A model generated the notes under the pieces. It searched no databases. It was not told the origin of the DNA and was given only the letters and a program-made list of their open reading frames with translations. Source: Rebecca billardiae RCC1528 (taxonomy: Eukaryota; Protista; Haptophyta). Taken from it: a stretch of 64,000 nucleotides of DNA. This document shows positions 1 to 64,000 of the stretch, piece by piece. The position numbers and the translations under genes are program-made. The DNA is taken from assembly GCA_965240325.2 (NCBI GenBank), contig OZ251224.1, forward strand, positions 3,782,001 to 3,846,000, in the 5' to 3' direction. How positions within the stretch are numbered: the stretch's first letter is position 1; each line of letters opens with the position of its first letter.

Positions 1-51
1 CGCAGTAGACGCGTATAGCTTGGTCATCATCAGCACTCACGCACGCAGTCG

Positions 52-3000
52 TCATCGGAAGGCGACTGATGACGACCGCTGCAGTCCGACGACAGACCTT
101 CGGCCCAATCTGCTGGGGCTGCGGCTGACGCTGCGCCGGTCGCCGCCGGAGTCGGCGAGAATGGTGTCTTCGGGTGCGAGACCGTCGTCGTTGGCGGCTG
201 GGTCCCGCTCGTCGTCGACACTGTAGCGCTCCGCCTCTGCCCGCTGCTCGTTGCCATCGTATCCATCCGCCGGCTGGCCCTGCGCCTGCAGCTCGGCGTC
301 GTACTGCAGGAGCTGCTTGAGGTCGTGCTGGCTGTGCGCCTTGGACAGGCGCGCGCGCGGGAAGCTCGAGTGGCCAATCATCTCCAGCGCGAGGCCGGCA
401 TGCGTGGCGATGGCTTCCGCGGCCGCGACGTCGGCCGTGCTGAAGAGGAGCAGCCCGCGACCCTCGTCCGCGCTCATCCTGCGCTTGTGGTGCGCGTGCT
501 GCTCGTGCGCCAGCCTGTCCGTCAGCTGCAACACACCAAAGAGCTCACCGGCGCGCGACTTGATGAGCACCGCGATGCCTCCGCGCGCGCGGTCGAACCT
601 GAGCATCGCCTCGCGGCGCACGTCCTCGTCCGCGCCGTTGAGGGCGGGCGTGCTGCGCGCGTGCGGCTCGCTGTGCTGCATCGCCGTGTCGCGCGCCTTG
701 AGCAGCGGCTGCACCACCACCGTCGCGCCGCTCCCAATCGCGTTTGCAGCGAGGACGGCCGTCGAGCTGTCCGACTGCTCGGTGCGCCGCTGCTCGCGCC
801 GGAGCTCGAAGCCGCTGGCGGTCTGGAGGGCGTCGCCCGGCGAGCTCCGCGCGGCGAGCCGGAGCCTGAGGGTGTCGCCGTCGACGAAGTAGATCGACGC
901 GGCGCGCACGTGCAGCAGCGCCTCCGCGGCCGCCGCGAGCCGCTGCGCGTACGCGTGCGCGCGCATCGTCACCGAGCCGCGCCCGTTGGGCGCCTCCTCG
1001 AGCAGCGCGGTGCTCGTGAGCAGCAGCTCGTTGCGCATGTGCAGCTCGTTCGCGCGCTGGTCGGCCATCGAGACCGCGCGCATGCTCCGCGCGGCGCGGG
1101 CGAGGCTGAACGTCCGAATCAGCGCGCCGGTCAGCCTCGCCCACCGGTCGACCGTGCGCTTCTGCGCCGCGAGCACTGCGTCCGCGCGCAGAGCGAGCGC
1201 GGCGCTCGCGCCGAGCAGCACGGCCGCGGAGAGCTGCGGCGGTGCTGCGCGCGCCTTGTCCCACAGCGCGGTGCCGAGCGCTCCCGCCGCCGTCGGAGGC
1301 GGCGCCGGGGCGCCCTCCACGTCGAGCGCGACGATCAGCTGCTCGCCCGCCGCGATGTCGTGCGCGCTCACCGCCGCCCATCCGCGAACACCGTCCGCGT
1401 CGCGGAACGGTACGACGCGGCCGGCGCTGCCGCCGTCCAGCGCGCCTAGCACGCGCTGGAGCGCAGGGGGGGCGAGGGCGTGCTGCGGCACGGCGGCAGC
1501 GGGGGTCTCGGAGGGCGGCGGCTCTGCGCCGGCGCGATCGGCCCGCGCGATCGTAGCCACCATCATCTCCTCCGCGCCCCGGCCGTGTGCGGCTGTGGGC
1601 AGCTTGCCGCGCGCGCGCCGCAAAAGCGTCACCCCCTGCACGCCCGCGAGCCCCGCCGCGGCGCGCGCGGCGGCGGCGCACGCGGCCTCGCCGCCGCGGC
1701 TGTCTGCGAGCGCGACGGCGAGGTCACGCACGAGCCCTGCGCTCGCGCTCGCGTGCCGAGCTGCCTCGTCTTGCGCGCGCTCCACGACGGCGCGCGCGCG
1801 CGCGATGCCCTCGAGCCGAGCCTGGATGCTGCGCGCCAGCCAGCCGACGCGCGTCGCGTCAGCCGGCAGCCACGTCAGCGCCGCGCCGGCGGCGGAGCGG
1901 CCGCCGTCCGCGTCCGGCGCGGCGCCCATGGGCGGCGTGGAGGGCTCGCGCGACACGGAGCCCTCCGAGCGCTCCGAGCCCTGGTCGGCGTTGCTCGCCG
2001 AGGAGGGCGAGCGCGTGCGCTCCTCCTCCTCCTCCGCCTCCTCCGCCTCCTGCGCCTCCTGCGCGTGCACGAGGAGCTCGAGCACGCCGAGCAGCGCTGC
2101 TCCGTTGGGGCCGCGCGCGCTCGCCCAGAGCGGGGCCGCGGCACTCGTGCTCCCAAAGGCAGGCGTGCCCGAGCGCACCGCAGACGCGACGATGTCGCTC
2201 GGCGCGCGCGGCTCCGCGCCCTGCGGCACCGACTCGCCGACTGAGCGGAGCCGCGCGCACAGCTCGTGCGGCTCTGCCGCTGCTGCCGCGCTCGCGCGCG
2301 CGCTGCCGGCGGCTGCAGCGGCGGAGGGCGGGAGCAGGAGCAGCCGCACGGCGATGCACGGCACGATCTGCGGCGCCTGGCTCCGCACGAGCGCGAGGAG
2401 CTCACGCTCGTTCTCGGCGCGGCCGAGGTCGGAGAGCAGCGCAAGCAGCGCGCGCGTTCGTCCGTCCTCGAGCTGCGAGGCGGGCGCCGCGGCCGACGTC
2501 CGCCCCGCGCCCTTCTGCGGCGCCGACGGTGCGGCGAGGCCGGGCGCATCCCCGCTGGTGGCGCCAGCGCGGCGGGCCTCGTGCTGAGACGCGCCGGGCA
2601 AGCCCGCGCCCACGGGCGCCAGCGTGCCGGGGCTTCGGCCGAGCGGACCCAGCTGTGTGCGCGAGGTCGGTCGGCTGAGCGACGGAGGCTGGGGCGCGCC
2701 GTGCTCGGCCAAGCGCTGGTCCACGGAGCTCGGCGGCCTGGCCGGAGCGGGCGAGCTCGAAGCCGAGGCTTCCTGCGCGAGCCGTCCGAGCTCGGATACC
2801 GTGACCTCCGCCGCCATCCTCGACGAGGCCGCAGCGGGCGTGACGTTCGAGGCGGGCATCTCATCCGCGGCGTGCAACGACGAGAGCAGCGGGAGCGCGG
2901 ACTTGCGCCGCCGCTCGCTCGCCGCGGGCAGCGTCGCGGCGCTCGATGCGCGGGGTGGAAGCGGTAAGGAGATGGCGGCGCGCGACGACGACGACTGGCG

Positions 3001-3297
3001 AGAGCTCGGCGGAGGCTCGGGAGCGCCGACGGGCTCGGGCGCGGCAAGCGTCGCAGAACGCGCCGAGGAGAAGGAAGAGAAGGATGGGTGTGACGACGAC
3101 GGCAGCGAGGCGGCGGGCGTGGCCGGTAGGCCAGAGCCGCGACGAGCGGGCGTACCAGCGAGCTCGTTGGCCGGCCACCGCTCGGCCGGCCTCAGCTCCG
3201 GCGCGTGGGTCGCGGGAGCTGACGAATAGAGGAAGCCGGGGATCGGCTGATTCATGTCGAGCAGCGTCGACGCGGCGCTGATGGCCTGCTCGAGCAT
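52..3297 (-). CDS. Multi-GAF-domain protein with low-complexity N-terminus
   Basis: ORF 52..3444; first ATG in a good context (GCCATG) at 3297. The C-terminal segment ASIYFVDGDTLRL...GIAVLIKSRAGELFGVLQLTDR...FSTADVAAAEAIATHAGLALE reads as a GAF domain. A more degenerate GAF-like unit (IVASAVRSG...LLGVLELL...WLPADATRVGWLARSI) lies upstream. Start uncertain. Confidence 0.65.
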   Translation of the reverse strand: MLEQAISAASTLLDMNQPIPGFLYSSAPATHAPELRPAERWPANELAGTPARRGSGLPATPAASLPSSSHPSFSSFSSARSATLAAPEPVGAPEPPPSSRQSSSSRAAISLPLPPRASSAATLPAASERRRKSALPLLSSLHAADEMPASNVTPAAASSRMAAEVTVSELGRLAQEASASSSPAPARPPSSVDQRLAEHGAPQPPSLSRPTSRTQLGPLGRSPGTLAPVGAGLPGASQHEARRAGATSGDAPGLAAPSAPQKGAGRTSAAAPASQLEDGRTRALLALLSDLGRAENERELLALVRSQAPQIVPCIAVRLLLLPPSAAAAAGSARASAAAAAEPHELCARLRSVGESVPQGAEPRAPSDIVASAVRSGTPAFGSTSAAAPLWASARGPNGAALLGVLELLVHAQEAQEAEEAEEEEERTRSPSSASNADQGSERSEGSVSREPSTPPMGAAPDADGGRSAAGAALTWLPADATRVGWLARSIQARLEGIARARAVVERAQDEAARHASASAGLVRDLAVALADSRGGEAACAAAARAAAGLAGVQGVTLLRRARGKLPTAAHGRGAEEMMVATIARADRAGAEPPPSETPAAAVPQHALAPPALQRVLGALDGGSAGRVVPFRDADGVRGWAAVSAHDIAAGEQLIVALDVEGAPAPPPTAAGALGTALWDKARAAPPQLSAAVLLGASAALALRADAVLAAQKRTVDRWARLTGALIRTFSLARAARSMRAVSMADQRANELHMRNELLLTSTALLEEAPNGRGSVTMRAHAYAQRLAAAAEALLHVRAASIYFVDGDTLRLRLAARSSPGDALQTASGFELRREQRRTEQSDSSTAVLAANAIGSGATVVVQPLLKARDTAMQHSEPHARSTPALNGADEDVRREAMLRFDRARGGIAVLIKSRAGELFGVLQLTDRLAHEQHAHHKRRMSADEGRGLLLFSTADVAAAEAIATHAGLALEMIGHSSFPRARLSKAHSQHDLKQLLQYDAELQAQGQPADGYDGNEQRAEAERYSVDDERDPAANDDGLAPEDTILADSGGDRRSVSRSPSRLGRRSVVGLQRSSSVAFR

Positions 3298-5237
3298 GGC
3301 GGCCGTTGGCCGCGCCGTGGGGGCTGCCGAGAGGGGCGGCTTGGCCGAGCATGATGGCTTGCGCTTCGCATGCGCGATGCCCGGACGCGCCGACATCGGC
3401 TTTGCACGCGACTGCGGGGGAGTGCGTTCGCAACCTTTCGCCAAAGGGAGGGAAGTGGAGCTTCTCGAGGGGCCCGCGTGCTCTTGGCTGGCTCTGGAAA
3501 GATTCCTCGTGGGCGGGGAGATGATGTGAATCTCGACAGATCTCCGTCTTAAGCTTTCTTCATTTCGGCGAATACGCCGGCGACCACGCGCGCAATAATC
3601 TGGCGGATATACTGCTCAATCTCCTCTGATCCGTACGTGGTGATGTGTGCTCATATGTGAATACCCCAACTGTTGATTATCAATCAACGAGTGGTATTGG
3701 CGTATTGCTCATGCCGCGTATCATCGTTCCGTCAATGTTCCACATGAGTTGTGATGCATATGTTTACGAATTGGCGACCGTTCGATCATTCATCAATCAC
3801 TCCGACGTCAGATGGTCCCAGACTCCGCGCGCGTGCCGCCCCTCGCCGCCCCGCCACTCTACGAGAAGGTTGCCAGCCATCCCCGCTGGCGGCGTCATCG
3901 CCGGATCGTCCGTCGGGGTGGATGGCGGGCAAGTAGACACCGATTGGAAGGGCATGCGCCGCATCGGCATGCTTGTCATCCGTCGTCTGTGCCACCTTGT
4001 CCCCGACGTGACTACGTGAGCGATCGCCTGCTCACGGCATTTAGTCTGCGGCGGCTTGCACGCGCTGCTCATTGCACGGCAGCAGAAACTGGGCGTGAGT
4101 ACGCGAGCTGACGCCACTGGAGTTGCAACACGCAGCACTGTGACCCTAGAAGAGAAGCGCCGTGCGGCTCATGCGTCCTGTAGCTGCTCTCATTGCTCTT
4201 CTGAGCCGTGCACATGATGACGATCCGGGCCGAATTGATGGCTGCCGGTGGGTATGGCCGATTGGCCGGTACTTGGGGCGATGATCATGAGACCCCACTA
4301 TTAACGGCACTTAGGTGCGACAGCGGCGCGTGGTGTGACACAGGCACGCTCAGTGACCGCACTACGCTGGACCGCACGGCCGTCTGATAATCCGATGACA
4401 TCCGCTGACTGACCGCCTGACGCGGTAACGGCGGGTTTAAGCCGGATCATCGGCAGCTTGTTGCTACACTGTCACGCAGTCACTTCGACGAGTCTCGGAC
4501 TCACGGAGTGACGTCGGACGGCCCGTGACTCGCCGTGTCCGTGAGAGGCGTGAGACATCAGCGGCGCTCCGGCACTGCCACGACTGGTGGTCATCTACTG
4601 GCGGCATTCCGCATTGGCTGCTGAGGGCTAGCAAGCTACCGCCTACCGTAGGCGGCATCTTGCGGCGTATTGCCATCTGTCATCCATCATCATCATGCAA
4701 CAACAATAAAGCGTATATGTATCATAAACCGGGCGGTTGTTCACGCGGTCCGCCCGTGTCTCGACTGTCTGTCGTGCCGCCTGCTCTGCGTGGCTGTCGT
4801 GATCCGAGCTCATCACAGCTGCTCTGCTCACTGCTGGCTGTGACAGAATGATGAGTAGATAGGAGTGTATAGGGGCTCCGCCATTGGCATTGACCGGGCC
4901 GGACCGTCGCCAACTCGCCAAGTCGCCCAAGTGGCAAGTCCCGGCAATATCATCGTCAGCAACAACTTGGGGTGAAGTCCGCCTCTGTGAGTAGACTCCG
5001 TCACCGTGTCTGGGGTGAGCCGTCAGCCGTCACGCGGCCGACCGACGGCCTGACGAGCTTGATTCTTGAAGAGTACGTGGCCCCGTGATCAGCGTCGGAT
5101 TCAGTGACACTGACAGTGACACTGCGGAGCAGAGTAAGTATATCATATATACAGGCTACTAGTACTAAGCGCAGGGATCCGTGACGGTAGTCACGGACCG
5201 TGTCCGTCACCGTCGAAATACTACTCGAATCGCGTCG

Positions 5238-7835
5238 TCAAAACACGGCTGCTGCCGCCATCACCGGCGGTCTCGCTGATGATGGCACAGCTGCGGGAAT
5301 CGTTGTCGCCCCTGCGCCGTCGGACTCGGTGGCTTTCGCCAGGGCCCTCGGCCTCGATGGTGGTGCCAGCGGCAGCTGGTTCGGGTGCTGGGGCTGGTGA
5401 GTGACGGGCTGCGGCTGCGCGCGCCGGCCGGCGCGCAGCGCGAGGACCTCGACATGTGCGCCGCGCTTGGCCCGCGAGCTGGGGGCGCGCCTGTGGCGGA
5501 CGGCGGCGACCGTCGTGCCATACGCTGCCGCGGTCGCTCGAGCCGTGCGAGCGCCGCTCGCGTGCGCGCGAGCGCCTGCTGCTGGCGCCGCGCCCGCCCC
5601 TGCGCGCGGCGTCGCGGCGCGCGCGCGCGCTCGCGCACGCCCGCCGGCTGCGCCGGCGCCGACGTCGCGCGCAGCCGCGGCTGCAATCACCGCGGCGGCG
5701 GCGGCGACGACGGCCGCGCTGGCGTCTGCGAGGGGCGGCTCTGGCACGGCTGAGCGCAGCGGCGATCCGCCGGGCGACGCACGCACACGCGCCGGAGAAG
5801 CAGACGCCGGCGTCGGTGCCCGGGCGGTTGCGGCAGGCTGGTCGTCCGCAGCCGGCGTGGAGTCGGACTCGGCGGCGGCAGCTCGTGTGGGCGGCGCGGG
5901 CGCTTCGTGCGCTTGCGCCGGCGGCCTCGCTTGCCGCCGTCGCCTGTACGATGGCGGCTGCGAGGGCCCCTGTGCCGTGCCCGCATCAGCCGCCACCGCG
6001 GCCCGAACCGCCTCGCCGCGCGGCGCGGGCGGCGGTGCTTCCGGCGGGCGCGCGTCCGCGTGCGCGCCAGGAGGGCGCGCGGCCGCGGTGCGGTACCGGC
6101 GGCCTCGAGCCGCGTGCACGGCCGGCGGCGGCATGTGCGGCTCCACAGCCGCAGGGCGCGGCGCGCCGTCGGCCCCTGGCCCCGTCGGACGCGCTGGCCC
6201 GGCCGGCGGTGGACCGGGCGGCGGCACGGGCAGCGCCGCCGCAGGCAGCGCAGGATGCGCCACCTCGGTGCCCGCGTGCGCTGCAGCGCGCGTGTGCAGC
6301 GCGCGCGCGCGCGGCAGGCCGGTCGGCGGCGCCGCGGGCGGCTGCGGCTTGATCACGATCTCGCCTTCCTCGCGCTGGGCTGCCGGCAGCACGGCGGCCT
6401 GCGGCAACGCGTTCTCCTTGCCCTCGCCCGCGCCCCCTGGCGCGCCGCCGGTCGTGCCAGCAGGCTGCTTGCTCTCGGGCCGAGCGGCGGCGCCGCCGAG
6501 AGCGGCCGCGCCGCCGAGCGCAAGCGCATGCGTCACGGGCGGCGGCGGCGCGGCCTTCCGGCTGGACAGCGGGGCGGGCGGCACGGGCGGCTGCGCGAGC
6601 GCTGCCTGCGCGCGAGCGGACGAGCGGTCCGTCTGCGCGCCGCCCTGCGCGCGCGGCGCGCGCCGGTGCGGCGAGGCGGCGGCCGCGCCAACGGCCGCGC
6701 CCAGGGGCGCGGCCGGCGGCGGCGCGGCCGGCGGCGCGAATGGCGGCATGCCCGCGGCGCGGCGCGCGCGCGAGGTGCGCACGAGCGCGAGCCAGTACGC
6801 GCCGCTCAGCGCGTCATGCCGGCCGGCGCGAACCGACGCGCCCACCGCCTGCGTGTCGTACCCCCGCGCCGCGAGCGTCGCCAGCACGCCCTCGTCCAGC
6901 GACTCGGTCGCGGCGCATGCGTCGAGCGCGGCGAGGGTGGCGGAGGGCTTGAGCGTAGGCGCGGCGTTCCGGCGGCCGGCGGCGCCGCGCCACACCCACG
7001 GGTGCCGGCGCACCTGCTCGATGGTGAGCCGCCGGCGCGGATCCGTCGTCAGCATCCGCCGGACCAGGTCGCGCGCGTCCGGACTCAGGTGCGGCGGCAG
7101 CGTGTACTCACCCGCGACGATGCGCCTGTACAGTCCGCGCGTCTGCGGGTGTTCGAACGGCAGCCGGCCGCAGAGCATGGCGAAGAGCGTGACGCCGAGG
7201 GACCACACGTCGACGGGCTGCCCCTCGTACCCGCCGCGCGCGCTGCGCACGAGCATCTCCGGCGCGGCGTAGCACGGCGAGCCGCACGCCGTGCGCAGCA
7301 TGCCGCCGCGCGCGCACCGCGCCGAGAGCCCAAAGTCTGCAATCTTGATGCGCGAGTGGTGGTCGATGAGCAGGTTCTCCGGCTTGATGTCGCGGTGGAC
7401 GACGCCGCAGCGGTGCAGATAGTCCAGCCCGTCCGCCGCCTGCGCGAAGAAGAAGCGCGCCTCCTCGTCGCCCAGCCGGCCGCGCCGCACGACGTGCCGG
7501 AAGAGCTCGCCCGCGGACGCAAACTCCATCACCATGTAGATCTTCTCGGCGGAGTAGAGCATCTCCCAGAGCCGCGTGACGTTGGCGTGGCGCACCATCT
7601 TGAGGATCCGCACCTCGCGCGACACCCGCTCGATCTCGTCTGCCGTGTAGATCCGCCGGCGCTCGAGCACCTTGATCGCGACCGTCTCGCCGACGTGCGT
7701 GTGCACGCCGCGCAGCACCGTGCCAAACGTGCCCTCGCCGAGCTTGCCCACGATGGCGTACGCGCCGATGTGCAGCCGGCCGTCAAGCCACCGCTCGCGC
7801 ACCAGGCCGCGGCCCGAGGGCAGCGCCGCCACCAT
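5238..7835 (-). CDS. SNF1/AMPK/MARK-related (CAMK group) Ser/Thr kinase with UBA-like domain and disordered tail
   Basis: Complete kinase motifs: LGEGTFGTV, VAIK, HRDIKPEN, DFG, TACGSPCYAAPE, DVWSLGV. These are followed by a UBA-like segment (LDEGVLATLAARGYD...SGAYWLAL). ATG at 7835 (MVAALPSG) is preferred over the track start because the upstream part overlaps the opposite-strand gene. Confidence 0.92.
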   Translation of the reverse strand: MVAALPSGRGLVRERWLDGRLHIGAYAIVGKLGEGTFGTVLRGVHTHVGETVAIKVLERRRIYTADEIERVSREVRILKMVRHANVTRLWEMLYSAEKIYMVMEFASAGELFRHVVRRGRLGDEEARFFFAQAADGLDYLHRCGVVHRDIKPENLLIDHHSRIKIADFGLSARCARGGMLRTACGSPCYAAPEMLVRSARGGYEGQPVDVWSLGVTLFAMLCGRLPFEHPQTRGLYRRIVAGEYTLPPHLSPDARDLVRRMLTTDPRRRLTIEQVRRHPWVWRGAAGRRNAAPTLKPSATLAALDACAATESLDEGVLATLAARGYDTQAVGASVRAGRHDALSGAYWLALVRTSRARRAAGMPPFAPPAAPPPAAPLGAAVGAAAASPHRRAPRAQGGAQTDRSSARAQAALAQPPVPPAPLSSRKAAPPPPVTHALALGGAAALGGAAARPESKQPAGTTGGAPGGAGEGKENALPQAAVLPAAQREEGEIVIKPQPPAAPPTGLPRARALHTRAAAHAGTEVAHPALPAAALPVPPPGPPPAGPARPTGPGADGAPRPAAVEPHMPPPAVHAARGRRYRTAAARPPGAHADARPPEAPPPAPRGEAVRAAVAADAGTAQGPSQPPSYRRRRQARPPAQAHEAPAPPTRAAAAESDSTPAADDQPAATARAPTPASASPARVRASPGGSPLRSAVPEPPLADASAAVVAAAAAVIAAAAARDVGAGAAGGRARARARAATPRAGAGAAPAAGARAHASGARTARATAAAYGTTVAAVRHRRAPSSRAKRGAHVEVLALRAGRRAQPQPVTHQPQHPNQLPLAPPSRPRALAKATESDGAGATTIPAAVPSSARPPVMAAAAVF

Positions 7836-8100
7836 CGCGGCCGCCGCGACACACAACTGCCCCGCGAGCTCCTTCAGCGCTCGGCCATGGAGGCCTGCAG
7901 GTGGGCGTGACTTTGAACGGGCCCGTTTCGGAATTTCAGACTGGCTGGTCGCAAACTCGGAGTGCGCGTCAGCCCTGCGCAGCTTCTCAACCCAGGACCG
8001 CCGCCGACGAGTCCGGCTCGGCGCGTGGACGGCAAGACGGCTGAAGCCGGGAATAAAAACCCAATTTGCCATCACGCAGCGCGCCAGCGGGAAATCTGCC

Positions 8101-9036
8101 ATGCGGCGCTGGACCGTCGGCGTGGTCCTCGGGGCGGCGGCGCTGGGCGCACCCGCCGCGGGCGGCTCGCAGCCCGTGCCCACGTCGTCGGTCGTCTCTA
8201 CCAGTGACGACGACTTCAGCGAAGCCGCGAGCGAGCTGACCGAGGCGCATGCACACGAGCTCGCGCACGCCATTCCACCCGACAGCAGCCGCGCGGCGGT
8301 GGGTGGCGCGGACGCCGCCCTGCTCGAAGAGCTGCAAACGCCGACGAACGACTCGGCCGAGCTCGAGGCCGCGTGGCTCGTGGACGATGCCACCGCTCAC
8401 GTCGACGAGGCGCGCACCGCCGACCTGCCCGACAGTGCTGCGCGAGCGCGCTCGCATGCGCATGCGTACGGGGCGGACAGCATGGCCGCCAGCGACGCCC
8501 CCGATGCGCGAGGGATGGACGACGGGCAGGCCGCCGTGGGAGTGCTGCCAAGAAGAGCAGACGAGCTCAATCTGGCGCTGCACTCGCTCGATGCTGCCCT
8601 CGCCGACGGGGAGGCCGACCCACAGCCGGGGCACGGCCCGGCCGAGCTGGCCGCGGCCGAGGCGGCAGCCGCCGCGGAGGAGGACCGCTGCTGCGCGGCC
8701 GAAGAGGGCGCCGAGGCGTGCGGCGAGGTTGTAGCGGCGGCGAGCGGCGTGGGTACCGCGGAGCGCGAGCAGCCCGTGTGGGCTGCGCAGGCCGCGCAGC
8801 CGGCGGGAGCCTCCGACGTGGGCGGGCCGGCAGCGGCTGAGACGGCAGCGGCAGGCGCCGAGGGCGATGTAGCGGCAGAGGTGCTGGACGCCGAGGCGCG
8901 CGAGCTCGTGGAGGGTCTGCCCCTCTCGGCTGCGACGAGCGGGCAGCCCACGCCCGCGGGCGAGCCAGGCCCGCAGCAACAGCCCGCGCCGCCACCCGCA
9001 GCGGAGCGCGCGGATGCTGCCGAGCGTGCCGAGAGC

Positions 9037-9070
<34 letters not shown>

Positions 9071-11052
9071 CTGGGGCCAACGTGGCAGGGGCGGCGGTGG
9101 CGGCGGCAGGGACGGGCGTGGGAGCCGCGGAGGACGAGCCGCCGCGTCCGGAGGGAGAGGCGCCATCCCCGGACGACGGGTCGCCATCGGCCGCCGCAGC
9201 GACGGCGGCACTGGGCGGGGCGTCGGCCGGAGCAGGTTCGACCGAGCGCGCGGCCGGCGTGGCCTCGGGTGGCGGCGGAGATGGAGGCCTGAGCGGCGTG
9301 ACGGAGACGCTGCCGCCCGTGGAGGGGGCAGCGCCCTCCGCGATGGACGCGGCGCCGCCCTCCGCGCCGCCCACCGTGGAGCGGGCAGCTCCGGCGGGAT
9401 CGGAGGCGACGGCGCCTGCGTGGCGCGGCGCCGACAGCGGTGCGGACGCGGCGGCCGCCGATGGCAGTGGCGGCACTGATGGTGGCGGTGGCGTCGAAGG
9501 CCTCGCCGCGGGCGGCATCGGCGCACACGGCGAGGCGGAACACGCCCAAACGCGCACGCCCCGCCGCGCTGTCCCGCGACAACGGCGGATGCCGCCGCGG
9601 CCGGCGCCGCCGCCGCCACGGCCCACTTTTGTGCCGCCCCGACCGCCGGCGGACTTTGGCGGCTGGCAGGGGGGCGGGGTGTCGCTGCCGCCCTCGGCGG
9701 GGCTGGAGCCGACGGGCGCCGGCTCGGCCGGCCCTGCACGCGCGCACGTTGTGCCGGAGGACGAGCCCGGAGCGCCCGCACCACAGGCCGAGCACGGGGG
9801 CGGCGCGCAGCGCGCGCGCAGGCGGCGCGAGCGCGCCGAGCGCGCGGCCGCGGCGCGGCGCGCGCCCAGCCCGCCTGCCTGGATGGGCGGCGCCGCGCCC
9901 GCCGCGCTGCTGCGTCCCTGGGAGCGCGTCGCGGCGGACACAGTGGTGGCGGTGGGCGCGGGCGCGCTCACGCACCCGCTGGACGTGCTCAAGGTGCGCG
10001 CGCAAGTGACGGGCCAGCGCGCCGCCGCGGGCGCGGCCTCGGAAGCGCGTCGCTTTCTCTTCAGGTGAGTGAGTTCGCGCGCGCGCGCGCGCGTGCGCGT
10101 GCGCGCGCCACCGGACACGGCTGTCTGTGCGCGCGCGCTCGCGCGGCGCCCGAGTGCTCCCCGCGCGAGGCCCCGCCCGCCGCCAGCTCGCGCCGCGCGT
10201 CGCCGCGCCGCGTGCTCGGCGGGCCCGGTGCGTCGCGCCGCTCAGGCGCCGGTGCGGCGCGCCCGCCCCTGCCGGCGCGCTCTCCGCTTGTCCGCCGGGC
10301 GCCGGTGGCGCAGTGGTCTCTCGGCCGGGGTGGCGCACCGCGCGGCCACCTCAGTGGTGCAGTCGGCAGCGCAGCTCGCGCTCTCGCCGCCCGCGCGCGC
10401 GCCCGCGTGCCTCGGCGCGCGGCGCGGCGCGAGCGCCGCCGCGACGGAGTGCGCCTCGCCGCGCGCCGTGCCGGCCGCGCGCGCGCTGCGCGTGCTCGCC
10501 AGCTGCGGCGCCGCGGCCCTCGCGTGCCCCCTGGAGGTGGCGCTCGTGCGGATGCAGACGGACCTGGTGCTCCCGCCCGCGCAGCGCCGGGGGTACCGCA
10601 GCGTGCACGACGCGCTGTGGCGCATCCTGTCGCAGGAGGGCGTGCGCACCCTGTGGCGCGGCGCGCTCGCGACCACCGTCCGCGCGGGCGTCGTGGCGAC
10701 GGCCTCGTGCGCCGCCGTCTCGTGCGCTCCGGCGTGGCTCGGCGGCGCCGACGCGCGCGCGCTCGCGCTGCGCGCCGCGCTCGCGCTGGCCGTGGGCGCG
10801 GCCGGCAGCATCGCCTCGCTCCCCATCGACGCGCTCAAGTCGCTCCGGCAGCACCAGGTGCGGCCGCCCGGCGGGCAGCTCGCCTACGGCTCGATCTCGC
10901 AGGCGGCGGCCAAGGTGACGCAGGCGGATGGCGTGCACGCGCTGTGGCGGGGCATCCTGCCCGCCGTCGCGACGACAGCGATCACTTCGGCGCTCGCCGC
11001 CGGCGCTGCGCTCGGCCTGGCCACGCTCGCGATCGCCGGCGCCCGCAGCTGA
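8101..11052 (+). CDS. Mitochondrial carrier family (SLC25, OGC/DIC/DTC-like) domain preceded by a signal-peptide-like N-terminus and ~590 aa low-complexity region
   Basis: Exons 8101-10064 and 10314-11052; the GTGAGT...GCAG intron 10065-10313 restores FLFSGLSAGV. Three carrier signatures: PLDVLKVRAQ, PLEVALVRMQ, PIDALKSLRQ. RMQTDLVLPPAQRRGYRSVHDALWRILSQEGVRTLWRG is typical of oxoglutarate/dicarboxylate carriers. Alternative in-frame ATG at 9883. Confidence 0.75.
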
Positions 11053-11223
11053 TCGAGGCCGATGCTGAGAGGCCGCCCCGCGGCACCCAGTGGCAGCAAC
11101 TCTCAGCACCCGCGACGCGCGTGCGGAGCAGCAGAGGCTGCGTCTACTCCGAGTCGTCTCATCACATCAGACGCAGTGTTGGAGCCCTCCGAGGGCTCGG
11201 AGCAGGCTACTGCTGGATTTGAA

Positions 11224-11428
<205 letters not shown>

Positions 11429-12225
11429 TGCAGTGCCGTGCAGGGCCGGTGAGCGCGCAACGTGGACTCGGGTGGAGCGGTGGAGCCCGCGCCGCCGGCC
11501 AGCCGGCACGGCCCTGCCGCTGGCGGCCAACGGCAACGGGCTCCGCCGCGTCCGACGGCTCTCTCCGAGGGGCGCCGTCGAGCTCACCGGCCGATCCAAA
11601 AGCAGAGGGCCCTGGCGCGAGCCGCACCATACATGTGCGCGCGGCGAGTGACACGCGGGTTTCGTGCCGCGCCCACTGATACATCACCCTGCGCGCCCCG
11701 CCCTGCCTGATCTGCCTGCGCGCTGCTGCATGTACAATAAACTCATCATCATCAGTTTGGGCGTGAGCCACGCGCGAGCCCGGCGCCGTGCAGTCGCACG
11801 CTCGGGGGCGGCGGCGCCTGTCGCCGGATGACGGATTCTCATATCGGACTTGACCACACCGCCAGGTGACCACACGTGCCGCTGCCAAGCCTTCCCGTCC
11901 CCCACGCCGTGGGCCAGAGACGTTTTGCCGGCCGACAAACCATGGCCGAGACAAGACTGACGGACACTGCGGTGCGCACGCCTGCGCGCCCTGCGGCTGG
12001 GTGGCTGGGTCCGCGGCCGTCGGACACTCGGACTCGCCCTCGCGCCGACGCGCCCGACTCATCCATCACCTCGAGCTGTGCAGTACCATCAACCATGGAT
12101 TCCCCTCAGAAAGTTTATTTATCATAGTAGTACAGTTTACTATGTTTTAACGTGCACACTTGGTTAAGGCGTGTATGTATTGGTTCTGACGTCGGTCTGA
12201 CGTCGGCCAAGGACTATGATACGTA

Positions 12226-12895
12226 CAGGTGGGTGAGGGCAGAATGAGACAAAATCCCGGATCGTGTTTTGCGCTCCACCACGATGGCGCTCACGCCCTT
12301 CGCGCACGTCGTCGTGGAGGGCATCAGACGAAGAGTTCAAGCTGCGAGTCTCGTGGGCTAACTCCATGCCGTTGAGGAGCACGAGCACCATCAAGTTTGT
12401 CTCACTTTGGGGGGGTGAGGGCACTTTGAGACAAACCGCGTGCGCACGCCCGACGAGCTCACCAACTGGGGAGAGCAAGCTTCCCATGGGCTCTTGGCGC
12501 GTGTCTGACGTCCCTACTACCTCCCATGGCATGGCCAGCCGTCAGGTTGGCGTCCCCTTGCAGTAGTAGACTACCTTGCTCACGTCACTGAAGGGCACCG
12601 TGCATCGCGGTTCGCGGCCGTCTCACAGTGGCGGGGCACGTTCGGCGGCTACGTTTGGTGCGTGCAGGCCAGGCATGGGCAGCGGAGCGGCCTGCAAACG
12701 AGCGGAGGTGCCAGGCATGCACCTTGGGCACACATGTGACGCGTCTCGACAGACTTGCGTCCACCTCACCGGGCGCTGTAGCGCGTGCGAGGCGGGCGCC
12801 ATGCACCACGCCCAGTGGGCGCCACTGGACCGCCACTGGGCCGCCACCTTCGGGTCTCAAAGTGCCCTCTGTCTCATTCTGCCCTCATCGACCTG
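12226..12895. mobile_element. Non-autonomous Tc1/mariner-type element (MITE), 670 bp
   Basis: TA|CAGGTGGGTGAGGGCAGAATGAGAC ... GTCTCATTCTGCCCTCATCGACCTG|TA: 25-bp TIR with 3 mismatches and TA on both sides. An inner repeat GAGGGCACTTTGAGAC at 12417-12432 has its inverse at 12854-12869. Confidence 0.8.
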
Positions 12896-12977
12896 TACTT
12901 GGTTGGTTAATTCCATCCTTCTTTTCGAGGACGACGATGGTTTATCATAGCGCGTCGCCACCCAGATCTCTCAACAG

Positions 12978-15900
12978 ATGCCGCTCGGGGTGGGCCTGCT
13001 CGCGCTCGTCGCGACGACGGCGCCACATCCGGGGCCGCTGCTGCGCGTGGGCAGCGCGGGTGGCGTCTCCCGCATATCGAGCGGCGTGCAGCACACCTGC
13101 GTCCTCTACGACACTGGCCTCGCGAAGTGGTGCGCCGCGTCGCCGCGCAAGCGCGGCGCTTCTGCGCGCCCCGCCCTCCCCAATCCGCATGTGCTCTCCG
13201 CTCACGCGCCGGCCGCGCGGGGATACCTGCGGCGACGAGCAGCTTTGGGAAGAACTCGAACGGACAGCTGGGCTACGACAACACCGACGACATCGGCGAC
13301 AACCCCAACGAGCTCGGCGACGGCCTCCCGTTCCTCACCATGCCCACCAGCACCACGATCACCGACCTCTCGACGGGCGCTTTGCACTCGTGCGCGGTGC
13401 TCTCGGACGAGACGATCCGATGGTGCGCGTCGTGCACCGGCGCTCCCGCGCGACGCCGGCGGGAATGCCCCCGCGCTCGACGACCCCCTCACACGCGCGC
13501 CGCGCCCGCGCGGGATTGGTTGGCATGCCGCCTGCCCGCCGACCGCCGCGTCCTCGCCGCAGCTGGGGGCTGAACGACAAGGGGCAGCTCGGAACGGGCG
13601 ATAGCACGTCCGCTGGAGACGGCGCAGGCCGCGCCATGGGCAACACGCTGCCGGCGGTCAACCTCGGCGGCTCAGCCACGCCGCACGCCGTGCGCTGCGG
13701 CTTTTGGCACACGTGTGCGCTCACCACGATCTCGTCTGTGCTCGGCGTGCAGTGCTGGGGCAAGGGCGACAAGGGCGAGCTGGGGTACGAGAATTCGAAC
13801 GACCGCTCGGCGCCCGGGGGCCACATTTCCTTCGGCACCGGCCTGACCGTCAGCTCGATCGACGCGCACCTGGGCGAGCACAACTGCGTGCTCTTTGCAG
13901 ACGGCTCGGTCAAGTGGTGCGCGCAGGGCGGCGCGCGCGCGCATGCGCGGCGCAGAGCGCGACACCGGGCCGAGTGCGTGGGTGTGCGGCGCATTGGGCC
14001 GCGCACGGCGCACGCCGCACGAACCGCCTCCGGCGTGTGCCCCGCGCGCCTGTTCCCGCGCGCAGCTGGGGCTACAACGGCAAGGGTCAGCTCGGCACGG
14101 GCGACTCGGACATCCGCGGCGCCTCGTCGAACTCTATGGGCGACGACCTGCCCGCGGCGCTCCCCGACGGCTCGGCGGACGAGGTGGCGGTCGGGCTCCA
14201 GCACTCGTGCGCACGCCTCACCGCCGGTGGCATCAAGTGCTGGGGCGACGGCGCGTCTGGGGCGCTGGGCACCGGCACCACTGACGAAGAGAACGACCCA
14301 TCGACTGTCTCAAGCTTCACGCTCGGCTCAGGGCTCACACCCACCGCGCTCAGCCTCGGCTCCATGCACGGCTGTGCGGTCGCAACGGGCGGCGTGCTCA
14401 AGTGGTGCGTGCGGCGCTCCGCGCCTCGCCGCCCCGCGCCACGCGCCCCCGGCCCGGTCCACCACGCCGTCACAGGCGACCCGCCCGCCATGCAGCTCAC
14501 CGCAGACCCCGCTTCGCGCCCCGCGCCTCTCGCGAACTCCGCTCGTTGCGGTGCGTGCTGTGCGCACGCGCGCCGCGCGCTCCCGCCCGTGCCGCGATGC
14601 GTGCGCGTGGCCGCGGGCTACGCCACGCGGCTTGGCGCAGCTGGGGCGCCGCAGACAAGGGCCAGATCGGCTCCGGCGACGCGTCCAGCCGTGGCGACTC
14701 CGGCGGCGAGATGGGCGACGTTCTCAGGCCCGTCGACCTCGGGACCGGCCTGGGCGCCGAGGCGCTGAGTGCTGGCTCCCTGTTCACGTGCGCCGCGACA
14801 GACGACGGCGGCATCAGATGGTGCGTGCGCACGCGCGCGCACGCGCGCGGAGTGATGGGTCGCGGGGCGGTGCGCGCGGCCGCGCAGCGCGCCGGCCGCT
14901 GTGGGCGTGGCTCTGGTGGCTCCCGCGCGGCATGGCGAGCGCGCGCACGCGCCGGGAGGTCGCGCGAGCGCTGCTCGGCCACCGCGCATGGCACCACGCA
15001 CACGCGTGCCACGTGGCTCTGCGAGCACGCGCCTGACCCGCGCGCGCGTGCAACCGGCCGCGCGGCGCGCGCGCGTGCTGCGCAGCTTCGGCGACCCTGA
15101 CAAGGGGCAGCTGGGCACGGGCGACGACGTGCAGCGCGGAGCGAGCGCTGGGACGATGGGGAACAACCTGCCTGCCATCGGGCTGATGCCGCCACCCTTT
15201 CCGCCGCCCGCGCCGCCCTCGCCGCCGCCGAGCCCTCCGCCACCGAGCCCGCCGCCCGCGCCGCCGCCGAGCCCTCCGCCACCGAGCCCGCCGCCCGCGC
15301 CGCCGCCGAGCCCTCCGCCACCGAGCCCGCCGCCCGCGCCGCCGCCGAGCCCTCCGCCACCGAGCCCGCCGCCCGCGCCGCCGCCGAGCCCTCCGCCACC
15401 GAGCCCGCCGCCCGCGCCGCCGCCTTCGCCACCACCGTCGCCACCACCCAGCCCACCGCCGTCGCCACCGTCACCGCCGCCGAGCCCGCCGCCATCACCT
15501 CCGCCAAGACCGCCTCCGAGCCCGCCGCCAGGCCCGCCGCCGTCGCCACCACCGTCACCACCAGCGAGCCCGCCGCCTCCTAACCAGCCGCCCTCTGAGC
15601 CGCCATCACTGCCGCCCTCGCCACCACCGTCTTCGCCACCATCGCCTCCGCCGAGCCCGCCACCGAGCCCGCCGCCGAGCCCGCCCTCGCCGCCGCCCTC
15701 ACCGCCGCCCTCGCCGCCGCCCTCGCCGCCGCCCTCGCCGCCGCCACCGCAGCCGCCACCACAGCTGCCGCCCAGCCCACCGCCACGGGCGCCGCCCTCG
15801 CCGCCGCCCAGCCCGCCGCCGAGCCCGCCACCGCCCAGATTACCGCCCTCGCCACCGCCCTCTCTGCCGCCCTCGCCACCTCCGAGCCCACCACCCTCGC

Positions 15901-18900
15901 CGCCGCCCGCGGCGCCGCCGTCCCCGCCGCCGAGCCCGCCGCCGTCGCAGCCACCGAGCCCACCACCACCCACGCCACCACCGTCACCACCGCCTCTGCC
16001 GCCACCATCGCCACCACCGAGCCCACCGCCTTCACCGCCGCCCTTGCAACCGCCGAGCCCGCCGCCGAGCCCGCCGCCGCCTTCGCCACCGCCCTCACCA
16101 CCGCCCTCACCACTGCCATCCCCGCCACCCAGCCCGCCGCCGCCCTTGCCGCCACCCTCACCTCCGCCCTCGCCGCCACCATCGCTCCCGCCCGGCCCGC
16201 CACCGAGCCCCCCGCCACCGAACCCGCCACCAGGCCCGCCGCCGCCCTTGCCTCCACCCTCGCCGCCCCCGTCGCCATCGCCTGCACCACCACCGAGCCC
16301 GCCGCCGAGCCCGCCACCATCGCCACCACCGTCACCACCACCGAGCCCTCCGCCTCCTAACCAGCCGCCCTCTCCGCCGCCATCACCGCCGCCCTCGCCA
16401 CCACCGTCTTCGCCACCATCGCCTCCGCCGAGCCCGCCACCGAGCCCGCCGCCGAGCCCGCCACCGCCCCTACCACCACCTTCACCGCCGCCCTCGCCTC
16501 CGCCCTCGCCGCCGCCGAGCCCACCTCCGAGCCCGCCGCCGCCCTCGCCGCCGCCTGTCCCGCCACCCTCGCCGCCGCCACCACCGCCGCCATCCCCGCC
16601 GCCACCGCCCTCGCCCTCGCCGCCGCCTTCGCCGGGCCCACCGCCGAGCCCGCCGCCGCCGCCACCACCATCCCCGTCGCCACCGCCGTCGCCCTCGCCG
16701 CCGCCTTCGCCGGGCCCACCGCCGAGCCCGCCGCCGCCACCACCACCATCCCCGCCGCCACCGCCGTCGCCCTCGCCGCCGCCTCTGCCCAGCCCACCGC
16801 CGAGCCCGCCGCCACCATTCGCGCCGCCACCGCCTTCGCCCTCGCCGCCGCCACCGAGCCCACCATTGAGTCCGCCCTCGCCGCCGCCCTCACCGCCGCC
16901 CTCGCCGCCGCCCTCGCCGCCGCCCTCGCAGCCGCCACCGCAGCCGCCACCACAGCCGCCGCCCAGCCCACCGCCACTGGCGCCGCCCTCGCCGCCGCCT
17001 AGCCCGCCGCCGAGCCCGCCACCGCCCAGATTACCGCCCTCGCCACCGCCCTCTCTGCCGCCCTCGCCACCTCCGAGCCCACCACCCTCGCCGCCGCCCG
17101 CGGCGCCGCCGTCCCCGCCGCCGAGCCCGCCGCCGAGCCCGCCGCCGAGCCCGCCGCCGTCCCCGCCGCCGAGTCCGCCACCGAGCCCGCCGCCGAGCCC
17201 GCCGCCGTCGCCACCGCCGGCGCCGCCGCCACCGAGCCCGCCGCCGAGCCCGCCGCCCAGCCCGCCGCCATCGCCACCGCCCGCGCCGCCACCACCGAGC
17301 CCGCCGCCCAGCCCGCCGCCCAGCCCGCCGCCATCGCCTCCGCCGCTGCCGCCGCCACCGAGCCCGCCGCCGAGCCCGCCGCCATCGCCACCGCCCGCGC
17401 CGCCGCCACCGAGCCCGCCGCCCAGCCCGCCGCCATCGCCACCGCCGGCACCGCCGCCACCGAGCCTGCCGCCCAGCCCGCCGCCGTCGCCACCGCCGTC
17501 GCCACCGCCGACTCCGCCGCCACCGAGCCCGCCGCCCAGCCCGCCGCCATCACCACCGCCGACTCCACCGCCACCAAGCCCGCCGCCCAGCCCGCCGCCA
17601 TCGCCTCCGCCGCTTCCGCCGCCACCGAGCCCGCCGCCGAGCCCGCCGCCATCGCCACCGCCGGCGGCGCCGCCGCCGAGCCCGCCACCCAGCCCGCCAC
17701 CATCATCACCGCCGTCGTTGCCTCCACCGAGCCCGCCGCCGAGCCCACCTCCGTCGCCACCGCCGAGCCCGCCACCAAGCCCACCGCCATCACCATCGCC
17801 GTCGCCGCCGCCACCGAGCCCACCGCCGAGCCCGCCTCCGTCGCCACCGCCGACTCCGCCGCCACCGAGCCCGCCGCCCAGCCCACCGCCATCACCACCG
17901 CCGCTGCCGCCGCCGCCGAGCCCGCCGCCCAGCCCGCCGCCGTCGCCACCGCCGTCGCCACCGCCGACTCGGCCGCCGCCGAGCCCGCCGCCCAGCCCGC
18001 CGCCATCGCCACCGCCAGTGCCGCCGCCCCCGAGCCCGCCGCCGAGCCCGCCTCCATCGCCACCGCCGGCGCCGCCGCCTCCGAGCCCGCCGCCCAGCCA
18101 GCCGCCCAGCCCGCCGCCATCGCCACCGCCGGCGCCGCCGCCACCGAGCCCACCGCCGAGCCCGCCGCCATCGCCGCTGCCTGCGCCGCCGCCGCCGAGC
18201 CCGCCACCCAGCCCGCCACCATTATCACCGCCGTCGTCGCCTCCACCGAGCCCGCCGCCGATCCCACCTCCGTCGCCACCGCCGGCGCCGCCACCGCCGA
18301 GCCCACCACCAAGCCCACCGCCATTACCACCGCCGTCGCCGCCGCCACCGAGCCTGCCGCCCAGCCCGCCGCCGTCGCCACCGCCGACTCCGCCGCCACC
18401 GAGCCCGCCGCCCAGCCCGCCGCCATCACCACCGCCGCTGCCGCCGCCACCGAGCCCGTCACCGAGCCCGCCGCCATCATCGCCGCCGTCGTCGCCGCCC
18501 CCGATCCCACCGCCGAGCCCGCCGCCATCGCCACCGCCGGCGCCACCGCCACCGAGCCCACCGCCGAGCCCGCCGCCATCGCCACCGCCGCCGTCGCCTC
18601 CACCGAACCCGCCGTCCAGCCCGCCGCCATCACCACCGCCGCTGCCATCGCCACCAAGCCCGCCACCGAGCCCGCCGCCACCACCGTTTCCGCCGCCGCC
18701 GCCCTCGCCCTCACCGCCGCCGCCCTCGCCCTCGCCGCCGCCGCCCTCACCATCGCCGCCGCCGCCACCACCATCGCCCTCGCCGCCGCCGCCCTCGCCC
18801 TCGCCGCCGCCACCTAGCACACCACCAACACCGCCACCTCCGAGCCCACCACCCTTGCCACCGCTCGCACCGCCACCGCATCCACCACCAAGCCCTCCAC

Positions 18901-21900
18901 CGCCCATGCCTCCACCCTCCCCGCCCCCGTCGCCACCGCCGTCATCACCACCGAGCCCGCCGCCGTCGCCACCGCCGGCACCACCGCCACCGAGCCCGCC
19001 GCCAAGCCCGCCGCCATCACCACCGCCGCTGCCGCCGCCACCGAGCCCGCCGCCCAGCCCGCCGCCGTCGCCACCGCCGGCGCCGCCGCCACCGAGTCCG
19101 CCGCCAAGCCCGCCGCCATCGCCACCGCCGCTGCCGCCGCCACCGATCCCGCCGCCGAGCCCGCCGCCATCGCCACCGCCCGCGCCGCCGCCACCGAGCC
19201 TGCCGCCCATCCCGCCACCATCACCACCGCCGACTCCACCGCCACCGCGCCCGCCGCCGAGCCCGCCGCCATCGCCACCGCCGCTGCCGCCGCCACCAAG
19301 CCCGCCGCCCAGCCCGCCGCCGTCGCCACCGCCGGCGCCGCCGCCACCGAGCCCGCCGCCAAGCCCGCCGCCATCGCCACCGCCGCTGCCGCCGCCACCG
19401 AGCCTGCCGCCCATCCCACCACCATCACCACCGCCGACTCCACCGCCACCGCGCCCGCCGCCGAGCCCGCCGCCATCGCCACCGCCGCTGCCGCCGCCAC
19501 CGATCCCGCCGCCGAGCCCGCCGCCATCGCCACCGCCCGCGCCGCCGCCACCGAGCCCGCCGCCAAGCCCGCCGCCATCGCCTCCGCCGCTGCAGCCGCC
19601 ACCGAGCCCGCCACCGAGCCCGCCGCCATCACCTCCGCCGGCGCCGCCGCCACCGCCGAGCCCACCGCCGAGCCCGCCGCCATCGCCTCCGCCGGCGCCG
19701 CCGCCACCGCCGAGCCCACCGCCGAGCCCGCCACTATCACCACCGCCGACTCCACCGCCACCGCGCCCGCCACCGAGCCCGCCGCCATCGCCACCGCCGC
19801 TGCCGCCGCCACCGAGCCCGCCGCCGAGCCCGCCGCCATCGCCACCGCCCGCGCCGCCGCCACCGAGCCCGCCGCCGAGCCCGCCGCCATCGCCTCCGCC
19901 GCTTCCGCCGCCACCGAGCCCGCCACCGAGCCCGCCGCCATCACCTCCGCCGGCGCCGCCGCCACCGCCGAGCCCACCGCCGAGCCCGCCGCCATCGCCT
20001 CCGCCGGCGCCGCCGCCACCGCCGAGCCCACCGCCGAGCCCGCCACTATCACCACCGCCGACTCCACCGCCACCGCGCCCGCCACCGAGCCCGCCGCCAT
20101 CGCCACCGCCGCTGCCGCCGCCACCGAGCCCGCCGCCGAGCCCGCCGTCATCGCCACCGCCGGCGCCGCCGCCACCGAGCCTGCCGCCGAGCCCGCCGCC
20201 ATCGCCTCCGCCGGCGCCGCCGCCACCGCCGAGCCCACCGCCGAGCCCGCCGCCATCGCCACCGCCCGCGCCGCCGCCACCGATCCCGCCGCCGAGCCCG
20301 CCGCCATTGCCACCGCCTGCGCCGCCGCCACCGAGCCTGCCGCCCAGCCCGCCACCATCACCACCGCCGACTTCACCGCCACCGCGCCCGCCACCGAGCC
20401 CGCCGCCATCGCCACCGCCGCTGCCGCCGCCACCGAGCCCGTCGCCGAGCCCGCCGCCATCGCCGCCGCCCGCGCCGCCGCCGCCGAGCCCGCCGCCCAG
20501 CCCGCCACCATCACCACCGCCGGCGTCACCGCCACCGCGCCCGCCACCGAGCCCGCCGCCATCGCCACCGCCCGCGCCGCCGCCACCGAGCCTGCCGCCG
20601 AGCCCTCCGCCATCGCCTCCGCCGCTGCCGCCGCCACCGAGCCCGCCGCCGAGCCCGCCGCCATCGCCACCGCCCGCGCCGCCGCCACCGATCCCGCCGC
20701 CGAGCCCGCCGCCATTGCCACCGCCTGCGCCGCCGCCACCGAGCCCGCCGCCGAGCCCGCCGCCATCGCCTCCGCCGCTGCCGCCGCCACCGAGCCCGCT
20801 GCCGAGCACGCCGCCATTGCCACCGCCCGCGCCGCCGCCGCCGAGCCCGCCGCCCATCTCGCCACCATCACCACCGCCGGCGTCACCGCCACCGCGCCCG
20901 CCACCGAGCCCGCCGCCATCGCCACCGCCCGCGCCGCCGCCACCGAGCCTGCCGCCGAGCCCTCCGCCATCGCCTCCGCCGCTGCCGCCGCCACCGAGCC
21001 CGCCGCCGAGCCCGCCGCCATCGCCACCGCCCGCGCCGCCGCCACCGAGCCTGCCGCCGAGCCCTCCGCCATCGCCTCCGCCGCTGCAGCCGCCACCGAG
21101 CCCGCCGCCGAGCCCGCCGCCATCGCCACCGCCCGCGCCGCCGCCACCGATCCCGCCGCCGAGCCCGCCGCCATTGCCACCGCCTGCGCCGCCGCCACCG
21201 AGCCTGCCGCCCAGCCCGCCACCATCACCACCGCCGACTCCACCGCCACCAAGCCCGCCACCGAGCCCGCCGCCATCGCCACCGCCGCTGCCGCCGCCAC
21301 CGAGCCCGCCGCCGAGCCCGCCGCCATCGCCACCGCCTGCGCCGCCGCCACCAAGCCCGCCGCCGAGCCCGCCTCCGTCGCCTCCGCCGCTGCAGCCGCC
21401 ACCGAGCCCGCCGCCCAGCCCGCCGCCATCGTCACCGCCCTCCCGGCCGCCATCGTCACCGCCCAGCCCGGCTCCAAGCCTTCCGCTTCTCACGCCACCG
21501 CCCGCACTGCCACCGTCGCCACCGCCGTCGCCACCGCCGCGCCCACCGCTGGGCCCCACGCCACCGGCACCACCGCCCTCTCCGCCGCCCTTGCCGCAGC
21601 CGCCGTCGACGTTGTCGCCGCCGCCGAGCGCGCCCCCGCCGCCCCCGCCGCCGCCCCGGCCACCGCCACGCCCGCCCCCCGCGCCGCCGCCCGCGCCGCC
21701 GCCGTCGCCGCCGCCACGCCGGCCGCCGAGCCCGCCACCCGCGCCGCCCTCGGCGCCGCCGCCCCCGCCGCCGCTCGCCGCGCCGGCCCTGCTCTCCGCC
21801 GCCTTCGACGCGGGCGCCACCAGCCTCGTGCTCCGCTTCGACGCGCCGACCGACCGCGGCGGGCTGAACGCCGGGCTGGCGCGGTGCGCGCCGCTGCTCG

Positions 21901-24900
21901 ACGACGAGACGCTCGGCCTCGTGGCCGGCGGCGCGGCGGAGGTCGAGGCGGCGGACGGCGGCGCCGACGAGCGCCAGTGCTACTGGCGCGATGACGCGTC
22001 CCTCGTGATCAACCTGCGCGCCTCTTCGCGCGTCCGGCCGGGCGACCGCGTGGGCGTGCGCGCGCGCGCGGTCGCACACACGGCGTGCGCGGCGCGCGCG
22101 GCCGGCGCGCCGTGCGCCGAGCCCGCGTTCGTCAGCGTGTCGAGCGTGGTGATCTCGGCAGACGCCCCGTGCGGCGTGGGCACGGCGTGCGCGGCGCCCA
22201 TCGCCACCGTCTCCGGCGCGCACGCCGTGCCGAGCTGCGCGCACGCAACCCTCCGCCTCGTCGGCGGCGCAGCGGGCGCGGGCTTCGTCCTTCCGAATGG
22301 ATTCTCGTGGCGGGTGTCGTCGCCCGAGCAGGCACCCGCGCCCGCGGAGACGGTGGCGGCGCTGTCGGCGGTGCTCGAGGCGCTGCCGCCGACGCAGCCC
22401 GTGCTCGAGCTCGACGCCTCCGCGCTCGGCGCCGAGGGCGGCTTCGTCTTCTCCCTCGTCCTCACCTCCGCGCTCGGCATCGCGTCCGCGCCCGCCGCGC
22501 ACGCCGTGGCGCGCGCGCCGCCGGACGGCCCGAGCGTCGAGCTGAGTGTGCCGTCGTCGGGCGCGGTGGTGCGCGCGGACGCGGCGGTGCGGCTTGGCGC
22601 GCGCGCGGACGTGTCGCCGTGCTGGCCGCCCGCGCTCTCCGCGCAGGTGCGCTTCGGCTGGGCGCTGCTCAACGTGACTCGCGACGGCGGCGGCGGCGGC
22701 GGCGGCAGCAGTGGCGGCGGCGCGGCGTTGCCTGCCGCAGCGGCGCCGCGCGTGCCCGACCTGGGCGACGCCGCGGGCTCGACGCTGCGGCTGCCGCCGT
22801 GGTCGCTGAGCGCGGGCCACGTGTACACGCTGCGCGTGCTCGCGACGATGGCCGCGGCGCCCGAGCTCAGCGCGAGCGCCGACGTCTCGCTGCGCGTGCC
22901 CTACCTGCCGCTGCGCGCCGCGCTCACGCCGAGCGCCGCGCGCGTGGGCGGCGCCGACGCGGTGCGGCTGGACGCCTCCGCCTCGGCCAACCCGAACGAG
23001 GCGGCGGGCGGCGGGCTCGCGTTTGCGTGGGCTGTGGCGCGCGCGTCCGACGGCGCGCCCGTCGAGCTCGACCTCGCCAACGCCACCTCGCCCACGCTGC
23101 TGCTGCCGCCGGGCGCGCTGCCGCACGGCGCGGCGTATCTCGTGCGCGTGCTCGTGTCCGCGCCCGGCGCGCCCGCGCTCGCGCCCGCGGCGGCGGAGGC
23201 GAGGGTGGAGGTGGCGGCGGCCCTGGCGCCGCTGCCGGCGCTGCGCCTCACGCCACTCGCCGCACGCAAGGCCGCGCCCACGTGGGAGCGCAGCAGCGGG
23301 CGCCTCGTCCTCCGCGCCACCGTCGACGCCGCCGCGGACGCCGAGCTCGCCGACGGCGCGGACGCGGAGGCGGCGCACGACTTTGCGTGGCGCGCGTGGC
23401 TCGTGGGCGCGGGCGGCGCGCGCGCGCCCGCGCCGCTCGAGCTTGCGGACGCGTCGGGCGTCACGACGACGGGCGCCGCGCAGCCCGCGCTCGCCTTCCG
23501 CAGCGGCGCGCTCAGCGCGGGCGCGACCTACGCGTTCGAGGTGCGCGCGACGCGGCGCGCGGCCGGCGGCGCGGCCGGCGGCGCGGCCGGCGGCGCGGCG
23601 GTCGCGGAGCTGGTCGTGGTGGTGAACCGGCCGCCGCACGGCGGCGGGCTGGCGGTCTCGCCGGAGCGCGGGGTCGCGGCGCTCACCGCGTTCGCGCTGC
23701 ACGCGCCCAGCTGGACGGACGACGACGCGGACGACCTGCCGCTCTCCTACGCGTTTGGGCACTCGCCGGAGCGCGGCGGCGGCGCGGCTGCGGACGAGGG
23801 CGCGGGCGCGGCGCTCGGCGCGGCGCAGCGCTCGGCGCACGCGCTCGCGCTGCTGCCCGTGGGGAACCGCACGCTGCACGTGCGCGTGGCCGACGTGCTC
23901 GGCGCGAGCGCGCACGCCACGAGCCGCGTGCGCGTGAACTCGCTCCGCGCCCACGCCGCCGCGGCCGCCGCGGCCGGCTCGGCCGATGCCGACGCAGACG
24001 ACGCGATGCGAATGGCCGTCGGCCGCGCGGGCCTGGCGCTCGAGACGGGCGACGGGACGCGCTCTCTGCAGCTGGCGAGCGCGATCGCCGCCGAGCTGGG
24101 CGGGCCCGCCGCCAACGCGAGCGCCGCCCTCGACTCCGAGGCCGCCGTCGCAATCTCGCTCCTCGAGATCAGCGCGGCCGCGGCGCGCGCGGGCGCGCTG
24201 CAGGAGGCGGCGTCGCGCGCGCACGCCGCGTTCACCTTGTCGGCGGTGGTGAGCGCCGCGCCGGCGGCGGCGCTCGCGGGTGGCGGGGTGCAGCTGAGCG
24301 CGCTGGCGCAGGCCGCGGCGATCGGCGCCGCCGCGGCACAGGGCGGCCTCGGCGCCGCCGAGGCCGCCGCCATCGTGCGCACACTGGACTCTGCTCTCCT
24401 CGCGCCGACCGACTCCCACGAGCGCGCGGAGACGGCCGCGCTCGGCGCGGCCGCGGCGTCCGCCGCGCACAACCTGGCGCGCGCGCTGCTCGCGGGCGCG
24501 GTGCCGGGCGAGCCCGCCGTGACGGCGGTCGGCGCCGCCCTCAACATCTCCGCCGTGCGCCGCGCCCCCGCCGCGCTCCTCAACGGCAGCTTTGGCGGCG
24601 CGGGCGGCGCGGGCGCACTCCGAGTGCCGCCGAGCGCGCTCGCCGCCGTCGGCACGGACGAGCTTGGCGGCGCGGGCGTGGACGTGGTGCTGTGGAGCGT
24701 GGGCCGCGCGGCGCTGCGCGCGGCGCCGGCGCACGCCAACGCCACCGCGCCGCCGCCGGCGCACGGCGCGGCGCGCACGTCCACCAGCGTCTTCTCGGTC
24801 ACGCTCGCGTCAGCGGCGAGCGGCGCCGCGCTGCGCGTCTCGGGCCTGGCTGAGCCGCTGCTGCTCGGACTGCCGCCGCTGCCGGCGGGCGCGGCGGCGC

Positions 24901-27900
24901 AGCCGGGCGCGCCGAACGCGACGGGCGCGGGCGCGGAGGGCGGGGCGCACGCCGCGCCGCCGCCCACCGAGTGCCGCTGGTGGGACGAGGCGCGCGGCGC
25001 GTGGGTGGCTGACGGCTGCGCCACGCTCGCCAACGCGCCCGGCGGCGGCGGTGACGGCGGCGGCGGCGGCGGTGACGGCGGCGGCGGCGGCGGTGACGGC
25101 GGCGGCGGCGGCGGTGACGGCGGCGGCGGCGGCGGTGACGGCCTACTGTGGTGCGCGTGCGACCACCTCACCGAGTTCGCGGGCGTGGCGCTCGACGTGC
25201 CCGAGTCGGGCGCGGACGCGCTCGACGACGTGCGCTCGTTCACCCTCAACCCGCTCTCGACGAGCGACGTGGCGGGCGCGCTCAGCGCACCCGCCGCAGA
25301 GCGCGACCCGACCCTGCACTCGTTGGTCGCTGCGCTCGCGGCCGCGTGCGCCGTCTCGGTGGTGGCGCTGGCGTGCTTCGAGCGGCAGAGGGCGCGGCGG
25401 CTCGCGGCGCAGGTGGGCGGGGACGACGACAAGCCGGGCGCGGAGCCGACGGCGCGCCCCTTCCGCCGCGCGCTCAGCATGCACGCCGCGCGCGCGCGCG
25501 CCTCTGACCCGGCGGCCGCCGCCTCGCGCGCCGCCGCGCCGGGCGCTGGGCTCGTCAGCGCCGAGATTGCGATCTCGGCACAGTCCGGCGCCGAGATCGA
25601 GATCTCGGCGGCGCTGCGCGCGGCGCTGACCGAGCTGCACGCCGCGTGCGAGATCCAGCGGTACGTGCGCGGGCTGCTCGCGCGCCGCGCCGCGCTCGAC
25701 GACGCCGAGTCGAACGCGCCGAGCACGCCGCCGGCGGGCGCCAAGCGCGAGCGGCTCGCGCGCTGGCGCGCGGCCACGCGCCGCGCGAGCTCGAGCGGAG
25801 GCGAGGAGGCGCTGGGGCTGGCGCGGGCCCTCGCCGTGCGCGCGGGCTCGGAGCACACGCTGCTCGGCGCGCTGCTCGCACGGCGCGAGCCCGCCCTCCG
25901 CCCCTCCGAGCTCGCCATCCTCTTCTGGGCGGCGGCTGCGCTCGGCCTCGTGCTCTCGTGCGCGCAGTACGACAACGCCCAGCCCGAGCAGGGGGCGGCC
26001 ATTGTTCTGATACACGAGCTGCTCGCCGCGGCGACGACCGCGCTGCTCACCGCGCCGCTGCTCGGCGTGGTGAAGGCGCTCTTCTCGCGCCGCCGCCGGC
26101 CGAGCGTGCGCCGCATGCTCTCCCGCGCCGAGCGCGCCAAGCTCGTCTTTGCCGAGGCGGTGAGTGTGCGCGCCGCCGCGCTCGAGCCGCGATCGGCGGC
26201 AGAGGCGGCGGCGCCGCCGCCGCCGCCGCCGACGGCAGGGCCGGGCGCGGGCGCGGGCGCGGGCGCGGCGGGCGGTGGGCGCGGCGCGCGCGCGAGGGCG
26301 TGGGCGGCGCGCGTGCTCGGCGGCGCCTCGCGCGCGCGCGGCGCGGGCCGCACGGCGCTGCCCGACGGTCGCGTGCTCCCCACGCGCCAGCCGCGCCGCT
26401 CGCCCGTCCAAGTGACGCTCAGCGCAGCCAGCGATACGCCGCCGGGCGCGGCGCCGCGCGGCGCGGGCTCGGCAGGGCTGGCCGCCGCGCCCGCTCGGTG
26501 CGCCGACGAGGGCGCAGGCAGCGGCTCGAGCGGCTCCGACTCGGGCGGGCGCGACAGCTCGCTTGGCGCCCGCGCCCGCGCGCTGCAGCACACGCAAGGC
26601 GTGCGCTCGCGCGTCGCCGCAGCGGAGGGTGGGCTGGGCGCGGGCGGCGCGCTGGGCGGGGGCGGCGCGCCCGGCGCGGACGGCGGCGCCGCCGAGGCCG
26701 AGGAGCGGGCGCGGGCGCCGCAGTCGGGCGCGGCGCCGCCTTCTTCGGCGCAGCCCCCGAGCCTGCTCACTGAGTGCGCGCTGCGCGAACACACGGCGCG
26801 GACCTCCTCCACGACGCGACGGCGCAGCAGCGCACGCGCCGCCCTGGGCGGGCCGGCCACCTCGGCCGCGGCCGAGCGGAGTCCTGTCGGCGCGCGCGCT
26901 GAGCCCGCCTCCCTGCGCCAGCCCGCGTCACTCGAGCTCGCGGATGGCGCGCCGCCCACGCCGCCATCGCGGCTGCCGAGGCTCCGGGGCGGCGCCGACG
27001 GGCCCTCCCTCGGCGGCCGACCGACCCGGCTGCCGCTCCGCTCCTCAGGCTCCTCGCCGCCCCCGCGCTCCTCGCCGCCCCCGCGCTCGCCTCCGGGCTC
27101 GCCGTCGCGCGACGCGCGCGCGCCGCGCGCCGAGGCGGCGCGGGAGTACGCGGAGGCGGCGGCGGCGGCGGCGGCCAACACGGCCAGCAGCAGGACCACG
27201 GCACCGCGCTTCTCGAGTCGCTCGGGATCGACCGTGACCCTCGCGTGGGCCTCGCCCCAGCGCTCGACCTCCTGTGGACGCGTCTCGCCAGCGAGCGCGT
27301 TGGCGGCGGCGGCGGCGGCGGCGGAGGCGGCGGCGGGTGGCTCGAGCTCGCGAGACGGCCGTGCGTCGGGCGCGGCGCCCGGCAACGGCGGCGCCGCCGG
27401 CTCCGCCCCGTGTTCAGGCGCCTCGCCGCGCTCGCCGCCCTACTCGCCGCCCGGGCCCGCGCCTCCGCCATCGGCGGCGGCCGCCGACTCCGTCGTACCG
27501 ATGCGCCGAGCGCCGCCGCGCGAGCGGCCGGCGTCAGCGGCCGGCCGCGTGCAGCTGCCGCCGATGCCGCGGCCGGCGGCAGTGGCGCACGGCGGCGGCA
27601 GCGGCGAGTGGCACCGCGCCCGGCCGAGCGAGCGGCTGCAGCTGCAGCTCAGCTCGCCGCCGCTCCGCACGCGCGTGGGCGAGCTCCAGGCGCGCCTCGC
27701 CACTTTCTCCAACCCCTCCGCGCCGGACTCGCCCGCGCCGCGCCGGGAGCCGGCGCGCCGCACGTTCTCCGCAGAGCTCGCGCAGCAGTACATGCCGTCC
27801 GCGGCGTCGCGCTTCGAGGCTCCGACCGAGGCCGAGCGGCTGCGCGCTTCAGGTAGGTGGTCTGCCGCGCCCTCGCCGCAGCTGCCGCCCCGCCTCGGCG

Positions 27901-28778
27901 GCGTGCTGGAGCGCCAGTCGTCTGCAGCGCTCGCGACCGACGACGGCGCGCGCGCCACCGACCTCTCGGGCGTCTCCGTGGCGGAGGCGTCCGAGCTGAC
28001 CAGCGCGTCCCTCGCATCGCTGTCGGCGCTCTCCGCTCCGCACGCGAGCGGGCTCGACTCCGCCTCCGCCTCGCTGCTGCGCTACCGCTTCGTGCTCGCC
28101 GACCCGACGCTCTCGGGCGCGGTGCACCCGCCCGCCGCGCGCCGCTTCCTCGAGGAGCTCGGCTTTGGGCGCGCTCGCGCGGCGCGCGCGGTTGCGCAGC
28201 TCGAGGCGGCCGCCGCCGCGTCGGACGAGGCCGCGGGCGGAGGCGGCGGGCGCGCGGGCGGAGGCGGCGGGCGCGCGGGCGGAGGCGGCGGGCGCGAGCG
28301 CGCAAACGGTGACGGCGTCATCACCTTCCGCGCGCTGTGCAGCTGGTACGCGGTGCGAGTCGAGGACGAGGCGCGCGCGCGCGTGCGCCGCGCGGCGCGC
28401 GCGCGCGCGCTCGCGCCGCTGTGCTGCGCCGCGCGCGGCGCGTGCTCGGCGGCGTGCGGCCGGCGCGTGCGCACGACCCTCGGCTGGCTCATCTCGGTGG
28501 CGACGGTGTGCGCGTGCTGCCTCTCCGCGCTCGCGTACGGCTACCGCTTCGGCCGCGCCAAGACGCGGCGCATGCTGCTCAGCTGGGGGCTCGCCGAGGC
28601 GCAGCGGCTCGCGCTCGTCGAGCCGCTGCTCACGCTCGTGCGCGTCGGCGCGGCGCAGGCGGTGCGGCGCACGGCGCACTTTGGCGCGACAGTGGGCGAC
28701 TCGATCAACCACACGCTCGCGTCACTCGCCGGCCGCTGCCTGCAGTGGGCGCTGGGCGGCGCCGGGCTGGCCGGCTGA
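12978..28778 (+). CDS. Giant (~4965 aa) polycystin-1/adhesion-receptor-like protein: signal peptide, RCC1 repeats, (SPPP)n stalk, REJ, GAIN/GPS, multiple TM
   Basis: Exons 12978-13129, 13243-13422, 13563-13916, 14066-14404, 14641-14820, 15086-28778 (14898 nt, open after splicing). RCC1-type repeats G..HTC.....KCWG.N..GQLG. Pro-rich region ~15190-21775. REJ-like VNRPPHGG...SWTDDDADDLPLSYAFG. GPS CRWWDE...W...GC...CACDHLTEFA. Hydrophobic segments follow. Confidence 0.85.
15190..21775 (+). repeat. Coding minisatellite encoding ~2200 aa of Ser-Pro3/4 (extensin-like) repeats
   Basis: A 39-bp unit (SPPPPSPPPAPPP) occurs five times from 15230. A ~51-bp unit (SPPPSPPPSPPPxPPPP) dominates ~17200-21400. 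Longer blocks are duplicated (e.g. the PRLPP block at ~15835 and ~17025). Confidence 0.95.
25041..25142 (+). repeat. 18-bp tandem repeat (GGGGGD)n inside the GPS motif
   Basis: ggcggcggcggcggtgac repeated about 5-6 times between the GC and CAC cysteines of the GPS. Confidence 0.9.
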
Positions 28779-29425
28779 GCGCAGATTACTGTCTAGCTCG
28801 CTATTACCATCAACATACAGTCACCTGCTGTACTAGCAGCTAGTAATCATGCGCATGCGCGAAGCATCCGACGAGTGTCCGGAGCCGAGCCTAGTTCCCC
28901 GGGCTACTGATGACTGAACTCAGTCGTACCGTTGTGTTAGTGCCGACGAATCGGCCTCTGGCCCTCTGCAGGCTGAAGCTAACTAGTGACTGCCGAGTCG
29001 TAGCTACTGCGTCAGTGCGAGACGCGAGTGCCCGAACTCCGCGACGACCGATCGTAACTTACGACTGTACGAACAGCGGCAATGTCGGTACTGAGCTGGG
29101 CATCCGCAGCCAGTCTGACGACGACGACTGGCTCCCGACTCGCGGGGCCGCTACCTGCTACAGCGGAGCCTACGGGCACTCGGCCCAACCTTCAAGCTGT
29201 TGACGCTTCGCCGTCACCGGCCGACCGTGTTCCCCGCCGTGACCGTCACTACCGTACTGGGTATCACGTGGATCCCGGAGCACGACCCAGGCCTCGACAA
29301 GCGGCAAGCAGTGGTCATGCGTGGAGGCGACCCCATCGTTCCGGGCCCGGGCGGCCGCGCGCAGGCACCGCGGTGCCGCACGCACTGATTATCGGCCTGC
29401 TCAGTCCGAAATCGCGCAGTCCACG

Positions 29426-31261
29426 ATGATGCCTGCGGTGCTGGGCGTGGTTGTGGCCATCGGCGGCGTCGTCACGCCGGGGCCGCGAGCAACGGCTCCG
29501 GGAGTCTCACACGCGCGCATCACGCGTGCCGCATCCCGTGTCGCACTGTCGATGAGCGCCTTTGAGGTCGAGCGACGAGCGTTTGTCGGTGGCATTGCGT
29601 CGTCCGCCGCGCTCGCCGACTCGTTCGAGACTCGCTTCCTGCGGCAGGTCTCGCCGACGCCCGGGCTGGCGACGGCGCCGAACATGCCCGATCTGCCGTC
29701 TTTTTACGCGCCCTTCTTCAAGGGCGGCGGGCGCCGCCTCACCCCGGAGGCGCTTGCCCTGCGCAACCTGCCGACTACGTGTCCGCCGATCCTCGAGCTG
29801 CGGAAGCTGGTGCTGCAGCTTGACGCGCTGCGCATGCTCGAGGGCTCGGAGCAGCTCAAGCTCGCGCGCGACGCCACGTTCTGGCCGGCCATCGAGCGCA
29901 TCCTCGGCGAGCTCTCCGTCGCCCTCGCCGAGAGCCCGCCGCTGCTCGTCCTCTTCGTGCCAGACGACCAGACGCGCGAGACCAAATCGCGCACGGCCGC
30001 GATGCGCGAGGAGCTGAACAGCGTGCAGACGGCGGTGTACGGGCGGAACGTGACGGGGCTCGCGCAGCTGCTCCTGCCGCTGGCTCTCCAGCTCGAGCAG
30101 CTCGGCCGCCTCACCGTCGGCCGCTTCCCGTACACGGTGCCGCGCGGTGGGCGCTTTGAGACGCTCCCGCGGCTGCTGGGCAGAGGTGCGCCGCCGCAAG
30201 CGCGCGCGCGCGATCCGTCTGCGCGGCGCGCGGACTCGGCGGGCGGGCGGTGGTTGGCGCGATGCGCCCACCGGCCGGCCCCGTCCACCCGACCGACCCG
30301 CACGCGCGGCACTCTGCACGCGCACGCACGCTGCGCCGCGCGCGCAGCCGAGGCCACGCTCACGTTCCGACGGATCACCTCGCTTACGGAGAACAGCTCG
30401 TCGACGGTGCGCGCGACGCTGTTGCTCGACGGGTACGCCGCGCCGATCTCGGCCGGCGCGTTCGCCGACCTCTCCGTCCGCGGCTTCTACAACGGGCTGC
30501 CGCTGTATGACGGCCTCGGGCTGCAGCAGAACAAGTCGGCGGTGGGCAAGAACGCGCTCGGCTGCGGCACCGTCTCCGCAAACGTGACGGGCTTCGTCAA
30601 CCCGTACACGGGCGAGTACCGCACGGTGCCGCTGGAGTACAAGGCGGTGCGGGCGTCAGAGCCCGTCTACTTTGAGCTCGAGGAGCTCGAAGTCGACGAG
30701 GAGGAGGAGCCAGGCGAGGTGCAGCAGCCGGGCGGCGACGGGGGTGGCAGCGGCAGCGGCAGCGGCAGCGGCAGCGATTCTGGCCGGCGCGGCATGCTCT
30801 CGGCGTTCGGGCTCGGCAGCAGGAAAGTGGAGGAGGAGGCGAACAAGTCGCCGACCGAGAAAGCGCCCGGCCCGCCCGCCATCCCCTTCAATGTGGACGG
30901 CGTGATCGGGCTCTTCCATCCGCCGGGGAATCCGGATGGCGCGTCGTCGCAGTTCTTTTGGCTCGCAGACCCGCAGGCCGACGGCCGGAAGCTCGACGGC
31001 AAGTACGCGCCGTTCGCGCTGTGCGTCGACGGGTACGAAGACCTGCTTTCGCTGCGCGCGGGCGACATGCTCGAGCTCGTCGAGCTCGACCGCAGGGCGA
31101 CACGGATCCTGACGCGACCGGGGCCCGCGCCCAAGTACTCAACGCGCTCGCGCTCAACGTCCATCCGCGACTACAACATGCTCACTGGCGAGTACATCCG
31201 CGAGCAGGACGCCACCGCGATCCCTGCGGAGGTGCCGCTAGAGAAAGCCCCGCCGCGATGA
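29426..31261 (+). CDS. Plastid-type cyclophilin PPIase, CYP38/TLP40-like
   Basis: Signal-peptide-like start MMPAVLGVVVAIGG, then a helical region, then LPRLLGRAEATL after removing the 162-bp intron 30186-30347. Cyclophilin motifs LDGYAAPISAGAFADLSVRGFYNGL, VPLE, ASSQFFW and LDGKYAPF match the CYP38/CYP37 type. Confidence 0.85.
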   Translation: MMPAVLGVVVAIGGVVTPGPRATAPGVSHARITRAASRVALSMSAFEVERRAFVGGIASSAALADSFETRFLRQVSPTPGLATAPNMPDLPSFYAPFFKGGGRRLTPEALALRNLPTTCPPILELRKLVLQLDALRMLEGSEQLKLARDATFWPAIERILGELSVALAESPPLLVLFVPDDQTRETKSRTAAMREELNSVQTAVYGRNVTGLAQLLLPLALQLEQLGRLTVGRFPYTVPRGGRFETLPRLLGRGAPPQARARDPSARRADSAGGRWLARCAHRPAPSTRPTRTRGTLHAHARCAARAAEATLTFRRITSLTENSSSTVRATLLLDGYAAPISAGAFADLSVRGFYNGLPLYDGLGLQQNKSAVGKNALGCGTVSANVTGFVNPYTGEYRTVPLEYKAVRASEPVYFELEELEVDEEEEPGEVQQPGGDGGGSGSGSGSGSDSGRRGMLSAFGLGSRKVEEEANKSPTEKAPGPPAIPFNVDGVIGLFHPPGNPDGASSQFFWLADPQADGRKLDGKYAPFALCVDGYEDLLSLRAGDMLELVELDRRATRILTRPGPAPKYSTRSRSTSIRDYNMLTGEYIREQDATAIPAEVPLEKAPPR

Positions 31262-31519
31262 TGCCCACGCGCCCGCCGCCTAGAGAAAGCCGCGCGAGCG
31301 CGCTCGACCATGTCCGTTCGGCATCGGCCGCGGCGGCATCGTTCAGATCGCTCGGGATTCGGGGGGGAACACGTGGCGGCGGTCCAGATGGTTTCCGCGT
31401 CTAATTGGCCCCATTTAAAAAATGATGATGATGTTCGGCCGCCATCTCCACGGCCGCCTTCTGCTTCGTCATCTGATTGCACGCGGCCGGCAGCAAGCTT
31501 GGCGAGCGCTGCGGCAGCC

Positions 31520-32558
31520 ATGGTCTCCTCGCACATTCCTGCCATCGGGCGGCTCGCGCTCCTCGCGCTGCTCGCGCTGCCTGCCGGCGAGTGCGCCGTG
31601 GTCGTGAGGCAGCCGCATGGGCTGCGGCTGCACGCCATCTCGGCCCGCCCGTCTCAGGTCGCACGGTGCGCGCGCGGGTGGGCAGTCGGTTGCGGGGGGT
31701 CGCCACCGCTCGGGCGCCGCGGGCCGTGCGCGTGCGCATCGCTGCGATGCTGTGACATGACCCTCCCTCTCCGCACGCTCGCCGCGCAGGTCGCGCCTGG
31801 CTTCGATGCACACGTCGTCCGATGACCTCGAGATGGCGGATGCGCTCCCCGCGCGCACGGCGTCGCGTACGCGGCACGCTGCAGGCGCACTCTTGGGCCG
31901 CGCGCAGCGCTGGCTGGCGGGTGCGGCGAGCGGCCTCGTCTTCTTCGCGGCCGCGCGCCCGGCGCACGCCGGGCGCAACGCACCCCCACCAGAGCCTCGC
32001 GGCCGCATCGAGATCTCTTTCGACGCCGAGCCGCGCGAGCTCACCGGCGCGGAGAAGGCGGTGTGCGTCGGCATCTCAGCGGCTGCCTCCGGCGGGCTTC
32101 TGTACTGGGGCAAGCTCACGGGCGACCAGGAGGACCGCGATGAGGAGAAGCGCATTAAGTCGGAGACGGAGCGGCTCAACAAGGTGCGCGACGAGTTCCT
32201 CATGGACGACGAGGTCGTGAACGACGACGACCTCTTCTCGTCCCTCCGCAAGCGGATGGGCAAGGCGGGCAGTGGCGAGGACGATGTGCCGAGCGGTCCC
32301 GAGCCCTCCTTCGATGGCTTCGACGGCCTCGACGGCCTCGACGACTCCGACGACCCGACGCCGAGCCCGCCGCCAAGCTCGGCGCCCTCGGCGCCGACCG
32401 GCCTCGCCGAGCCACCGACCGGCCTCGCCGAGCCGCCCACAGCGCCCCCGGAGCCGCCCTCCTCACCCGCCCCCGAGCCCGCTGATGATGATGACGGGCC
32501 GTCTGGCGACCGCGACGCAGACATTGAGCGCTTGAAGCGCATGTTCGGCTCCTCCTGA
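31520..32558 (+). CDS. Hypothetical signal-peptide, single-TM protein (probably plastid/thylakoid), ~304 aa
   Basis: Exons 31520-31665 and 31790-32558 (GTGCGC...GCAG intron, frame restored). Signal peptide LALLALLALPAGECA, internal GLVFFAAARPAHA (lumen-signal-like AxA), TM VCVGISAAASGGLLYW, acidic tail. Confidence 0.7.
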
Positions 32559-33393
32559 GCTGCGAGCACGGCCGCTGCCGTCGCTGGAGCGGGGGGCTGC
32601 GCCGAGCGGCTCGGGGCCAGCGGAGAGGAGCAGTGCGCAGACATTCATGCTGGACTGCACGGACCGGCCGTCACGGCCGTGGTCGGCATGAACAGTTTGA
32701 CCCGCGGGCGCGCCAAGACCGTCTCATGCCAGATTCACGGACTGAGACTGAGACTGCTCACGACTCGTCATTGGCAGTGGCTACGCCCAGCTTAATTAAG
32801 CCCACGACTGGAGTCGGCCTTACGCGGATGAATAATGTTTCATCAGTCGAAGTTATACCCTTTAAGTCGTTTATTCGGATCATCTTAGGCCAGCAGAGTT
32901 AGCCGCTAGCTAGTATTAAGTCAAAAGTGTGCCCCGTCCGTCAGCTGTGAGTGTGAGTCGGCAGTGCCAGCCTGAGGCTGAGGGTCAGGAGGCTCAACGG
33001 AACGGCTCGGACATTCGGATGCAACGACGTCGACGATCACGACGGCGAAGTATGATACTCATCCGAGTCATCGGATATAGCTTACTCCGCGACGTTAACT
33101 ACTCAGTTACTAACTGTAGCCCGTCACCGGACCGAACCGCCGCCGCCACAGCGTCCTGCTCATCATGGACGATTCATGCAGCACTGATATGGCTACGTAC
33201 GGGCCGGACAGCCGTGCTGTCCCCTCTCGCCCGTGCTCGCAGTCGCCGTCGCGCTCCGCGGGCCGCGGCCCCGTCGGTCACACCGCCGCGGCGGCATCGG
33301 TACGCGCGCGCAGCGGCCGCCCTCGCACTCACGCACTCGGCATCGACGCGGCGGCGAGGCTACAGTGTGCCGTGACGGTGCGGGTGGCACAGC

Positions 33394-33474
33394 TGCACCG
33401 CGGACCCCCCACTACATTGGTTCCAATAACGGAAGAAAGAGGACGGGGGACCGCGGAACGACGCGCGGTCACAT
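33394..33474 (+). mobile_element. Orphan right end of the Helentron/DINE-like family
   Basis: TGCACCGCGGACC (1 mismatch to the family subTIR), then CTACATTGGTTC, then hairpin GACCGCG...CGCGGTC (33449-33470). No clear left end upstream. Confidence 0.65.
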
Positions 33475-33476
33475 AG

Positions 33477-33782
<306 letters not shown>

Positions 33783-33912
33783 CATTAATTCAGCGGATCG
33801 ATATCGACAGAGAGATCGATATCGTCGATCATCGATCAATCATCAAATCGATCGATCATCGATCGAGAGATAGAGAGTCACTACCTAAATCCGCAATCGT
33901 TGACGTTAAAGC

Positions 33913-35856
33913 TTATGGCCCGCGGTGCAGGGCGGAGCGCGTAGCGTGGAGCCCCGCCGGGGGCCCTCACTACGTTGTCAAAAAGATCTTTTGATCAAAG
34001 AAAAGGGGACGGGGGACGATTTTTACGGTTGTTGGAGGGTGAGTTTTCGCTTTTTCGAGGGGTAGATAGCTCTCTATCGCAAGATGCGGTTGACGAAATA
34101 GGCGCGCCCGGACGTGAGTAATAAGAAAGATCGAAGGCCGCTGGCCGTCACTTTGTCAGTAAAGTTTAGTCATCGTGTCATCGACGCTATTGAAAACTTG
34201 GTCGCCGGTCCAAGGGCCGTATTGTTTTGACAAAGTGCATGTGCATGGGTCATATACTACGACTGTTTCAAACTGCATGTCGGCGTACCGAGCGCGCTGT
34301 TTGCCGGTTTGCATTATTTTGCGCACGCGCGGGGGTCATATTGAAAAAAACCGTAGTAAACTGTAATCACGCCTTAACCAAGTGTGCACGTTAAAACATG
34401 GTAAATGGTAGAATATCGGGTTGAAGAATACTAACGACGAAGCTTTGCGCTCGCGTGGCTCGAGCGCGAGATGGATGAACCTCCTTTGCCATAATATGAA
34501 AGAAAAACGGGTTACCCGCCCGCCAGCGTCTCGCGACGAGGACGGGTGCCCAAGCGGCAAGCGCGCACATCATGATCATCGCCGTCGGCGGGCCCATCTT
34601 CGGCCGGCTCGAGCTGATGCACATCACGACGCTCAAGCAGGCGCTGTCCGTACCGACGTTGGCGCGCCTCCAGCGGATGGTCGACAAAGCACCCGTGGGC
34701 GAAGGAGGACCACAATCATGGCCGAGTCATCGGAGACGTCGCTGACCTCGCGGCTTCAAACAATCAAACATCAACCGCTCAGCCGGTTGCCACCGCGGCC
34801 GAGCGGTGCGCGCTCGCCACCGCGGCCGGCGCTGTGCACGGGCGTGCTGAGCCCGGGCCGCGTGAGCTCGCCCACCTCGCCCGGCGCGCACGCCGACGCC
34901 GCCACCGCGGCTCGGCGGCCGGACTCATCTCGGCCCGCAGCGCTTGCGTCCCCCCGCGGCGGCGCGCGCCGCCGTCGCCGCCGCGCAGGCCGTGCACTCG
35001 GTGGATGAGGAGACGGCCCTGCTGCGCGCGGAGCGCTGCGCGCCGCGCGCTGCTCCTGCTGCGGCGCGCAGTAGTCCGCTCGTCCGCCCCGCGGGCTCGC
35101 CACGGAGCCGACGAGCGCGATGACGACAATCGAATGAGCACGAGTGCGCACGGAGGCGCTGGGCGCCGCCGCTGGCGAAGCGCGGCGCCGAGCTCGACGC
35201 GCTGCGCGACGCGGCGACGGACGCGCTGGGCGCGCGCGGCGCCCTCGTCGCGACGCCCCGTGCAGCAGCTCGAGCAGCCAGCTGTGGAGTAGACGGCCGT
35301 CGACTCGAGGGCGCCACCGCGCCGGGTGAGTGAGCACGCACGGGCTCCGCCTCGGTCGGAGGCTGGCTGGCCGCCGCCGTGGCTTCGAGGCCGACGCGGC
35401 GGAGGAGGCGGCGGGCGAGCACGGTGGCGCGGTGGAGCAGGCGCGCACGCGCGGCGGCAGGCGCGACCCGCCGCTCGCCTCGTTCCACCCCGAGCTCCGC
35501 TCGGTCTCGCCTCTCGGTGCGCGGCTGCGCAGCGCCGTGAGCGCAGGCTGGGGCCGCTGGGGGTGGGGCCAGCAGAGTGGTGCGCGCTCTCGCTCTGCCG
35601 GCACGAGGCGCGCCGGCTGAGCGACCAGCGGCCCGTCGTCGAGCGCGTGGCGCAGCGCGAGCACCTCAAGGCAGGCTCGCCCTGCGCGCGCGCGCCGCTG
35701 CCCCGGCCGCCGTCCGTACTTCTTCGCGCGCGGGCCCGCGGCGACAGTCCTCATCGGCCCGCCATGTTGACCAGACTGAGACAGCAGCCGACGGAGGGTG
35801 CACCGCGGGCCCCTAACTACGTTGGTTCTACGGAAGGACCGCGGAACGCGGTCATT
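33913..35856 (+). mobile_element. Helentron/Helitron2 (DINE-1/HINE-like) non-autonomous element, copy 1
   Basis: Left subTIR GGCCCGCGGTGCA 33917-33929 plus a conserved ~130-bp left block. Right subTIR TGCACCGCGGGCC 35799-35811. Terminal hairpin GACCGCGGAACGCGGTC 35837-35853. Confidence 0.7.
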
Positions 35857-35991
35857 ACTATCACGCCTGAACCGCAAGTGTGCGCAGCAGGTTAAAGCAT
35901 AGTACTAACTGCACTGCAGCGTAGTAGCCCGTGACAACCGCCGCCGCCACAGCGTCCTCATCACCGTGCTGCCAAAGTGATGCCCGGGCTT

Positions 35992-37873
35992 TTACTTCGG
36001 CCCTTGTCCACTGCGTTGCGCGTGTTCAGTCTTCGGGTGATCCTGATGCCCATGGTGCTCACCGAAAAGGCTCAGCATCTCAACGACGCCATGCACCTTG
36101 ACCCATTCTGCATGCATCATCTCGTGCGGGACGTCGATGGCGACGCCCGGTTGGTTGAATGCGCGAGCGACCTTGGACACGCGGACCAAGTGCCTGAGAG
36201 CTTCCTCCCCTTGGGGGCTCGTGCCGGCGGCTGCGGCGGGCGGGATGAAGCCGAGCACGCGGCCCACAACCAAGAATGCCAGCGAGCCGAAATTGATCGC
36301 TGCATATCCGAGGCACAAGAGCCCCGCGCCAACCATGGCCCCAGAGAATCCGACAGAGCCGGCAGCTGCGCCGCCGATCACTGGACCGAGCATGGAGCCC
36401 CCCTGCCTCGCCATGTTGTCTGCGTCGCGTGGTAGAGGTGTGGGCGCGCAGGGGAGCGCAGTGAGCGGGCAGCTGTGTAGCAGGTTGCGCGGGCGGGCAG
36501 GCGGATGTATAACATGTTTTGCTCCCGCGCGCTGCCGCCGCAGCCGGCGCTCACAGAAGGTCACAATCGTCTGTGTGGCGGCGTGCTCGTCTCGGAGCTT
36601 TTGAGGCTTGCCAGCGCGCACTGCGGGCATGCCGGGCGTCATCGCGAGGCCCTGCGAGGCGCCAACCACGGCCAGGATACCGACGTGCATCGCCCACCAC
36701 TGGTCGAGGTTGCGCTCCTCCCCTTGACCTTCCTCTGCCACGCTGAAGCCACAGGCCGTGCAGCCCCCGGCAATCGCGAGAGTTAGGCAGGCGATGCCAG
36801 CGAAGAGCAGGCCCAGCGAGAGCACGTCCTGGGGTCGGCACGGATGGCACACGCGAGGCAACAGCCGCGGCGTGAGCTCAGGACGGCGCTGCGCGGGGCG
36901 CCGCGCGCGCGCTCAGCCAAGCCCGGACCTGGAAGGGAGTACCGGTCCAACGGCGCGTCGCCCAGCGGTCGGCCAGGGCGCCGGCGAGAGGGCATGCAGC
37001 AGAGTAGCCGAACGCATAGGCGGACTGCGCCGTCGCCGCGCGGATCGGCTCCACGCCGTTCTGGAGCAGGTGCAGGATCAGCGTGCCGTTCATCACGCCG
37101 AACAGGATCATCGTCAGCATCACGCCGGCGAGAGCGAACACGAGCTGCCGCGTCAGCACGCTCTCGGGGACGTGCTCCGACGGGGGGATCTTCCGTGCAT
37201 CGGCTTGAGCGAGCTGCTTCGAGGCTCTGCGCACCTTCTCCAGACCATTCGTCTTCTGCTTCACTAACCAGCGCGAGCGCGCCACGGAGTACAGCGCGCA
37301 CGGCATGACCAAGGACACAAAAACTGCACTCACGAGCAGCGCAGCCCACACGGTGGAGGCAGATAGAACGCTGGCGGCGATGATAGGGCCAAGCGAAGAG
37401 CCGAGGCCAGTTGAGAGCTCGAAGCAGGCCATGACCGCCGCGTGCCCTTTGGTGATCTCGTCGAGCATGATCGCCAGCGCAGCGTTGGTCGCGCACACGG
37501 TGCCGAGCCCAACGCAAAGGCGGCCCACGACCATCAGCGCAACCGTCGCCTGCGCGGGATCGGGACTGGCGAGGCCGATGACCGGACCGAGGGCGAGGAA
37601 CGTTGCACTCCCAAGCATGGCGATGAGGCCGACGCCGAGGAGGGCCTGGAGACCGAAACGAGACATGAACGCTCGCGCGGGTGGCCCGCCCACCAGCTGC
37701 CCGCAGTTGAATCCCGAGACGATCAGCCCGACGGCGATGCCCAGGTTGGGCACATCGAGTGGCGCAAGGGCGTGCGGGATGATGGCAATCGCGACGCCCG
37801 TGCTCCCCACAGCCGAGAAGCCAACGCCACACACCACCGCGACGATGTCGAGCCGCTCCTTCCAGTTGACCAT
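35992..37873 (-). CDS. Major facilitator superfamily transporter
   Basis: Exons 37873-36929, 36828-36555, 36419-35992 (introns 36829-36928 and 36420-36554, both GT-AG). About 12 hydrophobic segments; motif-A-like FMSRFG and GALADRW; GRLCVGLG; GSSLGPIIA / GSMLGPVIGG. Confidence 0.85.
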
Positions 37874-38766
37874 GGCGGCCAGCAATGAGAGGGGCCGGTG
37901 CGGGTTGCGGCCTGCTCAAGTTTCGGCGGTTTCCCCCACCATCCGGGTAACGAAGCCGGCGGAAACTGGCGGGTGAAGGCGGGAAGCTGGGACGCCGACC
38001 CGTCCGCGCTGCTCGCACCCGGCCGAGCCGCCCGAGCTCGCGCGAAGTCTTTTTTCGTCGCAAGGGGCCGCCGCTATAGCCCTCGTTCGCTCGCAGCACG
38101 CAGCACGCAGGTCTCATCAGGCCACCACCGGCGATGGCGCGGCAGCGACGGCGCGCCTGCGGCCCAGCCGGGCCTGGGGCGGCGCCAGCTGCGCGCGAGC
38201 CTGTGCATGGTGGTGGCGGCTGGGGACGAGGACGGGGACGGTTGGCGGGACGACTGCGAGGGACCTCGGGCAAGAATAGAGGACGCCCAACGCCCCAAGC
38301 CCCAAGGTCTGCTACCATTGACGTGAAGCAACACAGTGGGCTGTGGCCACCCGCAATCGACGCGGGCGGTCCTGAACGGTGCACGCCGGCGTGCGCGCCG
38401 TCAGGCGGGCGGCCAAAGATGACTACGGTGACAAGCATGCGTATCGTAAGTGGTCAGTACTGCTGCCAATTGATGCTGATCATCGATGCGCGCCGCAGCC
38501 GGCGCAGCCTTAGTGCCGCTACCGTCTCGCGGCCGGAGGCTCAGACGTAACTAGTAGTTACGGAGTAGCCTCTCCCTGCTGCCAGCAACTGCTGCAACTG
38601 GCTCCTCGAGTCAACACTGAATATGCGCGCGCAGTCGCGCACGCGCACGCTCTCTGACTCTGATTGATCGCACTACGTCTACGAGCTTGATGCGTGATTC
38701 TCAGTCGACGACCGGGCGTCGACTCTGATCGTCTACTAGTACGGCTAGTCGTAGTAACTAGTAGAC

Positions 38767-39432
38767 TGTCGAAGGAGTTCAAGAGCCCGAAACGACTGAG
38801 CTAAATCGGTTCGCGCGAACCGATTTAGCTCAGTCGTTTCGGGCTCTTGAACTCCTTCGACATAACCGTAAGTCCCCTGTTGGACACCACGCGAGGGGCT
38901 GTAGTCCTGTCCAGTGTTCTGACGGATTTGTTGTCGAGGTTTTTCTCTCCCCGCCTGGTCTTTTCCCAGGTGTCCCGCCCTGCGTGCTCGTCTGCTCTCT
39001 GGCTTCGTAGCCGACTCCGTCTTTTGTGGGCGGTGAGCCCTTCTTGCTGCTGTGGCTTTGTGACGAGGCTCTTTTTGTGTCTTTGTTGTTGACCCGGGCG
39101 ACTGTCCCGGAGGTTGCGCGTCGCGGACCGTGCTCGTTTTCTGTCGTCTTTCTTTGTCGTGGTCATCTCCTTTGTGCTCCCCTCTTTTTTTGTTCGTCTT
39201 TTTGCCGACTCCTCGCTTTTCATTCCCCCCCGGAGCCGCGAGGCTCTCGCGAGGTCGAAAGCGCTTCGCCTGAAAGGCCAAGAGTTCTTATGCCCGCGTG
39301 TCGGTCGCTGGATTCGAACAGGTGACTTTACGGTTATGTCGAAGGAGTTCAAGAGCCCGAAACGACTGAGCTAAATCGGTTCGCGCGAACCGATTTAGCT
39401 CAGTCGTTTCGGGCTCTTGAACTCCTTCGACA
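38767..39432. mobile_element. 666-bp non-autonomous TG...CA element with palindromic terminal repeats and 5-bp TSD (TRIM-like or Ginger-like)
   Basis: Identical 96-bp perfect palindromes at 38767-38862 and 39337-39432. Flanking direct repeat TAGAC at 38762-38766 and 39433-39437. Inverted similarity extends ~20 bp inward. Confidence 0.88.
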
Positions 39433-39575
39433 TAGACAGTTAGTACTTAGAATGAATATAATAGCAGAAATAACCGACGAGTGTCATGACGATATATATA
39501 TATATATATATATATTAACGACGTGGTATATGCAACGGGCAGGCGTCAGAGTCAGCAAGATGTAGCAGTCTCGGA

Positions 39576-40876
39576 TTATGGCCCGCGGTGCAGGGCGGAG
39601 CGCGCAGCGTGGAGCCCGCACCAGCGGGCCCGAACCACGTTTCAAAAAGATCTTTGATCAAGAAAAAAGGGACGGGGGGCGGCGGAAAAAAAGGGACGGG
39701 GGGCGATTTTTAGGGCTGGCGGAGACCGAGTTTCGAGTTTTTGAGTCTTTTGAGATCGCATAGAGAGGTCTATCAGTATCAGGCCAAAAAAAACCGCGCC
39801 CAGCTGATTCCCTTAAGTAAAGTGCGATCTGGACGTCAGCTGGACGTGACATTAGTGTAACGGTTCGTTACGAGCGAATCGTACTCGTCTTCCCGGATCG
39901 CGTGACGTCCGGACTGGGCCACGTCCGGATCGTCGGAGGTGACGTGCCCCGGCACGATGGGCGATGGCGGATATGCGGGACGGCGCCTGCACGTGCCTCC
40001 GGACCCGCCTCCCGCTTGCTGCTCACGCAGTCAGCTGCGACCGTGGCGCATGATCGCAGAAGCAGTGCCGGCAGTACGGCCTGCATCAGCTAGTGCCGCG
40101 CCGTCGTGGCGCGCGCGGTACGGTTGCGCGTTTGCAGCGCTCGCCGCTCGGCGACGGCACGCGCGTGCGGCTCAGGTGTGTCAAATGCGGTCTCGTCGGC
40201 GCGCTTTCGCCTGCCACCTCGTGCACCCGTGCCGCCAGTTTCATCGTCTTCATGAGGACTGCTGCTGCTGTCGCCATCCGCTCTCCATCACCCCGAGTCG
40301 CCGGTCGCGCGGCGCGCGCGGTAGGCACTAGGCAGGGCGTACGGTCACTCACCCGTGCAACGGGTCAAGTGGCCAGAGTACGTCTGGTCGTTGGCTGGCA
40401 CGGGCCGCAGCGCTAAAGCACCCTGCTGTCACACCCGACTCCTTCAGTACTCCGAGCTCCGCGGCACGACTCACTCGGCACGATCGCGGACGGGTCGGAT
40501 CCGAGCTGATCAGCCAGAGTTGGACACAGTTTGGCAGCTACTAGTAGTAATTCCGATGCCGATGGCACGATCGCGGACGGGTCGGATCCGAGCTGATCAG
40601 CCAGTTGGACATTTGGCAGCTAGTTGTCAGACGGACGTCCGATTTGACGACCGGTGCCGGGTGCGGTCTCAGGTCCGCTGCTGTGATTGTGTGAAGTGTG
40701 AATGAGTCTTGCGGTCGCGCAGGCAGGGCGACGGTCGGACTAATATAGCTTCAGTCATCTCAGAACCGACTTCAACTGGCGAACTGCCACTACGGCGGAG
40801 AGCCGCGATTGCACGGCCACCGCGGGCCCCCAACTGCGTTGATTCTATGCAGAAAAGGACCGCGGAACGCGGTCAT
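39576..40876 (+). mobile_element. Helentron/DINE-like element, copy 2
   Basis: Left subTIR 39580-39592 with a nearby inverted copy GCACCAGCGGGCC. Right subTIR CACCGCGGGCC 40818-40828. Hairpin 40858-40874 followed by (AT)n. Confidence 0.7.
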
Positions 40877-41191
40877 ATATATATATATATATATTTATTT
40901 AAGACAGGCTCATCATCGCGATGATGACTCCTCGGAAGGCACTTCCGGTCGGATTCAAAGTCCTAGACTAGAGAGCCAGAGGCCGGCCGACAGCACTGTG
41001 CAAGTCCGAGCCGACCCACGACGTGGCTGTGACGGCGCCGTCGGCCGTGACGCGCGCAATCAGTCATAACGTCAGCAATGGCCGATGATGCCAGGCTCCG
41101 GCCCAGATGGAGAGACCGCCTGGAGACGAGCAGGGGCGTTCTGCGTGCAGGCGAGCGACGGTCGAGCTGATGCGCTGCACGATCGGCATGC

Positions 41192-43901
41192 TCACGCGTA
41201 CAGCTTGTCCAGCTCCTCCTTGTGCCGCGCGACGATCTGCGTGGTGTTGGCCGCCAGGGCGCGCGCGAGAGCGCGTAAGCAGCAGCGCAGCCGCGCGCGC
41301 GCGCGGCGTCGGGGCGGCGGGCCGCGTGCGCACAGCGCTCGCTCGGTGCGCCCGGCCCGCGCCGAGCGACGCACCTGGTTGCGCTTGAGCTTCATCGCGG
41401 CCGTGAGCATGTCGTTCTCGGGCGTCCACGGATCGGCGACCAGCCCGAGCTTCTTGGGGATCTCGAAGCCGACCAGCTTGGCGGCCTTGCACGCCTCGAG
41501 CGCACTCTTGCTCACCTCCTTCACCACGTCTGCGTGCGCGCACAGCTCGTCGAAGCTGCCCGAGATGCCCTTGGACTGCGCGTACGCGCTCACGGCCGGC
41601 TCGTTGGGGCAGGCGAGCGCGATGCAGTAGCTGTGCGTCGACTTGGCGTAGCACATCGGCAGGTCGATGTAGGGCGAGTTCTTGAGCGCGTTCTCCACCT
41701 GCGGCGAACGGGCCGAGGTGGGCGGAGGGAGGGAGGTGGCAGGTGGGCGTGTGCGGCGGGGCGCGCGCGCGCGCGTGGCGGCGTGAGTGAGCGAGCGGGG
41801 GCAGACGGGCGCGCCCGTGCGGGGGAGGCGGGTCGAGGCTGTGCCGCGCGAGGCCCGCGCCACCCACGGCCCAGCCCGGCTCTCGACCCCTGCCGCCCGC
41901 GGCCCAGCCCGGCTCGGCCCGCATCCGCGCGCGCGTCCGTGCGTGCGCGGCCGCACCTTTGAGAGCGCCACGTACTCACCCTGCTGCAGCTTGACGAGGT
42001 CCTTCTTGCGGTCGATGATCATCAGCTGGCCGTCGGGCAGGATCTGGCCGATGTCGCCGGAGCAGAAGTAGCGCACGCCGTCGATCGTCGTGTACTCCGT
42101 CTCGTTCTTCTTCGCCACCTCCGGGTCGGGCTTCTCGGCATCGACCAGGTACCCCTGCGTCACCATTGGCCCGCCGATCAGGATCTCTCCGCGCGGCATC
42201 ATCACGCCCGGCTTCTCCTTGTCCGCGAAGAGGTAGCCGCCCTCGGTGTAGTCGCGCAGCCGGATGCACGCCGCGGCGGTGGGCGGGCCGACGCACGAGG
42301 TGGTGTTGTCCGCGAGGTTGGCGATCACCGTGCCCGCGCACGTCTCGGTCAGCCCGTAGCCCTGCCGCACGGGCGCGTCAAAGACCGTCTGCACGAACTT
42401 TTGCACGTCGGGCGAGAGCGGCGCCGAGCCGGTGAGCATCACGCGCACCTTGCCGCCGAGCAGCGCCTGGATCTTCTTGAAGACGAGCGCGTTGTACAGG
42501 AACCCCGCGCCGATCCCGCCGCGCTCGTAGTTCGCCACGCCGGCGCGCATCGCCGCGTTGAAGAGCGCCTTCACCAGCGGCGAGCCCTTGCTCACCTTGG
42601 CCGTGATCGCCGAGTACACCTTGTCGAGCACCGCGGGGGCGAAGACCATGATCGTGGGGTGGAGCATCGGCGCGTCGCCCACCTGCCCCTTGGCCAGCTT
42701 GACGCCCGTCGACGTGAGCGTGTGCGGCGAGCCGTACCCGATCGCGATCCCGAAGAACATCTGGCACACCTCCGCCGCCATCTCCATGATGTGCGCGAGC
42801 GGGAGGTACGCGAGGTACACGTCCTCGGGGCGGACGTACCCGCCGAGCGCGTGCTTCATGCCCGCCACCGCCGCCATGAAGTTGCCGTGGCTGATCAGCA
42901 CGCCCTTCGGCAGGCCGGTCGTGCCCGACGTGTACATGATCACCGCGATGTCCTCAGCCGTCACCTGCGCCGGCTCGACGGGCGCCGCCGCGCCGTCGAG
43001 CAAGCACTCGTCGAGCGGCTTGACGGACACGCCGCACTTGGAGAGCTTCTCGAGGTCGGACGGCTGCATGTCCGAGCTGATCGTCACGACGTACTTGAGC
43101 TGCGGGCACTGCGACGCGGCGGCCGCGAGCACCGGCAGCAGCTTCGCGTCCGCGACGACGGCGGTGGCCTTGGTCTGGTTGATGCCGTGCACCACACCCT
43201 GAGGCGGGCGGCGGCCGGCCGCGGGGCGATGGGGCGGCGCGATCGGGTTGGGCGGGCGGGCGGGCGGGCCGCGCGCGCACGGGACGGGCGGCGCACCCGC
43301 CTGCACGCGCGCGCGCGCGCGAGCGGCACGCGAGCGGCGCGCGCACCTCCTCGCCGAGCGTCGCATAGATGGTCACCACCGTCACGTCCTGCCGGAACGC
43401 GGCGAGCGCGGCGACCATCCAGTCGCGCTGCGTCTCGGCGTAGATGACGAGGCGGTCCTTGGGCTTGAGCTTCGCGAAGGACACGAGCCCCGCCGCCAGC
43501 TCGCACGCCCGCGCGTGGTACTGCGCGTACGTGAGCCACTCGTACTCGCCAAACGACAGCTTCTCAAACGAGCGCTTCGGGTTGTCCGGGTCGGGCTCGA
43601 ACTCGCGCTTGAGCAGCGGGCGGGCGCCCACGGCGAGCTTGGACGGGTATCGCTTCGCGGTGCGCTCCACCACCGCCCACACGTGCGCCAGCCCCTCGCC
43701 GGGCACGCTGACAAACTTGCCGACCGACGTGGCGCGCCAGAGCACGTTCTTCGAGTCGAGCACGCCGTACGGCTTGGACTCGGGCGGCACCTTGGGCGGG
43801 GAGAGGGCCCAGGTGACCATCATCACGACCACTGCCGTGCATGCGTACACCACGGGCGCCGCCTCAGGCGGCACGCCCAGCGCCGAGGCAACAGTGTTCA
43901 T
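41192..43901 (-). CDS. LACS: Long-chain acyl-CoA synthetase (LACS/ACSL3-4-like), ~721 aa
   Basis: Exons 43901-43347, 43198-41957, 41698-41375, 41236-41192. Motifs IMYTSGTTGLPKGV, YLPLAHI, GYGLTET, GDIG..., IIDRKKDLVKLQQGEYVALSKVE, LTAAMKLKR; N-terminal TM. Confidence 0.95.
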
Positions 43902-44234
43902 GGCGCAGCGGGGGTACTGGAGGCCGCGGCGGCAGCGGCGGCGATCGGTAAGCGCTCTCGGCCGCTCTCGCGTGGCGCTCACGCCCAGCAGGCAGCAGCC
44001 CATTGTTTTTGCTAAATTGCGCAATGGATAATATGGCCACTCGCCGCTGCGCGGCGGCGCGATGCGTGCGCGTGCGAGGTTCCGCGTCATCATTCATCAA
44101 GCTGGGGCCGCGGCGCGGCGCCGCGCCCGCCGTGGAACGGGATCGCTGGAAGTGACCGCGGAAGTTTCGAGAATCGAGGCCGATCGATTCATGGCGGCGG
44201 CCGACCACGGGGTCGCACTAGTCTACGCCGCTCA

Positions 44235-45224
44235 ATGGCGCGCCGACTCGTGAGCGCGGTGACGGGTGGCTTCTCGTACACCGGGCGGTACCTCACGCGG
44301 CGGCTTCTCGACGAAGGGCAGTCAGTTGTCAACCTCACCAGCCACCCGGCGCGGCTCACCGACTTCTCAGACGCCGAGCTGAAGCGCGTGAGCGTCCACC
44401 CGCTGGCCTTTGACGCCCCAGACCGCCTCGAGCGCGCCCTCGCGGGCGTCGACGTCCTGTACTGCACATACTTCATCCGCTTCGCGGTGGGCGACATGAC
44501 CCACGCACGCGCGGTGGACAACCTCGCCACGCTCTTCGACGCCGCGAAGCGGGCGGGCGTGCGCAAGGTCGTGCTGTCTTCGCACACGCACGCCTCCGAG
44601 GACAGCCCGTACCCGTACATCGCGAACAAGGCGCGCGGTGTGGCGGCGCTGCGCTCGTCGGGGCTCGACTACGCGGTCGTGCGCCCGTGCGGCATCTTCG
44701 GCGACAGCCCCACCGAGTCGATCCTGATCAACAACGCGGCGTGGGTGCTGCGCCGCTCGCCGCTGTTCCTGCTCGCGGGCGATGGCAACGACCGATTCCA
44801 GCCGATCCACGTGCGCGACATGGCCGCGCTGATGCACGAGCTCGGCGCGTCCCACTCCACCGGCGAGGAGCGCGACGCGTGCGGACCGGAGGCGCCCACC
44901 GCGCTCGAGTTGTTCCGCGCAATCGCGCGAGCGTGCGGCTCGCCCGCCCTCGTGGCCGCGCCGGGCCTGTCGACGCGGGTGGTCACCGCGCTCACACAGC
45001 CGCTCAACTGGTACACGGGGGACATCCTGCTCGACACGGACGACCTCGAGTTCCTGTGCGGCGGGCTGACAGTCGCGGACGACCCGCACGACCCAGCCAT
45101 CGCGAGCCGGCGCAGCCTCTTCGCTTGGCTGGAGGAGAGCGGGCCGCGGCTGGGCGAGCGCTACGTCTCCTCCTTCTCCACCTACTACGACACGACGCCC
45201 GCGCCGGCAGCGCGCGCCAAATGA
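44235..45224 (+). CDS. NAD(P)-binding atypical SDR / NDUFA9-like epimerase-dehydratase
   Basis: Intronless 329 aa. Rossmann VTGGFSYTGRYL, PYIANK (YxxxK), VVRPCGIFG, FQPIHVRDMA. Confidence 0.88.
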   Translation: MARRLVSAVTGGFSYTGRYLTRRLLDEGQSVVNLTSHPARLTDFSDAELKRVSVHPLAFDAPDRLERALAGVDVLYCTYFIRFAVGDMTHARAVDNLATLFDAAKRAGVRKVVLSSHTHASEDSPYPYIANKARGVAALRSSGLDYAVVRPCGIFGDSPTESILINNAAWVLRRSPLFLLAGDGNDRFQPIHVRDMAALMHELGASHSTGEERDACGPEAPTALELFRAIARACGSPALVAAPGLSTRVVTALTQPLNWYTGDILLDTDDLEFLCGGLTVADDPHDPAIASRRSLFAWLEESGPRLGERYVSSFSTYYDTTPAPAARAK

Positions 45225-45683
45225 TGACGACGGCAGACGCGCGCTAGGCAGCCGAGCGCAAGGTCATGCGACCGTGGACGTGTGCCCAGCGTACCTCAAA
45301 ACAGCTCGATTCTGGCGCCCGCTCGACCTGCACGCGAGACGACCGCGCGCAAAAATATGCGCTGGCGCGGCTGGTGGCGCTGTCAATCAATACTATGTCA
45401 TCAATAAGACTGCGCGTCTGCGAGTGCGCTGTGCGCGTCGTTCACGCTTCCGGGGATGATGATCGATCGGCTCTCGCACGCGTGCTGCTACCCGCCGTGG
45501 ACGCGCTGAGCGTGTAGTACGTACGTATAGTCTCAGTGATAACTATACGACGACTACTATAATAACGGCGCGCTGACGTAATAACGACGACTGCGTCTGC
45601 TTATCATGCTAACGACGGCGCCACTTAATCGGACTTATTCGCGCAGCAGCATATGACGAGCAGTCTGAGTCGCGAATCGGCGA

Positions 45684-48600
45684 TCATTGATGTGGGGCAT
45701 CATCAGGTGGTGCTGCCAGTGCCCGCCGACTGAAGCGCGAGTGCTGAGTAGTCGTGCGGCGGTGGCGAGCCGACTGAAGCAGCGCGTCGAGAAGCGCGCG
45801 CCCGACCCGCGGCGCCGGTGGTGCGGCGAGGCACTCCGGCTCGACGCCGGCCACGCACTGCCGCGCGGCAATCAGCCCGGCAATGCCCGCCCCGCGGGCC
45901 CCGCCGCCAGCCCGCGAGTCCTCGCTCGCCCCGCCCTCACTGGAGTCCGGGCCAGAGTCCGGGTCGAAGACGTCAAGGTTGCGCCGCGCGAGCTCGTAGA
46001 CTGCCGGGAGTCGGGACGAGAGCTGCGCGCGCATGGCGGGCAGAGCGCGGACGAAGCGGACGAGCGCGGCGCGCAGCGCGCCCGGCGTGGTGAAGTTGCG
46101 GATCAAGTGCTCCTCCGCGCGCCCCGCCCCGTACAGGTCCGCCGCGAGCTCGACGAACTTGGCCTGGCTCGCCAGCGCCAGCCCCGGCGTGCCGCGCGCC
46201 GCGCACAGCACGAGCAGGTGCATGAACCCGGACAGCACGCCGTCGAGGTGGCCGAGGAGCGCCGAGCTCTGGATCGGCTCGTAGTGCGCTCCTCTGCAGA
46301 AGAGGCGCACGCGCACGCGCGGGCACCGCCTCGCCAGGTGTGCGCGCACATCCGCCAGGTAGTGCGACTCGCTCGCGTACCCACGGCCGCCGCGGGTGCG
46401 CGGCGCCGGCATGCGGAAGGGCCGCTGGTCGTGCGCGAGCAGTAGGTAGCTGACGCCCTCGCCGTCGGGCCGGGCGCTCAGCGTACTCGCGGCGGCGCAG
46501 AGCTCGGATGCGAAGAGCGCCGCGAGGGCAGGGAGCTCCGCCGCCGCCGCCGCCGCGTCGTACAGGTACAAGTTGACGCCGAGCACCGCGCCGCGCCCTG
46601 CACCCCGCGCGCTCGCGGCGGCACGCGCATCCGCGAGCCACGCCGCGTCCGCGGGCGGCGGTCCGCGCGGGTCTGGGCGGATGAGGAAGGCCATGTCAAA
46701 GACATGCCGCACGCGCGCGCGCGCCGAGGCGCGCGGCGCGACGAGCGCGCGCGCCGCTGCGGCCGCCGGCGCGGCCGGGCTCGCGCTGTCGCACGCGCCG
46801 CACTCCGCCCGCGCCGCGCGGCGGGTGAGGTCCGCCACCACGGCGCACGAGGAGATGGCGCGCGGCCGCAGGCACGCGCTCGACGGGTAGTGGCCGATGA
46901 GCTGCGCTCGGCCGGGCACGGGCGTGTAGGAGAAGGCCACGACGGTGAAGGGGACGCCGTGCGTGGCGGCCTCGCGCGCCCAGGCCCGCCAGCGCGGCTC
47001 TCGCGCCGAGTCATAACGGCCGTCGATCACGTCGGTCGCCAGGATGAAGAGGGCGCCGATCGTGCGCCACTGCGCGGCGGGCACCGCGCGGGACGAGCTG
47101 GCCGGCGGGCCCACGGTGCGCAGGCCGAGGGGCAGCGGCGGAGTGAGGCTGCCTCTCTTGATGTCGCACCGCCAGCAGAGCAGCTCAGCACGCGGGCAGC
47201 GCGCACGCAGCTCTTGCGCCAGCGCCCACACGACCGCGTGGTCGCCCACGGAGAACCACGGGCCGTCCCAAACGGTCGGCAGCCCGATGCCAAGCGCGCC
47301 CCGCGCGCAGAGCGCGCCGCCGGGCGGCGGGTCGGGCGGCATTGGCACCGGCGGCAGTCCTGCCGCGGACGACGCTCGCGCCAGCGCCCGCGTGCCCGCC
47401 GACGCCGAGCTGTTGGCCGCCGGTGGCGGCGCAGCGCACATTCCGCCGATGTTGTCGCCGGGCGCGGAGCCAGCCGCTCTCGGCGCCGCCAACGCCGCTC
47501 TCGCCGCCGCCGGCGCTTCCGCCACCGCCGCCTCCACCAGTGTCGGCGAGGCCTCTGCGCTGCCGCCCGCTGTCGGTGCCGGCTGCACGACCGGCCAGAC
47601 AGCCGCCTCCGGGAAGAGCACCTCGCGAAGCGGCTTGCGCGGCGAGGTGGCGACGTCGAGCTCGGCGGGGAGATGCCCGACCGCGACGAGCATCGTGATC
47701 AGGTCGCCCTCCGGGATGCCCACCTCGCGGCGGAGATCGCGATCTCGCTGCGGCGGCACGTCCCAGTTGAGCGGACACGCGCCCAGCCCGACCGAGTGCA
47801 GCGCGAGCAGCACAGACTGCGCGAACATGCCGCCGTCGATCCAGCCCTGGTACCGCTCCGTGGGCATCAGCATGTAGTGCTCGACCGACGCGGCCAGGAC
47901 CAGCACCACCGGCGCCGTGTGCCCGAACCCGCGGTTCCCGCTCTGGTGCCGCAGCGCCGCCGCACGCGCCGCCGCGCTGCTCAGGTAGTACACACGCGCA
48001 CCCTGCCGGTTGCACACGGACGGCGACGCCTCGATTGCGCGGCGCACCGCCTCGACGATGAGGCCGGGCTCGACGGGGGCGTGCGCGTCGAACTGGCGGA
48101 TCGAGTGCCGCGATGCGAAGAAGGGCGCCAGGTCCACGCCGGCCGATGGAAGCGCCGACTCGCCGCCGCTGCCGTCACCGCTGCCGCCGCTCGCGCCCGC
48201 GCCGGCGTCTGCGTCCGGCGGGAGCGGCGGCAGCCGGCCGACGGCGCGGTGGACGTCCTCGCGGCGCACACGGCGCGCGCCGCCTGGTGGGAACGCCGAA
48301 GCAAACGCCTCCGACCCCCAGTCCTGCGCCCGCCTCTCCCACGACCGCAGCAGCTTCGCCGCCTTTGGCGGGACAGCCGCGCCCCGCGCCTTGTGCGCGT
48401 GCGCATATGAGGTCAGTGCGTCGCGGACGCTGAGCAGGACTGCGACGTCAGTCCGCCGGAGCTTTCCGGTGCTGCTGCCGGCGCGGGCGAGCAAGGCACC
48501 GGCGGCCGTTTGCATCTTGTCCAGCGCGCCCGAGCGCACGCCAAACCCGAGCTTCATGTCCGGCATGCTCAGCCCTTTCTCAATGTCGTGCTGCCAGCGG

Positions 48601-49133
48601 CGCAGCCATGCGCGCAGCATCGCTGGCGTCTGCAGATGCACGGGGGGGGGCGTCGTGGGCGCGTACGCGTCGTAGCGTGCGCGGTCAAATTCGAACAGGG
48701 CGGCGGTGGGGCTGAGCGCGCCTGTGCCTTGCGCCGTGCCCGTGCTCGCGCTCAGCGCAGGGCCGCTGCCCCTCCTCCCGGCGACACGCGACGCGTTGAG
48801 ACGCGCGGCGAGCAGCTCGCGCGCCTCGCGCTGCTGCGCGTCCCACTCGGCGTAGCTGAGCAGGCCGAGCGAGCCAGTGCGATAGGCGCGAGTGTACTCG
48901 GCAATGCGCGCAGCGCTCGACGCGTCCGGATCGTCTGCTGCCGTGCCCGTCCACACGCCGCGCGGGCGGTACGGGCCGAGCCCGCACGGACTTGGTGGCG
49001 GTGGCGGCACGGCCGCCGCGAGCCGACGGGTGGTGCCGGAAGTGGGCGGCAGTGAGAGAGCGGGCAGGAGCCGGACGAGCAGCAGGGTCAACGCCGAGCC
49101 AAACAGCGTGCCGCCGCCGAACGCTGCATACAT
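45684..49133 (-). CDS. Membrane-anchored fusion of a nitroreductase-family domain and a polysaccharide pyruvyltransferase (WcaK/CsaB-like) domain
   Basis: N-terminal hydrophobic anchor. Nitroreductase motifs HDIEKGLS..GFG, SRHSIRQF, SPSVCNRQ, IDGGMFAQSVLLALHSVGLGACPLNW, VAVGH. Pyruvyltransferase-like motifs SVGDHAV, TDVIDGRY, DMAFLIRP, LAHDQR, SGFMHL...GTP...SQAKF. Start could be 49196. Confidence 0.8.
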   Translation of the reverse strand: MYAAFGGGTLFGSALTLLLVRLLPALSLPPTSGTTRRLAAAVPPPPPSPCGLGPYRPRGVWTGTAADDPDASSAARIAEYTRAYRTGSLGLLSYAEWDAQQREARELLAARLNASRVAGRRGSGPALSASTGTAQGTGALSPTAALFEFDRARYDAYAPTTPPPVHLQTPAMLRAWLRRWQHDIEKGLSMPDMKLGFGVRSGALDKMQTAAGALLARAGSSTGKLRRTDVAVLLSVRDALTSYAHAHKARGAAVPPKAAKLLRSWERRAQDWGSEAFASAFPPGGARRVRREDVHRAVGRLPPLPPDADAGAGASGGSGDGSGGESALPSAGVDLAPFFASRHSIRQFDAHAPVEPGLIVEAVRRAIEASPSVCNRQGARVYYLSSAAARAAALRHQSGNRGFGHTAPVVLVLAASVEHYMLMPTERYQGWIDGGMFAQSVLLALHSVGLGACPLNWDVPPQRDRDLRREVGIPEGDLITMLVAVGHLPAELDVATSPRKPLREVLFPEAAVWPVVQPAPTAGGSAEASPTLVEAAVAEAPAAARAALAAPRAAGSAPGDNIGGMCAAPPPAANSSASAGTRALARASSAAGLPPVPMPPDPPPGGALCARGALGIGLPTVWDGPWFSVGDHAVVWALAQELRARCPRAELLCWRCDIKRGSLTPPLPLGLRTVGPPASSSRAVPAAQWRTIGALFILATDVIDGRYDSAREPRWRAWAREAATHGVPFTVVAFSYTPVPGRAQLIGHYPSSACLRPRAISSCAVVADLTRRAARAECGACDSASPAAPAAAAARALVAPRASARARVRHVFDMAFLIRPDPRGPPPADAAWLADARAAASARGAGRGAVLGVNLYLYDAAAAAAELPALAALFASELCAAASTLSARPDGEGVSYLLLAHDQRPFRMPAPRTRGGRGYASESHYLADVRAHLARRCPRVRVRLFCRGAHYEPIQSSALLGHLDGVLSGFMHLLVLCAARGTPGLALASQAKFVELAADLYGAGRAEEHLIRNFTTPGALRAALVRFVRALPAMRAQLSSRLPAVYELARRNLDVFDPDSGPDSSEGGASEDSRAGGGARGAGIAGLIAARQCVAGVEPECLAAPPAPRVGRALLDALLQSARHRRTTTQHSRFSRRALAAPPDDAPHQ

Positions 49134-50734
49134 CGCAGCACGCCGCGGGCGCGGCGGCGCGCTCGCCTCCCTGAGGCGTGATGTGAGCATCGTCATCGAT
49201 GCTGCTCGAGTTGACAGCACACCGTGCGCAGTGATGGACGCCACGCGCACACCCGGAAGGTTCTGCCAATATGAGATTCACGGGCCGCGCAGGGATCGGC
49301 TAGTGGCTGGCCCTCTGCCCACACTGGGGCGCCCTAGGGGGTGCCCAGTCTGCCGACTCGGCTCAAACTCGATGATCTCGAATTGCAAGGCAGTGCACTG
49401 CTGGTACCTGGGACCACCCCACAGTGTTGGGCTTGTATGCTGTCGGCAATGGCATACCCCCGCCCCCTCTGGAGGCGGGCTGTCCACAGCGGAGTGGTGT
49501 CAAGGCACTCGGTGTATCGGTCAGTGGTTTGAGGTTGGGTGAGGGTGGTGGTTGGTTGGGGGCTGGCCAGGGTAGGGCTGGAGGCTTCGGCCGCCAGTCT
49601 GATCACCCGGAGCCCGTTATAAATGGGAATTTAAAAACAGCTCAGCAGCAGGCGACGAGATTACTAAAGTAGTATTGGCTGTGTGCGTCTCTTATTCGTA
49701 GTAAACTGTATTACAGTTTACCCATATACTAAGATAAGAGACGCACATGTACCCCCATACAGCTCGGGCTCGTGTCGAGTGAGGTGTCAGCTGCTGGGCT
49801 CCGACGACGGCTCCGCTACTCGCGCGAGACGCTCTCCGCCAATAAGCGCGATACCGGCCCGCCCACCCCGCGTTGAAGCGCGCTGGTGCACGAGCTCGCA
49901 TGTTGAGCGCCATGGACGCTCTACGTAGGGCATCGGCTCGCTCGCTCGCGCCTGTGGTGCCGCGCGCGCACGCGCGCGCGCATGCTCACAGCTCAAGAGC
50001 CGCCGCCCGACAGGGCACATGCACGCACGCGAGAGCACTACCTTGATGCTGACGAGCGTGGTGGCTCGCATCTCGCAAGATGAGACGATTCCGATGCTTG
50101 CTTTCACCGCCTTGGAGCCCTCTCGCGCGTGGCCACCACAAGCGCCCGCGTGCGCACGCAGCGAGCAGCGCAGCGAAACTCGACGCGTGTGCTCTTTGCG
50201 CGCTGCCATCCATCTCCCGACGCAGAGGGCTCGAGCCTGTGCGTGCGCCTTGCCCTGCAGATATGCGCATGCGCGCTGAACAGATCCTTGGGGGCGCCGA
50301 GCAGTCTACGCCCACGCCGCCGACTGATGAGGGCGGTGCAGGTTGGGCGAGCAGCTTGAGAGTTGGCCTCGCGCCGCCGCTGCAGAGCCCAAGTCTCCTG
50401 GGCGGCAGCCCTGGCGGCTCTGGGGGCGCGCACGGCGCGCGCTCGTGCGGTCGTGGATGCGGCCGTGGAGGTCGAAGCCGCATCTGCGTAGCCGCGAGAG
50501 AGCGCGCGGCGCCCTCTCACGCGGCGCGCCTCGCTCGCGTCACGTTCGCCTCGTCTCAGGCCAGCGCGTACGCGCACGCGTGCGCGAGCGCCAGCCGTGC
50601 GCGCAGCCAACTGTCATCAGCTCGCGCGGGCGCGGGCCTGTATCATCATATTGCGGTCCGCGCCGCCAACCCGCCGCCGAGCCCCGCCTCAGCCGCCCTC
50701 AGGCCCGCGCGACGAAATCCAGGCGGTGATCGAA

Positions 50735-52301
50735 TTATGGCCCGCGGTGCAGGGCGGAGCGCGCAGCGTGGAGCCCGCACCAGCGGGCCCGAACCACGTT
50801 TCAAAAAGATCTTTGATCAAAGAAAAAAGGGACGGGGGACGATTTTCAGGGCTGGAGGAGACCGAGTTTCGAATTTTGAGACTCCCTTACAGGTGCATCC
50901 TCGTCGAAAAAGGGCGCGTCCGCCGTCTTGAATAGTGAACAGAGGAATCAACGAAACCCGCGCCCAAGTGTGCGAGGCAGGGTAATTGTGGGTAGACTCT
51001 CCTTAATGTAGTGTGACCATAGTAAAATAATATGGCCTCGCCGCTGCAAGATGCCAAGAACGACCGTTGACATAATCGTCCAACCAACTCCAATAGTGCG
51101 AGAGATTGAAAATACCCGCCGCAGCTATCCGCTGGAGTCGTCGCCTCGCCGCCTCGGCCAAGGACTGCCAGCACAGCCGAACGAAAGCGAACGGAGGCCG
51201 AGGGGCGGCCCGCTGCGGCAGCGCACGATCGTTCAATCCGACGGACTCAGCGCAGGTGCGCGCTGCTGCGGCGGGTATCCCGACGGTCGTCAGCGTCGCT
51301 TTCGTGCCCGCTCACCCCGCGCGCCCCGCCCTGCCGATCCCTCTTCGGCCCAGTCAGTGCGGTTTCCAACCGAGCACCGGACCGCGGACACGAATCGATG
51401 TCGACGCTCGCGCGCGGAGAGCAGTCGGCGACGGTACGAGGAGGAGACCGCGGGGCATCCTAACGCGTGAATCCATGCGCGCGCCCGCGCGCGCCACGCC
51501 GCACGCCGCGCAGCTGAACTCTCGGCATGTTCAAGCGCGGGCGGTCGCGAGGACGTCGCGGTTCAGCCGCGTCAGTCTCGCCGAGCCTGATCTGCAGTGC
51601 GGAGCCTTCGCCTGATCCAGTCGGCGTGGTGCGAGCGGGTAGTCTTGGACGTTTTGTCGGGATGTGGAGCAGCCACCACGGCCATCTCGCTCGCCCAAGC
51701 CCTCGCTCGCGCCGTCCATGGCCGAGCTGTGATGGCTCATCCGCGTGCGGCGTGCTGACTGACTGGAGCCTCTGGCTGGACATGATTGATGCAGCGGCGC
51801 GGCAAGCAGCGCGCGCAGATCTGCGGGCGACGAGACTGGGCGAGTCCGAGTCGCAGCACGAGCTGGACCACGCGCACATCCTTTTTGCTCTCGTCCGCCG
51901 CATCCGAGCTGTCTCGAGTCTCGACGGCTTGACTGGCGCATGGGCGGGCGTTTCGCGCGCGAGCTCGGAGCTCGGACTGCGCGCTGACCGTGAGCGGCGG
52001 CTCTCACTCACTCAGTGACTGAGAGCCAGCTCTGGCGCTGATGGGCACGACGGATGCCTGACTGCCTGACACGAGAGCCACAGGCTGATCTGCGAGCGGC
52101 GAGTCCGCGCGACGATGGCGAGGTTAGTGGCCGATATGCGACTCCGGGGCGACGCCGCCGGCTGTGTGAGTGTCCGTGGTGGTCGGACGGAGCGGGTGGC
52201 ACACCGCACAGACTGTCAGACGGCCGGCACAGACAGACTCTGCACCGCGGGCCCCCAACTACGTTGGTTCTGACGGAAGAGGACCGCGGAACGCGGTCAT
52301 A
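50735..52301 (+). mobile_element. Helentron/DINE-like element, copy 3
   Basis: Left subTIR 50739-50751; left block nearly identical to copy 2. Right subTIR 52241-52253. Hairpin 52282-52298. Confidence 0.72.
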
Positions 52302-52631
52302 ATCCGATGACGATGATTACATACTAAGTAAGACTACACTACAAGTGTCATAGTTACATATATATATATATATATATATGCCCGCGCCCCGCCCTGATCA
52401 GACAGTAAGACAGTTGGCTGCTGTCGTGGTATAACCGCGAATCGTCTCGGTCAGCATGTGGCCATGTGGACCGGGACGTGATGACGAGCTGATGGCATGT
52501 ATGTCCTAAGTAGATACAGGTCAGCGCGCGCCGCAGGCCGAGGCCGCCGAGGGTCCGCTCGCTGATGGGCCTGATGGCAGGAGCAGACTGTCTGGTCGCG
52601 CGCGGCTCGGCAGCTGCTCGGCAACACGGCC

Positions 52632-55600
52632 TCAACGTTCAGCAGCATGCGTCGCCGACTCTGACACCGCCGCGTGCTCCTCGTCCACGTACATGAGCCT
52701 CGCCGTGCCGAGCAGCTGCTCGGGCAGCTCATCGGCGGTCGTGCCCTCGAGCAGCAAGGCGAGGTCGACGACGAGCGCGCGCGCCGCGCCCTTGACGATG
52801 CGGAGCACGCCCGTCGCGACGGACGACGAGCCCACGTCGATGTCCACCTCGACGTACTGCCCGGGGCTCGTGTGGTACGTCGTGTGCAGCGCGCGGCCGA
52901 TGATGGCGGGCGTCTTGCCCACCGCGCGCCGCACCATCCAGTTGCCCTCCTCGATGCTGGGGATCAGCTTGAAGATCTCGTTGCGCTCCTCGTCCGCGCT
53001 GCACGCAAACTTCTCGAGCCGCGCGAGCAGCGCCGGGTCCGACGGGTTGGCGCGGTCCACCGAGAAGTAGAGCACGAGCGAGAGGCACGGCGAGCCCGGC
53101 AGCTGGAAGTTCACGATCAGCTGGTAGTTGCTCGGCGCTTCGAGCCGCGCGGCGCAGCCGTCTCGCTGCGCCACGTGCTCAAGCGGGTGCGCCGAGCGCA
53201 GCAGGTCGACCGCGCTGAGCTGCATCATCGCGCCGGTCGCGGGCACCTTGACGCGGTCGTCGAGGTACGTCGCGCCGCGCAGCTTGAACGTCTGTGGCTC
53301 GGGCTCGTCCCAGCAGTTCTCGTCGTCGGCGTGGCGCGCGCGCCGCAGCGTGCCCGCGCGCTCGATGACCGACGCCGGCAGCGACGACGGCGCGCGGCGC
53401 GCGGCGAGCGCGCTCGTGCGCGCGGACGTGCGCGTGGAAGTGTTGCGCAGCAGCGGCGACGCGGCGCTCAGGGCGGCGGGGAGGTGCGGGGACGGCGGCA
53501 TCGTGCGATCCGACGGCGCCGCGCCCGCGCCCGCCGCCGCCGCGCGCGGCGACCCCGCCGCCTCCGCGCCGCCACCCTCAGCCACGCCCGCCGGCTCCGG
53601 CTCGGCGGACGCGAGCGCCAGTCCGCGCGCGAGCGAGACGCCGATCTCGCTCTCGAGCGGCTCGTCGTCGTGTGCGTACTCGAGCTGCTGCTGCTCGGCG
53701 TAGTAGCGCAGCCCGCGCAGGTTCGCCACGGCGAACCGCTGGTACCGCCGGCGCAGCAGCGCGTTCGCGCCGATCCAGCCGTGCGGGTGCAGGTCCAGCA
53801 CGTGGGAGACAACGCAGTGCGCGCCCGCGCCGCACGGCGCGCCGCCGGGCGCGCCGCCGGCGGCGTCCGCGGCGGCTGCGCCGTCCTCGACGCGGCGCTT
53901 GGCCGGGCGGATGGTGATCGCCGAGCCGCGCACCTCCGCGCGCACCGCGTCGCCCACGAGCGGGCAGCAGCGGTGCGTCGTCGAGAGCGAGACGACCGTG
54001 TACGAGCCCTCCGCCTCGCGGCGCCAGTAGCGCAGGAGACAAGCGTCGCGCCGCTGCGCCAGCAAGGGACCGAACACGAGGGTGGGGAAGCGGGTGTACA
54101 CGACGTCGGAGTGGCGGTCGAGCGAGTCGACGACGACGCCGCCGTCGTACGCGATGTCCCACTCGTACCGCGCCGGACCGAGCCCCATCACCATGTTGAA
54201 GACGTCCTCGGGAGAGGCGCGCACGGCGGTGGTCGCGCGCACGCAGCCGGTGCGCGCAGCGTCGTGGCACGGCCGCAGCGGCAGCAGCGCGCTGCAGAGG
54301 AGGCTGGCCGGAAGGCCGATGAGCAGGGCGAGGAGCGCGGCGGACAGCCCCGTCGTCGGGCCCCACACCGCGCACACCACCGCGACGCACGCGACGGCGA
54401 GCGCGAGCACGCCAGACGCCGCCGCCTCCGCCAGGCCCGCGCCGCCACCCAGCACGCCCAGCACGCGCCGCCGAAGGAGCCCTCCGCCAGCCACTCCGCC
54501 AGCCACGCGCTCGCCGCCGAGGAGGCTGCCGATGCCGCCGCCCTGCTCCTCGTAGAAGAGGCGCACGCCGTCGCTCACCTCGTCCAGCCGCCACCGCTCG
54601 CTCGAGCCATCCGGCGCCTCCAGCACCGGCTCTGGCAGCGCGCTGTGCGCAGGTGGCACGTCGCCGCACGAAGGCGCGCGCCCGCTCACGGCCAACGAGC
54701 GCGCGCCCCCGCCTCCCGCCTGCGCGCAGGCCAACGCAGCGCGCGGCGCGTGCGCGGACGCGGCGGTGGCGGAGGCCGTCGGGAGCGCGCCCAGGCCCGC
54801 GCCCATCGGGGGCGTGGCCGGCGGTGCACCGCCGATGGCGCCACCGAGGCTGCCAGGTCCCGCTCCACCCGCCGCGCCGCCACCGCAGCGGCTCGATGCG
54901 CTGGCTGAGCCGCTCGCGCCCGCGCCGGCCCCCATCGCCTTGGCCGCGCCGGCGGCGGTGGCGGACGCGGACGCGGCGGCGGCCAGGGTGACGGGCGGGG
55001 GAGGCGGCACGCACCCGTGCGCGAGGTCGTCCAGCGTGGCCGAGCTCTCGAGCAGCAGCCGCAGCACGCGCACCCACTCGTCGCGGTTCGGTTTGTCCGC
55101 GCACGCAAGCATCACAAGGGTCGCGCCCGAGCCCGCGACGAGGGAGAAGGGGTGGATGGTGCCGTGGCCGTGCTCGCGCTCGGTCTTGCGGTCGCGCAGC
55201 GCGTCGAGCGGGACCACGCTCACCCCGCGGCCGCCGAGCGCGATGGTGCTCTCCTCGTTGTGCTTCACAAACGTGAGGCTGAGCTCGTCGCCCTGCCCCT
55301 TGAGCACCACCGGCCGGCGCTTCCACAGGTGCAGGTAGGTCGAGCGCTTGAGCACGACGCCTGAGAGGTGGGTGCCGCCGGATGGGCTCACGTGCACGGT
55401 GAGGGCGCCGGTCGGCTCGATGATCTCGGAAGCCACTGACTCTGCGCGGCTCCTGCCGCCCGCGGTCGCTGGCGCGTCCGCGGCGGGCGCGGATGCGGCG
55501 CCCGGGCCGTGGCCGCCCCGAGCGGCGGCGAGCAGCGCGGAGGCAGCCGCACTGGCGGCGGCGGCAGCAGCGCGCGTGGGGCTCGGCGTGGCGCTCGAAC

Positions 55601-55655
55601 CGTCGCCCAGCGGACCGTTCGCCGACGGCGCCGTCGCTGTCGGAGACGGAGCCAT
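52632..55655 (-). CDS. EDR2-like lipid-binding protein (PH + START + DUF1336)
   Basis: PH (SGVVLKRSTYLHLWKRR...NRDEWVRVL). START (RYEWD...VVDSLDRHSDVVY...RDACLLRYWRREAEGSY...VRAEV). DUF1336/EDR2-C (FKLRGATYLDDRVKVPA, VNFQLPG, FKLIPSIEEGNWMVRRAVG, YVEVDIDVGSS, ELPEQLLG). Confidence 0.9.
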   Translation of the reverse strand: MAPSPTATAPSANGPLGDGSSATPSPTRAAAAAASAAASALLAAARGGHGPGAASAPAADAPATAGGRSRAESVASEIIEPTGALTVHVSPSGGTHLSGVVLKRSTYLHLWKRRPVVLKGQGDELSLTFVKHNEESTIALGGRGVSVVPLDALRDRKTEREHGHGTIHPFSLVAGSGATLVMLACADKPNRDEWVRVLRLLLESSATLDDLAHGCVPPPPPVTLAAAASASATAAGAAKAMGAGAGASGSASASSRCGGGAAGGAGPGSLGGAIGGAPPATPPMGAGLGALPTASATAASAHAPRAALACAQAGGGGARSLAVSGRAPSCGDVPPAHSALPEPVLEAPDGSSERWRLDEVSDGVRLFYEEQGGGIGSLLGGERVAGGVAGGGLLRRRVLGVLGGGAGLAEAAASGVLALAVACVAVVCAVWGPTTGLSAALLALLIGLPASLLCSALLPLRPCHDAARTGCVRATTAVRASPEDVFNMVMGLGPARYEWDIAYDGGVVVDSLDRHSDVVYTRFPTLVFGPLLAQRRDACLLRYWRREAEGSYTVVSLSTTHRCCPLVGDAVRAEVRGSAITIRPAKRRVEDGAAAADAAGGAPGGAPCGAGAHCVVSHVLDLHPHGWIGANALLRRRYQRFAVANLRGLRYYAEQQQLEYAHDDEPLESEIGVSLARGLALASAEPEPAGVAEGGGAEAAGSPRAAAAGAGAAPSDRTMPPSPHLPAALSAASPLLRNTSTRTSARTSALAARRAPSSLPASVIERAGTLRRARHADDENCWDEPEPQTFKLRGATYLDDRVKVPATGAMMQLSAVDLLRSAHPLEHVAQRDGCAARLEAPSNYQLIVNFQLPGSPCLSLVLYFSVDRANPSDPALLARLEKFACSADEERNEIFKLIPSIEEGNWMVRRAVGKTPAIIGRALHTTYHTSPGQYVEVDIDVGSSSVATGVLRIVKGAARALVVDLALLLEGTTADELPEQLLGTARLMYVDEEHAAVSESATHAAER

Positions 55656-55936
55656 TGATTTCTATGCTTCCGGATATTATGAGCTTCTTCTTTAGTAATA
55701 AGAGATCGGATCTCCCAAACGGAAAGGACAGGCTCGGCGGGAAATCCTCGCTCATTGGCTCACCGATGAGTGGAAATGAGTGACGAGGGCCTATTGGAGC
55801 GATTCTCAAGCGCGCGAGTTCAGAGTGATCGCTAGTCATTGTGGGTACGATGCCTTCCTGGGTGCTTGAACCGTCAGGGTATCGCTCCGCGGTCCTAGCA
55901 TCTTCGCGCATCCCCCGGCCGCCGCTGTGGGCCGCG

Positions 55937-57231
55937 ATGTTGCGCTCGTCGCGGAGGACGCTCAGCGCATGCGTCGTCGTCTGGCTCGCAGCTGGGGCGC
56001 AATGTGCGCGCGTGTCGCTCCGTGCACCGCCGCGCACGCTGGTGCCACGCCCTGCGCGCGCTGCCGCGCGCGCTGGCCGTGTGCCCAGCTGCGCAGCTGG
56101 TCTGCGCTGCCGGCGCGACTCGTCATGCCTGGCAACCATGTCGTCGATCCAGTCGCCAATGGATGACGACCCACTCGACCTCAAGCTCTCGGAAGGGTTC
56201 GAGGCGCCCCTCGGCCGATTCGACGGTCGCGCCCTCAACAAGTACCTGAACGTTGCCGTGATCGTGACCATCCTGTGCGCGATGGTGGGCAAGGTGATCA
56301 CTGTCGACGCAGAGATCAGCCGCGGGTGGACCACGTTCGAGATCATCACGCGGCTCGTCCCCGACAACTGGAGCGGCTACTCCGACTTCCTGCAGGAGCA
56401 GCCGGTGCTCACCAAGGCCTGCACCTCGGGCTTTGTGTACACGCTCGGCGACTGCATCGCGCAGTCGACCGAGGGGAAGGGCATCGCGGAGCTCGACCGC
56501 CTGCGTGTGCTCCGCTCGGCGAGCTGCGGCTTCTTCGCGCACGGCCCGCTGAGCCACGTGTGGTACAACGTGGCCGAGAGCATCTTCGACTCCCTGCACA
56601 TGTCGGCGTGGTACTTCACGCCGCTGAAGGTGGCCCTGGACCAGGTGCGTGCTGCACGCCCGGCCCTCCGAGAGCGCGCGCGCGCGCGCGCGCGCCCTCT
56701 CTGGCCGTCCGGCTGCACGCACGCTGGGCCCGCAGTGGCGAGGCGAGGCCCCGCGCGGCATGCCGCCTCACCACGCCGCAACCCTCCCGCCTCGCGCGCA
56801 GCTCACGTGGGGCCCGTTCTGGAACGCGCTGTACATCACACTGCTGCGCTCCTCCACGGGGGAGAGGCCGGCGAAGATTGTGAAGGAGATCCGAGACACG
56901 GCGCTGCCGCTGCTGCGGGATGGCTTCAAGGTGCGCGAGGCTGCGCGGGTGTGCACGGCGTGCCGCGCGGCCTCGTGCGGATCCCGCCGCGCCCGTGTCC
57001 GGCCCACTCACCCGTGCGTGTGTCGCGCGCCGTCCCACCGCCGCTGCTGAATGGCCGCCGCGCGCACAGCTGTGGGTCCCGGCGCACTCGATCACTTACG
57101 GCGTGATCCCGCTGCAGAACCGACTGCTGTGGGTGGACGCCGTGGAGGTGTTGTGGGTGATCATCCTCTCGAGCACGGCCGCAGCATCGCAGAAGGCCAT
57201 GGATGAAGACGAGGCGAAGCAGCAGGGCTGA
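55937..57231 (+). CDS. Mpv17/PMP22 family membrane protein, probably plastid-targeted, ~332 aa
   Basis: Exons 55937-56644, 56802-56930, 57070-57231. Motifs PVLTKACTSGFVYTLGDCIAQ, HGPLSHVWY, KVALDQLTWGP, KLWVPAHSITYGVIP..RLLWVDAVE..W. Confidence 0.92.
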
Positions 57232-57837
57232 CAGACCCGTCCTCATGCCTGAGCTGGCAACAACTCGATCGGCACGTACTCCGGGAAATGCGCGCACGCC
57301 ACACCGCCCGGCGCGCACCGTTGAGATGTGCTCGAGCCAGGCTGCTCCAGGCGGTGCTGCTGCCGGCACCAAGTGTACGTGATCAACCATGTCCCGCAAT
57401 GAGCCACCAAGCGAGCCGCTCCCATTTGGATCGATCTGCGCGTTGGCATCCTCGATCAATCCTGTGATCCCACGCCTGACTCTTGTGCTGCAAGCGACGA
57501 CAGACAAGCCCCTGGCTGGCACGCCTCATCAAGTGCTGAGAGGCTGCGACTCCCCAGGGTCAGGCTCGGCTCGAGCTTGCCTTGCACGCGCGGCTCACAT
57601 GAACCACGGTCATCATCAGTATCGTAGCCTGCGCGCAGACTCTGAGTGATCGACCGGATTATCATTCATCGACTCTCTGATGTCGATGTCAATGTCCGCC
57701 GCGCCGCGTAGTTATCCGGCACTTATCCGCCGGCTGCTGGAACGGTTGGTTGTCTCATGATCATCATCAAGGTTGTCTTGGACCGTTGCCCATCGTCGGC
57801 CCAAAAGTTGCGGAACCAATAACGATGGTGGCCTGAC

Positions 57838-59415
57838 ATGCGCATACGGCTCGGGGTGGTGGCCGCATTGGGGCTGTGCGCGGCGTTCACGCTCGTCGTG
57901 CTGCCTCAGCTCCTCCTCGTCGATCCACTCGATCGTGTCGGCGCGCATGTCGCCATGGAGCGGCAACGTCAGCTCTTTGCTCACAAGGCCGCCAGAGCAC
58001 GCAAGCCGTGGCGGCCAGGCGCTGGCAGGGCAGCCCTGCAACGCCCGGCCGCGCTCGCAACCTCCGCGGTGCCGGTGGAGCCGTCGGCCACGATGTCGTC
58101 ATCGCCCCCGCCGTCCCAGGTGGCGCTCTCTCCGCAGTCCGCGGCGGCGTCCCAGGCTGCGCTGCGAGCAGAGCCGATTGCTGCCAGCCCGGCCGCTGAC
58201 CCGGCTGCGCCGAATCCTCGCGCCGAGGAGGTGTCGAGGTGGCGCGTGGCCGTGGCCGCAGTTGTGCGCGCCGATGGCGACGCGTTGCTCGAGTGGGTCG
58301 AGTACCATCGTCTCCTCGGCGTGGGCCACTTCTTTCTCATGTCCAACGACTGCACCGACAGCGGGGACGACTCGCTCCGAGACTTGAGGCCACACATAGA
58401 GGCGGGCGTCGTGGAGGTGGGCTGGGAGTACTGGTGCACGCCGCGGAGCAGGGTGGACGAGGACGAGGCGCGCTCGAGGCTCGGGCGCTGGGCCGCCAAC
58501 TCCTCCGCGTGGCTGGCCTTCCTCGCCGCCGACGAGTTCCTCGTCGTGCGCGAGCACAGCCAGCTCGTCGGCGACGTGCTCGACGCATTCCCTGGCTTCG
58601 ATGCCGTGGCCGCGCCGGTGCGCGTCTTCGGCAGCTCGGGGTTCCGCAGCCGGCCGAACGGCTCGGTCGTGGCGAACTACGTGCTCCATGCCTCGCCGCG
58701 CGCGCCGCTCGTGCGCGCGCTCGCCACGCCCGTCGTCCGCCCAACGGAGTGCCTGCGCATTGCCAAGGGGCAGTGCGGACGCTTCAGGTGCCAGGCCGAT
58801 GCGGCCACGGCTGACGGCGCCGTGCCACGGCCACGGCCGCACTGCGGTTGCACAGTGTCAGCGGACAAGCGGCGGTGCGTCAACGACGCGGCCTCGTCCG
58901 CCGTGCCCGCGGCTGAGCCCAGCGCCTCGCCGCTCTGGGTGAACAAGTACCTCACCAAGAGCGAAGCGGAGTGGAAGCGGCGGCAGGAGCGCGGGTTAGT
59001 GCCGTCGCGCTGGCTCGAGCTCGCGTCGTCGCAGGCGCTCTCGGAGCAGCCCGACTACCACGCGGTCCAAAGCGTGCGGCTGCGGCTGCAGCGCCTGAAA
59101 GCAGCGCGCGCAGCGGCTTCTGCGCCGGGTGACGCCGGCGCTGAGGATGCCGCACGCGCGGAGGACTTCCTCCGCCAGCTCTTGCTCAGCAGGGATGTGC
59201 ACGCGCCCCAGGACGGGAGCGCGCGACGTGCGACGTCGGCCGCTGCATCGTCGAGCGCTGGTGCCGCAAGCGCAGGCGGCGCCGCCTCCACATTTTACGG
59301 CGACGACCTCGTGCGCGATCACACAGGTAAGCTTCGCAAAGCGACCTGGCGCGAGAAGGTACGGCGTGCACAGCACGAGCACCTCAACGCCGCTCGTAAG
59401 CACGAGACGAAATAA
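57838..59415 (+). CDS. Type II membrane glycosyltransferase-like protein (GT92/DUF23 or GT2-related)
   Basis: N-terminal TM and stem, then LLEWVEYHRLLGVGHFFLMSNDCTD, WLAFLAADEFL, VFGSSG and VNKYLTKSEAEW. Confidence 0.8.
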   Translation: MRIRLGVVAALGLCAAFTLVVLPQLLLVDPLDRVGAHVAMERQRQLFAHKAARARKPWRPGAGRAALQRPAALATSAVPVEPSATMSSSPPPSQVALSPQSAAASQAALRAEPIAASPAADPAAPNPRAEEVSRWRVAVAAVVRADGDALLEWVEYHRLLGVGHFFLMSNDCTDSGDDSLRDLRPHIEAGVVEVGWEYWCTPRSRVDEDEARSRLGRWAANSSAWLAFLAADEFLVVREHSQLVGDVLDAFPGFDAVAAPVRVFGSSGFRSRPNGSVVANYVLHASPRAPLVRALATPVVRPTECLRIAKGQCGRFRCQADAATADGAVPRPRPHCGCTVSADKRRCVNDAASSAVPAAEPSASPLWVNKYLTKSEAEWKRRQERGLVPSRWLELASSQALSEQPDYHAVQSVRLRLQRLKAARAAASAPGDAGAEDAARAEDFLRQLLLSRDVHAPQDGSARRATSAAASSSAGAASAGGAASTFYGDDLVRDHTGKLRKATWREKVRRAQHEHLNAARKHETK

Positions 59416-60508
59416 AGCTGATGCATAGTTCCCGCGATGCCAACCGCCCTGGCATAGTACAGTTGACTAAACATAAAAGAGCCGCACATGCGCAGCTCAG
59501 GCAGGAGAGATTAGCGCATGCATATAGAGAGAGAGAGAGAGTCCATATATATATTGCGCTGTTTCGGCTGTATATATGTCTAGTAAGTACTAGCAAGTAG
59601 TAGTAGGTACGGCGGTATCGGATTTCACGTCTACTGAAAGTAACCGGACACCTTACGGGTCGTATGTAACTATGACGGCGCTTCGGACAGGTAGTCTGGC
59701 CCCGATTCATCGGACCACATCAGATTCAGTGTCGTCGGCATCATGCAGTGCTCGATATCTTCATTCGAAAGTCAGACGGCCGTCTCAGCCGCTGGGGCCT
59801 GACGGGTTGTCCGGCGGTTATGTGGTCGTCCGCCCGTGTGCCCCTGCGCGGCCGCGTGCGCGCTTGCAGCTCTGCTCAGCTGGCTGGCTGGCGGCGGCTG
59901 GCGCTGCTGTGGCGCGCAGGGTACTCGCTTTGCACTCGTCTGCTGCTCATGCTGCGCATCCTCGTCGTCCGAGTCGTCGTCCATGGACGAGTCTCGGTCC
60001 GCCATACTGTACTGTAGCTTACAGTCTCCTGTAGTTGCGGCGAGTAGCGCATCATGCAAGGTTATGATTAGACATATTCATCATTTCATTCATCATGAAT
60101 AATCAGCGCATCATGAGCTGCGGACTGCGGTGTTTCAATGTAAACTTCGGCACTACCAGTATGCGACCATAGCATCAGATCCATCATCAGCATCACTGAT
60201 GAGGGCTCTCGTCACGACTTCCTCGTGGCAGCGCGTCTCACAGACCGACCATGTACTACACTATACCATACACGAGCGCACTTTACAAGCTGCTGATTGC
60301 CTGATCACAGTATGATGATCGAATATATCTGTCACCCGAAGACATCCCGCTCGAGAGCTTTCCGACGCCGACGGCAGGGCCGCCTCATTTTCCGGAGCCT
60401 TTGTGTGATCGACACTGCATGCGCCTCTCGTCGGGCTTGTCCTTGGAGAAATCTCTCGTCTTGGCTAGATCTCAGAGAACTCAGAATCACTGTAGTAAGG
60501 TGCTTGAT

Positions 60509-60943
60509 TCACCATGGCTCGGTCTCGCCCAGCTCTCGCAGGGAGGCGAATGCGCGCGCAAAGTCGCCTGAGTACAAGCTTCCTTTCAGGCAGCGCTTGC
60601 AGGCGTCGAGGCAGTTGAACGATCGTGTGAGCACTTCGAAAGACACGTCATCCTCGACAAGTACGTTTGCCGTGATGCCCATGACTCCATCGACAATGGT
60701 TCGCGCCAGATCGCCATCCCTCTTGGCCAGCTCAGCGATGACCAGCGTGAAACGTTGCGGCTGAGGCGTGCGGAGGAGATGCCAGCCTAGCCAGCCATCG
60801 CGAGCAAGCTCGTACGTGAGATGATCGGAGGCAGGCGAGGGCAGGACAGTGTTGGCGATCTCTTTCGGCGCGCTGTGCGCCTCGCAGATGGCACGGTCGA
60901 TTCGCTGCAGGACCTCGCGGGCTATCTCCTGCGTCAGCGCCAT
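60509..60943 (-). CDS. Possible small hypothetical protein (~144 aa)
   Basis: Normal-complexity, helical-looking ORF from MALTQEIAREVL, divergent from the TPR gene. No recognised motif. Confidence 0.35.
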   Translation of the reverse strand: MALTQEIAREVLQRIDRAICEAHSAPKEIANTVLPSPASDHLTYELARDGWLGWHLLRTPQPQRFTLVIAELAKRDGDLARTIVDGVMGITANVLVEDDVSFEVLTRSFNCLDACKRCLKGSLYSGDFARAFASLRELGETEPW

Positions 60944-61147
60944 TTCCTTCACGGGGACGGCGCGGGGCGCGGCCGCGCGGCCGAGGACGACCGTTGCAGT
61001 ACTACCTACTGTGGCGGTGTCCGCAGCTGTCCGGCCTGGGCAGTACTTGTCAACTTGTTGGATGGCGTCAATCATGCACGCCTTCGATGAGTGACCAAGA
61101 CGTGTGTACATTCTCCGGACTCCCATCAGCCCTTGTGCATCCGGATC

Positions 61148-62239
61148 ATGGTGACGTACGTGCTCGTGCCGGCTGACGAGACGCAGCCCGTGCAGGAGCT
61201 CGACTTCAAGGAGGACCCGAATGACGCGATCGGCGGCTTCACAAAGGAGCTCAACGCGCACTACTCCCGTGCCGGCGCTCAGGTCGACGTCTCCGTGCTG
61301 CGCGACCAGGTGCAAGCGCACATGCAGAAGCAAAAGGCTGGCGAGGCAGCCGCTGGCGCACCGCAGCTGGACACCTCAGTACTCACGCAGTTCGCGCAGA
61401 GCCAGACGGTTGACATCGTGCCACTCATGCCCGCGCTCCCCACGAACGGGTGGACAGGCGTCAACATGTACGTTGACGACAAGGGTATCGCCAAGAACCT
61501 GCCAGTGAACCGCCGCGCAAGCGCGATGACGCATGCATGCGGCTGCCCGACAGAGGTGCGCGGCGACGCCTTTGTGTCGCGGCTGGCGGACGACCAGGAG
61601 GATCTCTTCGAGCGCAGGGCCTTTGGCGTGTCCGAGCTGTCGGCGGATGCGGCCTGGGCGCGCAGCGCGCAACAGTACAATGTAGAGCGCTTGGCCCGAG
61701 GGCCGCAGCAGATCCCCGCCGGGTGGATGGGCAAAGGGGGCGCCGGCGCGTCGGCTGCTCCTCCGCCGGACCCCGAGGAGCAGTTGAAGCTTGCTGCAGA
61801 GCACCGCGCGGCCGGCACGGCCGCCTTCAAGGCGTCGCAGTACGCGGACGCAGCCGGGCGGTACAAGCTCGCGCTGGACGCGCTCGCCAGCGTGAACGAT
61901 CCCGCACACGCCGCAGCGGCCGCCGCGGAGAAGGTGCCCATCAACCTCAACATGGCGTCGGCCCACCTGCAGCTCGAGCAGCCCTTCGAAGCGATCGCCG
62001 CGTGCGATCGTGCGCTCGAGCTCGAAGAGAAGTCCGTGAAGGCGTGGTACCGTCGCGGGCAGGCGTGCATGCGAATCCACCAGTACAAGACGGCGCGCAA
62101 GAACCTTGTGCGCGCGGCAGAGCTTGAGCCACAAAACCGTGAGATTCGCCGCGAGCTGGAGCGCTGCGCCGCCGAGGCGCAGCAGCATGCCGCACAATTG
62201 CTCTCCGGTGAGCAGGCGAGCGGGGCGGATGGGAGCTGA
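61148..62239 (+). CDS. TPR-repeat protein (FKBP/Cyp40-type co-chaperone TPRs) with uncharacterised N-terminal domain
   Basis: GTAAFKASQYADAAGRYKLAL, INLNMASAHLQL...AIAACDRALEL, KAWYRRGQA...AAELEPQNREIRREL. N-terminal domain has MYVDDKG...LPVNRRAS...VRGDAFV. Confidence 0.88.
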   Translation: MVTYVLVPADETQPVQELDFKEDPNDAIGGFTKELNAHYSRAGAQVDVSVLRDQVQAHMQKQKAGEAAAGAPQLDTSVLTQFAQSQTVDIVPLMPALPTNGWTGVNMYVDDKGIAKNLPVNRRASAMTHACGCPTEVRGDAFVSRLADDQEDLFERRAFGVSELSADAAWARSAQQYNVERLARGPQQIPAGWMGKGGAGASAAPPPDPEEQLKLAAEHRAAGTAAFKASQYADAAGRYKLALDALASVNDPAHAAAAAAEKVPINLNMASAHLQLEQPFEAIAACDRALELEEKSVKAWYRRGQACMRIHQYKTARKNLVRAAELEPQNREIRRELERCAAEAQQHAAQLLSGEQASGADGS

Positions 62240-63014
62240 TGCCGCTACGCAGCAGGGCTCCCGCCGCGCGATAGTACAGGCAGCAAGATTTTGCGGGCAA
62301 TATGGAGCTGGATTATCACGCGTTAAGAAACTGCTGCTGGGGCTTATTGCTATCTGCGGATCTGGCCTAGAAAGTGAGACTAGCGATTGGCTGGTTCGCT
62401 ATAGCTACGCATAGGCGCACATCACTATTATATAAGAAACCGGGACTAACTATGCCGGTCACGGCTGTGACATGCACGGTGGACAGACTGTGGACTGGCG
62501 GCCCGCCGAGCAGCCGCCCAGTGCCCGTGGGCGTGGGACGCGACGCGCGGCCCGACTTGAGCTACGAGTGACACGAGTCTCAGGCCAAGGCCAAGCCTCC
62601 CGCCGACTTCTCCTGACTTGACTGACTCCTGACCAGCAGTGCATGCACCGCGCGGCATCCATCTGAATGCAACATCATCATGCCAGATTGAGATTTCGGC
62701 TCCAAAATGGCCCAATTGTTTTTCTTCGGCCGACGAGGGTCATCAGCGCCGGACGGGCCTAAAGACTGAGCGGGGGCCCTTGTGCGCTCTGTCCCCCTGC
62801 GCCCCGGCGGCCCCGCGCAGGCCTGCGCGGCAGGCGGCGGCCCCGCGCGTGGTCCTAGCTGCTAAGAAATTGCTGCAAGAGTGACTGACTCCGGGTGAGG
62901 CGCTCTGGCGCTACCGAACCGGGGCAATGGCTAAGAACTACCGAGACTCAGCGCGCCTCAGGAGTGAAGGGTGAGGTTGCTGGGCCTGGCCGATCGCAGT
63001 CTCAGTGCGGACTC

Positions 63015-63998
63015 TTACACTTTACCGTCTCTACCAACCAACGGTTGCGGTGACGACGACGATGCAGCTTCTGCTTCTGCTGCTACCGAGCAACGGTACG
63101 CGACCTCGTCCGTGATGGGTGTAGGCATTTGCCATGTGCGCGTGCCACGGCGGCGGAAGACTTCGTGCATGCGCTGTTGGAAGCGCTCACGCACGCCTGT
63201 TTCGAGCTCGGCCATGCGAGCTGCGTGTACCGCCTCGAGCTTCGAGATGTGTGCCGCAAGCAGCGTTGGGGCTGCATCAGCACCAACAGCGTGCACAAGC
63301 ATCCGGAAGATATTGAACGCGCCCTTCAGCACGTCGTCCTCGTAGTCAAAAAGGTCGTCGGCGATATCCGTGAGCAGCTCGTCAGCGTGCAGGAAAGCCA
63401 CCGTGCGCTCGTCCACTTCGACACCACGAAGCTTGTACACAAGCAAATTCAGCACACGATAGTCGAAGGACTTGAGAGCGCTCGCGTGGAGGACCTCGTC
63501 CGCAGTCATGCCTCGCCCACCCGACACTCGGCCACACAGCGCCCTCTCCAGTGCCCAGAACTGTCGCCCACGCGCCAGCTCGCTCTCGATCCGCTCGTCG
63601 AGGAGACCCCTTGCCTCGAGGACGCCCAAAAGGACGGCGTTCGAGTCTGACGTGTCCTGCCGGATGCTGTCCTGCCCCGCGGCGAGCGAGGCTGCCATGC
63701 TTTCGTTCTCTTCGTCCATGGCGTAGATGAGCGCCTCCACGAAAGCTAGCTCGGGCAGGTATCGCACGATGTCTACACCTTCGAGGCCGTGCAGCGGCAG
63801 GTAGGTGCGCGCAAAGTCATCGAGGGTGCCACGGGTGCGCTCGAGCGACGCAAAAGCGATCACAGGCGTACCCATCACTTTGGCGGCAGCACATTCGCAC
63901 ACGGAGTCGCGAAGCTCGCCTGTGAGATGTGTAGACGCCTTGAAGGCCGGCAGGTCCGCCGCGGCATCGGAGATGATCGCGTCGGCCTCGTGCTGAGC
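63015..63998 (-). CDS. Conserved hypothetical protein, possibly isoprenoid-synthase fold; 5' end beyond the window
   Basis: Frame open to the window edge. Motifs KSFDYRVLNLL and Asp-rich DIADDLFDYEDDV..FNIFRM. Confidence 0.7.
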   Translation of the reverse strand, partial: AQHEADAIISDAAADLPAFKASTHLTGELRDSVCECAAAKVMGTPVIAFASLERTRGTLDDFARTYLPLHGLEGVDIVRYLPELAFVEALIYAMDEENESMAASLAAGQDSIRQDTSDSNAVLLGVLEARGLLDERIESELARGRQFWALERALCGRVSGGRGMTADEVLHASALKSFDYRVLNLLVYKLRGVEVDERTVAFLHADELLTDIADDLFDYEDDVLKGAFNIFRMLVHAVGADAAPTLLAAHISKLEAVHAARMAELETGVRERFQQRMHEVFRRRGTRTWQMPTPITDEVAYRCSVAAEAEAASSSSPQPLVGRDGKV

Positions 63999-64000
63999 GA

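What the first reader, a model, noticed from the sequence alone, without database searches (positions are those of the whole stretch)
12978..28778. Giant algal polycystin-1/adhesion-type receptor: RCC1 propeller on a ~2200-aa extensin-like stalk above REJ-GAIN/GPS
Seen: signal peptide, ~7 RCC1-like repeats, Ser-Pro stalk, REJ-like region, GPS with intact HL|T, and TM1. Then a PKD1-like TM2-3 (EHTLLGALL...), a long disordered loop and PKD1-like TM4-5 (GWLIS...LLSWGL...LVEPL). No PLAT or TRP-like channel domain is recognisable. Known: GAIN/GPS autoproteolysis at HL|T and REJ domains define polycystin-1-like and adhesion receptors; SPn repeats form hydroxyproline-glycosylated rods. Inference: a self-cleaving, possibly mechanosensory or adhesion receptor projecting several hundred nm from the cell. 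The ORF track misses the N-terminal module entirely.
Basis: partly seen in the sequence, partly recalled or inferred. Interest (0 to 1): 0.75.

Follow-up and report, generated by a model that had tools for sequence, protein, structure and literature searches.

The report
Giant stalked RCC1-REJ-GAIN algal surface receptor
A very GC-rich pavlovophyte-type alga encodes a 4,965-residue surface protein with a propeller head on a proline rod of up to about 0.7 micrometre, anchored by a polycystin-1-like self-cleaving module with no ion channel; it belongs to a family of over 100 genes in this genome that swap heads between bases.

Summary
Window 12978-28778 (+) is one six-exon gene (14,898 nt, 4,965 aa).

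- **Introns:** five phase-2 GT..AG introns each split the Cys codon of the RCC1 "C-W/F-G" motif. The propeller's last blade starts inside the giant exon.
- **Domains, N to C:**
  - signal-like peptide
  - 7-blade RCC1 propeller
  - 2,196-aa Ser-Pro3 rod (73% Pro, no Tyr)
  - Cys-rich region
  - REJ (Pfam E 4e-28)
  - GAIN fold (Z 18.8 to BAI3) with intact CxCxHL|T
  - TM1
  - IQ motif
  - TM2-3
  - about 650 aa of disordered loop
  - degenerate EF-hand pair
  - TM4 and a TM5-like segment
- **Absent:** PLAT and the channel domain.
- **Family:** the genome has at least 103 REJ matches. RCC1 repeats sit upstream of a REJ base at 22 or more loci.
- **Relatives:** the best public ones are unstudied Diacronema lutheri and Pavlovales sp. 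proteins. I found no paper describing the family.
- **Earlier notes:** the scan has already met this family on other pieces of this genome.
- **New here:** this gene is a mosaic. Its head is 84-91% identical to heads that sit on distant bases. Its base is 63-88% identical to LRR- and FG-GAP-headed genes, so the breakpoint lies in the rod.

Function (a mechanically or ligand-triggered, self-cleaving receptor) is inferred, not shown.

The parts
12978..13129 (+). Exon 1: start codon, signal-like hydrophobic N-terminus, and the closing strands of the propeller. Ends ..AAG TG|GT.
   Evidence: First ATG after an in-frame stop. Weak RCC1_2 hit, E 0.009. Similarity to the paralogs starts at 12976, and exon 1 is 93-95% identical to three paralogs. 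The signal peptide was judged by eye only.
13243..13422 (+). Exon 2: one RCC1 repeat.
   Evidence: PF00415, E 2e-5. The junction rebuilds a TGC codon.
13563..13916 (+). Exon 3: two RCC1 repeats.
   Evidence: RLD E 7e-10, RCC1_2 E 3e-7.
14066..14404 (+). Exon 4: two RCC1 repeats.
   Evidence: RLD E 2e-12. HERC1 E 4.5e-18 and UVR8 E 1e-15 in the PDB.
14641..14820 (+). Exon 5: one RCC1 repeat.
   Evidence: Weak RCC1-family hits, E 0.004-0.1. Exon-like conservation without indels.
15086..15185 (+). Start of the giant exon 6: first half of the seventh RCC1 blade, running straight into the rod.
   Evidence: The FGDPDKGQLG repeat start is in the frame of the 4,564-codon ORF. It is 81-91% identical to the paralog heads.
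15186..21773 (+). Ser-Pro3 rod: 2,196 aa, 73% Pro, 18% Ser, no Tyr/Cys/Lys. Up to about 0.68 micrometre if fully polyproline-II.
   Evidence: The length follows from 0.31 nm per residue (established value; inference).
21774..22778 (+). Cys-rich region before REJ with no Pfam match. Conserved with the base subfamily.
   Evidence: No Pfam hit at E up to 1. 70-72% identical to the five closest bases.
22779..23960 (+). REJ domain.
   Evidence: PF02010, E 4.1e-28, 98.6 bits. 86-88% identical to the closest bases.
23985..25181 (+). GAIN domain: helical subdomain A (about 23985-24488) and beta subdomain B (about 24519-25181). The GPS motif is at 24972-25178. The predicted cleavage is between Leu 25167-25169 and Thr 25170-25172. 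A copy-specific (GGGGGGD)x5 loop lies within it.
   Evidence: AF2 model pLDDT 73. Foldseek's top 11 hits are GAIN domains. VIA Z 18.8 to BAI3 over 280 aligned residues. GPS profile hit E 2e-7. Motif invariant in 21 of 21 members.
25308..25385 (+). TM1.
   Evidence: Hydropathy peak 2.61. Conserved in paralogs and in D. lutheri.
25650..25691 (+). IQ-type calmodulin-binding motif (IQxxxRGxxxR).
   Evidence: Q, R, G and R are invariant in 19 paralogs. Pfam IQ is weak, 15.6 bits. The family profile hits the IQ regions of RSP23 (E 5.5e-5) and myosin-5A (E 0.0036).
25902..26084 (+). TM2 (25902-25970) and TM3 (25992-26084), preceded by the conserved 'EHTLLG' box.
   Evidence: Hydropathy. Invariant H, L, G, EL, FW. 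Aligns with D. lutheri KAG8459354.1.
26085..28052 (+). Disordered loop of about 650 aa, rich in Ala/Ser/Arg/Pro/Gly and variable between paralogs.
   Evidence: pLDDT about 30. No column conservation. Composition.
28053..28367 (+). EF-hand pair with the fold retained and the Ca2+-ligand positions degenerate. Contains a copy-specific (GGGGGRA)x3 insertion.
   Evidence: VIA Z 7.3, rmsd 1.9 A over 75 residues to centrin. Pfam EF-hand matches 13 of 19 paralogs but not this copy. Loop alignment.
28467..28664 (+). TM4 (28467-28544) and the conserved 'FG..TR..LSW..AE.Q.L..EP' box with a TM5-like helix (about 28575-28664).
   Evidence: Hydropathy 2.06 for TM4; the fifth segment is below threshold in this copy. 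Invariant residues. 54 matches in the genome. D. lutheri match E 8e-11.
28665..28778 (+). Short conserved C-terminal tail and the TGA stop.
   Evidence: All 18 paralogs read to their ends stop within a few residues of the same position.

Best explanation
**What it is (shown).** The locus is one gene for a type-I-oriented giant surface receptor. Its parts, N to C, are:
- a seven-blade RCC1-type propeller
- a 2,196-residue Ser-Pro3 rod
- a Cys-rich region
- REJ and GAIN ectodomains with an intact HL|T site
- a 4-5-helix membrane anchor whose cytoplasmic parts carry an IQ motif, a long disordered loop and a degenerate EF-hand pair

It has no PLAT domain and no channel domain.

**How it probably works (inferred).**
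- The propeller is the ligand- or contact-binding head.
- The rod is probably hydroxylated and glycosylated, and holds the head up to about 0.7 micrometre from the membrane.
- The GAIN domain probably cleaves itself at HL|T and keeps the two halves non-covalently joined, as in polycystin-1 and adhesion GPCRs.
- Pulling or binding at the head would strain or shed the N-terminal fragment and expose the 'TEFAGVALDVP' stalk peptide to the membrane core.
- The output would go through calmodulin on the IQ motif. One of the separately encoded PKD2-type channels may also be involved.

**Family (shown).** The gene is one member of a Pavlovales family of over 100 genes. The same base carries interchangeable heads, and this copy arose by a head/base exchange inside the rod.
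For: **Single gene**
- Five GT..AG introns, all phase 2, each rebuild TGC. The CDS is 14,898 nt.
- Exons are 84-91% identical to three paralogous heads and have only 3-nt indels. Introns are 79-82% identical with many frame-breaking indels. All splice sites are kept.
- RCC1 repeats lie 2-22 kb upstream, on the same strand, of a REJ or anchor match at 22 or more loci.

**Domains**
- Pfam RCC1 and REJ.
- GAIN fold at Z 14-19.
- GPS profile E 2e-7. HLT is invariant in 21 of 21 members.
- IQ and EF-hand.
- The topology is self-consistent, with IQ, loop and EF-hand all on the cytoplasmic side (inference).

**Family and relatives**
- The base is collinear with D. lutheri KAG8459354.1 (32% identity, E 7e-88) and KAG8462819.1.
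- An MMETSP transcript of a Pavlovales sp. relative exists.
- At least 12 strong PKD_channel matches (E<=1e-10; 30 over the cut-off) lie elsewhere in the genome.
- 54 matches to the P4H-type oxygenase domain.

**Mosaic:**
Against: - There is no RNA or protein evidence for this gene.
- Cleavage, hydroxylation, glycosylation, surface location and ligand are all untested.
- This copy has a 32-residue Gly/Asp insertion in the GPS loop, so Pfam GPS is below its cut-off. The model is low-confidence there.
- Both EF loops have lost the position-12 acid.
- The fifth TM is weak, so the topology of the extreme C-terminus is uncertain.
- The membrane-core model is poor (pLDDT 49) and shows no match to polycystin-1. 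A tethered-agonist mechanism therefore has no structural support.
- Hidden in-frame introns within the giant exon cannot be excluded.
Confidence: 0.6

Rival explanations
1. It is mainly a structural or adhesive surface fibril, not a signalling receptor. It would work like the Chlamydomonas sexual agglutinins, which have a globular head on a hydroxyproline-rich shaft. The head would mediate gamete, cell-cell, prey or substrate adhesion, and the REJ-GAIN-TM base would act chiefly as a membrane anchor and a shear-release point.
For: - The rod makes up 44% of the protein.
- The heads are varied binding modules: RCC1, LRR, FG-GAP and TIG.
- The family is large and its heads are shuffled, as expected for recognition molecules.
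- REJ proteins are linked to gamete recognition in sea urchin and are candidate male-gamete genes in Ectocarpus (PMC4700764).
- The Ca2+-binding loops are degenerate in this copy.
Against: The cytoplasmic IQ motif, EF-hand fold and TM boxes are conserved across paralogs and in D. lutheri. A passive anchor would not need them. The rod has no Tyr for cross-linking.
Confidence: 0.25
2. It is a recently formed recombinant copy that is decaying or not expressed, that is, a young pseudogene or neutral chimera.
For: - Mosaic origin.
- Copy-specific Gly-rich microsatellite insertions in the GPS loop and in the EF-hand linker.
- Degenerate EF loops.
- No expression data.
Against: - The 14.9-kb reading frame is intact, with all ten splice signals present.
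- Exons are more conserved than introns and carry only in-frame indels.
- The EF degeneration is shared with five other intact genes, so it is a subfamily trait and not decay of this copy.
Confidence: 0.08
3. The RCC1 exons belong to a separate small secreted-propeller gene, and the giant ORF starts on its own.
For: No transcript evidence. An ORF finder shows the pieces separately.
Against: - The seventh blade begins inside the giant exon, right after a GCAG| acceptor, and no ATG follows that acceptor in frame before the rod.
- Six blades alone would not close a propeller.
- The same head-rod junction is kept in three paralogs.
- RCC1 and REJ co-occur at 22 or more loci. In some genes (C1:32k, C29:1031k) and in a metagenomic protein, RCC1 and REJ lie in one uninterrupted ORF.
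Confidence: 0.03

Closest known systems
Polycystin-1 family (PKD1, PKD1L1-3, PKDREJ; sea urchin suREJ3)
   Same: A large ectodomain ending in REJ plus GAIN/GPS with HL|T just before TM1. After the cleavage site comes a 'T-x-F-x-G...VP' stalk peptide; its likeness to PC1's stalk is recalled from memory and was not tested. PKD2-type channels that could act as partners are encoded in the same genome.
   Different: No PLAT domain after TM1. No C-terminal six-TM channel-like half, so 4-5 TMs instead of 11. No PKD, LRR-WSC or C-lectin ectodomain set. It has an IQ motif and an EF-hand pair inside the TM region. The TM segments show no detectable similarity to PC1.
Sea urchin suREJ1/suREJ2 (REJ-GPS proteins with one or two TMs and no channel)
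   Same: REJ plus GPS on a short membrane anchor without a channel, and a variable binding module at the N-terminus. They serve as precedent for REJ proteins as recognition receptors (from PMC4700764 and my own knowledge).
   Different: Animal sperm proteins with EGF and C-lectin heads. They have no polyproline rod, no IQ/EF module, and a different TM number.
Adhesion GPCRs (latrophilin, BAI, GPR126, CELSR)
   Same: The best structural matches for the GAIN domain, covering both subdomains (Z 14-19). Same modular logic: an adhesive head, a GAIN autoproteolytic hinge and a membrane core.
   Different: The membrane core is not a family-B 7TM. No HormR domain. G-protein coupling has no basis here.
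Chlamydomonas/Volvox hydroxyproline-rich glycoproteins and sexual agglutinins; plant extensins
   Same: Long Ser-Pro(n) polyproline-II shaft carrying a globular head. P4H-type oxygenase domains are present in the genome.
   Different: - The motif is SP3, with few SP4.
- There is no Tyr, so no isodityrosine cross-links.
- The shaft is an internal spacer of a multi-pass membrane receptor, not a wall or fibril protein.
- Hydroxylation was not tested.
Diacronema lutheri KAG8459354.1 / KAG8462819.1 and Pavlovales sp. CCMP2436 KAJ1635852.1 (annotated hypothetical, 'EF-hand domain-containing' or 'REJ domain-containing')
   Same: True family members. They share a collinear REJ-GAIN-GPS-TM1-IQ-TM2-3 ... 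EF-hand-TM4-5 base (32-35% identity).
   Different: The annotated models have TIG/IPT modules and no RCC1. Their EF-hands are canonical. They are shorter as annotated. No publication on them was found.
RCC1-like domain proteins (HERC1/2, UVR8, RPGR, RCC1)
   Same: The repeat sequence matches at E 1e-15 to 5e-18, with seven repeats.
   Different: The known eukaryotic RLDs named here are intracellular. This one follows a signal-like peptide and sits at the tip of an extracellular rod.

Membership tests
Polycystin-1 (PKD1/PKDREJ) family | REJ domain in the ectodomain | tested here: met
   PF02010, E 4.1e-28, 98.6 bits.
Polycystin-1 (PKD1/PKDREJ) family | GAIN domain with a GPS (HL|T) immediately before TM1 | tested here: met
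   Fold Z 18.8, Foldseek E 6e-7, GPS profile E 2e-7, motif invariant in 21 of 21. Cleavage itself was not tested.
Polycystin-1 (PKD1/PKDREJ) family | PLAT domain in the first cytoplasmic loop | tested here: not met
   No PF01477 hit at E up to 1. There are only two PLAT matches in the whole genome, and neither is at a REJ locus. An IQ motif occupies that loop.
Polycystin-1 (PKD1/PKDREJ) family | Eleven TMs with a C-terminal PKD_channel-like six-TM half | tested here: not met
   Four clear and one weak hydrophobic segment. No PF08016 hit. The protein and 18 paralogs end shortly after TM5.
Polycystin-1 (PKD1/PKDREJ) family | TM2-5 homologous to the polycystin-1 N-terminal TM domain | tested here: inconclusive
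   Family profiles of TM2-3 and TM4-5 do not recover PC1 or PKD1L3 chains from the PDB at E up to 10. The fold model is too weak (pLDDT 49) and matched only EF-hands.
Adhesion GPCR (class B2) | GAIN domain | tested here: met
Adhesion GPCR (class B2) | Secretin-like seven-TM domain | tested here: not met
   No 7tm_2 Pfam hit. Only 4-5 hydrophobic segments, split by a 650-aa loop.
RCC1-like domain (seven-blade propeller) | Seven tandem RCC1 repeats | tested here: met
   Pfam matches on each exon, above cut-off on E2-E4 and weak on E1, E5 and E6. PDB matches to HERC1 and UVR8. The count is six repeats plus one split repeat. The propeller fold was not predicted, because the spliced sequence was not joined.
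Extensin / hydroxyproline-rich glycoprotein | Ser-Pro(3-5) repeats | tested here: met
   315 SPPP motifs in 2,196 aa.
Extensin / hydroxyproline-rich glycoprotein | Tyr cross-link motifs (YXY/VYK) | tested here: not met
   Zero Tyr in the rod.
Extensin / hydroxyproline-rich glycoprotein | Prolyl hydroxylation and O-arabinosylation/galactosylation | not testable with these tools
   The only indication is that 54 matches to the P4H-type domain PF13640 exist in the genome.
EF-hand Ca2+-binding pair | Helix-loop-helix pair fold | tested here: met
   Z 7.3, rmsd 1.9 A over 75 residues to centrin. The region has pLDDT 85-95.
EF-hand Ca2+-binding pair | Canonical 12-residue Ca2+ loop (acid at position 12, D/N/S at positions 1, 3, 5) | tested here: not met
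   Both loops have Ala at position 12, and loop 2 lacks the position-1 Asp. There is no Pfam EF-hand hit in this copy or its five closest relatives, against 13 of 13 more distant paralogs.
IQ calmodulin-binding motif | [ILV]QxxxRGxxxR consensus | tested here: met
   IQRYVRGLLAR. Q, R, G and R are invariant in 19 paralogs. Pfam is weak at 15.6 bits against a cut-off of 20.3. Profile hits to IQ regions. Binding was not tested.

The most novel reading that the evidence does not exclude
The Ser-Pro3 rods are more than spacers. Their near-identical CCG-rich repeat DNA may act as the recombination substrate that lets a family of over 100 genes swap binding heads (RCC1, LRR, FG-GAP, TIG, lectin) onto self-cleaving REJ-GAIN signalling bases. 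That would give a unicellular alga a combinatorial repertoire of long-reach surface receptors, a germline-encoded and shuffling recognition system built on a polycystin-1-type mechanosensor.
Probability: 0.35. Interest if true: 0.8.

Novelty: new variant of a known kind. Interest (0 to 1): 0.6.

Why it matters
GAIN/GPS autoproteolysis and REJ domains are studied almost only in animal polycystins and adhesion GPCRs. Here the same hinge is found in a haptophyte, and three things differ:

- It has no PLAT and no channel.
- It is joined to a different calmodulin/EF-hand membrane core.
- It sits on a polyproline rod hundreds of nanometres long.

The gene belongs to a family of more than 100 genes with interchangeable heads. 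Three things would follow if it is expressed and cleaved:

- It would offer a simple non-animal system for asking what the REJ-GAIN unit does by itself.
- It would show how a wall-less alga senses or holds things well beyond its scale layer.
- It would show how repeat-mediated exchange builds receptor diversity.

It also shows that standard annotation truncates or splits these genes.

Tried and rejected
- **Word-indexed protein search.** I searched the REJ-GAIN region within the full-length ORF and got no hit at all. Low-complexity Ala/Gly words probably swamped the candidates. I treat this as uninformative, not as absence. The index-free profile search then found 8,715 relatives.
- **Own-genome search with the GPS-to-TM3 piece.** It failed twice on the server. 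I replaced it by fetching 20 paralogs.
- **Is TM2-5 polycystin-1-like?** Profile searches against the PDB gave only IQ-bearing proteins and designed helical repeats. The AF2 model of the whole tail was too poor in the membrane part, and its wide fold search returned only EF-hands. The ESM Atlas gave only low-score haptophyte and chlorophyte hypotheticals.
- **Literature.** Searches for REJ, GAIN or polycystin in haptophytes found no description of this family. 'Polycystin' mostly matched Polycystinea, and 'RCC1' matched strain names. The D. lutheri genome paper does not mention REJ.
- **Antisense giant ORFs.** I considered them (for example 14618-21820, minus strand, 2,400 aa) and rejected them. 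They are a by-product of the stop-poor CCG repeat.
- Exons were searched one by one by reference, so the propeller fold was not predicted.

Full report
**Setting.** The window is contig C5:3782001-3846000 of a 72-Mb, 41-contig genome. GC is 60-84% along the window. The best public relatives of the protein studied here come from Diacronema lutheri and Pavlovales sp. CCMP2436. D. lutheri is reported at 73% GC and 43.5 Mb (PMC8379373). The organism is therefore most likely a pavlovophyte haptophyte other than that strain. This is an inference, since no marker gene was checked.

**Gene model.** The first ATG after an in-frame stop is at 12978. The exons are:

| Exon | Coordinates |
|---|---|
| 1 | 12978-13129 |
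| 2 | 13243-13422 |
| 3 | 13563-13916 |
| 4 | 14066-14404 |
| 5 | 14641-14820 |
| 6 | 15086-28778 |

- All five introns are GT..AG with the pattern TG|GTGCGY ... GCAG|C. All are phase 2, and each junction rebuilds a TGC Cys codon inside the RCC1 'C-[WF]-G' motif.
- The lengths sum to 14,898 nt, which is 4,965 codons plus TGA.
- Independent support comes from three paralogous heads (C23 at about 8.2 kb, C32 at about 902.9 kb, C5 at about 2,815 kb). They align from 12976 onward.
  - Exons are 84-91% identical and have only two indels, both 3 nt.
  - Introns are 79-82% identical with dozens of frame-breaking indels.
  - All donors and acceptors are kept.
- The last RCC1 repeat starts in exon 6 and runs directly into the rod. 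The strands that would complete that blade are in exon 1. The head therefore cannot be a separate gene without leaving an open six-blade propeller (an inference from RCC1 structures).
Each exon was searched by reference.

**Head.** Pfam RCC1-family models matched every exon piece, above cut-off on E2-E4 and only weakly on E1, E5 and the start of E6. Exon 4 matches the HERC1 and UVR8 propellers at E 4.5e-18 and about 1e-15. Six whole repeats plus the split one make seven. The N-terminus (M-P-L-G-V-G-L-L-A-L-V-A-T-T-A) looks like a signal peptide. This was judged by eye only.

**Rod.**
- Position: nt 15186-21773, encoding 2,196 aa.
- Composition: 1,595 Pro, 394 Ser, and no Tyr, Cys, Lys, Trp or Asp, with 315 SPPP motifs.
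- Repeat structure: a 51-nt (17-aa) higher-order repeat of 84 copies at 80% match.
- Reach: at 0.31 nm per residue, a fully extended polyproline-II helix would be about 0.68 micrometre.
- Chemistry: hydroxylation and glycosylation are inferred only. The genome has 54 matches to the P4H-type 2OG-oxygenase domain.

**Ectodomain base.**
- A 335-aa Cys-rich stretch has no Pfam match.
- It is followed by REJ (PF02010, E 4.1e-28).
- For the next 485 aa I aligned 21 family members (A1) and predicted the structure (pLDDT 73). It shows a helical subdomain followed by a beta sandwich.
- Foldseek's top eleven hits are all GAIN domains, with the best at E 6e-7. VIA-align gives Z 18.8 to BAI3 (280 aligned residues, rmsd 4.6 A) and Z 14-18 to six further GAIN structures, covering both subdomains.
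- The family profile finds adhesion-GPCR GPS motifs with all four Cys, both Trp and HLT aligned (E 2e-7).
- CxCxHLT[DE]F is present in all 21 members.
- In this copy alone, a (GGGGGGD)x5 insertion sits between the second and third Cys. That explains the sub-threshold Pfam GPS score (19.2 bits).

**Membrane and cytoplasmic part.**
- Hydropathy gives TM1, TM2, TM3 and TM4 clearly. A fifth segment is hydrophobic in the paralogs but weaker here.
- Conserved features in the 19-member alignments:
  - an IQ motif after TM1 (IQxxxRGxxxR, with Q, R, G, R invariant);
  - an 'EHT/SLLG' box before TM2;
  - TM2-3;
  - a variable, disordered loop of about 650 aa;
  - an EF-hand pair;
  - TM4;
  - the box FG..TR..LSW..AE.Q.L..EP;
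  - a common C-terminus.
- The profile of the IQ region hits IQ-bearing chains: RSP23 at E 5.5e-5 and the myosin-5A IQ at E 0.0036.
- Pfam EF-hand models match 13 of 19 members but not this copy or its five closest relatives. Both loops have lost the position-12 acid. The fold is still predicted with confidence and matches centrin at Z 7.3 and rmsd 1.9 A.
- With the N-terminus outside, the IQ motif, the loop and the EF pair all fall on the cytoplasmic side. This is coherent, but it is inferred.
- There is no PLAT and no PKD_channel.
Profiles do not recover PC1 or PKD1L3 chains, and the fold model of the core is too weak to decide.

**Family.**
- The genome has at least 103 REJ matches, in open frames of up to 21,132 aa.
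- It has 54 matches to the C-terminal anchor.
- RCC1 repeats lie 2-22 kb upstream on the same strand of a REJ or anchor match at 22 or more of about 34 RCC1 loci. About 2% would be expected by chance from the REJ density.
- The index-free search of 1.84 billion representatives with the REJ-to-TM3 profile found 8,715 proteins at E<=1e-3 and 745 at E<=1e-30.
- The top named hits are D. lutheri KAG8459354.1 and KAG8462819.1 and Pavlovales sp. KAJ1635852.1. One Pavlovales relative is also present as an MMETSP transcript.
- Those proteins carry TIG, REJ, GPS and EF-hand domains. They align collinearly with this gene through TM3 and again at the C-terminal box.
- Only the top hits, which include all the named Pavlovales proteins, reach the TM2-3 part of the profile. 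The anchor therefore looks lineage-restricted.
- One metagenomic protein (P0078, 2,529 aa) has three RCC1 propellers plus REJ plus GPS in one ORF. RCC1+REJ is therefore not unique to this genome.
- I found no paper describing the family.
- Earlier notes of this scan describe the same family on other pieces of this genome. I retested the architecture independently here.

**New point: a mosaic.**

| Compared with | Head | Base (pre-REJ region to C-terminus) |
|---|---|---|
| C23, C32 and C5:2815k genes | 84-91% nt identical (exons) | C23/C32: only 28-47% aa identical per segment; C5:2815k base not found |
| Five genes on C7 and C10 | not RCC1 | 63-88% aa identical |

- Three of those five genes carry their heads in the same continuous ORF as the base. 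Two heads are LRR and one is FG-GAP.
- None of the five has RCC1 within 7.5 kb upstream.
- The exchange point must therefore lie within the rod, whose CCG-rich repeats are an obvious substrate. The mechanism is inferred.

**Mechanism and status.**
- *Shown:* gene structure, domain identities, GAIN fold, intact cleavage motif, family size, mosaic origin.
- *Inferred:* secretion; Hyp-glycosylated rigid rod; autoproteolysis; force- or ligand-triggered exposure of the post-cleavage peptide; calmodulin output; possible pairing with one of the separately encoded PKD2-type channels (at least 12 strong matches).
- *Main rival:* an agglutinin-like adhesive fibril in which the base is mostly an anchor.

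**Verdict.** This is a real feature. It is a new variant of the polycystin-1/REJ-GAIN receptor kind and not a member of the PKD1 family proper, because PLAT and the channel half were tested and are absent.

Noticed in passing
window 12976-15185 compared with G000:C23:~8.2k, C32:~902.9k, C5:~2815k; and window 21774-28775 compared with L013-L017: Head/base mosaic. The RCC1 head is near-identical to heads on distant bases. The base is near-identical to LRR- and FG-GAP-headed genes. This implies exchange within the Ser-Pro3 rod.
   Followed up: partly
window ~25040-25140 and ~28240-28310: Copy-specific Gly-rich in-frame microsatellite insertions: (GGGGGGD)x5 in the GPS loop and (GGGGGRA)x3 in the EF-hand linker. 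Both are absent from all 18-20 paralogs aligned.
   Followed up: partly
window 14618-21820 (minus strand) and other long ORFs over the rod: A 2,400-aa antisense ORF and several other-frame ORFs span the CCG repeat. They are composition artefacts of stop-poor repeat DNA, not genes.
   Followed up: no
window 29321-31261 (+): The next ORF downstream (646 aa) looks by eye like a cyclophilin-type PPIase with an N-terminal extension, possibly with an intron. It was not searched.
   Followed up: no
G000:C16:881490-881921 (-): A PKD_channel match lies inside a 6,448-aa open frame. This may be a polycystin-like gene that does keep a channel half, in the same genome.
   Followed up: no
P0078 (JGI/IMG metagenome protein, 2,529 aa): Three RCC1 propellers, REJ and GPS in one uninterrupted ORF, annotated only as 'alpha-tubulin suppressor-like RCC1 family protein'. 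Its source organism is unknown.
   Followed up: partly
G000, whole genome: 54 matches to the P4H-type 2OG-Fe(II) oxygenase domain PF13640. This is an unusually large set, which would fit heavy proline hydroxylation of the many Ser-Pro3 rods.
   Followed up: no
L037:6173-7501 (+), equal to G000:C7:17672-19000: An integrin-alpha-like FG-GAP propeller head (PF01839, E 1.4e-19) starts the 4,799-aa ORF of a sister gene that has the same base subfamily.
   Followed up: partly

Follow-up and report, generated by a model that had tools for sequence, protein, structure and literature searches.

A 666-bp non-coding element with perfectly palindromic 96-bp ends in Rebecca billardiae that looks like a single insertion of a MITE-like DNA transposon

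The window (by which we mean the whole stretch of DNA analysed, 64 kb in length) has a GC content of 59-84%, which is lowest in the 38-40 kb interval (58.6%), where the element described here sits. The open reading frames (ORFs) of the window are long and apparently intron-poor, and Pfam places cellular genes among them: a protein kinase, a START+EDR2_C protein, a long-chain acyl-CoA synthetase, an NAD-dependent epimerase-like protein, a glycosyltransferase and a TPR protein. The element is intergenic. It lies between a 551-aa ORF ending at 38438 and the 3' end of the acyl-CoA synthetase gene at 41192, roughly 1.75 kb past that 3' end. Among sequences from marine eukaryotes, the best match to the acyl-CoA synthetase reaches 72% identity, and the enzyme shares about 58% with the representative of a protein cluster that has a member from Ostreococcus lucimarinus. 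On the other side, the 551-aa ORF (36783-38438, minus strand, starting with ATG) has no Pfam domain and no match among 1.84 billion representative proteins; it may be an orphan gene, or a frame that the high GC content has left open by chance.

The window also contains a tandem array of about 6.5 kb (15201-21779) inside a plus-strand ORF of 4625 aa (14901-28778), with 82-84% GC and a strong negative GC skew. Its best period is 51 bp (17139-21452, 84 copies, 80% matches), and its translation in the reading frame of this ORF is (SPPP)n, so that the protein looks like a giant extensin-like or hydroxyproline-rich-glycoprotein-like cell-wall protein. Gene content and composition together suggest that the host is an alga with a gene-dense, GC-rich genome. 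The GC content and the palindromes described below had prompted the idea of a herpesvirus-like or giant-virus origin, which was dropped given the cellular genes for the START+EDR2_C protein, the acyl-CoA synthetase and the (SPPP)n protein. A scan for bacterial promoters and terminators was set aside as irrelevant, the host being a eukaryote. Microsatellites elsewhere in the window are (ATAT/CATA)n at 11295-11424 and (CT)n at 33477-33732.

The element and the duplication that flanks it consist of the following parts, in which TSD stands for target-site duplication.

38762-38766, no strand: left copy of the TSD, TAGAC; the identical 5-mer lies directly outside both terminal repeats.
38767-38862, no strand: left perfect palindrome of 96 bp with the outer end TGTCG; 100% self-complementary and the same as the right copy.
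38863-38894, no strand: left subterminal segment, partner of 39305-39336; the first 9 nt pair perfectly and 27/33 aligned positions match overall.
38895-39304, plus strand: unique non-coding interior, pyrimidine-rich and A-poor on this strand, as judged by composition, homology search and self-BLAST of the window.
39305-39336, no strand: right subterminal segment, partner of 38863-38894 in the inverted-repeat alignment.
39337-39432, no strand: right perfect palindrome of 96 bp, identical to the left one, with the outer end CGACA (repeat finder).
39433-39437, no strand: right copy of the TSD, TAGAC; the identical 5-mer lies directly outside both terminal repeats.

Each terminal repeat is built of 48+48 nt with a spacer of 0 and 0 mismatches according to the repeat finder, the two copies are 100% identical to each other, and 474 nt lie between them. 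The 48-nt arm occurs four times, twice on each strand, and nowhere else in the 64-kb window even when 3 mismatches are allowed (0 matches expected from 100 shuffles). Apart from (TA)n and (CATA)n microsatellites, the 64 kb contain no long palindrome other than these two. The ends of the element are TGTCG...CGACA, its length between the TAGAC copies is 666 bp, and we estimate that a 5/5 match of flanks at boundaries already fixed by the repeats would arise by chance about 1/1000 times. The palindromes, their mutual identity, the TAGAC flanks and the 474-nt interior had all been claimed in a first-pass annotation of this DNA, and a reading of the window together with the repeat finder bears them out. 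That annotation also held that inverted similarity continues inward, which is likewise present. As a direct repeat the terminal sequence measures 98 nt, given that TA follows both palindrome copies, and as a perfect inverted repeat it measures 105 nt (38767-38871 and 39328-39432). BLAST and local alignment carry the inverted repeat to approximately 129 nt at 95%, with 27/33 positions of the inboard part matching. Among the four arms there are thus 0 differences in 192 nt, against 6 differences in the 33 positions of the adjoining inboard segment. Folded as single-stranded DNA, the whole element forms one long hairpin (-202.5 kcal/mol, z = -17 versus shuffles).

The 474-nt interior contains 46 A, 158 T, 139 C and 131 G on the plus strand. 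A frame of 175 aa on the minus strand (38825-39352) covers most of it, and a homology search found no protein homologue. The segment with a 31-residue frame open across a palindrome was likewise without a match in a homology search, and exact look-ups of two ORFs on the element returned no record. RNA-gene readings of the element were considered as well. Rfam at gathering thresholds gave 0 matches across the window. A tRNA gene was rejected, with 0 tRNA genes called in the window by ARAGORN and no Rfam tRNA match at E up to 10. On the minus strand, reading inward from the middle of the right palindrome, there are an A-box-like motif (39363-39373) and a B-box-like motif (39310-39320), 53 nt apart and with 1 mismatch each; the same motifs, counted with consensus patterns for the pol III A and B boxes, occur at chance frequency across the window (17 found versus 17.05 expected, and 24 versus 22.9). 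On this frequency, and with no match to a tRNA model, a tRNA-derived SINE was rejected. The only matches at relaxed E-values are to the mir-335 precursor (RF00766), which both strands of both palindromes hit at 43-46 bits, below the gathering score of 64; this is generic hairpin similarity.

The evidence for the element rests on a single copy. Self-BLAST of the window at word size 7 found no second copy, and neither a solo unit nor a half-arm occurs elsewhere in the 64 kb. DNA-pattern scans of viral contigs and of prokaryote genome contigs gave 0 matches in both collections. In metagenomes, four JGI contigs (L003-L006) match the terminal 20-mer exactly, and the shared stretch is only 20-26 nt. 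All four matches fall inside one conserved bacterial coding sequence without wider similarity, and we therefore regard them as chance matches and not as copies. Two Logan contigs of the same species (L001/L002; ERR14847148 and ERR14847151), assembled from short reads, are 99.95-99.98% identical to the window over 41991-47706, and over that interval they hold no copy. A partner enzyme is equally absent from the neighbourhood: in the 20 window ORFs scanned, Pfam found no transposase or integrase domain and no RT or gag domain, with cellular domains only.

Taken together, the element is very probably a single mobile-element insertion. The terminal repeats and the 5-bp TSD exactly at their boundaries support the non-autonomous insertion that had been proposed, and the TG...CA ends (more exactly TGTNR-type) with a 5-bp TSD are, as had been argued, the signature of an integrase-type DDE enzyme. 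Our preferred reading, which we consider about an even call, takes the 666 bp as a MITE-like DNA transposon of the cut-and-paste kind, non-autonomous and inserted once. Its terminal inverted repeat (TIR) would have a self-palindromic outer 96 nt, and it would depend on a DDE enzyme of the retroviral-integrase type supplied in trans. The size (666 bp, against a usual limit of about 800 bp), the non-coding state (two translated frames without a homologue), the TIRs and the TSD are those by which MITEs are recognized. With its short length, non-coding interior, long TIRs and ability to fold into a long hairpin, the element also resembles hairpin-like MITEs and foldback elements. It differs in that neither TIR of an ordinary MITE is a palindrome by itself, and in that classical foldback TIRs have tandem subrepeats and longer TSDs.

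The first-pass annotation had gone further and placed the element between two classes, LTR elements and TIR transposons. This is not supported, given that the inverted repeat (105-129 nt) exceeds the direct repeat (98 nt) in length and that no retroelement feature was found. The direct repeat is then fully accounted for by a TIR with a self-palindromic outer 96 nt and needs no explanation of its own. The argument that identical copies indicate a recent insertion is not supported either, as it is valid under an LTR model only; TIRs inherit their identity, and a new insertion does not restore it. The sharp contrast between the arms and the inboard segment is nevertheless not explained by inheritance of a TIR alone. 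This contrast could mark the edge of the inherited TIR, or it could reflect a process that regenerates the palindrome, for instance copying as in LTR elements or passage through a hairpin.

For the TIR transposon, we infer the enzyme class, the mobility and the behaviour of four ends along the following lines. An integrase-type DDE transposase, presumably encoded elsewhere in the genome, would recognize the TGTCG ends, expose 3'-CA ends and insert these into the target at positions staggered by 5 bp; repair of the gaps would then give the TAGAC duplication. With the end sequence present in both orientations within each palindrome, there would be four potential transposase ends. The outer pair would move the 666-bp unit, and the two ends of one palindrome could in principle move a 96-bp solo unit as a minimal element.

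Several groups of elements with related ends have been described. Ginger2/TDD elements have TIRs of about 50-180 bp, TGTNR termini, a TSD of 4 bp (5 bp in TDD-4 and TDD-5) and a preference for AT-rich RTATAY targets (Bao, Kapitonov & Jurka 2010, PMC2836005), and Ginger1 has 4-bp TSDs of CCGG/CCGT (PMC2836005). The TSD is 6 bp in GingerRoot/IS3EU and 5 bp in most LTR elements (PMC6839031), and IS481EU has TSDs of 4 or about 15 bp, TGT...ACA ends and TIRs mostly <50 bp (PMC10045372). Among these, the Ginger2/TDD signature appears to fit the element best: the TIRs (105 nt perfect, ~129 nt in all) fall inside the 50-180-bp range, both outer ends, TGTCG, fit TGTNR, and the TSD has 5 bp as in TDD-4 and TDD-5. 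Non-autonomous copies are also known for Ginger elements (PMC2836005). The differences are that no H2C2 plus DDE partner was found by Pfam among the 20 window ORFs scanned, that the TSD TAGAC, at the one site available, shows neither RTATAY nor CCGG, that a self-palindromic outer TIR has not been described for Ginger elements, and that the reported hosts of Ginger2/TDD are metazoa, Dictyostelium and one fungus, whereas the host here is an alga. The likeness would thus mean that the element works like Ginger2/TDD and not that it belongs to that group.

The main rival is a composite origin, which we consider unlikely. Here the basic mobile unit would be the 96-bp palindrome, a minimal MITE in which two 48-bp TIRs meet with nothing between them. 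Two such units would have come to lie on either side of some 474 bp of unrelated DNA, and a transposase acting on the outermost ends would have moved the whole segment as a unit and produced TAGAC, by analogy with KolobokP and with bacterial composite transposons. In the latter, which PMC9587614 also discusses, two IS copies flank a passenger, and of the four transposase ends the outer pair moves the whole. The units that flank the interior here are 96 bp and encode nothing, and the host is a eukaryote. That every palindrome holds a complete pair of identical ends speaks for a composite, and so does the combination of perfect palindromes with an imperfect inboard neighbour, as expected from separate histories. 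The reading is weakened by the symmetric inner flanks and by the lack of individual TSDs. The sequences directly inboard of the two palindromes are inverted copies of each other (9 nt perfect, 27/33 overall), which two independent insertions would not give, and neither palindrome has a 5-bp TSD of its own, the flanks being TAGAC/TAACC on the left and GGTTA/TAGAC on the right. Nor was a solo unit seen in the window or in the Logan, viral, metagenome and prokaryote collections searched, or in the search with the palindrome-covering frame.

Kolobok elements, to which the closest described architecture belongs, make TTAA TSDs, unlike the TAGAC seen here. KolobokP is a DNA transposon called 'composite-like', as its terminal direct repeats have TIRs of their own and solo repeats can be excised (Kojima & Bao 2022, PMC9587614). 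The same text states that solo repeats can serve as non-autonomous elements (PMC9587614), and it thereby documents for the composite reading both direct repeats with TIRs of their own and excisable solo units. The element is similar in that its 96-bp direct repeats each consist of two 48-nt inverted arms, so that the ends are LTR-like and TIR-like together. It differs from KolobokP in that the KolobokP repeats are ~450 or ~660 bp with TIRs of 11-18 bp, against 96 bp and wholly palindromic here; in that the KolobokP termini are RR...YY (PMC9587614), against TG...CA with a TAGAC duplication; and in that KolobokP belongs to an animal lineage and encodes a transposase and a His-Me nuclease, against an element that encodes nothing. 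The first-pass annotation had recognized no described family with this structure. This was right in that KolobokP is another superfamily with inner TIRs of only 11-18 bp, and too strong in that its direct repeats do carry their own TIRs (PMC9587614). An architecture that is LTR-like and TIR-like at once therefore has a precedent in KolobokP.

A TRIM-like non-autonomous LTR retroelement, with the 96-98-bp repeats as LTRs made identical by reverse transcription, an LTR-element integrase as the enzyme of insertion and palindromy as a peculiarity, is quite unlikely. The direct repeats (98 nt, 100% identity), the TG...CA ends and a TSD within the 4-6-bp range (TAGAC) are those by which LTR elements and TRIMs are recognized, and the size, the roughly 100-bp identical repeats and the short non-coding interior agree with TRIM layout. 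LTR synthesis would account for the perfect left-right identity, and a 5-bp TSD is typical for LTR elements (PMC6839031). Against this, the element lacks a primer-binding site (PBS) and a polypurine tract (PPT), as the first reading of the sequence had already noted. No TGG-type PBS begins within 5 nt of a repeat in either orientation (the nearest TGG lies 18 nt inside, at one end only). On the plus strand, purine runs of 8 nt or longer are absent from the interior, and the nearest minus-strand purine tract is 77 nt from a repeat (38940), with none abutting in either orientation. Furthermore, the inverted similarity runs 9-33 nt past the repeats, which an LTR model does not predict, and the window ORFs scanned contain no domain of RT, gag or integrase. 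A self-complementary LTR would also be expected to place a perfect 48-bp hairpin in the R/U5 and U3/R parts of the RNA.

We regard a non-mobile origin as very unlikely, be it a local rearrangement in which template switching duplicated a palindrome around filler DNA or an artefact of assembly or polishing. It would fit a single copy without relatives in any collection searched, and no independent assembly of the exact stretch was retrieved, the same-species Logan contigs covering 41991-47706 only. However, it would have to account for an exact 5-bp duplication at the repeat boundaries, for TG...CA ends and for symmetric inboard extensions at both ends, and a fold-back read would be expected to yield one large palindrome and not two identical ones of 96 bp, 570 bp apart.

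Two further readings involve hairpins. The first, a long shot in our view, combines a hairpin (fold-back) DNA intermediate, passed through in every round of copying and thereby keeping the ends identical and perfectly palindromic, with integrase-type insertion or, in a milder form, takes the 96-bp palindrome as a free-standing minimal transposon that builds composites around arbitrary host DNA in an alga; to our knowledge, the pairing of integrase-type insertion with regeneration of hairpin ends has not been described for eukaryotic transposons. The second, which we find the least probable, is the integrated form of a small element whose ends pass through covalently closed hairpins, in the manner of rolling-hairpin or hairpin-telomere copying, with the palindrome regenerated from one arm in each cycle. 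The four arms without a mismatch next to inboard sequence that has already diverged would suit it, as would the layout, in which a short inverted segment that is not palindromic comes after the terminal palindrome, as in hairpin-ended linear replicons. Against it, a clean 5-bp TSD and TG...CA ends are signs of DDE integration, the element encodes neither Rep nor a resolvase nor any other gene, the viral-contig scans gave no relative, and what speaks for it is purely structural and comes from one copy.

The best reading remains a variation on known TIR transposons and no new class. If a family were confirmed genome-wide, the insertion would represent a very compact eukaryotic transposon, with ends valid in both orientations and four usable ends in 666 bp. 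Such a family would bear on the origin of composite and LTR-like architectures from TIR elements, on the spread of integrase-type DNA transposons in the host lineage, and on how long perfect palindromes, which are normally unstable, persist in a compact genome. The palindromes could also give hairpin RNA if they are transcribed. With one copy and no partner enzyme seen in the window, the element is a structural curiosity for now.

The DNA to the right of the element holds several smaller repeats. A perfect 19-bp direct repeat (A6GGGACG6CG) occurs at 39663-39681 and 39687-39705, 24 bp from start to start and about 230 bp from the element, and a perfect direct repeat of 41 bp lies in the same intergenic region (40477-40517 and 40564-40604, 87 bp from start to start). 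Two (TA)n microsatellites (39492-39516 and 40875-40896), each preceded by GTCAT, bracket approximately 1.36 kb to the right of the element.

Follow-up and report, generated by a model that had tools for sequence, protein, structure and literature searches.

What might a haptophyte alga do with a nitroreductase and a polysaccharide pyruvyltransferase joined in a single polypeptide? The question is raised by a gene on the reverse strand of the window, the 64,000-nucleotide stretch of Rebecca billardiae RCC1528 DNA that was analysed, where a coding sequence of 1149 codons occupies 45684..49133 (-), needs no intron and ends in the stop at 45684-45686. A sequence-only reading had described one uninterrupted frame with an N-terminal membrane anchor, a nitroreductase domain carrying an H.IEKGLS...GFG extension and a WcaK/CsaB-like C-terminal domain with GFMH at the site of the usual RMH/RLH, and all of this architecture was borne out. 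By analogy with bacterial loci, the product on balance appears to be a membrane-anchored bifunctional enzyme that adds 1-carboxyethyl (lactyl) ethers to a glycan; we infer the reaction that each half catalyses, its acceptor and the product in Rebecca billardiae.

The open reading frame extends over 45684..49250 (-) when counted from a GTG, and the ATG at 49133 gives 1149 aa plus the stop. At ~73% GC an estimated ~0.016 stops per codon would be expected, and 1149 open codons (a probability of ~e^-18) are therefore not due to chance. GC3 is 0.78-1.00 in each 50-codon block from residue 1 to ~1100, with no break at the Ala/Pro-rich linker between the two halves (residues 516-601; 47331..47588, -), which has no homology to anything and a GC3 of 0.82-0.84 in frame. 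The final 50 codons fall to 0.63, and outside the frame GC3 drops to 0.45-0.69 on both sides. The gene as a whole, at 0.88, lies within the range of its neighbours (0.83-0.95), which are eukaryotic genes encoding Pkinase and START+EDR2_C proteins.

The anchor is a single hydrophobic segment at residues ~4-26 (49056..49124, -), read as a signal anchor; apart from the folded domains, no other Kyte-Doolittle window exceeds 1.5, and the N-termini of the homologues P0122 and P0001 likewise show a charged tail and then a hydrophobic stretch. On the strength of this one segment and these N-termini the protein may be targeted to the secretory pathway. A type II topology, which would place the catalytic part in the lumen of the Golgi or ER, is favoured with some confidence; a cytosol-facing enzyme would be the alternative if translation starts at 49133. 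Further in-frame ATGs lie upstream at 49196 and 49190, and the possible 5' extension of 21 codons (49134..49196, -), with a GC3 of only 0.67, would supply an Arg-rich tail, MTMLTSRLREASAPPRPRRAA, typical of a type II anchor. For an enzyme facing the lumen, the supply of reducing equivalents for FMN would not be obvious. The anchor is followed by a Pro-rich stem and clade-specific region (residues ~27-139; 48717..49055, -) common to the eukaryote-like homologues, the BLASTP alignment to P0001 beginning at residue 52 and the tblastn alignment to the contig L001 at residue 73.

The nitroreductase half opens with a helical N-extension (residues 140-299; 48237..48716, -), in which the HDIEKGLS...GFG motif starts at residue 182, window position 48590, HDIEKGLS itself occupying 48567-48590. 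The extension is a property of the family: it is present in over 135 bacterial proteins with lengths of 320-375 aa, and bacterial members cover up to 97-98% of the query. In an alignment of 41 sequences (A2) the H, E, K, G, L and F of the extension are invariant, and all 26 invariant columns of the alignment are present in the window protein. The AF2 model gives the extension five helices, mostly with pLDDT >85; among solved structures, profile and fold searches found no homologue covering it. Between the extension and the FMN nitroreductase core (residues 331-515; 47589..48143, -) lies a Gly/Ser/Asp-rich insert (residues ~311-330; 48144..48203, -) that no bacterial sequence of A2 has and that is modelled with pLDDT <50. 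Pfam PF00881 scores 59.1 bits for the whole protein and 61.2 bits for the module (cut-off 23.5), the motifs SRHSIR, SPSVCNRQ, GNRGFG and ERYQGWIDGGMF are conserved in A2, and Foldseek matches the core to FMN nitroreductases with TM(target) of 0.7-0.8. From SRHSIR, an R-x-S-x-R motif, and from the match in fold to FMN enzymes, the core is predicted to bind FMN and to have redox activity.

The C-terminal half is a PS_pyruv_trans-like domain of the GT-B kind. The domain (residues 602-1056; 45966..47330, -) scores 28.0 bits against PF04230 on its own and 23.5 within the whole protein, with a cut-off of 25.3. The profile A1 finds 336 relatives, those checked carrying PF04230 with up to 88 bits, and matches the bacterial protein P0133 with E 3.5e-19; P0133 spans positions 3-279 of the 280 in PF04230 (65.7 bits). 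Judged from these profile matches, the half is a PS_pyruv_trans homologue through intermediates such as P0133, and direct comparison with the classical subfamily by hhalign is weak (probability 22%). Its AF2 model (pLDDT 89) is two-domain and GT-B-like and matches the pyruvyltransferase Pvg1p (5ax7) with Z 18.0 over 265 aligned residues, but as 5ax7 ties with GT-B glycosyltransferases and epimerases, the fold match does not discriminate. A sequence-profile search of the PDB places 5ax7 first, but weakly (E 0.06). P0122, the closest pyruvyltransferase relative, stands alone and has an anchor of its own. The low-complexity C-terminal tail (residues 1057-1149; 45687..45965, -) has no family hit and shows only a loose alignment with the tail of P0122.

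F970-M971-H972 (46218..46226, -) replaces the R-x-H of characterised ketal-pyruvyltransferases; at this site 56 of 64 relatives read R-M-H. The roles of R306 and H308 in CsaB have been described, R306 (R337 in Pvg1p) being a predicted ligand of PEP (PMC10435577). Of the four residues predicted for the PEP site, the window protein keeps three, R758, H972 and K992, equivalent to R148, H308 and K328 of CsaB, and it also has the invariant D813. Because the equivalent of R306 is F970, the C-terminal half was not filed as a characterised ketal-pyruvyltransferase of the Pvg1p/CsaB/WcaK type. Elsewhere the eukaryote-like clade is strongly conserved, all nine members retaining the remaining 16 nearly invariant positions of the subfamily. 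This subfamily is of the GRMH...YQDKFEGL type, distinct from the lactyl-associated pyruvyltransferases of E. coli.

The two halves are joined or linked in other DNA as well. The JGI contig L094 holds a single ORF of at least 804 aa in which a short linker joins a nitroreductase to a pyruvyltransferase; it is a second independent fusion, in the same order and in one frame, and its linker of ~50 aa stands at the same place with a different sequence. Two further eukaryote-like cases place the domains side by side: in L001 a pyruvyltransferase-like domain is followed after 60 nt by a nitroreductase in a separate frame, and in L088/L089 a nitroreductase is followed after 72 nt by PS_pyruv_trans, in separate frames in L088. 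Among bacterial genome loci the nitroreductase gene directly adjoins a PS_pyruv_trans gene in 48 of 81 and lies within 8 kb of one in 65 of 81, only 8-17 bp separating the two in L003 and L005; eight low-scoring neighbouring ORFs submitted to Pfam were all PF04230 (70-153 bits). In metagenomes the pair is adjacent or fused in 30 of 78 loci. The statement in the sequence-only reading that this nitroreductase subtype neighbours pyruvyltransferases in EPS, capsule and O-antigen loci thus holds. Its view of the fusion as a Rosetta stone for glycan modification, with a 'reduced substituent' among the suggested products, holds too: the E. coli O150, O69 and O124 loci and those of Klebsiella K22/K37 tie a pair of pyruvyltransferase and flavoreductase to lactyl ethers.

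The O150 cluster encodes a nitroreductase family protein (WP_097316999.1) and a PS_pyruv_trans protein (WP_060773444.1). The former matches the family profile at positions 19-337 with 270 bits, carries the motif HRIEKAFSLPKPKLGFG and is 25% identical to the window module (E 8e-31); by these measures it is a full-length member of the same extended family. The O150 polysaccharide, according to a title in PMC7685785, contains GlcNAc with a 4-O-[(S)-1-carboxyethyl] group. The O150 pair resembles the fusion in its nitroreductase and in a PS_pyruv_trans partner without the Arg of R-x-H. It differs in that the two proteins are separate and cytoplasmic, their genes lying on either side of wzx, in lacking the membrane anchor, Pro-rich stem and linker that the fusion has, and in that its pyruvyltransferase is of another subfamily ('TDSFH', ~380 aa). 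E. coli O69 has the layout of O150, with a pyruvyltransferase 48% identical to that of O150, but an FrhB-like protein fills the reductase slot; its lactyl group, to judge from a cited title, is probably (R). O124/O164 likewise have an FrhB-like gene and PS_pyruv_trans, and in O124, Shigella dysenteriae 3 and S. boydii 17 (wfeP and its neighbour), as in O69, a PS_pyruv_trans and a flavoprotein gene accompany a lactyl ether. The reductase partner in O124 and O69 has the FrhB/FdhB-like fold of the F420-hydrogenase beta subunit, as opposed to the nitroreductase fold of the window protein.

O164 has lost the lactyl group (glucolactilic acid) through a frameshift in wfeP (PMC7685785). In three O124/O164 genomes the PS_pyruv_trans gene is split, which fits this frameshift, and from the split coding sequence in L092 we infer that wfeP is the PS_pyruv_trans gene. 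The pyruvyltransferases of O124, O150 and O69 ('TDSFH') have lost the Arg of R-x-H, as in the window, but as many bacterial pyruvyltransferases linked to the nitroreductase keep it, the loss is no reliable mark of chemistry. In Klebsiella a 'nitroreductase', so called by its annotated name rather than from sequence comparison, occurs in K22 and K37 only, with its own pyruvyltransferase. Pyruvyltransferase genes are present in K22, K37 and K66, and the polysaccharides have no ketal pyruvate. That of K22 contains 4-O-[(S)-1-carboxyethyl]-GlcA; lactyl-GlcA is carried by both K22 and K37, and lactyl ethers are also found in O150, O69 and O124.

As the bacterial pair is adjacent in loci with lactic-acid-ether sugars, the fusion probably puts such groups on algal surface sugars. 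In the proposed mechanism, the PS_pyruv_trans-like GT-B domain would take PEP and move the enolpyruvyl group to a sugar hydroxyl. No cyclic ketal would close; the enol ether would instead pass to the N-terminal FMN nitroreductase-fold domain, where reduced flavin, drawing ultimately on NAD(P)H, would reduce the C=C bond to give the lactyl ether. MurA and MurB act in just this order, MurA forming an enolpyruvyl ether from PEP that MurB then reduces with flavin to a lactyl ether. The two-step logic is the same, but the folds are unrelated and there is no homology; membership of MurA/MurB was rejected, Pfam and NCBIfam giving no EPSP_synthase or MurB match and the folds being GT-B and nitroreductase. 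The profile and fold matches of the nitroreductase half include the enone reductase CLA-ER (4qlx) and the cyclodipeptide oxidase AlbA (8uc3, 9exv), in which the same FMN fold handles the reduction and formation of C=C bonds, although neither has the helical N-extension of 160 residues and both act on unrelated substrates. Pvg1p of S. pombe, CsaB of Paenibacillus alvei and WcaK share with the C-terminal half the GT-B-like fold and the equivalents of R148, H308 and K328, and Pvg1p is a type II Golgi protein, as the favoured topology would make the fusion. The window protein differs from all three in having F for the R of R-x-H, a fused flavoenzyme and an expected product that is not a cyclic ketal. 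Similar in design are the bacterial FrhB_FdhB+PS_pyruv_trans fusions P0219, P0221 and P0231, with an N-terminal flavoreductase and a C-terminal pyruvyltransferase in one polypeptide, although their reductase fold is different and they have no anchor. In the literature searched, no assay of a member of this nitroreductase family or of a partner pyruvyltransferase was found. Points against the lactyl-ether reading are that the C-terminal half and the E. coli enzymes are of different subfamilies, that the bacterial matches P0133 and P0134 do not follow a nitroreductase gene, and that P0122 is not part of a fusion.

The C-terminal half might instead be an ordinary ketal-pyruvyltransferase whose product is a pyruvate ketal, like those of S. 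pombe and of galactans from red and green algae, the fused nitroreductase acting on another substituent of the same glycan, in cofactor supply or recycling, or in regulation. This is unlikely. The residues kept at the predicted PEP site, together with D813, would suit such an enzyme, R-x-H is retained by many of the bacterial pyruvyltransferases adjacent to a nitroreductase, and the bacterial matches P0133 and P0134 are not linked to one. Pyruvate ketals are, moreover, the modification documented for algae and yeast (PMC6801904). Where both structure and locus are known (O150, K22/K37), however, the polysaccharide made in the presence of the pair bears a lactyl ether and lacks ketal pyruvate; an unrelated role would not account for an adjacency so close and so widespread, and the fusion recurs in L094.

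The loss of the Arg also raises the improbable case that the pyruvyltransferase half is catalytically dead and serves the active flavoenzyme as a glycan- or membrane-binding module, or the reverse, as a predicted PEP ligand is here F. All nine members of the eukaryote-like clade nonetheless keep the other nearly invariant positions, the O124 enzyme lacks the same Arg and yet its frameshift abolishes the lactyl group, and both the GC3 and the degree of conservation point to selection acting on each half. It is also improbable that two cooperating but separate proteins are made, by internal initiation, an unrecognised intron, proteolysis of the linker or an assembly error. A linker of 100 codons would by estimate stay open by chance ~20% of the time at the given GC, stand-alone homologues exist of each half (P0122; P0002/P0003), and the halves are in separate frames in L001 and L088. 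Against this, the GC3 of the linker is coding-like, L094 joins the halves in this order within a single frame through another linker, and, there being no stop between the halves, a ribosome reading the nitroreductase part continues into the pyruvyltransferase.

A bacterial origin of the fusion halves is likely. In the pyruvyltransferase tree the eukaryote-like clade nests inside the bacterial subfamily (98*), with P0133 in its sister group and P0134 outside it. The suggestion that a linked bacterial pair was acquired horizontally stands only as to bacterial ancestry and not as to joint acquisition: P0133 and P0134, two of the best-scoring bacterial matches, follow a flippase or ABC-ATPase gene and not a nitroreductase, and in the nitroreductase tree the eukaryote-like clade is without a resolved bacterial sister.

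Lactic-acid ethers occur in many bacterial surface polysaccharides and antigens, among them E. coli O58, O69, O124, O146 and O150 and Klebsiella K22 and K37; the nosturonic acid of Nostoc is another example. To our knowledge, support for the enzymes that form them outside peptidoglycan is genetic only, and in the texts searched no role is stated for the 'nitroreductase family protein' of hundreds of EPS, capsule and O-antigen loci. The fusion and the exchange of the reductase slot between O150 and O69 make that role experimentally specific. More tentatively than the lactyl-ether reading itself, it may be proposed that a eukaryote makes lactyl-ether sugars with one anchored polypeptide, and that the nitroreductase-fold family is a hitherto unrecognised enolpyruvyl-ether reductase setting (S) where an FrhB-like partner sets (R), the O124 group being one that we take to be (R). 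If so, the reductase slot would be a swappable stereochemical switch, with nitroreductase and (S) in O150, K22 and K37 and FrhB-like protein and (R) in O69 and O124, and the fusion would be a ready-made construct for in vitro proof of the pathway. For the alga, the prediction is a sugar substituent that is acidic but is neither a pyruvate ketal nor sulfate nor a uronic acid. The gene also brings to light a small eukaryote-like clade of bacterial-type glycan-tailoring enzymes that do without a residue thought to bind PEP.

The minus-strand frame of the fusion gene is open from 49250, with an in-frame stop just 5' of this point, to the stop at 45684-45686. From the ATG at 49133, it encodes 1149 residues; two more ATGs, at 49196 and 49190, share this frame. 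Such a frame is not due to chance, the probability of 1149 open codons at the base composition of the window being ~e^-18 by our own arithmetic. GC3 is 0.78-1.00 per 50-codon block up to residue ~1100 (0.82-0.84 in the blocks of the Ala/Pro linker) versus 0.45-0.69 outside the frame. The uninterrupted ORF at 45684-49133 claimed in the sequence-only reading is thus free of stops and coding-like throughout, linker included. According to Pfam, neighbouring ORFs encode a Ser/Thr kinase (Pkinase; 5238-8393, minus strand), a START+EDR2_C protein (52632-55655, minus strand) and a GT92/GT2_4-like protein (57838-59415, plus strand). Two overlapping minus-strand ORFs both match AMP-binding (PF00501), that at 41192-43366 over profile positions 81-384 and that at 42954-44093 over 16-86; an intron or a frameshift apparently divides a single gene here. 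Because the neighbours are eukaryotic and their GC3 (0.83-0.95) equals that of the whole fusion gene (0.88), contamination with bacterial DNA is ruled out, and the fusion gene belongs to the nuclear genome of a eukaryote with very high GC. The window also contains a 329-aa NAD(P)-binding/epimerase-like ORF (44235-45224, plus strand; NAD_binding_10 64 bits, Epimerase 50 bits), convergent with the 3' end of the fusion gene and 459 nt from it, and a region (16001-22000) with a GC of 0.83 and a GC skew of -0.35 to -0.45 within a 4625-codon open frame. An Rfam scan of the window gave no match.

The N-terminal half scores 59-61 bits with Pfam Nitroreductase. With residues 140-515 as query, >135 proteins were retrieved. 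Almost all are bacterial and have 320-375 aa, and their alignments extend over up to 97-98% of the query, taking in the N-terminal extension of ~160 residues and its motif. The window protein carries all 26 invariant columns of a 41-member alignment, among them H-x-x-E-K-G-L and the F-G that follows, the R-x-S-x-R of SRHSIR, SVCNR and E-R...G. The AF2 model of this half (pLDDT 88.6) has five helices followed by a nitroreductase core, which resembles FMN nitroreductases in structure comparison, and a disordered Gly/Ser/Asp insert found in the window's clade only. In profile and fold searches, no solved structure matched the N-terminal extension.

Residues 600-1060 alone score 28.0 bits with PS_pyruv_trans (cut-off 25.3), and 23.5 bits within the full protein. 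As this direct Pfam call for the C-terminal half is borderline, its family membership rests on intermediates. A profile of two sequences (the window and P0122, a stand-alone relative), run against 1.84 billion representatives, matched 336 proteins, mostly of ~410-450 aa; those checked match PF04230 at up to 88 bits over the full length of the family. The AF2 model (pLDDT 89, pTM 0.90) has a GT-B fold. Pvg1p (5ax7; Z 18.0) is fourth in a VIA ranking against this model, level with other GT-B enzymes, and a Foldseek search of the PDB returned nothing beyond generic GT-B matches (TM 0.4-0.47); the fold alone is therefore insufficient to assign the family. A sequence-profile search of the PDB placed 5ax7 at the top but weakly, hhalign matched the eukaryote-like clade weakly to classical pyruvyltransferases, and an ESM Atlas search gave leads only (0.79).

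The PEP site of CsaB, from mutagenesis and docking, comprises R148, R306, H308 and K328 (PMC10435577). In the window, R758, H972 and K992 are kept and F970 replaces R306. The Arg of the R-x-H motif is absent from all nine members of the window's pyruvyltransferase clade, from the pyruvyltransferases of E. coli O124/O164, O150 and O69 and of the eukaryote-like contig L088 (all with 'TDSFH'), and from cyanobacterial pyruvyltransferases of ~360 aa that adjoin a nitroreductase ('TNxFH'); other nitroreductase-linked subfamilies keep it. Its loss in the window's clade is independent and arose inside the GRMH...YQDKFEGL subfamily. Genetic evidence makes the lactyl group dependent on wfeP, so the loss is compatible with activity; as a mark of lactyl chemistry, the missing Arg would be a hint and not diagnostic. 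Both domain calls of the sequence-only reading therefore stand, the nitroreductase with its N-extension motif on the Pfam score and the 26 columns, and the PS_pyruv_trans-like half with its deviant GFMH on the intermediates and F970.

That the two families are linked in bacterial polysaccharide loci, as had also been proposed, was confirmed by a count over 81 non-duplicate loci (78 from species-representative genomes of at least 10 phyla, plus the bacterial loci L003 and L005), with ORFs scored by HMMs built in this analysis. On the same strand, a pyruvyltransferase gene lies immediately downstream of the nitroreductase gene in 34 of the 81 and immediately upstream in 9; it is adjacent and divergent in 5 and elsewhere within 8 kb in 17. 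None was found nearby in 16, 4 of which have almost no flank. All eight low-scoring neighbour ORFs sent to Pfam proved to be PF04230 (70-153 bits). Among independent metagenome loci, the two are adjacent or fused in 30/78. The partner pyruvyltransferases belong to at least three subfamilies. Two bacterial examples are a Noviherbaspirillum MAG and a Roseateles-like contig, where the PS_pyruv_trans gene begins 8-17 bp after the nitroreductase gene, within Wzx/Wzy- or exosortase-type EPS loci. Pfam analysis of the profile-found relatives also revealed bacterial FrhB_FdhB+PS_pyruv_trans fusion proteins. Separately, five bacterial proteins (P0158, P0199, P0208, P0244 and P0258) have PS_pyruv_trans fused to a Wzx-type flippase (Polysacc_synt_3), GT2 or GT4.

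Lactyl groups are known from the E. coli O antigens O58, O124, O146, O69 and O150 (PMC7685785). A low-GC cyanobacterial probe matched the O124/O164, O150 and O69 clusters, in which the gene orders are wzx – FrhB-like – PS_pyruv_trans (O124/O164), rfbBDAC – nitroreductase family protein – wzx – PS_pyruv_trans (O150; L093, NZ_CP065152.1) and rfbBDAC – FrhB-like – wzx – PS_pyruv_trans (O69; L174, NZ_CP027442.1). In the O124/O164 cluster of strain TUM18780 (L092, 8166-9301), the pyruvyltransferase is present as two CDS in three genomes and is intact in three others; the split form agrees with the published frameshift in wfeP by which O124 becomes O164, which is without the lactyl group (PMC7685785). 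There is no FrhB-like reductase in the O150 cluster and no nitroreductase in the O69 cluster, and their pyruvyltransferases are 48% identical. The O150 nitroreductase scores 270 bits on the family profile (positions 19-337) with the motif HRIEKAFSLPKPKLGFG, and it is therefore of the same family as the window's N-terminal half. Among 5426 complete E. coli genomes, 8 carry its gene. One copy, H7 in strain FEX669, was placed in context and lies in the O150 cluster, whose wzx carries a frameshift in this strain according to the annotation; the seven remaining copies show 99.6% identity across matching positions. Probes from three loci (L042, L008 and L073) gave no match to the O146 cluster, and the O150 nitroreductase DNA matched O150 genomes only.

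Among Klebsiella capsules, that of K37 is presumably the earlier glycan found with 4-O-[(S)-1-carboxyethyl]-GlcA. The K22 capsule is, in the words of its title, 'another glycan' containing this residue (Parolis 1988). A 'nitroreductase', so named by annotation, is listed in only 2 of 79 K types, K22 and K37, accompanied by a pyruvyltransferase specific to these types (Pan et al. 2015, PMC4616057). K8, K22, K37 and K66 have pyruvyltransferase genes, yet their capsules are without pyruvate ketal, and in K66 a 'coenzyme F420 hydrogenase' adjoins the pyruvyltransferase (PMC4616057).

The simplest reading of the pyruvyltransferase and flavoreductase pair is a two-step lactyl-ether synthesis, in which the PS_pyruv_trans enzyme would form an enolpyruvyl ether and the flavoreductase would then saturate it. 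Such chemistry would resemble that of MurA and MurB, although these have different folds; enzymes of nitroreductase fold that act on C=C bonds are known, and two kinds of these, CLA-ER and cyclodipeptide oxidases, are among the profile and fold matches. The lactyl group of O124 is, we assume, (R). According to the titles of the cited papers, the configuration is (S) in O150 and K22; for O69 and O146, the title wording is '(R)- and (S)-'. These cases, four or five in number, suggest that the type of reductase sets the lactyl configuration, and O150 and O69 may represent a natural swap in the reductase slot that sets the stereochemistry. No stated role for the nitroreductase-type reductase of the module was found in the searchable literature. 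The earlier idea of a Rosetta stone, with both halves acting jointly in glycan modification, appears largely right, and the O150 and K22/K37 pairs sharpen it to a probable lactyl ether.

A whole-length word search with the fusion protein matched only P0001, a eukaryote-like nitroreductase protein, and missed L094, a contig that came to light only when the alignment of the nitroreductase clade was used to scan metagenomes; the same scan with the C-half alignment gave no match. In L094 (JGI Ga0314693_10001702, GC 62%), a single frame enters from the contig end, closes with a stop at 2413 and encodes a nitroreductase core (53% identity to the window), a different linker of ~50 residues and a pyruvyltransferase domain with GLMH (29-37%). 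The fusion is therefore present in at least two diverged sequences. Linkage takes other forms in L001 and L088/L089, whose nitroreductases belong to the same clade. In the eukaryote-like L001, a 1364-aa ORF (43-5438) combines a Nucleotid_trans (GT77-like) match with a region resembling pyruvyltransferases (28% identical to the window, E 2e-18). Its stop lies 60 nt ahead of a nitroreductase ORF that is in a different frame; the arrangement may reflect a frameshift or a very small intron, or the two may form a genuine bicistron-like pair. In L088/L089, a PF04230 gene lies 72 nt downstream of P0001. Ahead of that gene, P0001 itself (L088, 397-3057) has ~370 more residues with a weak PAN-domain match (18.5 bits, below cut-off). 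The pyruvyltransferase half also occurs as a stand-alone protein, in P0123 and in P0122; the latter has a charged tail and a hydrophobic segment of its own.

Trees were made by quick searches with midpoint roots. The five eukaryote-like nitroreductases group together in one clade (support 100); their branch is long, and the tree resolves no bacterial sister for them. The nine eukaryote-like pyruvyltransferases form one clade (100) nested in a bacterial subfamily (98). Given the occurrence of the family in many bacterial phyla versus a handful of eukaryote-like contigs, a bacterial origin of both halves would be the economical reading. Cyanobacterial and planctomycete members of the same wide pyruvyltransferase subfamily adjoin a nitroreductase. 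No nitroreductase lies beside P0133 (in the sister group) or P0134 (outside it), which rank among the top-scoring bacterial matches of the C-terminal half and are preceded by a flippase or ABC-ATPase gene. The proposed horizontal acquisition of a bacterial gene pair therefore survives as to a likely bacterial origin, whereas acquisition as a pair, though possible, is dropped as a conclusion. The window's pyruvyltransferase half is sister to stand-alone P0122 (99), and fused and stand-alone forms are interleaved within the clade; this implies either repeated fusion or fission or the coexistence of paralogues.

Membrane topology matters for this protein, as PEP, NAD(P)H and nucleotide sugars are found in the cytosol. 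Hydropathy reveals one hydrophobic segment. A start at 49133 leaves no charge before this segment and Arg after it, which would favour an enzyme facing the cytosol, whereas a start at 49196 places five Arg before it, the classic type II Golgi layout shared with P0122 and Pvg1p. For Pvg1p, S. pombe imports PEP into the Golgi (PMC10435577). We lean towards a catalytic part in the lumen. The sequence points to a eukaryotic counterpart of the bacterial two-gene lactyl-ether module, fused into one anchored protein, with a lactyl ether as its predicted product.
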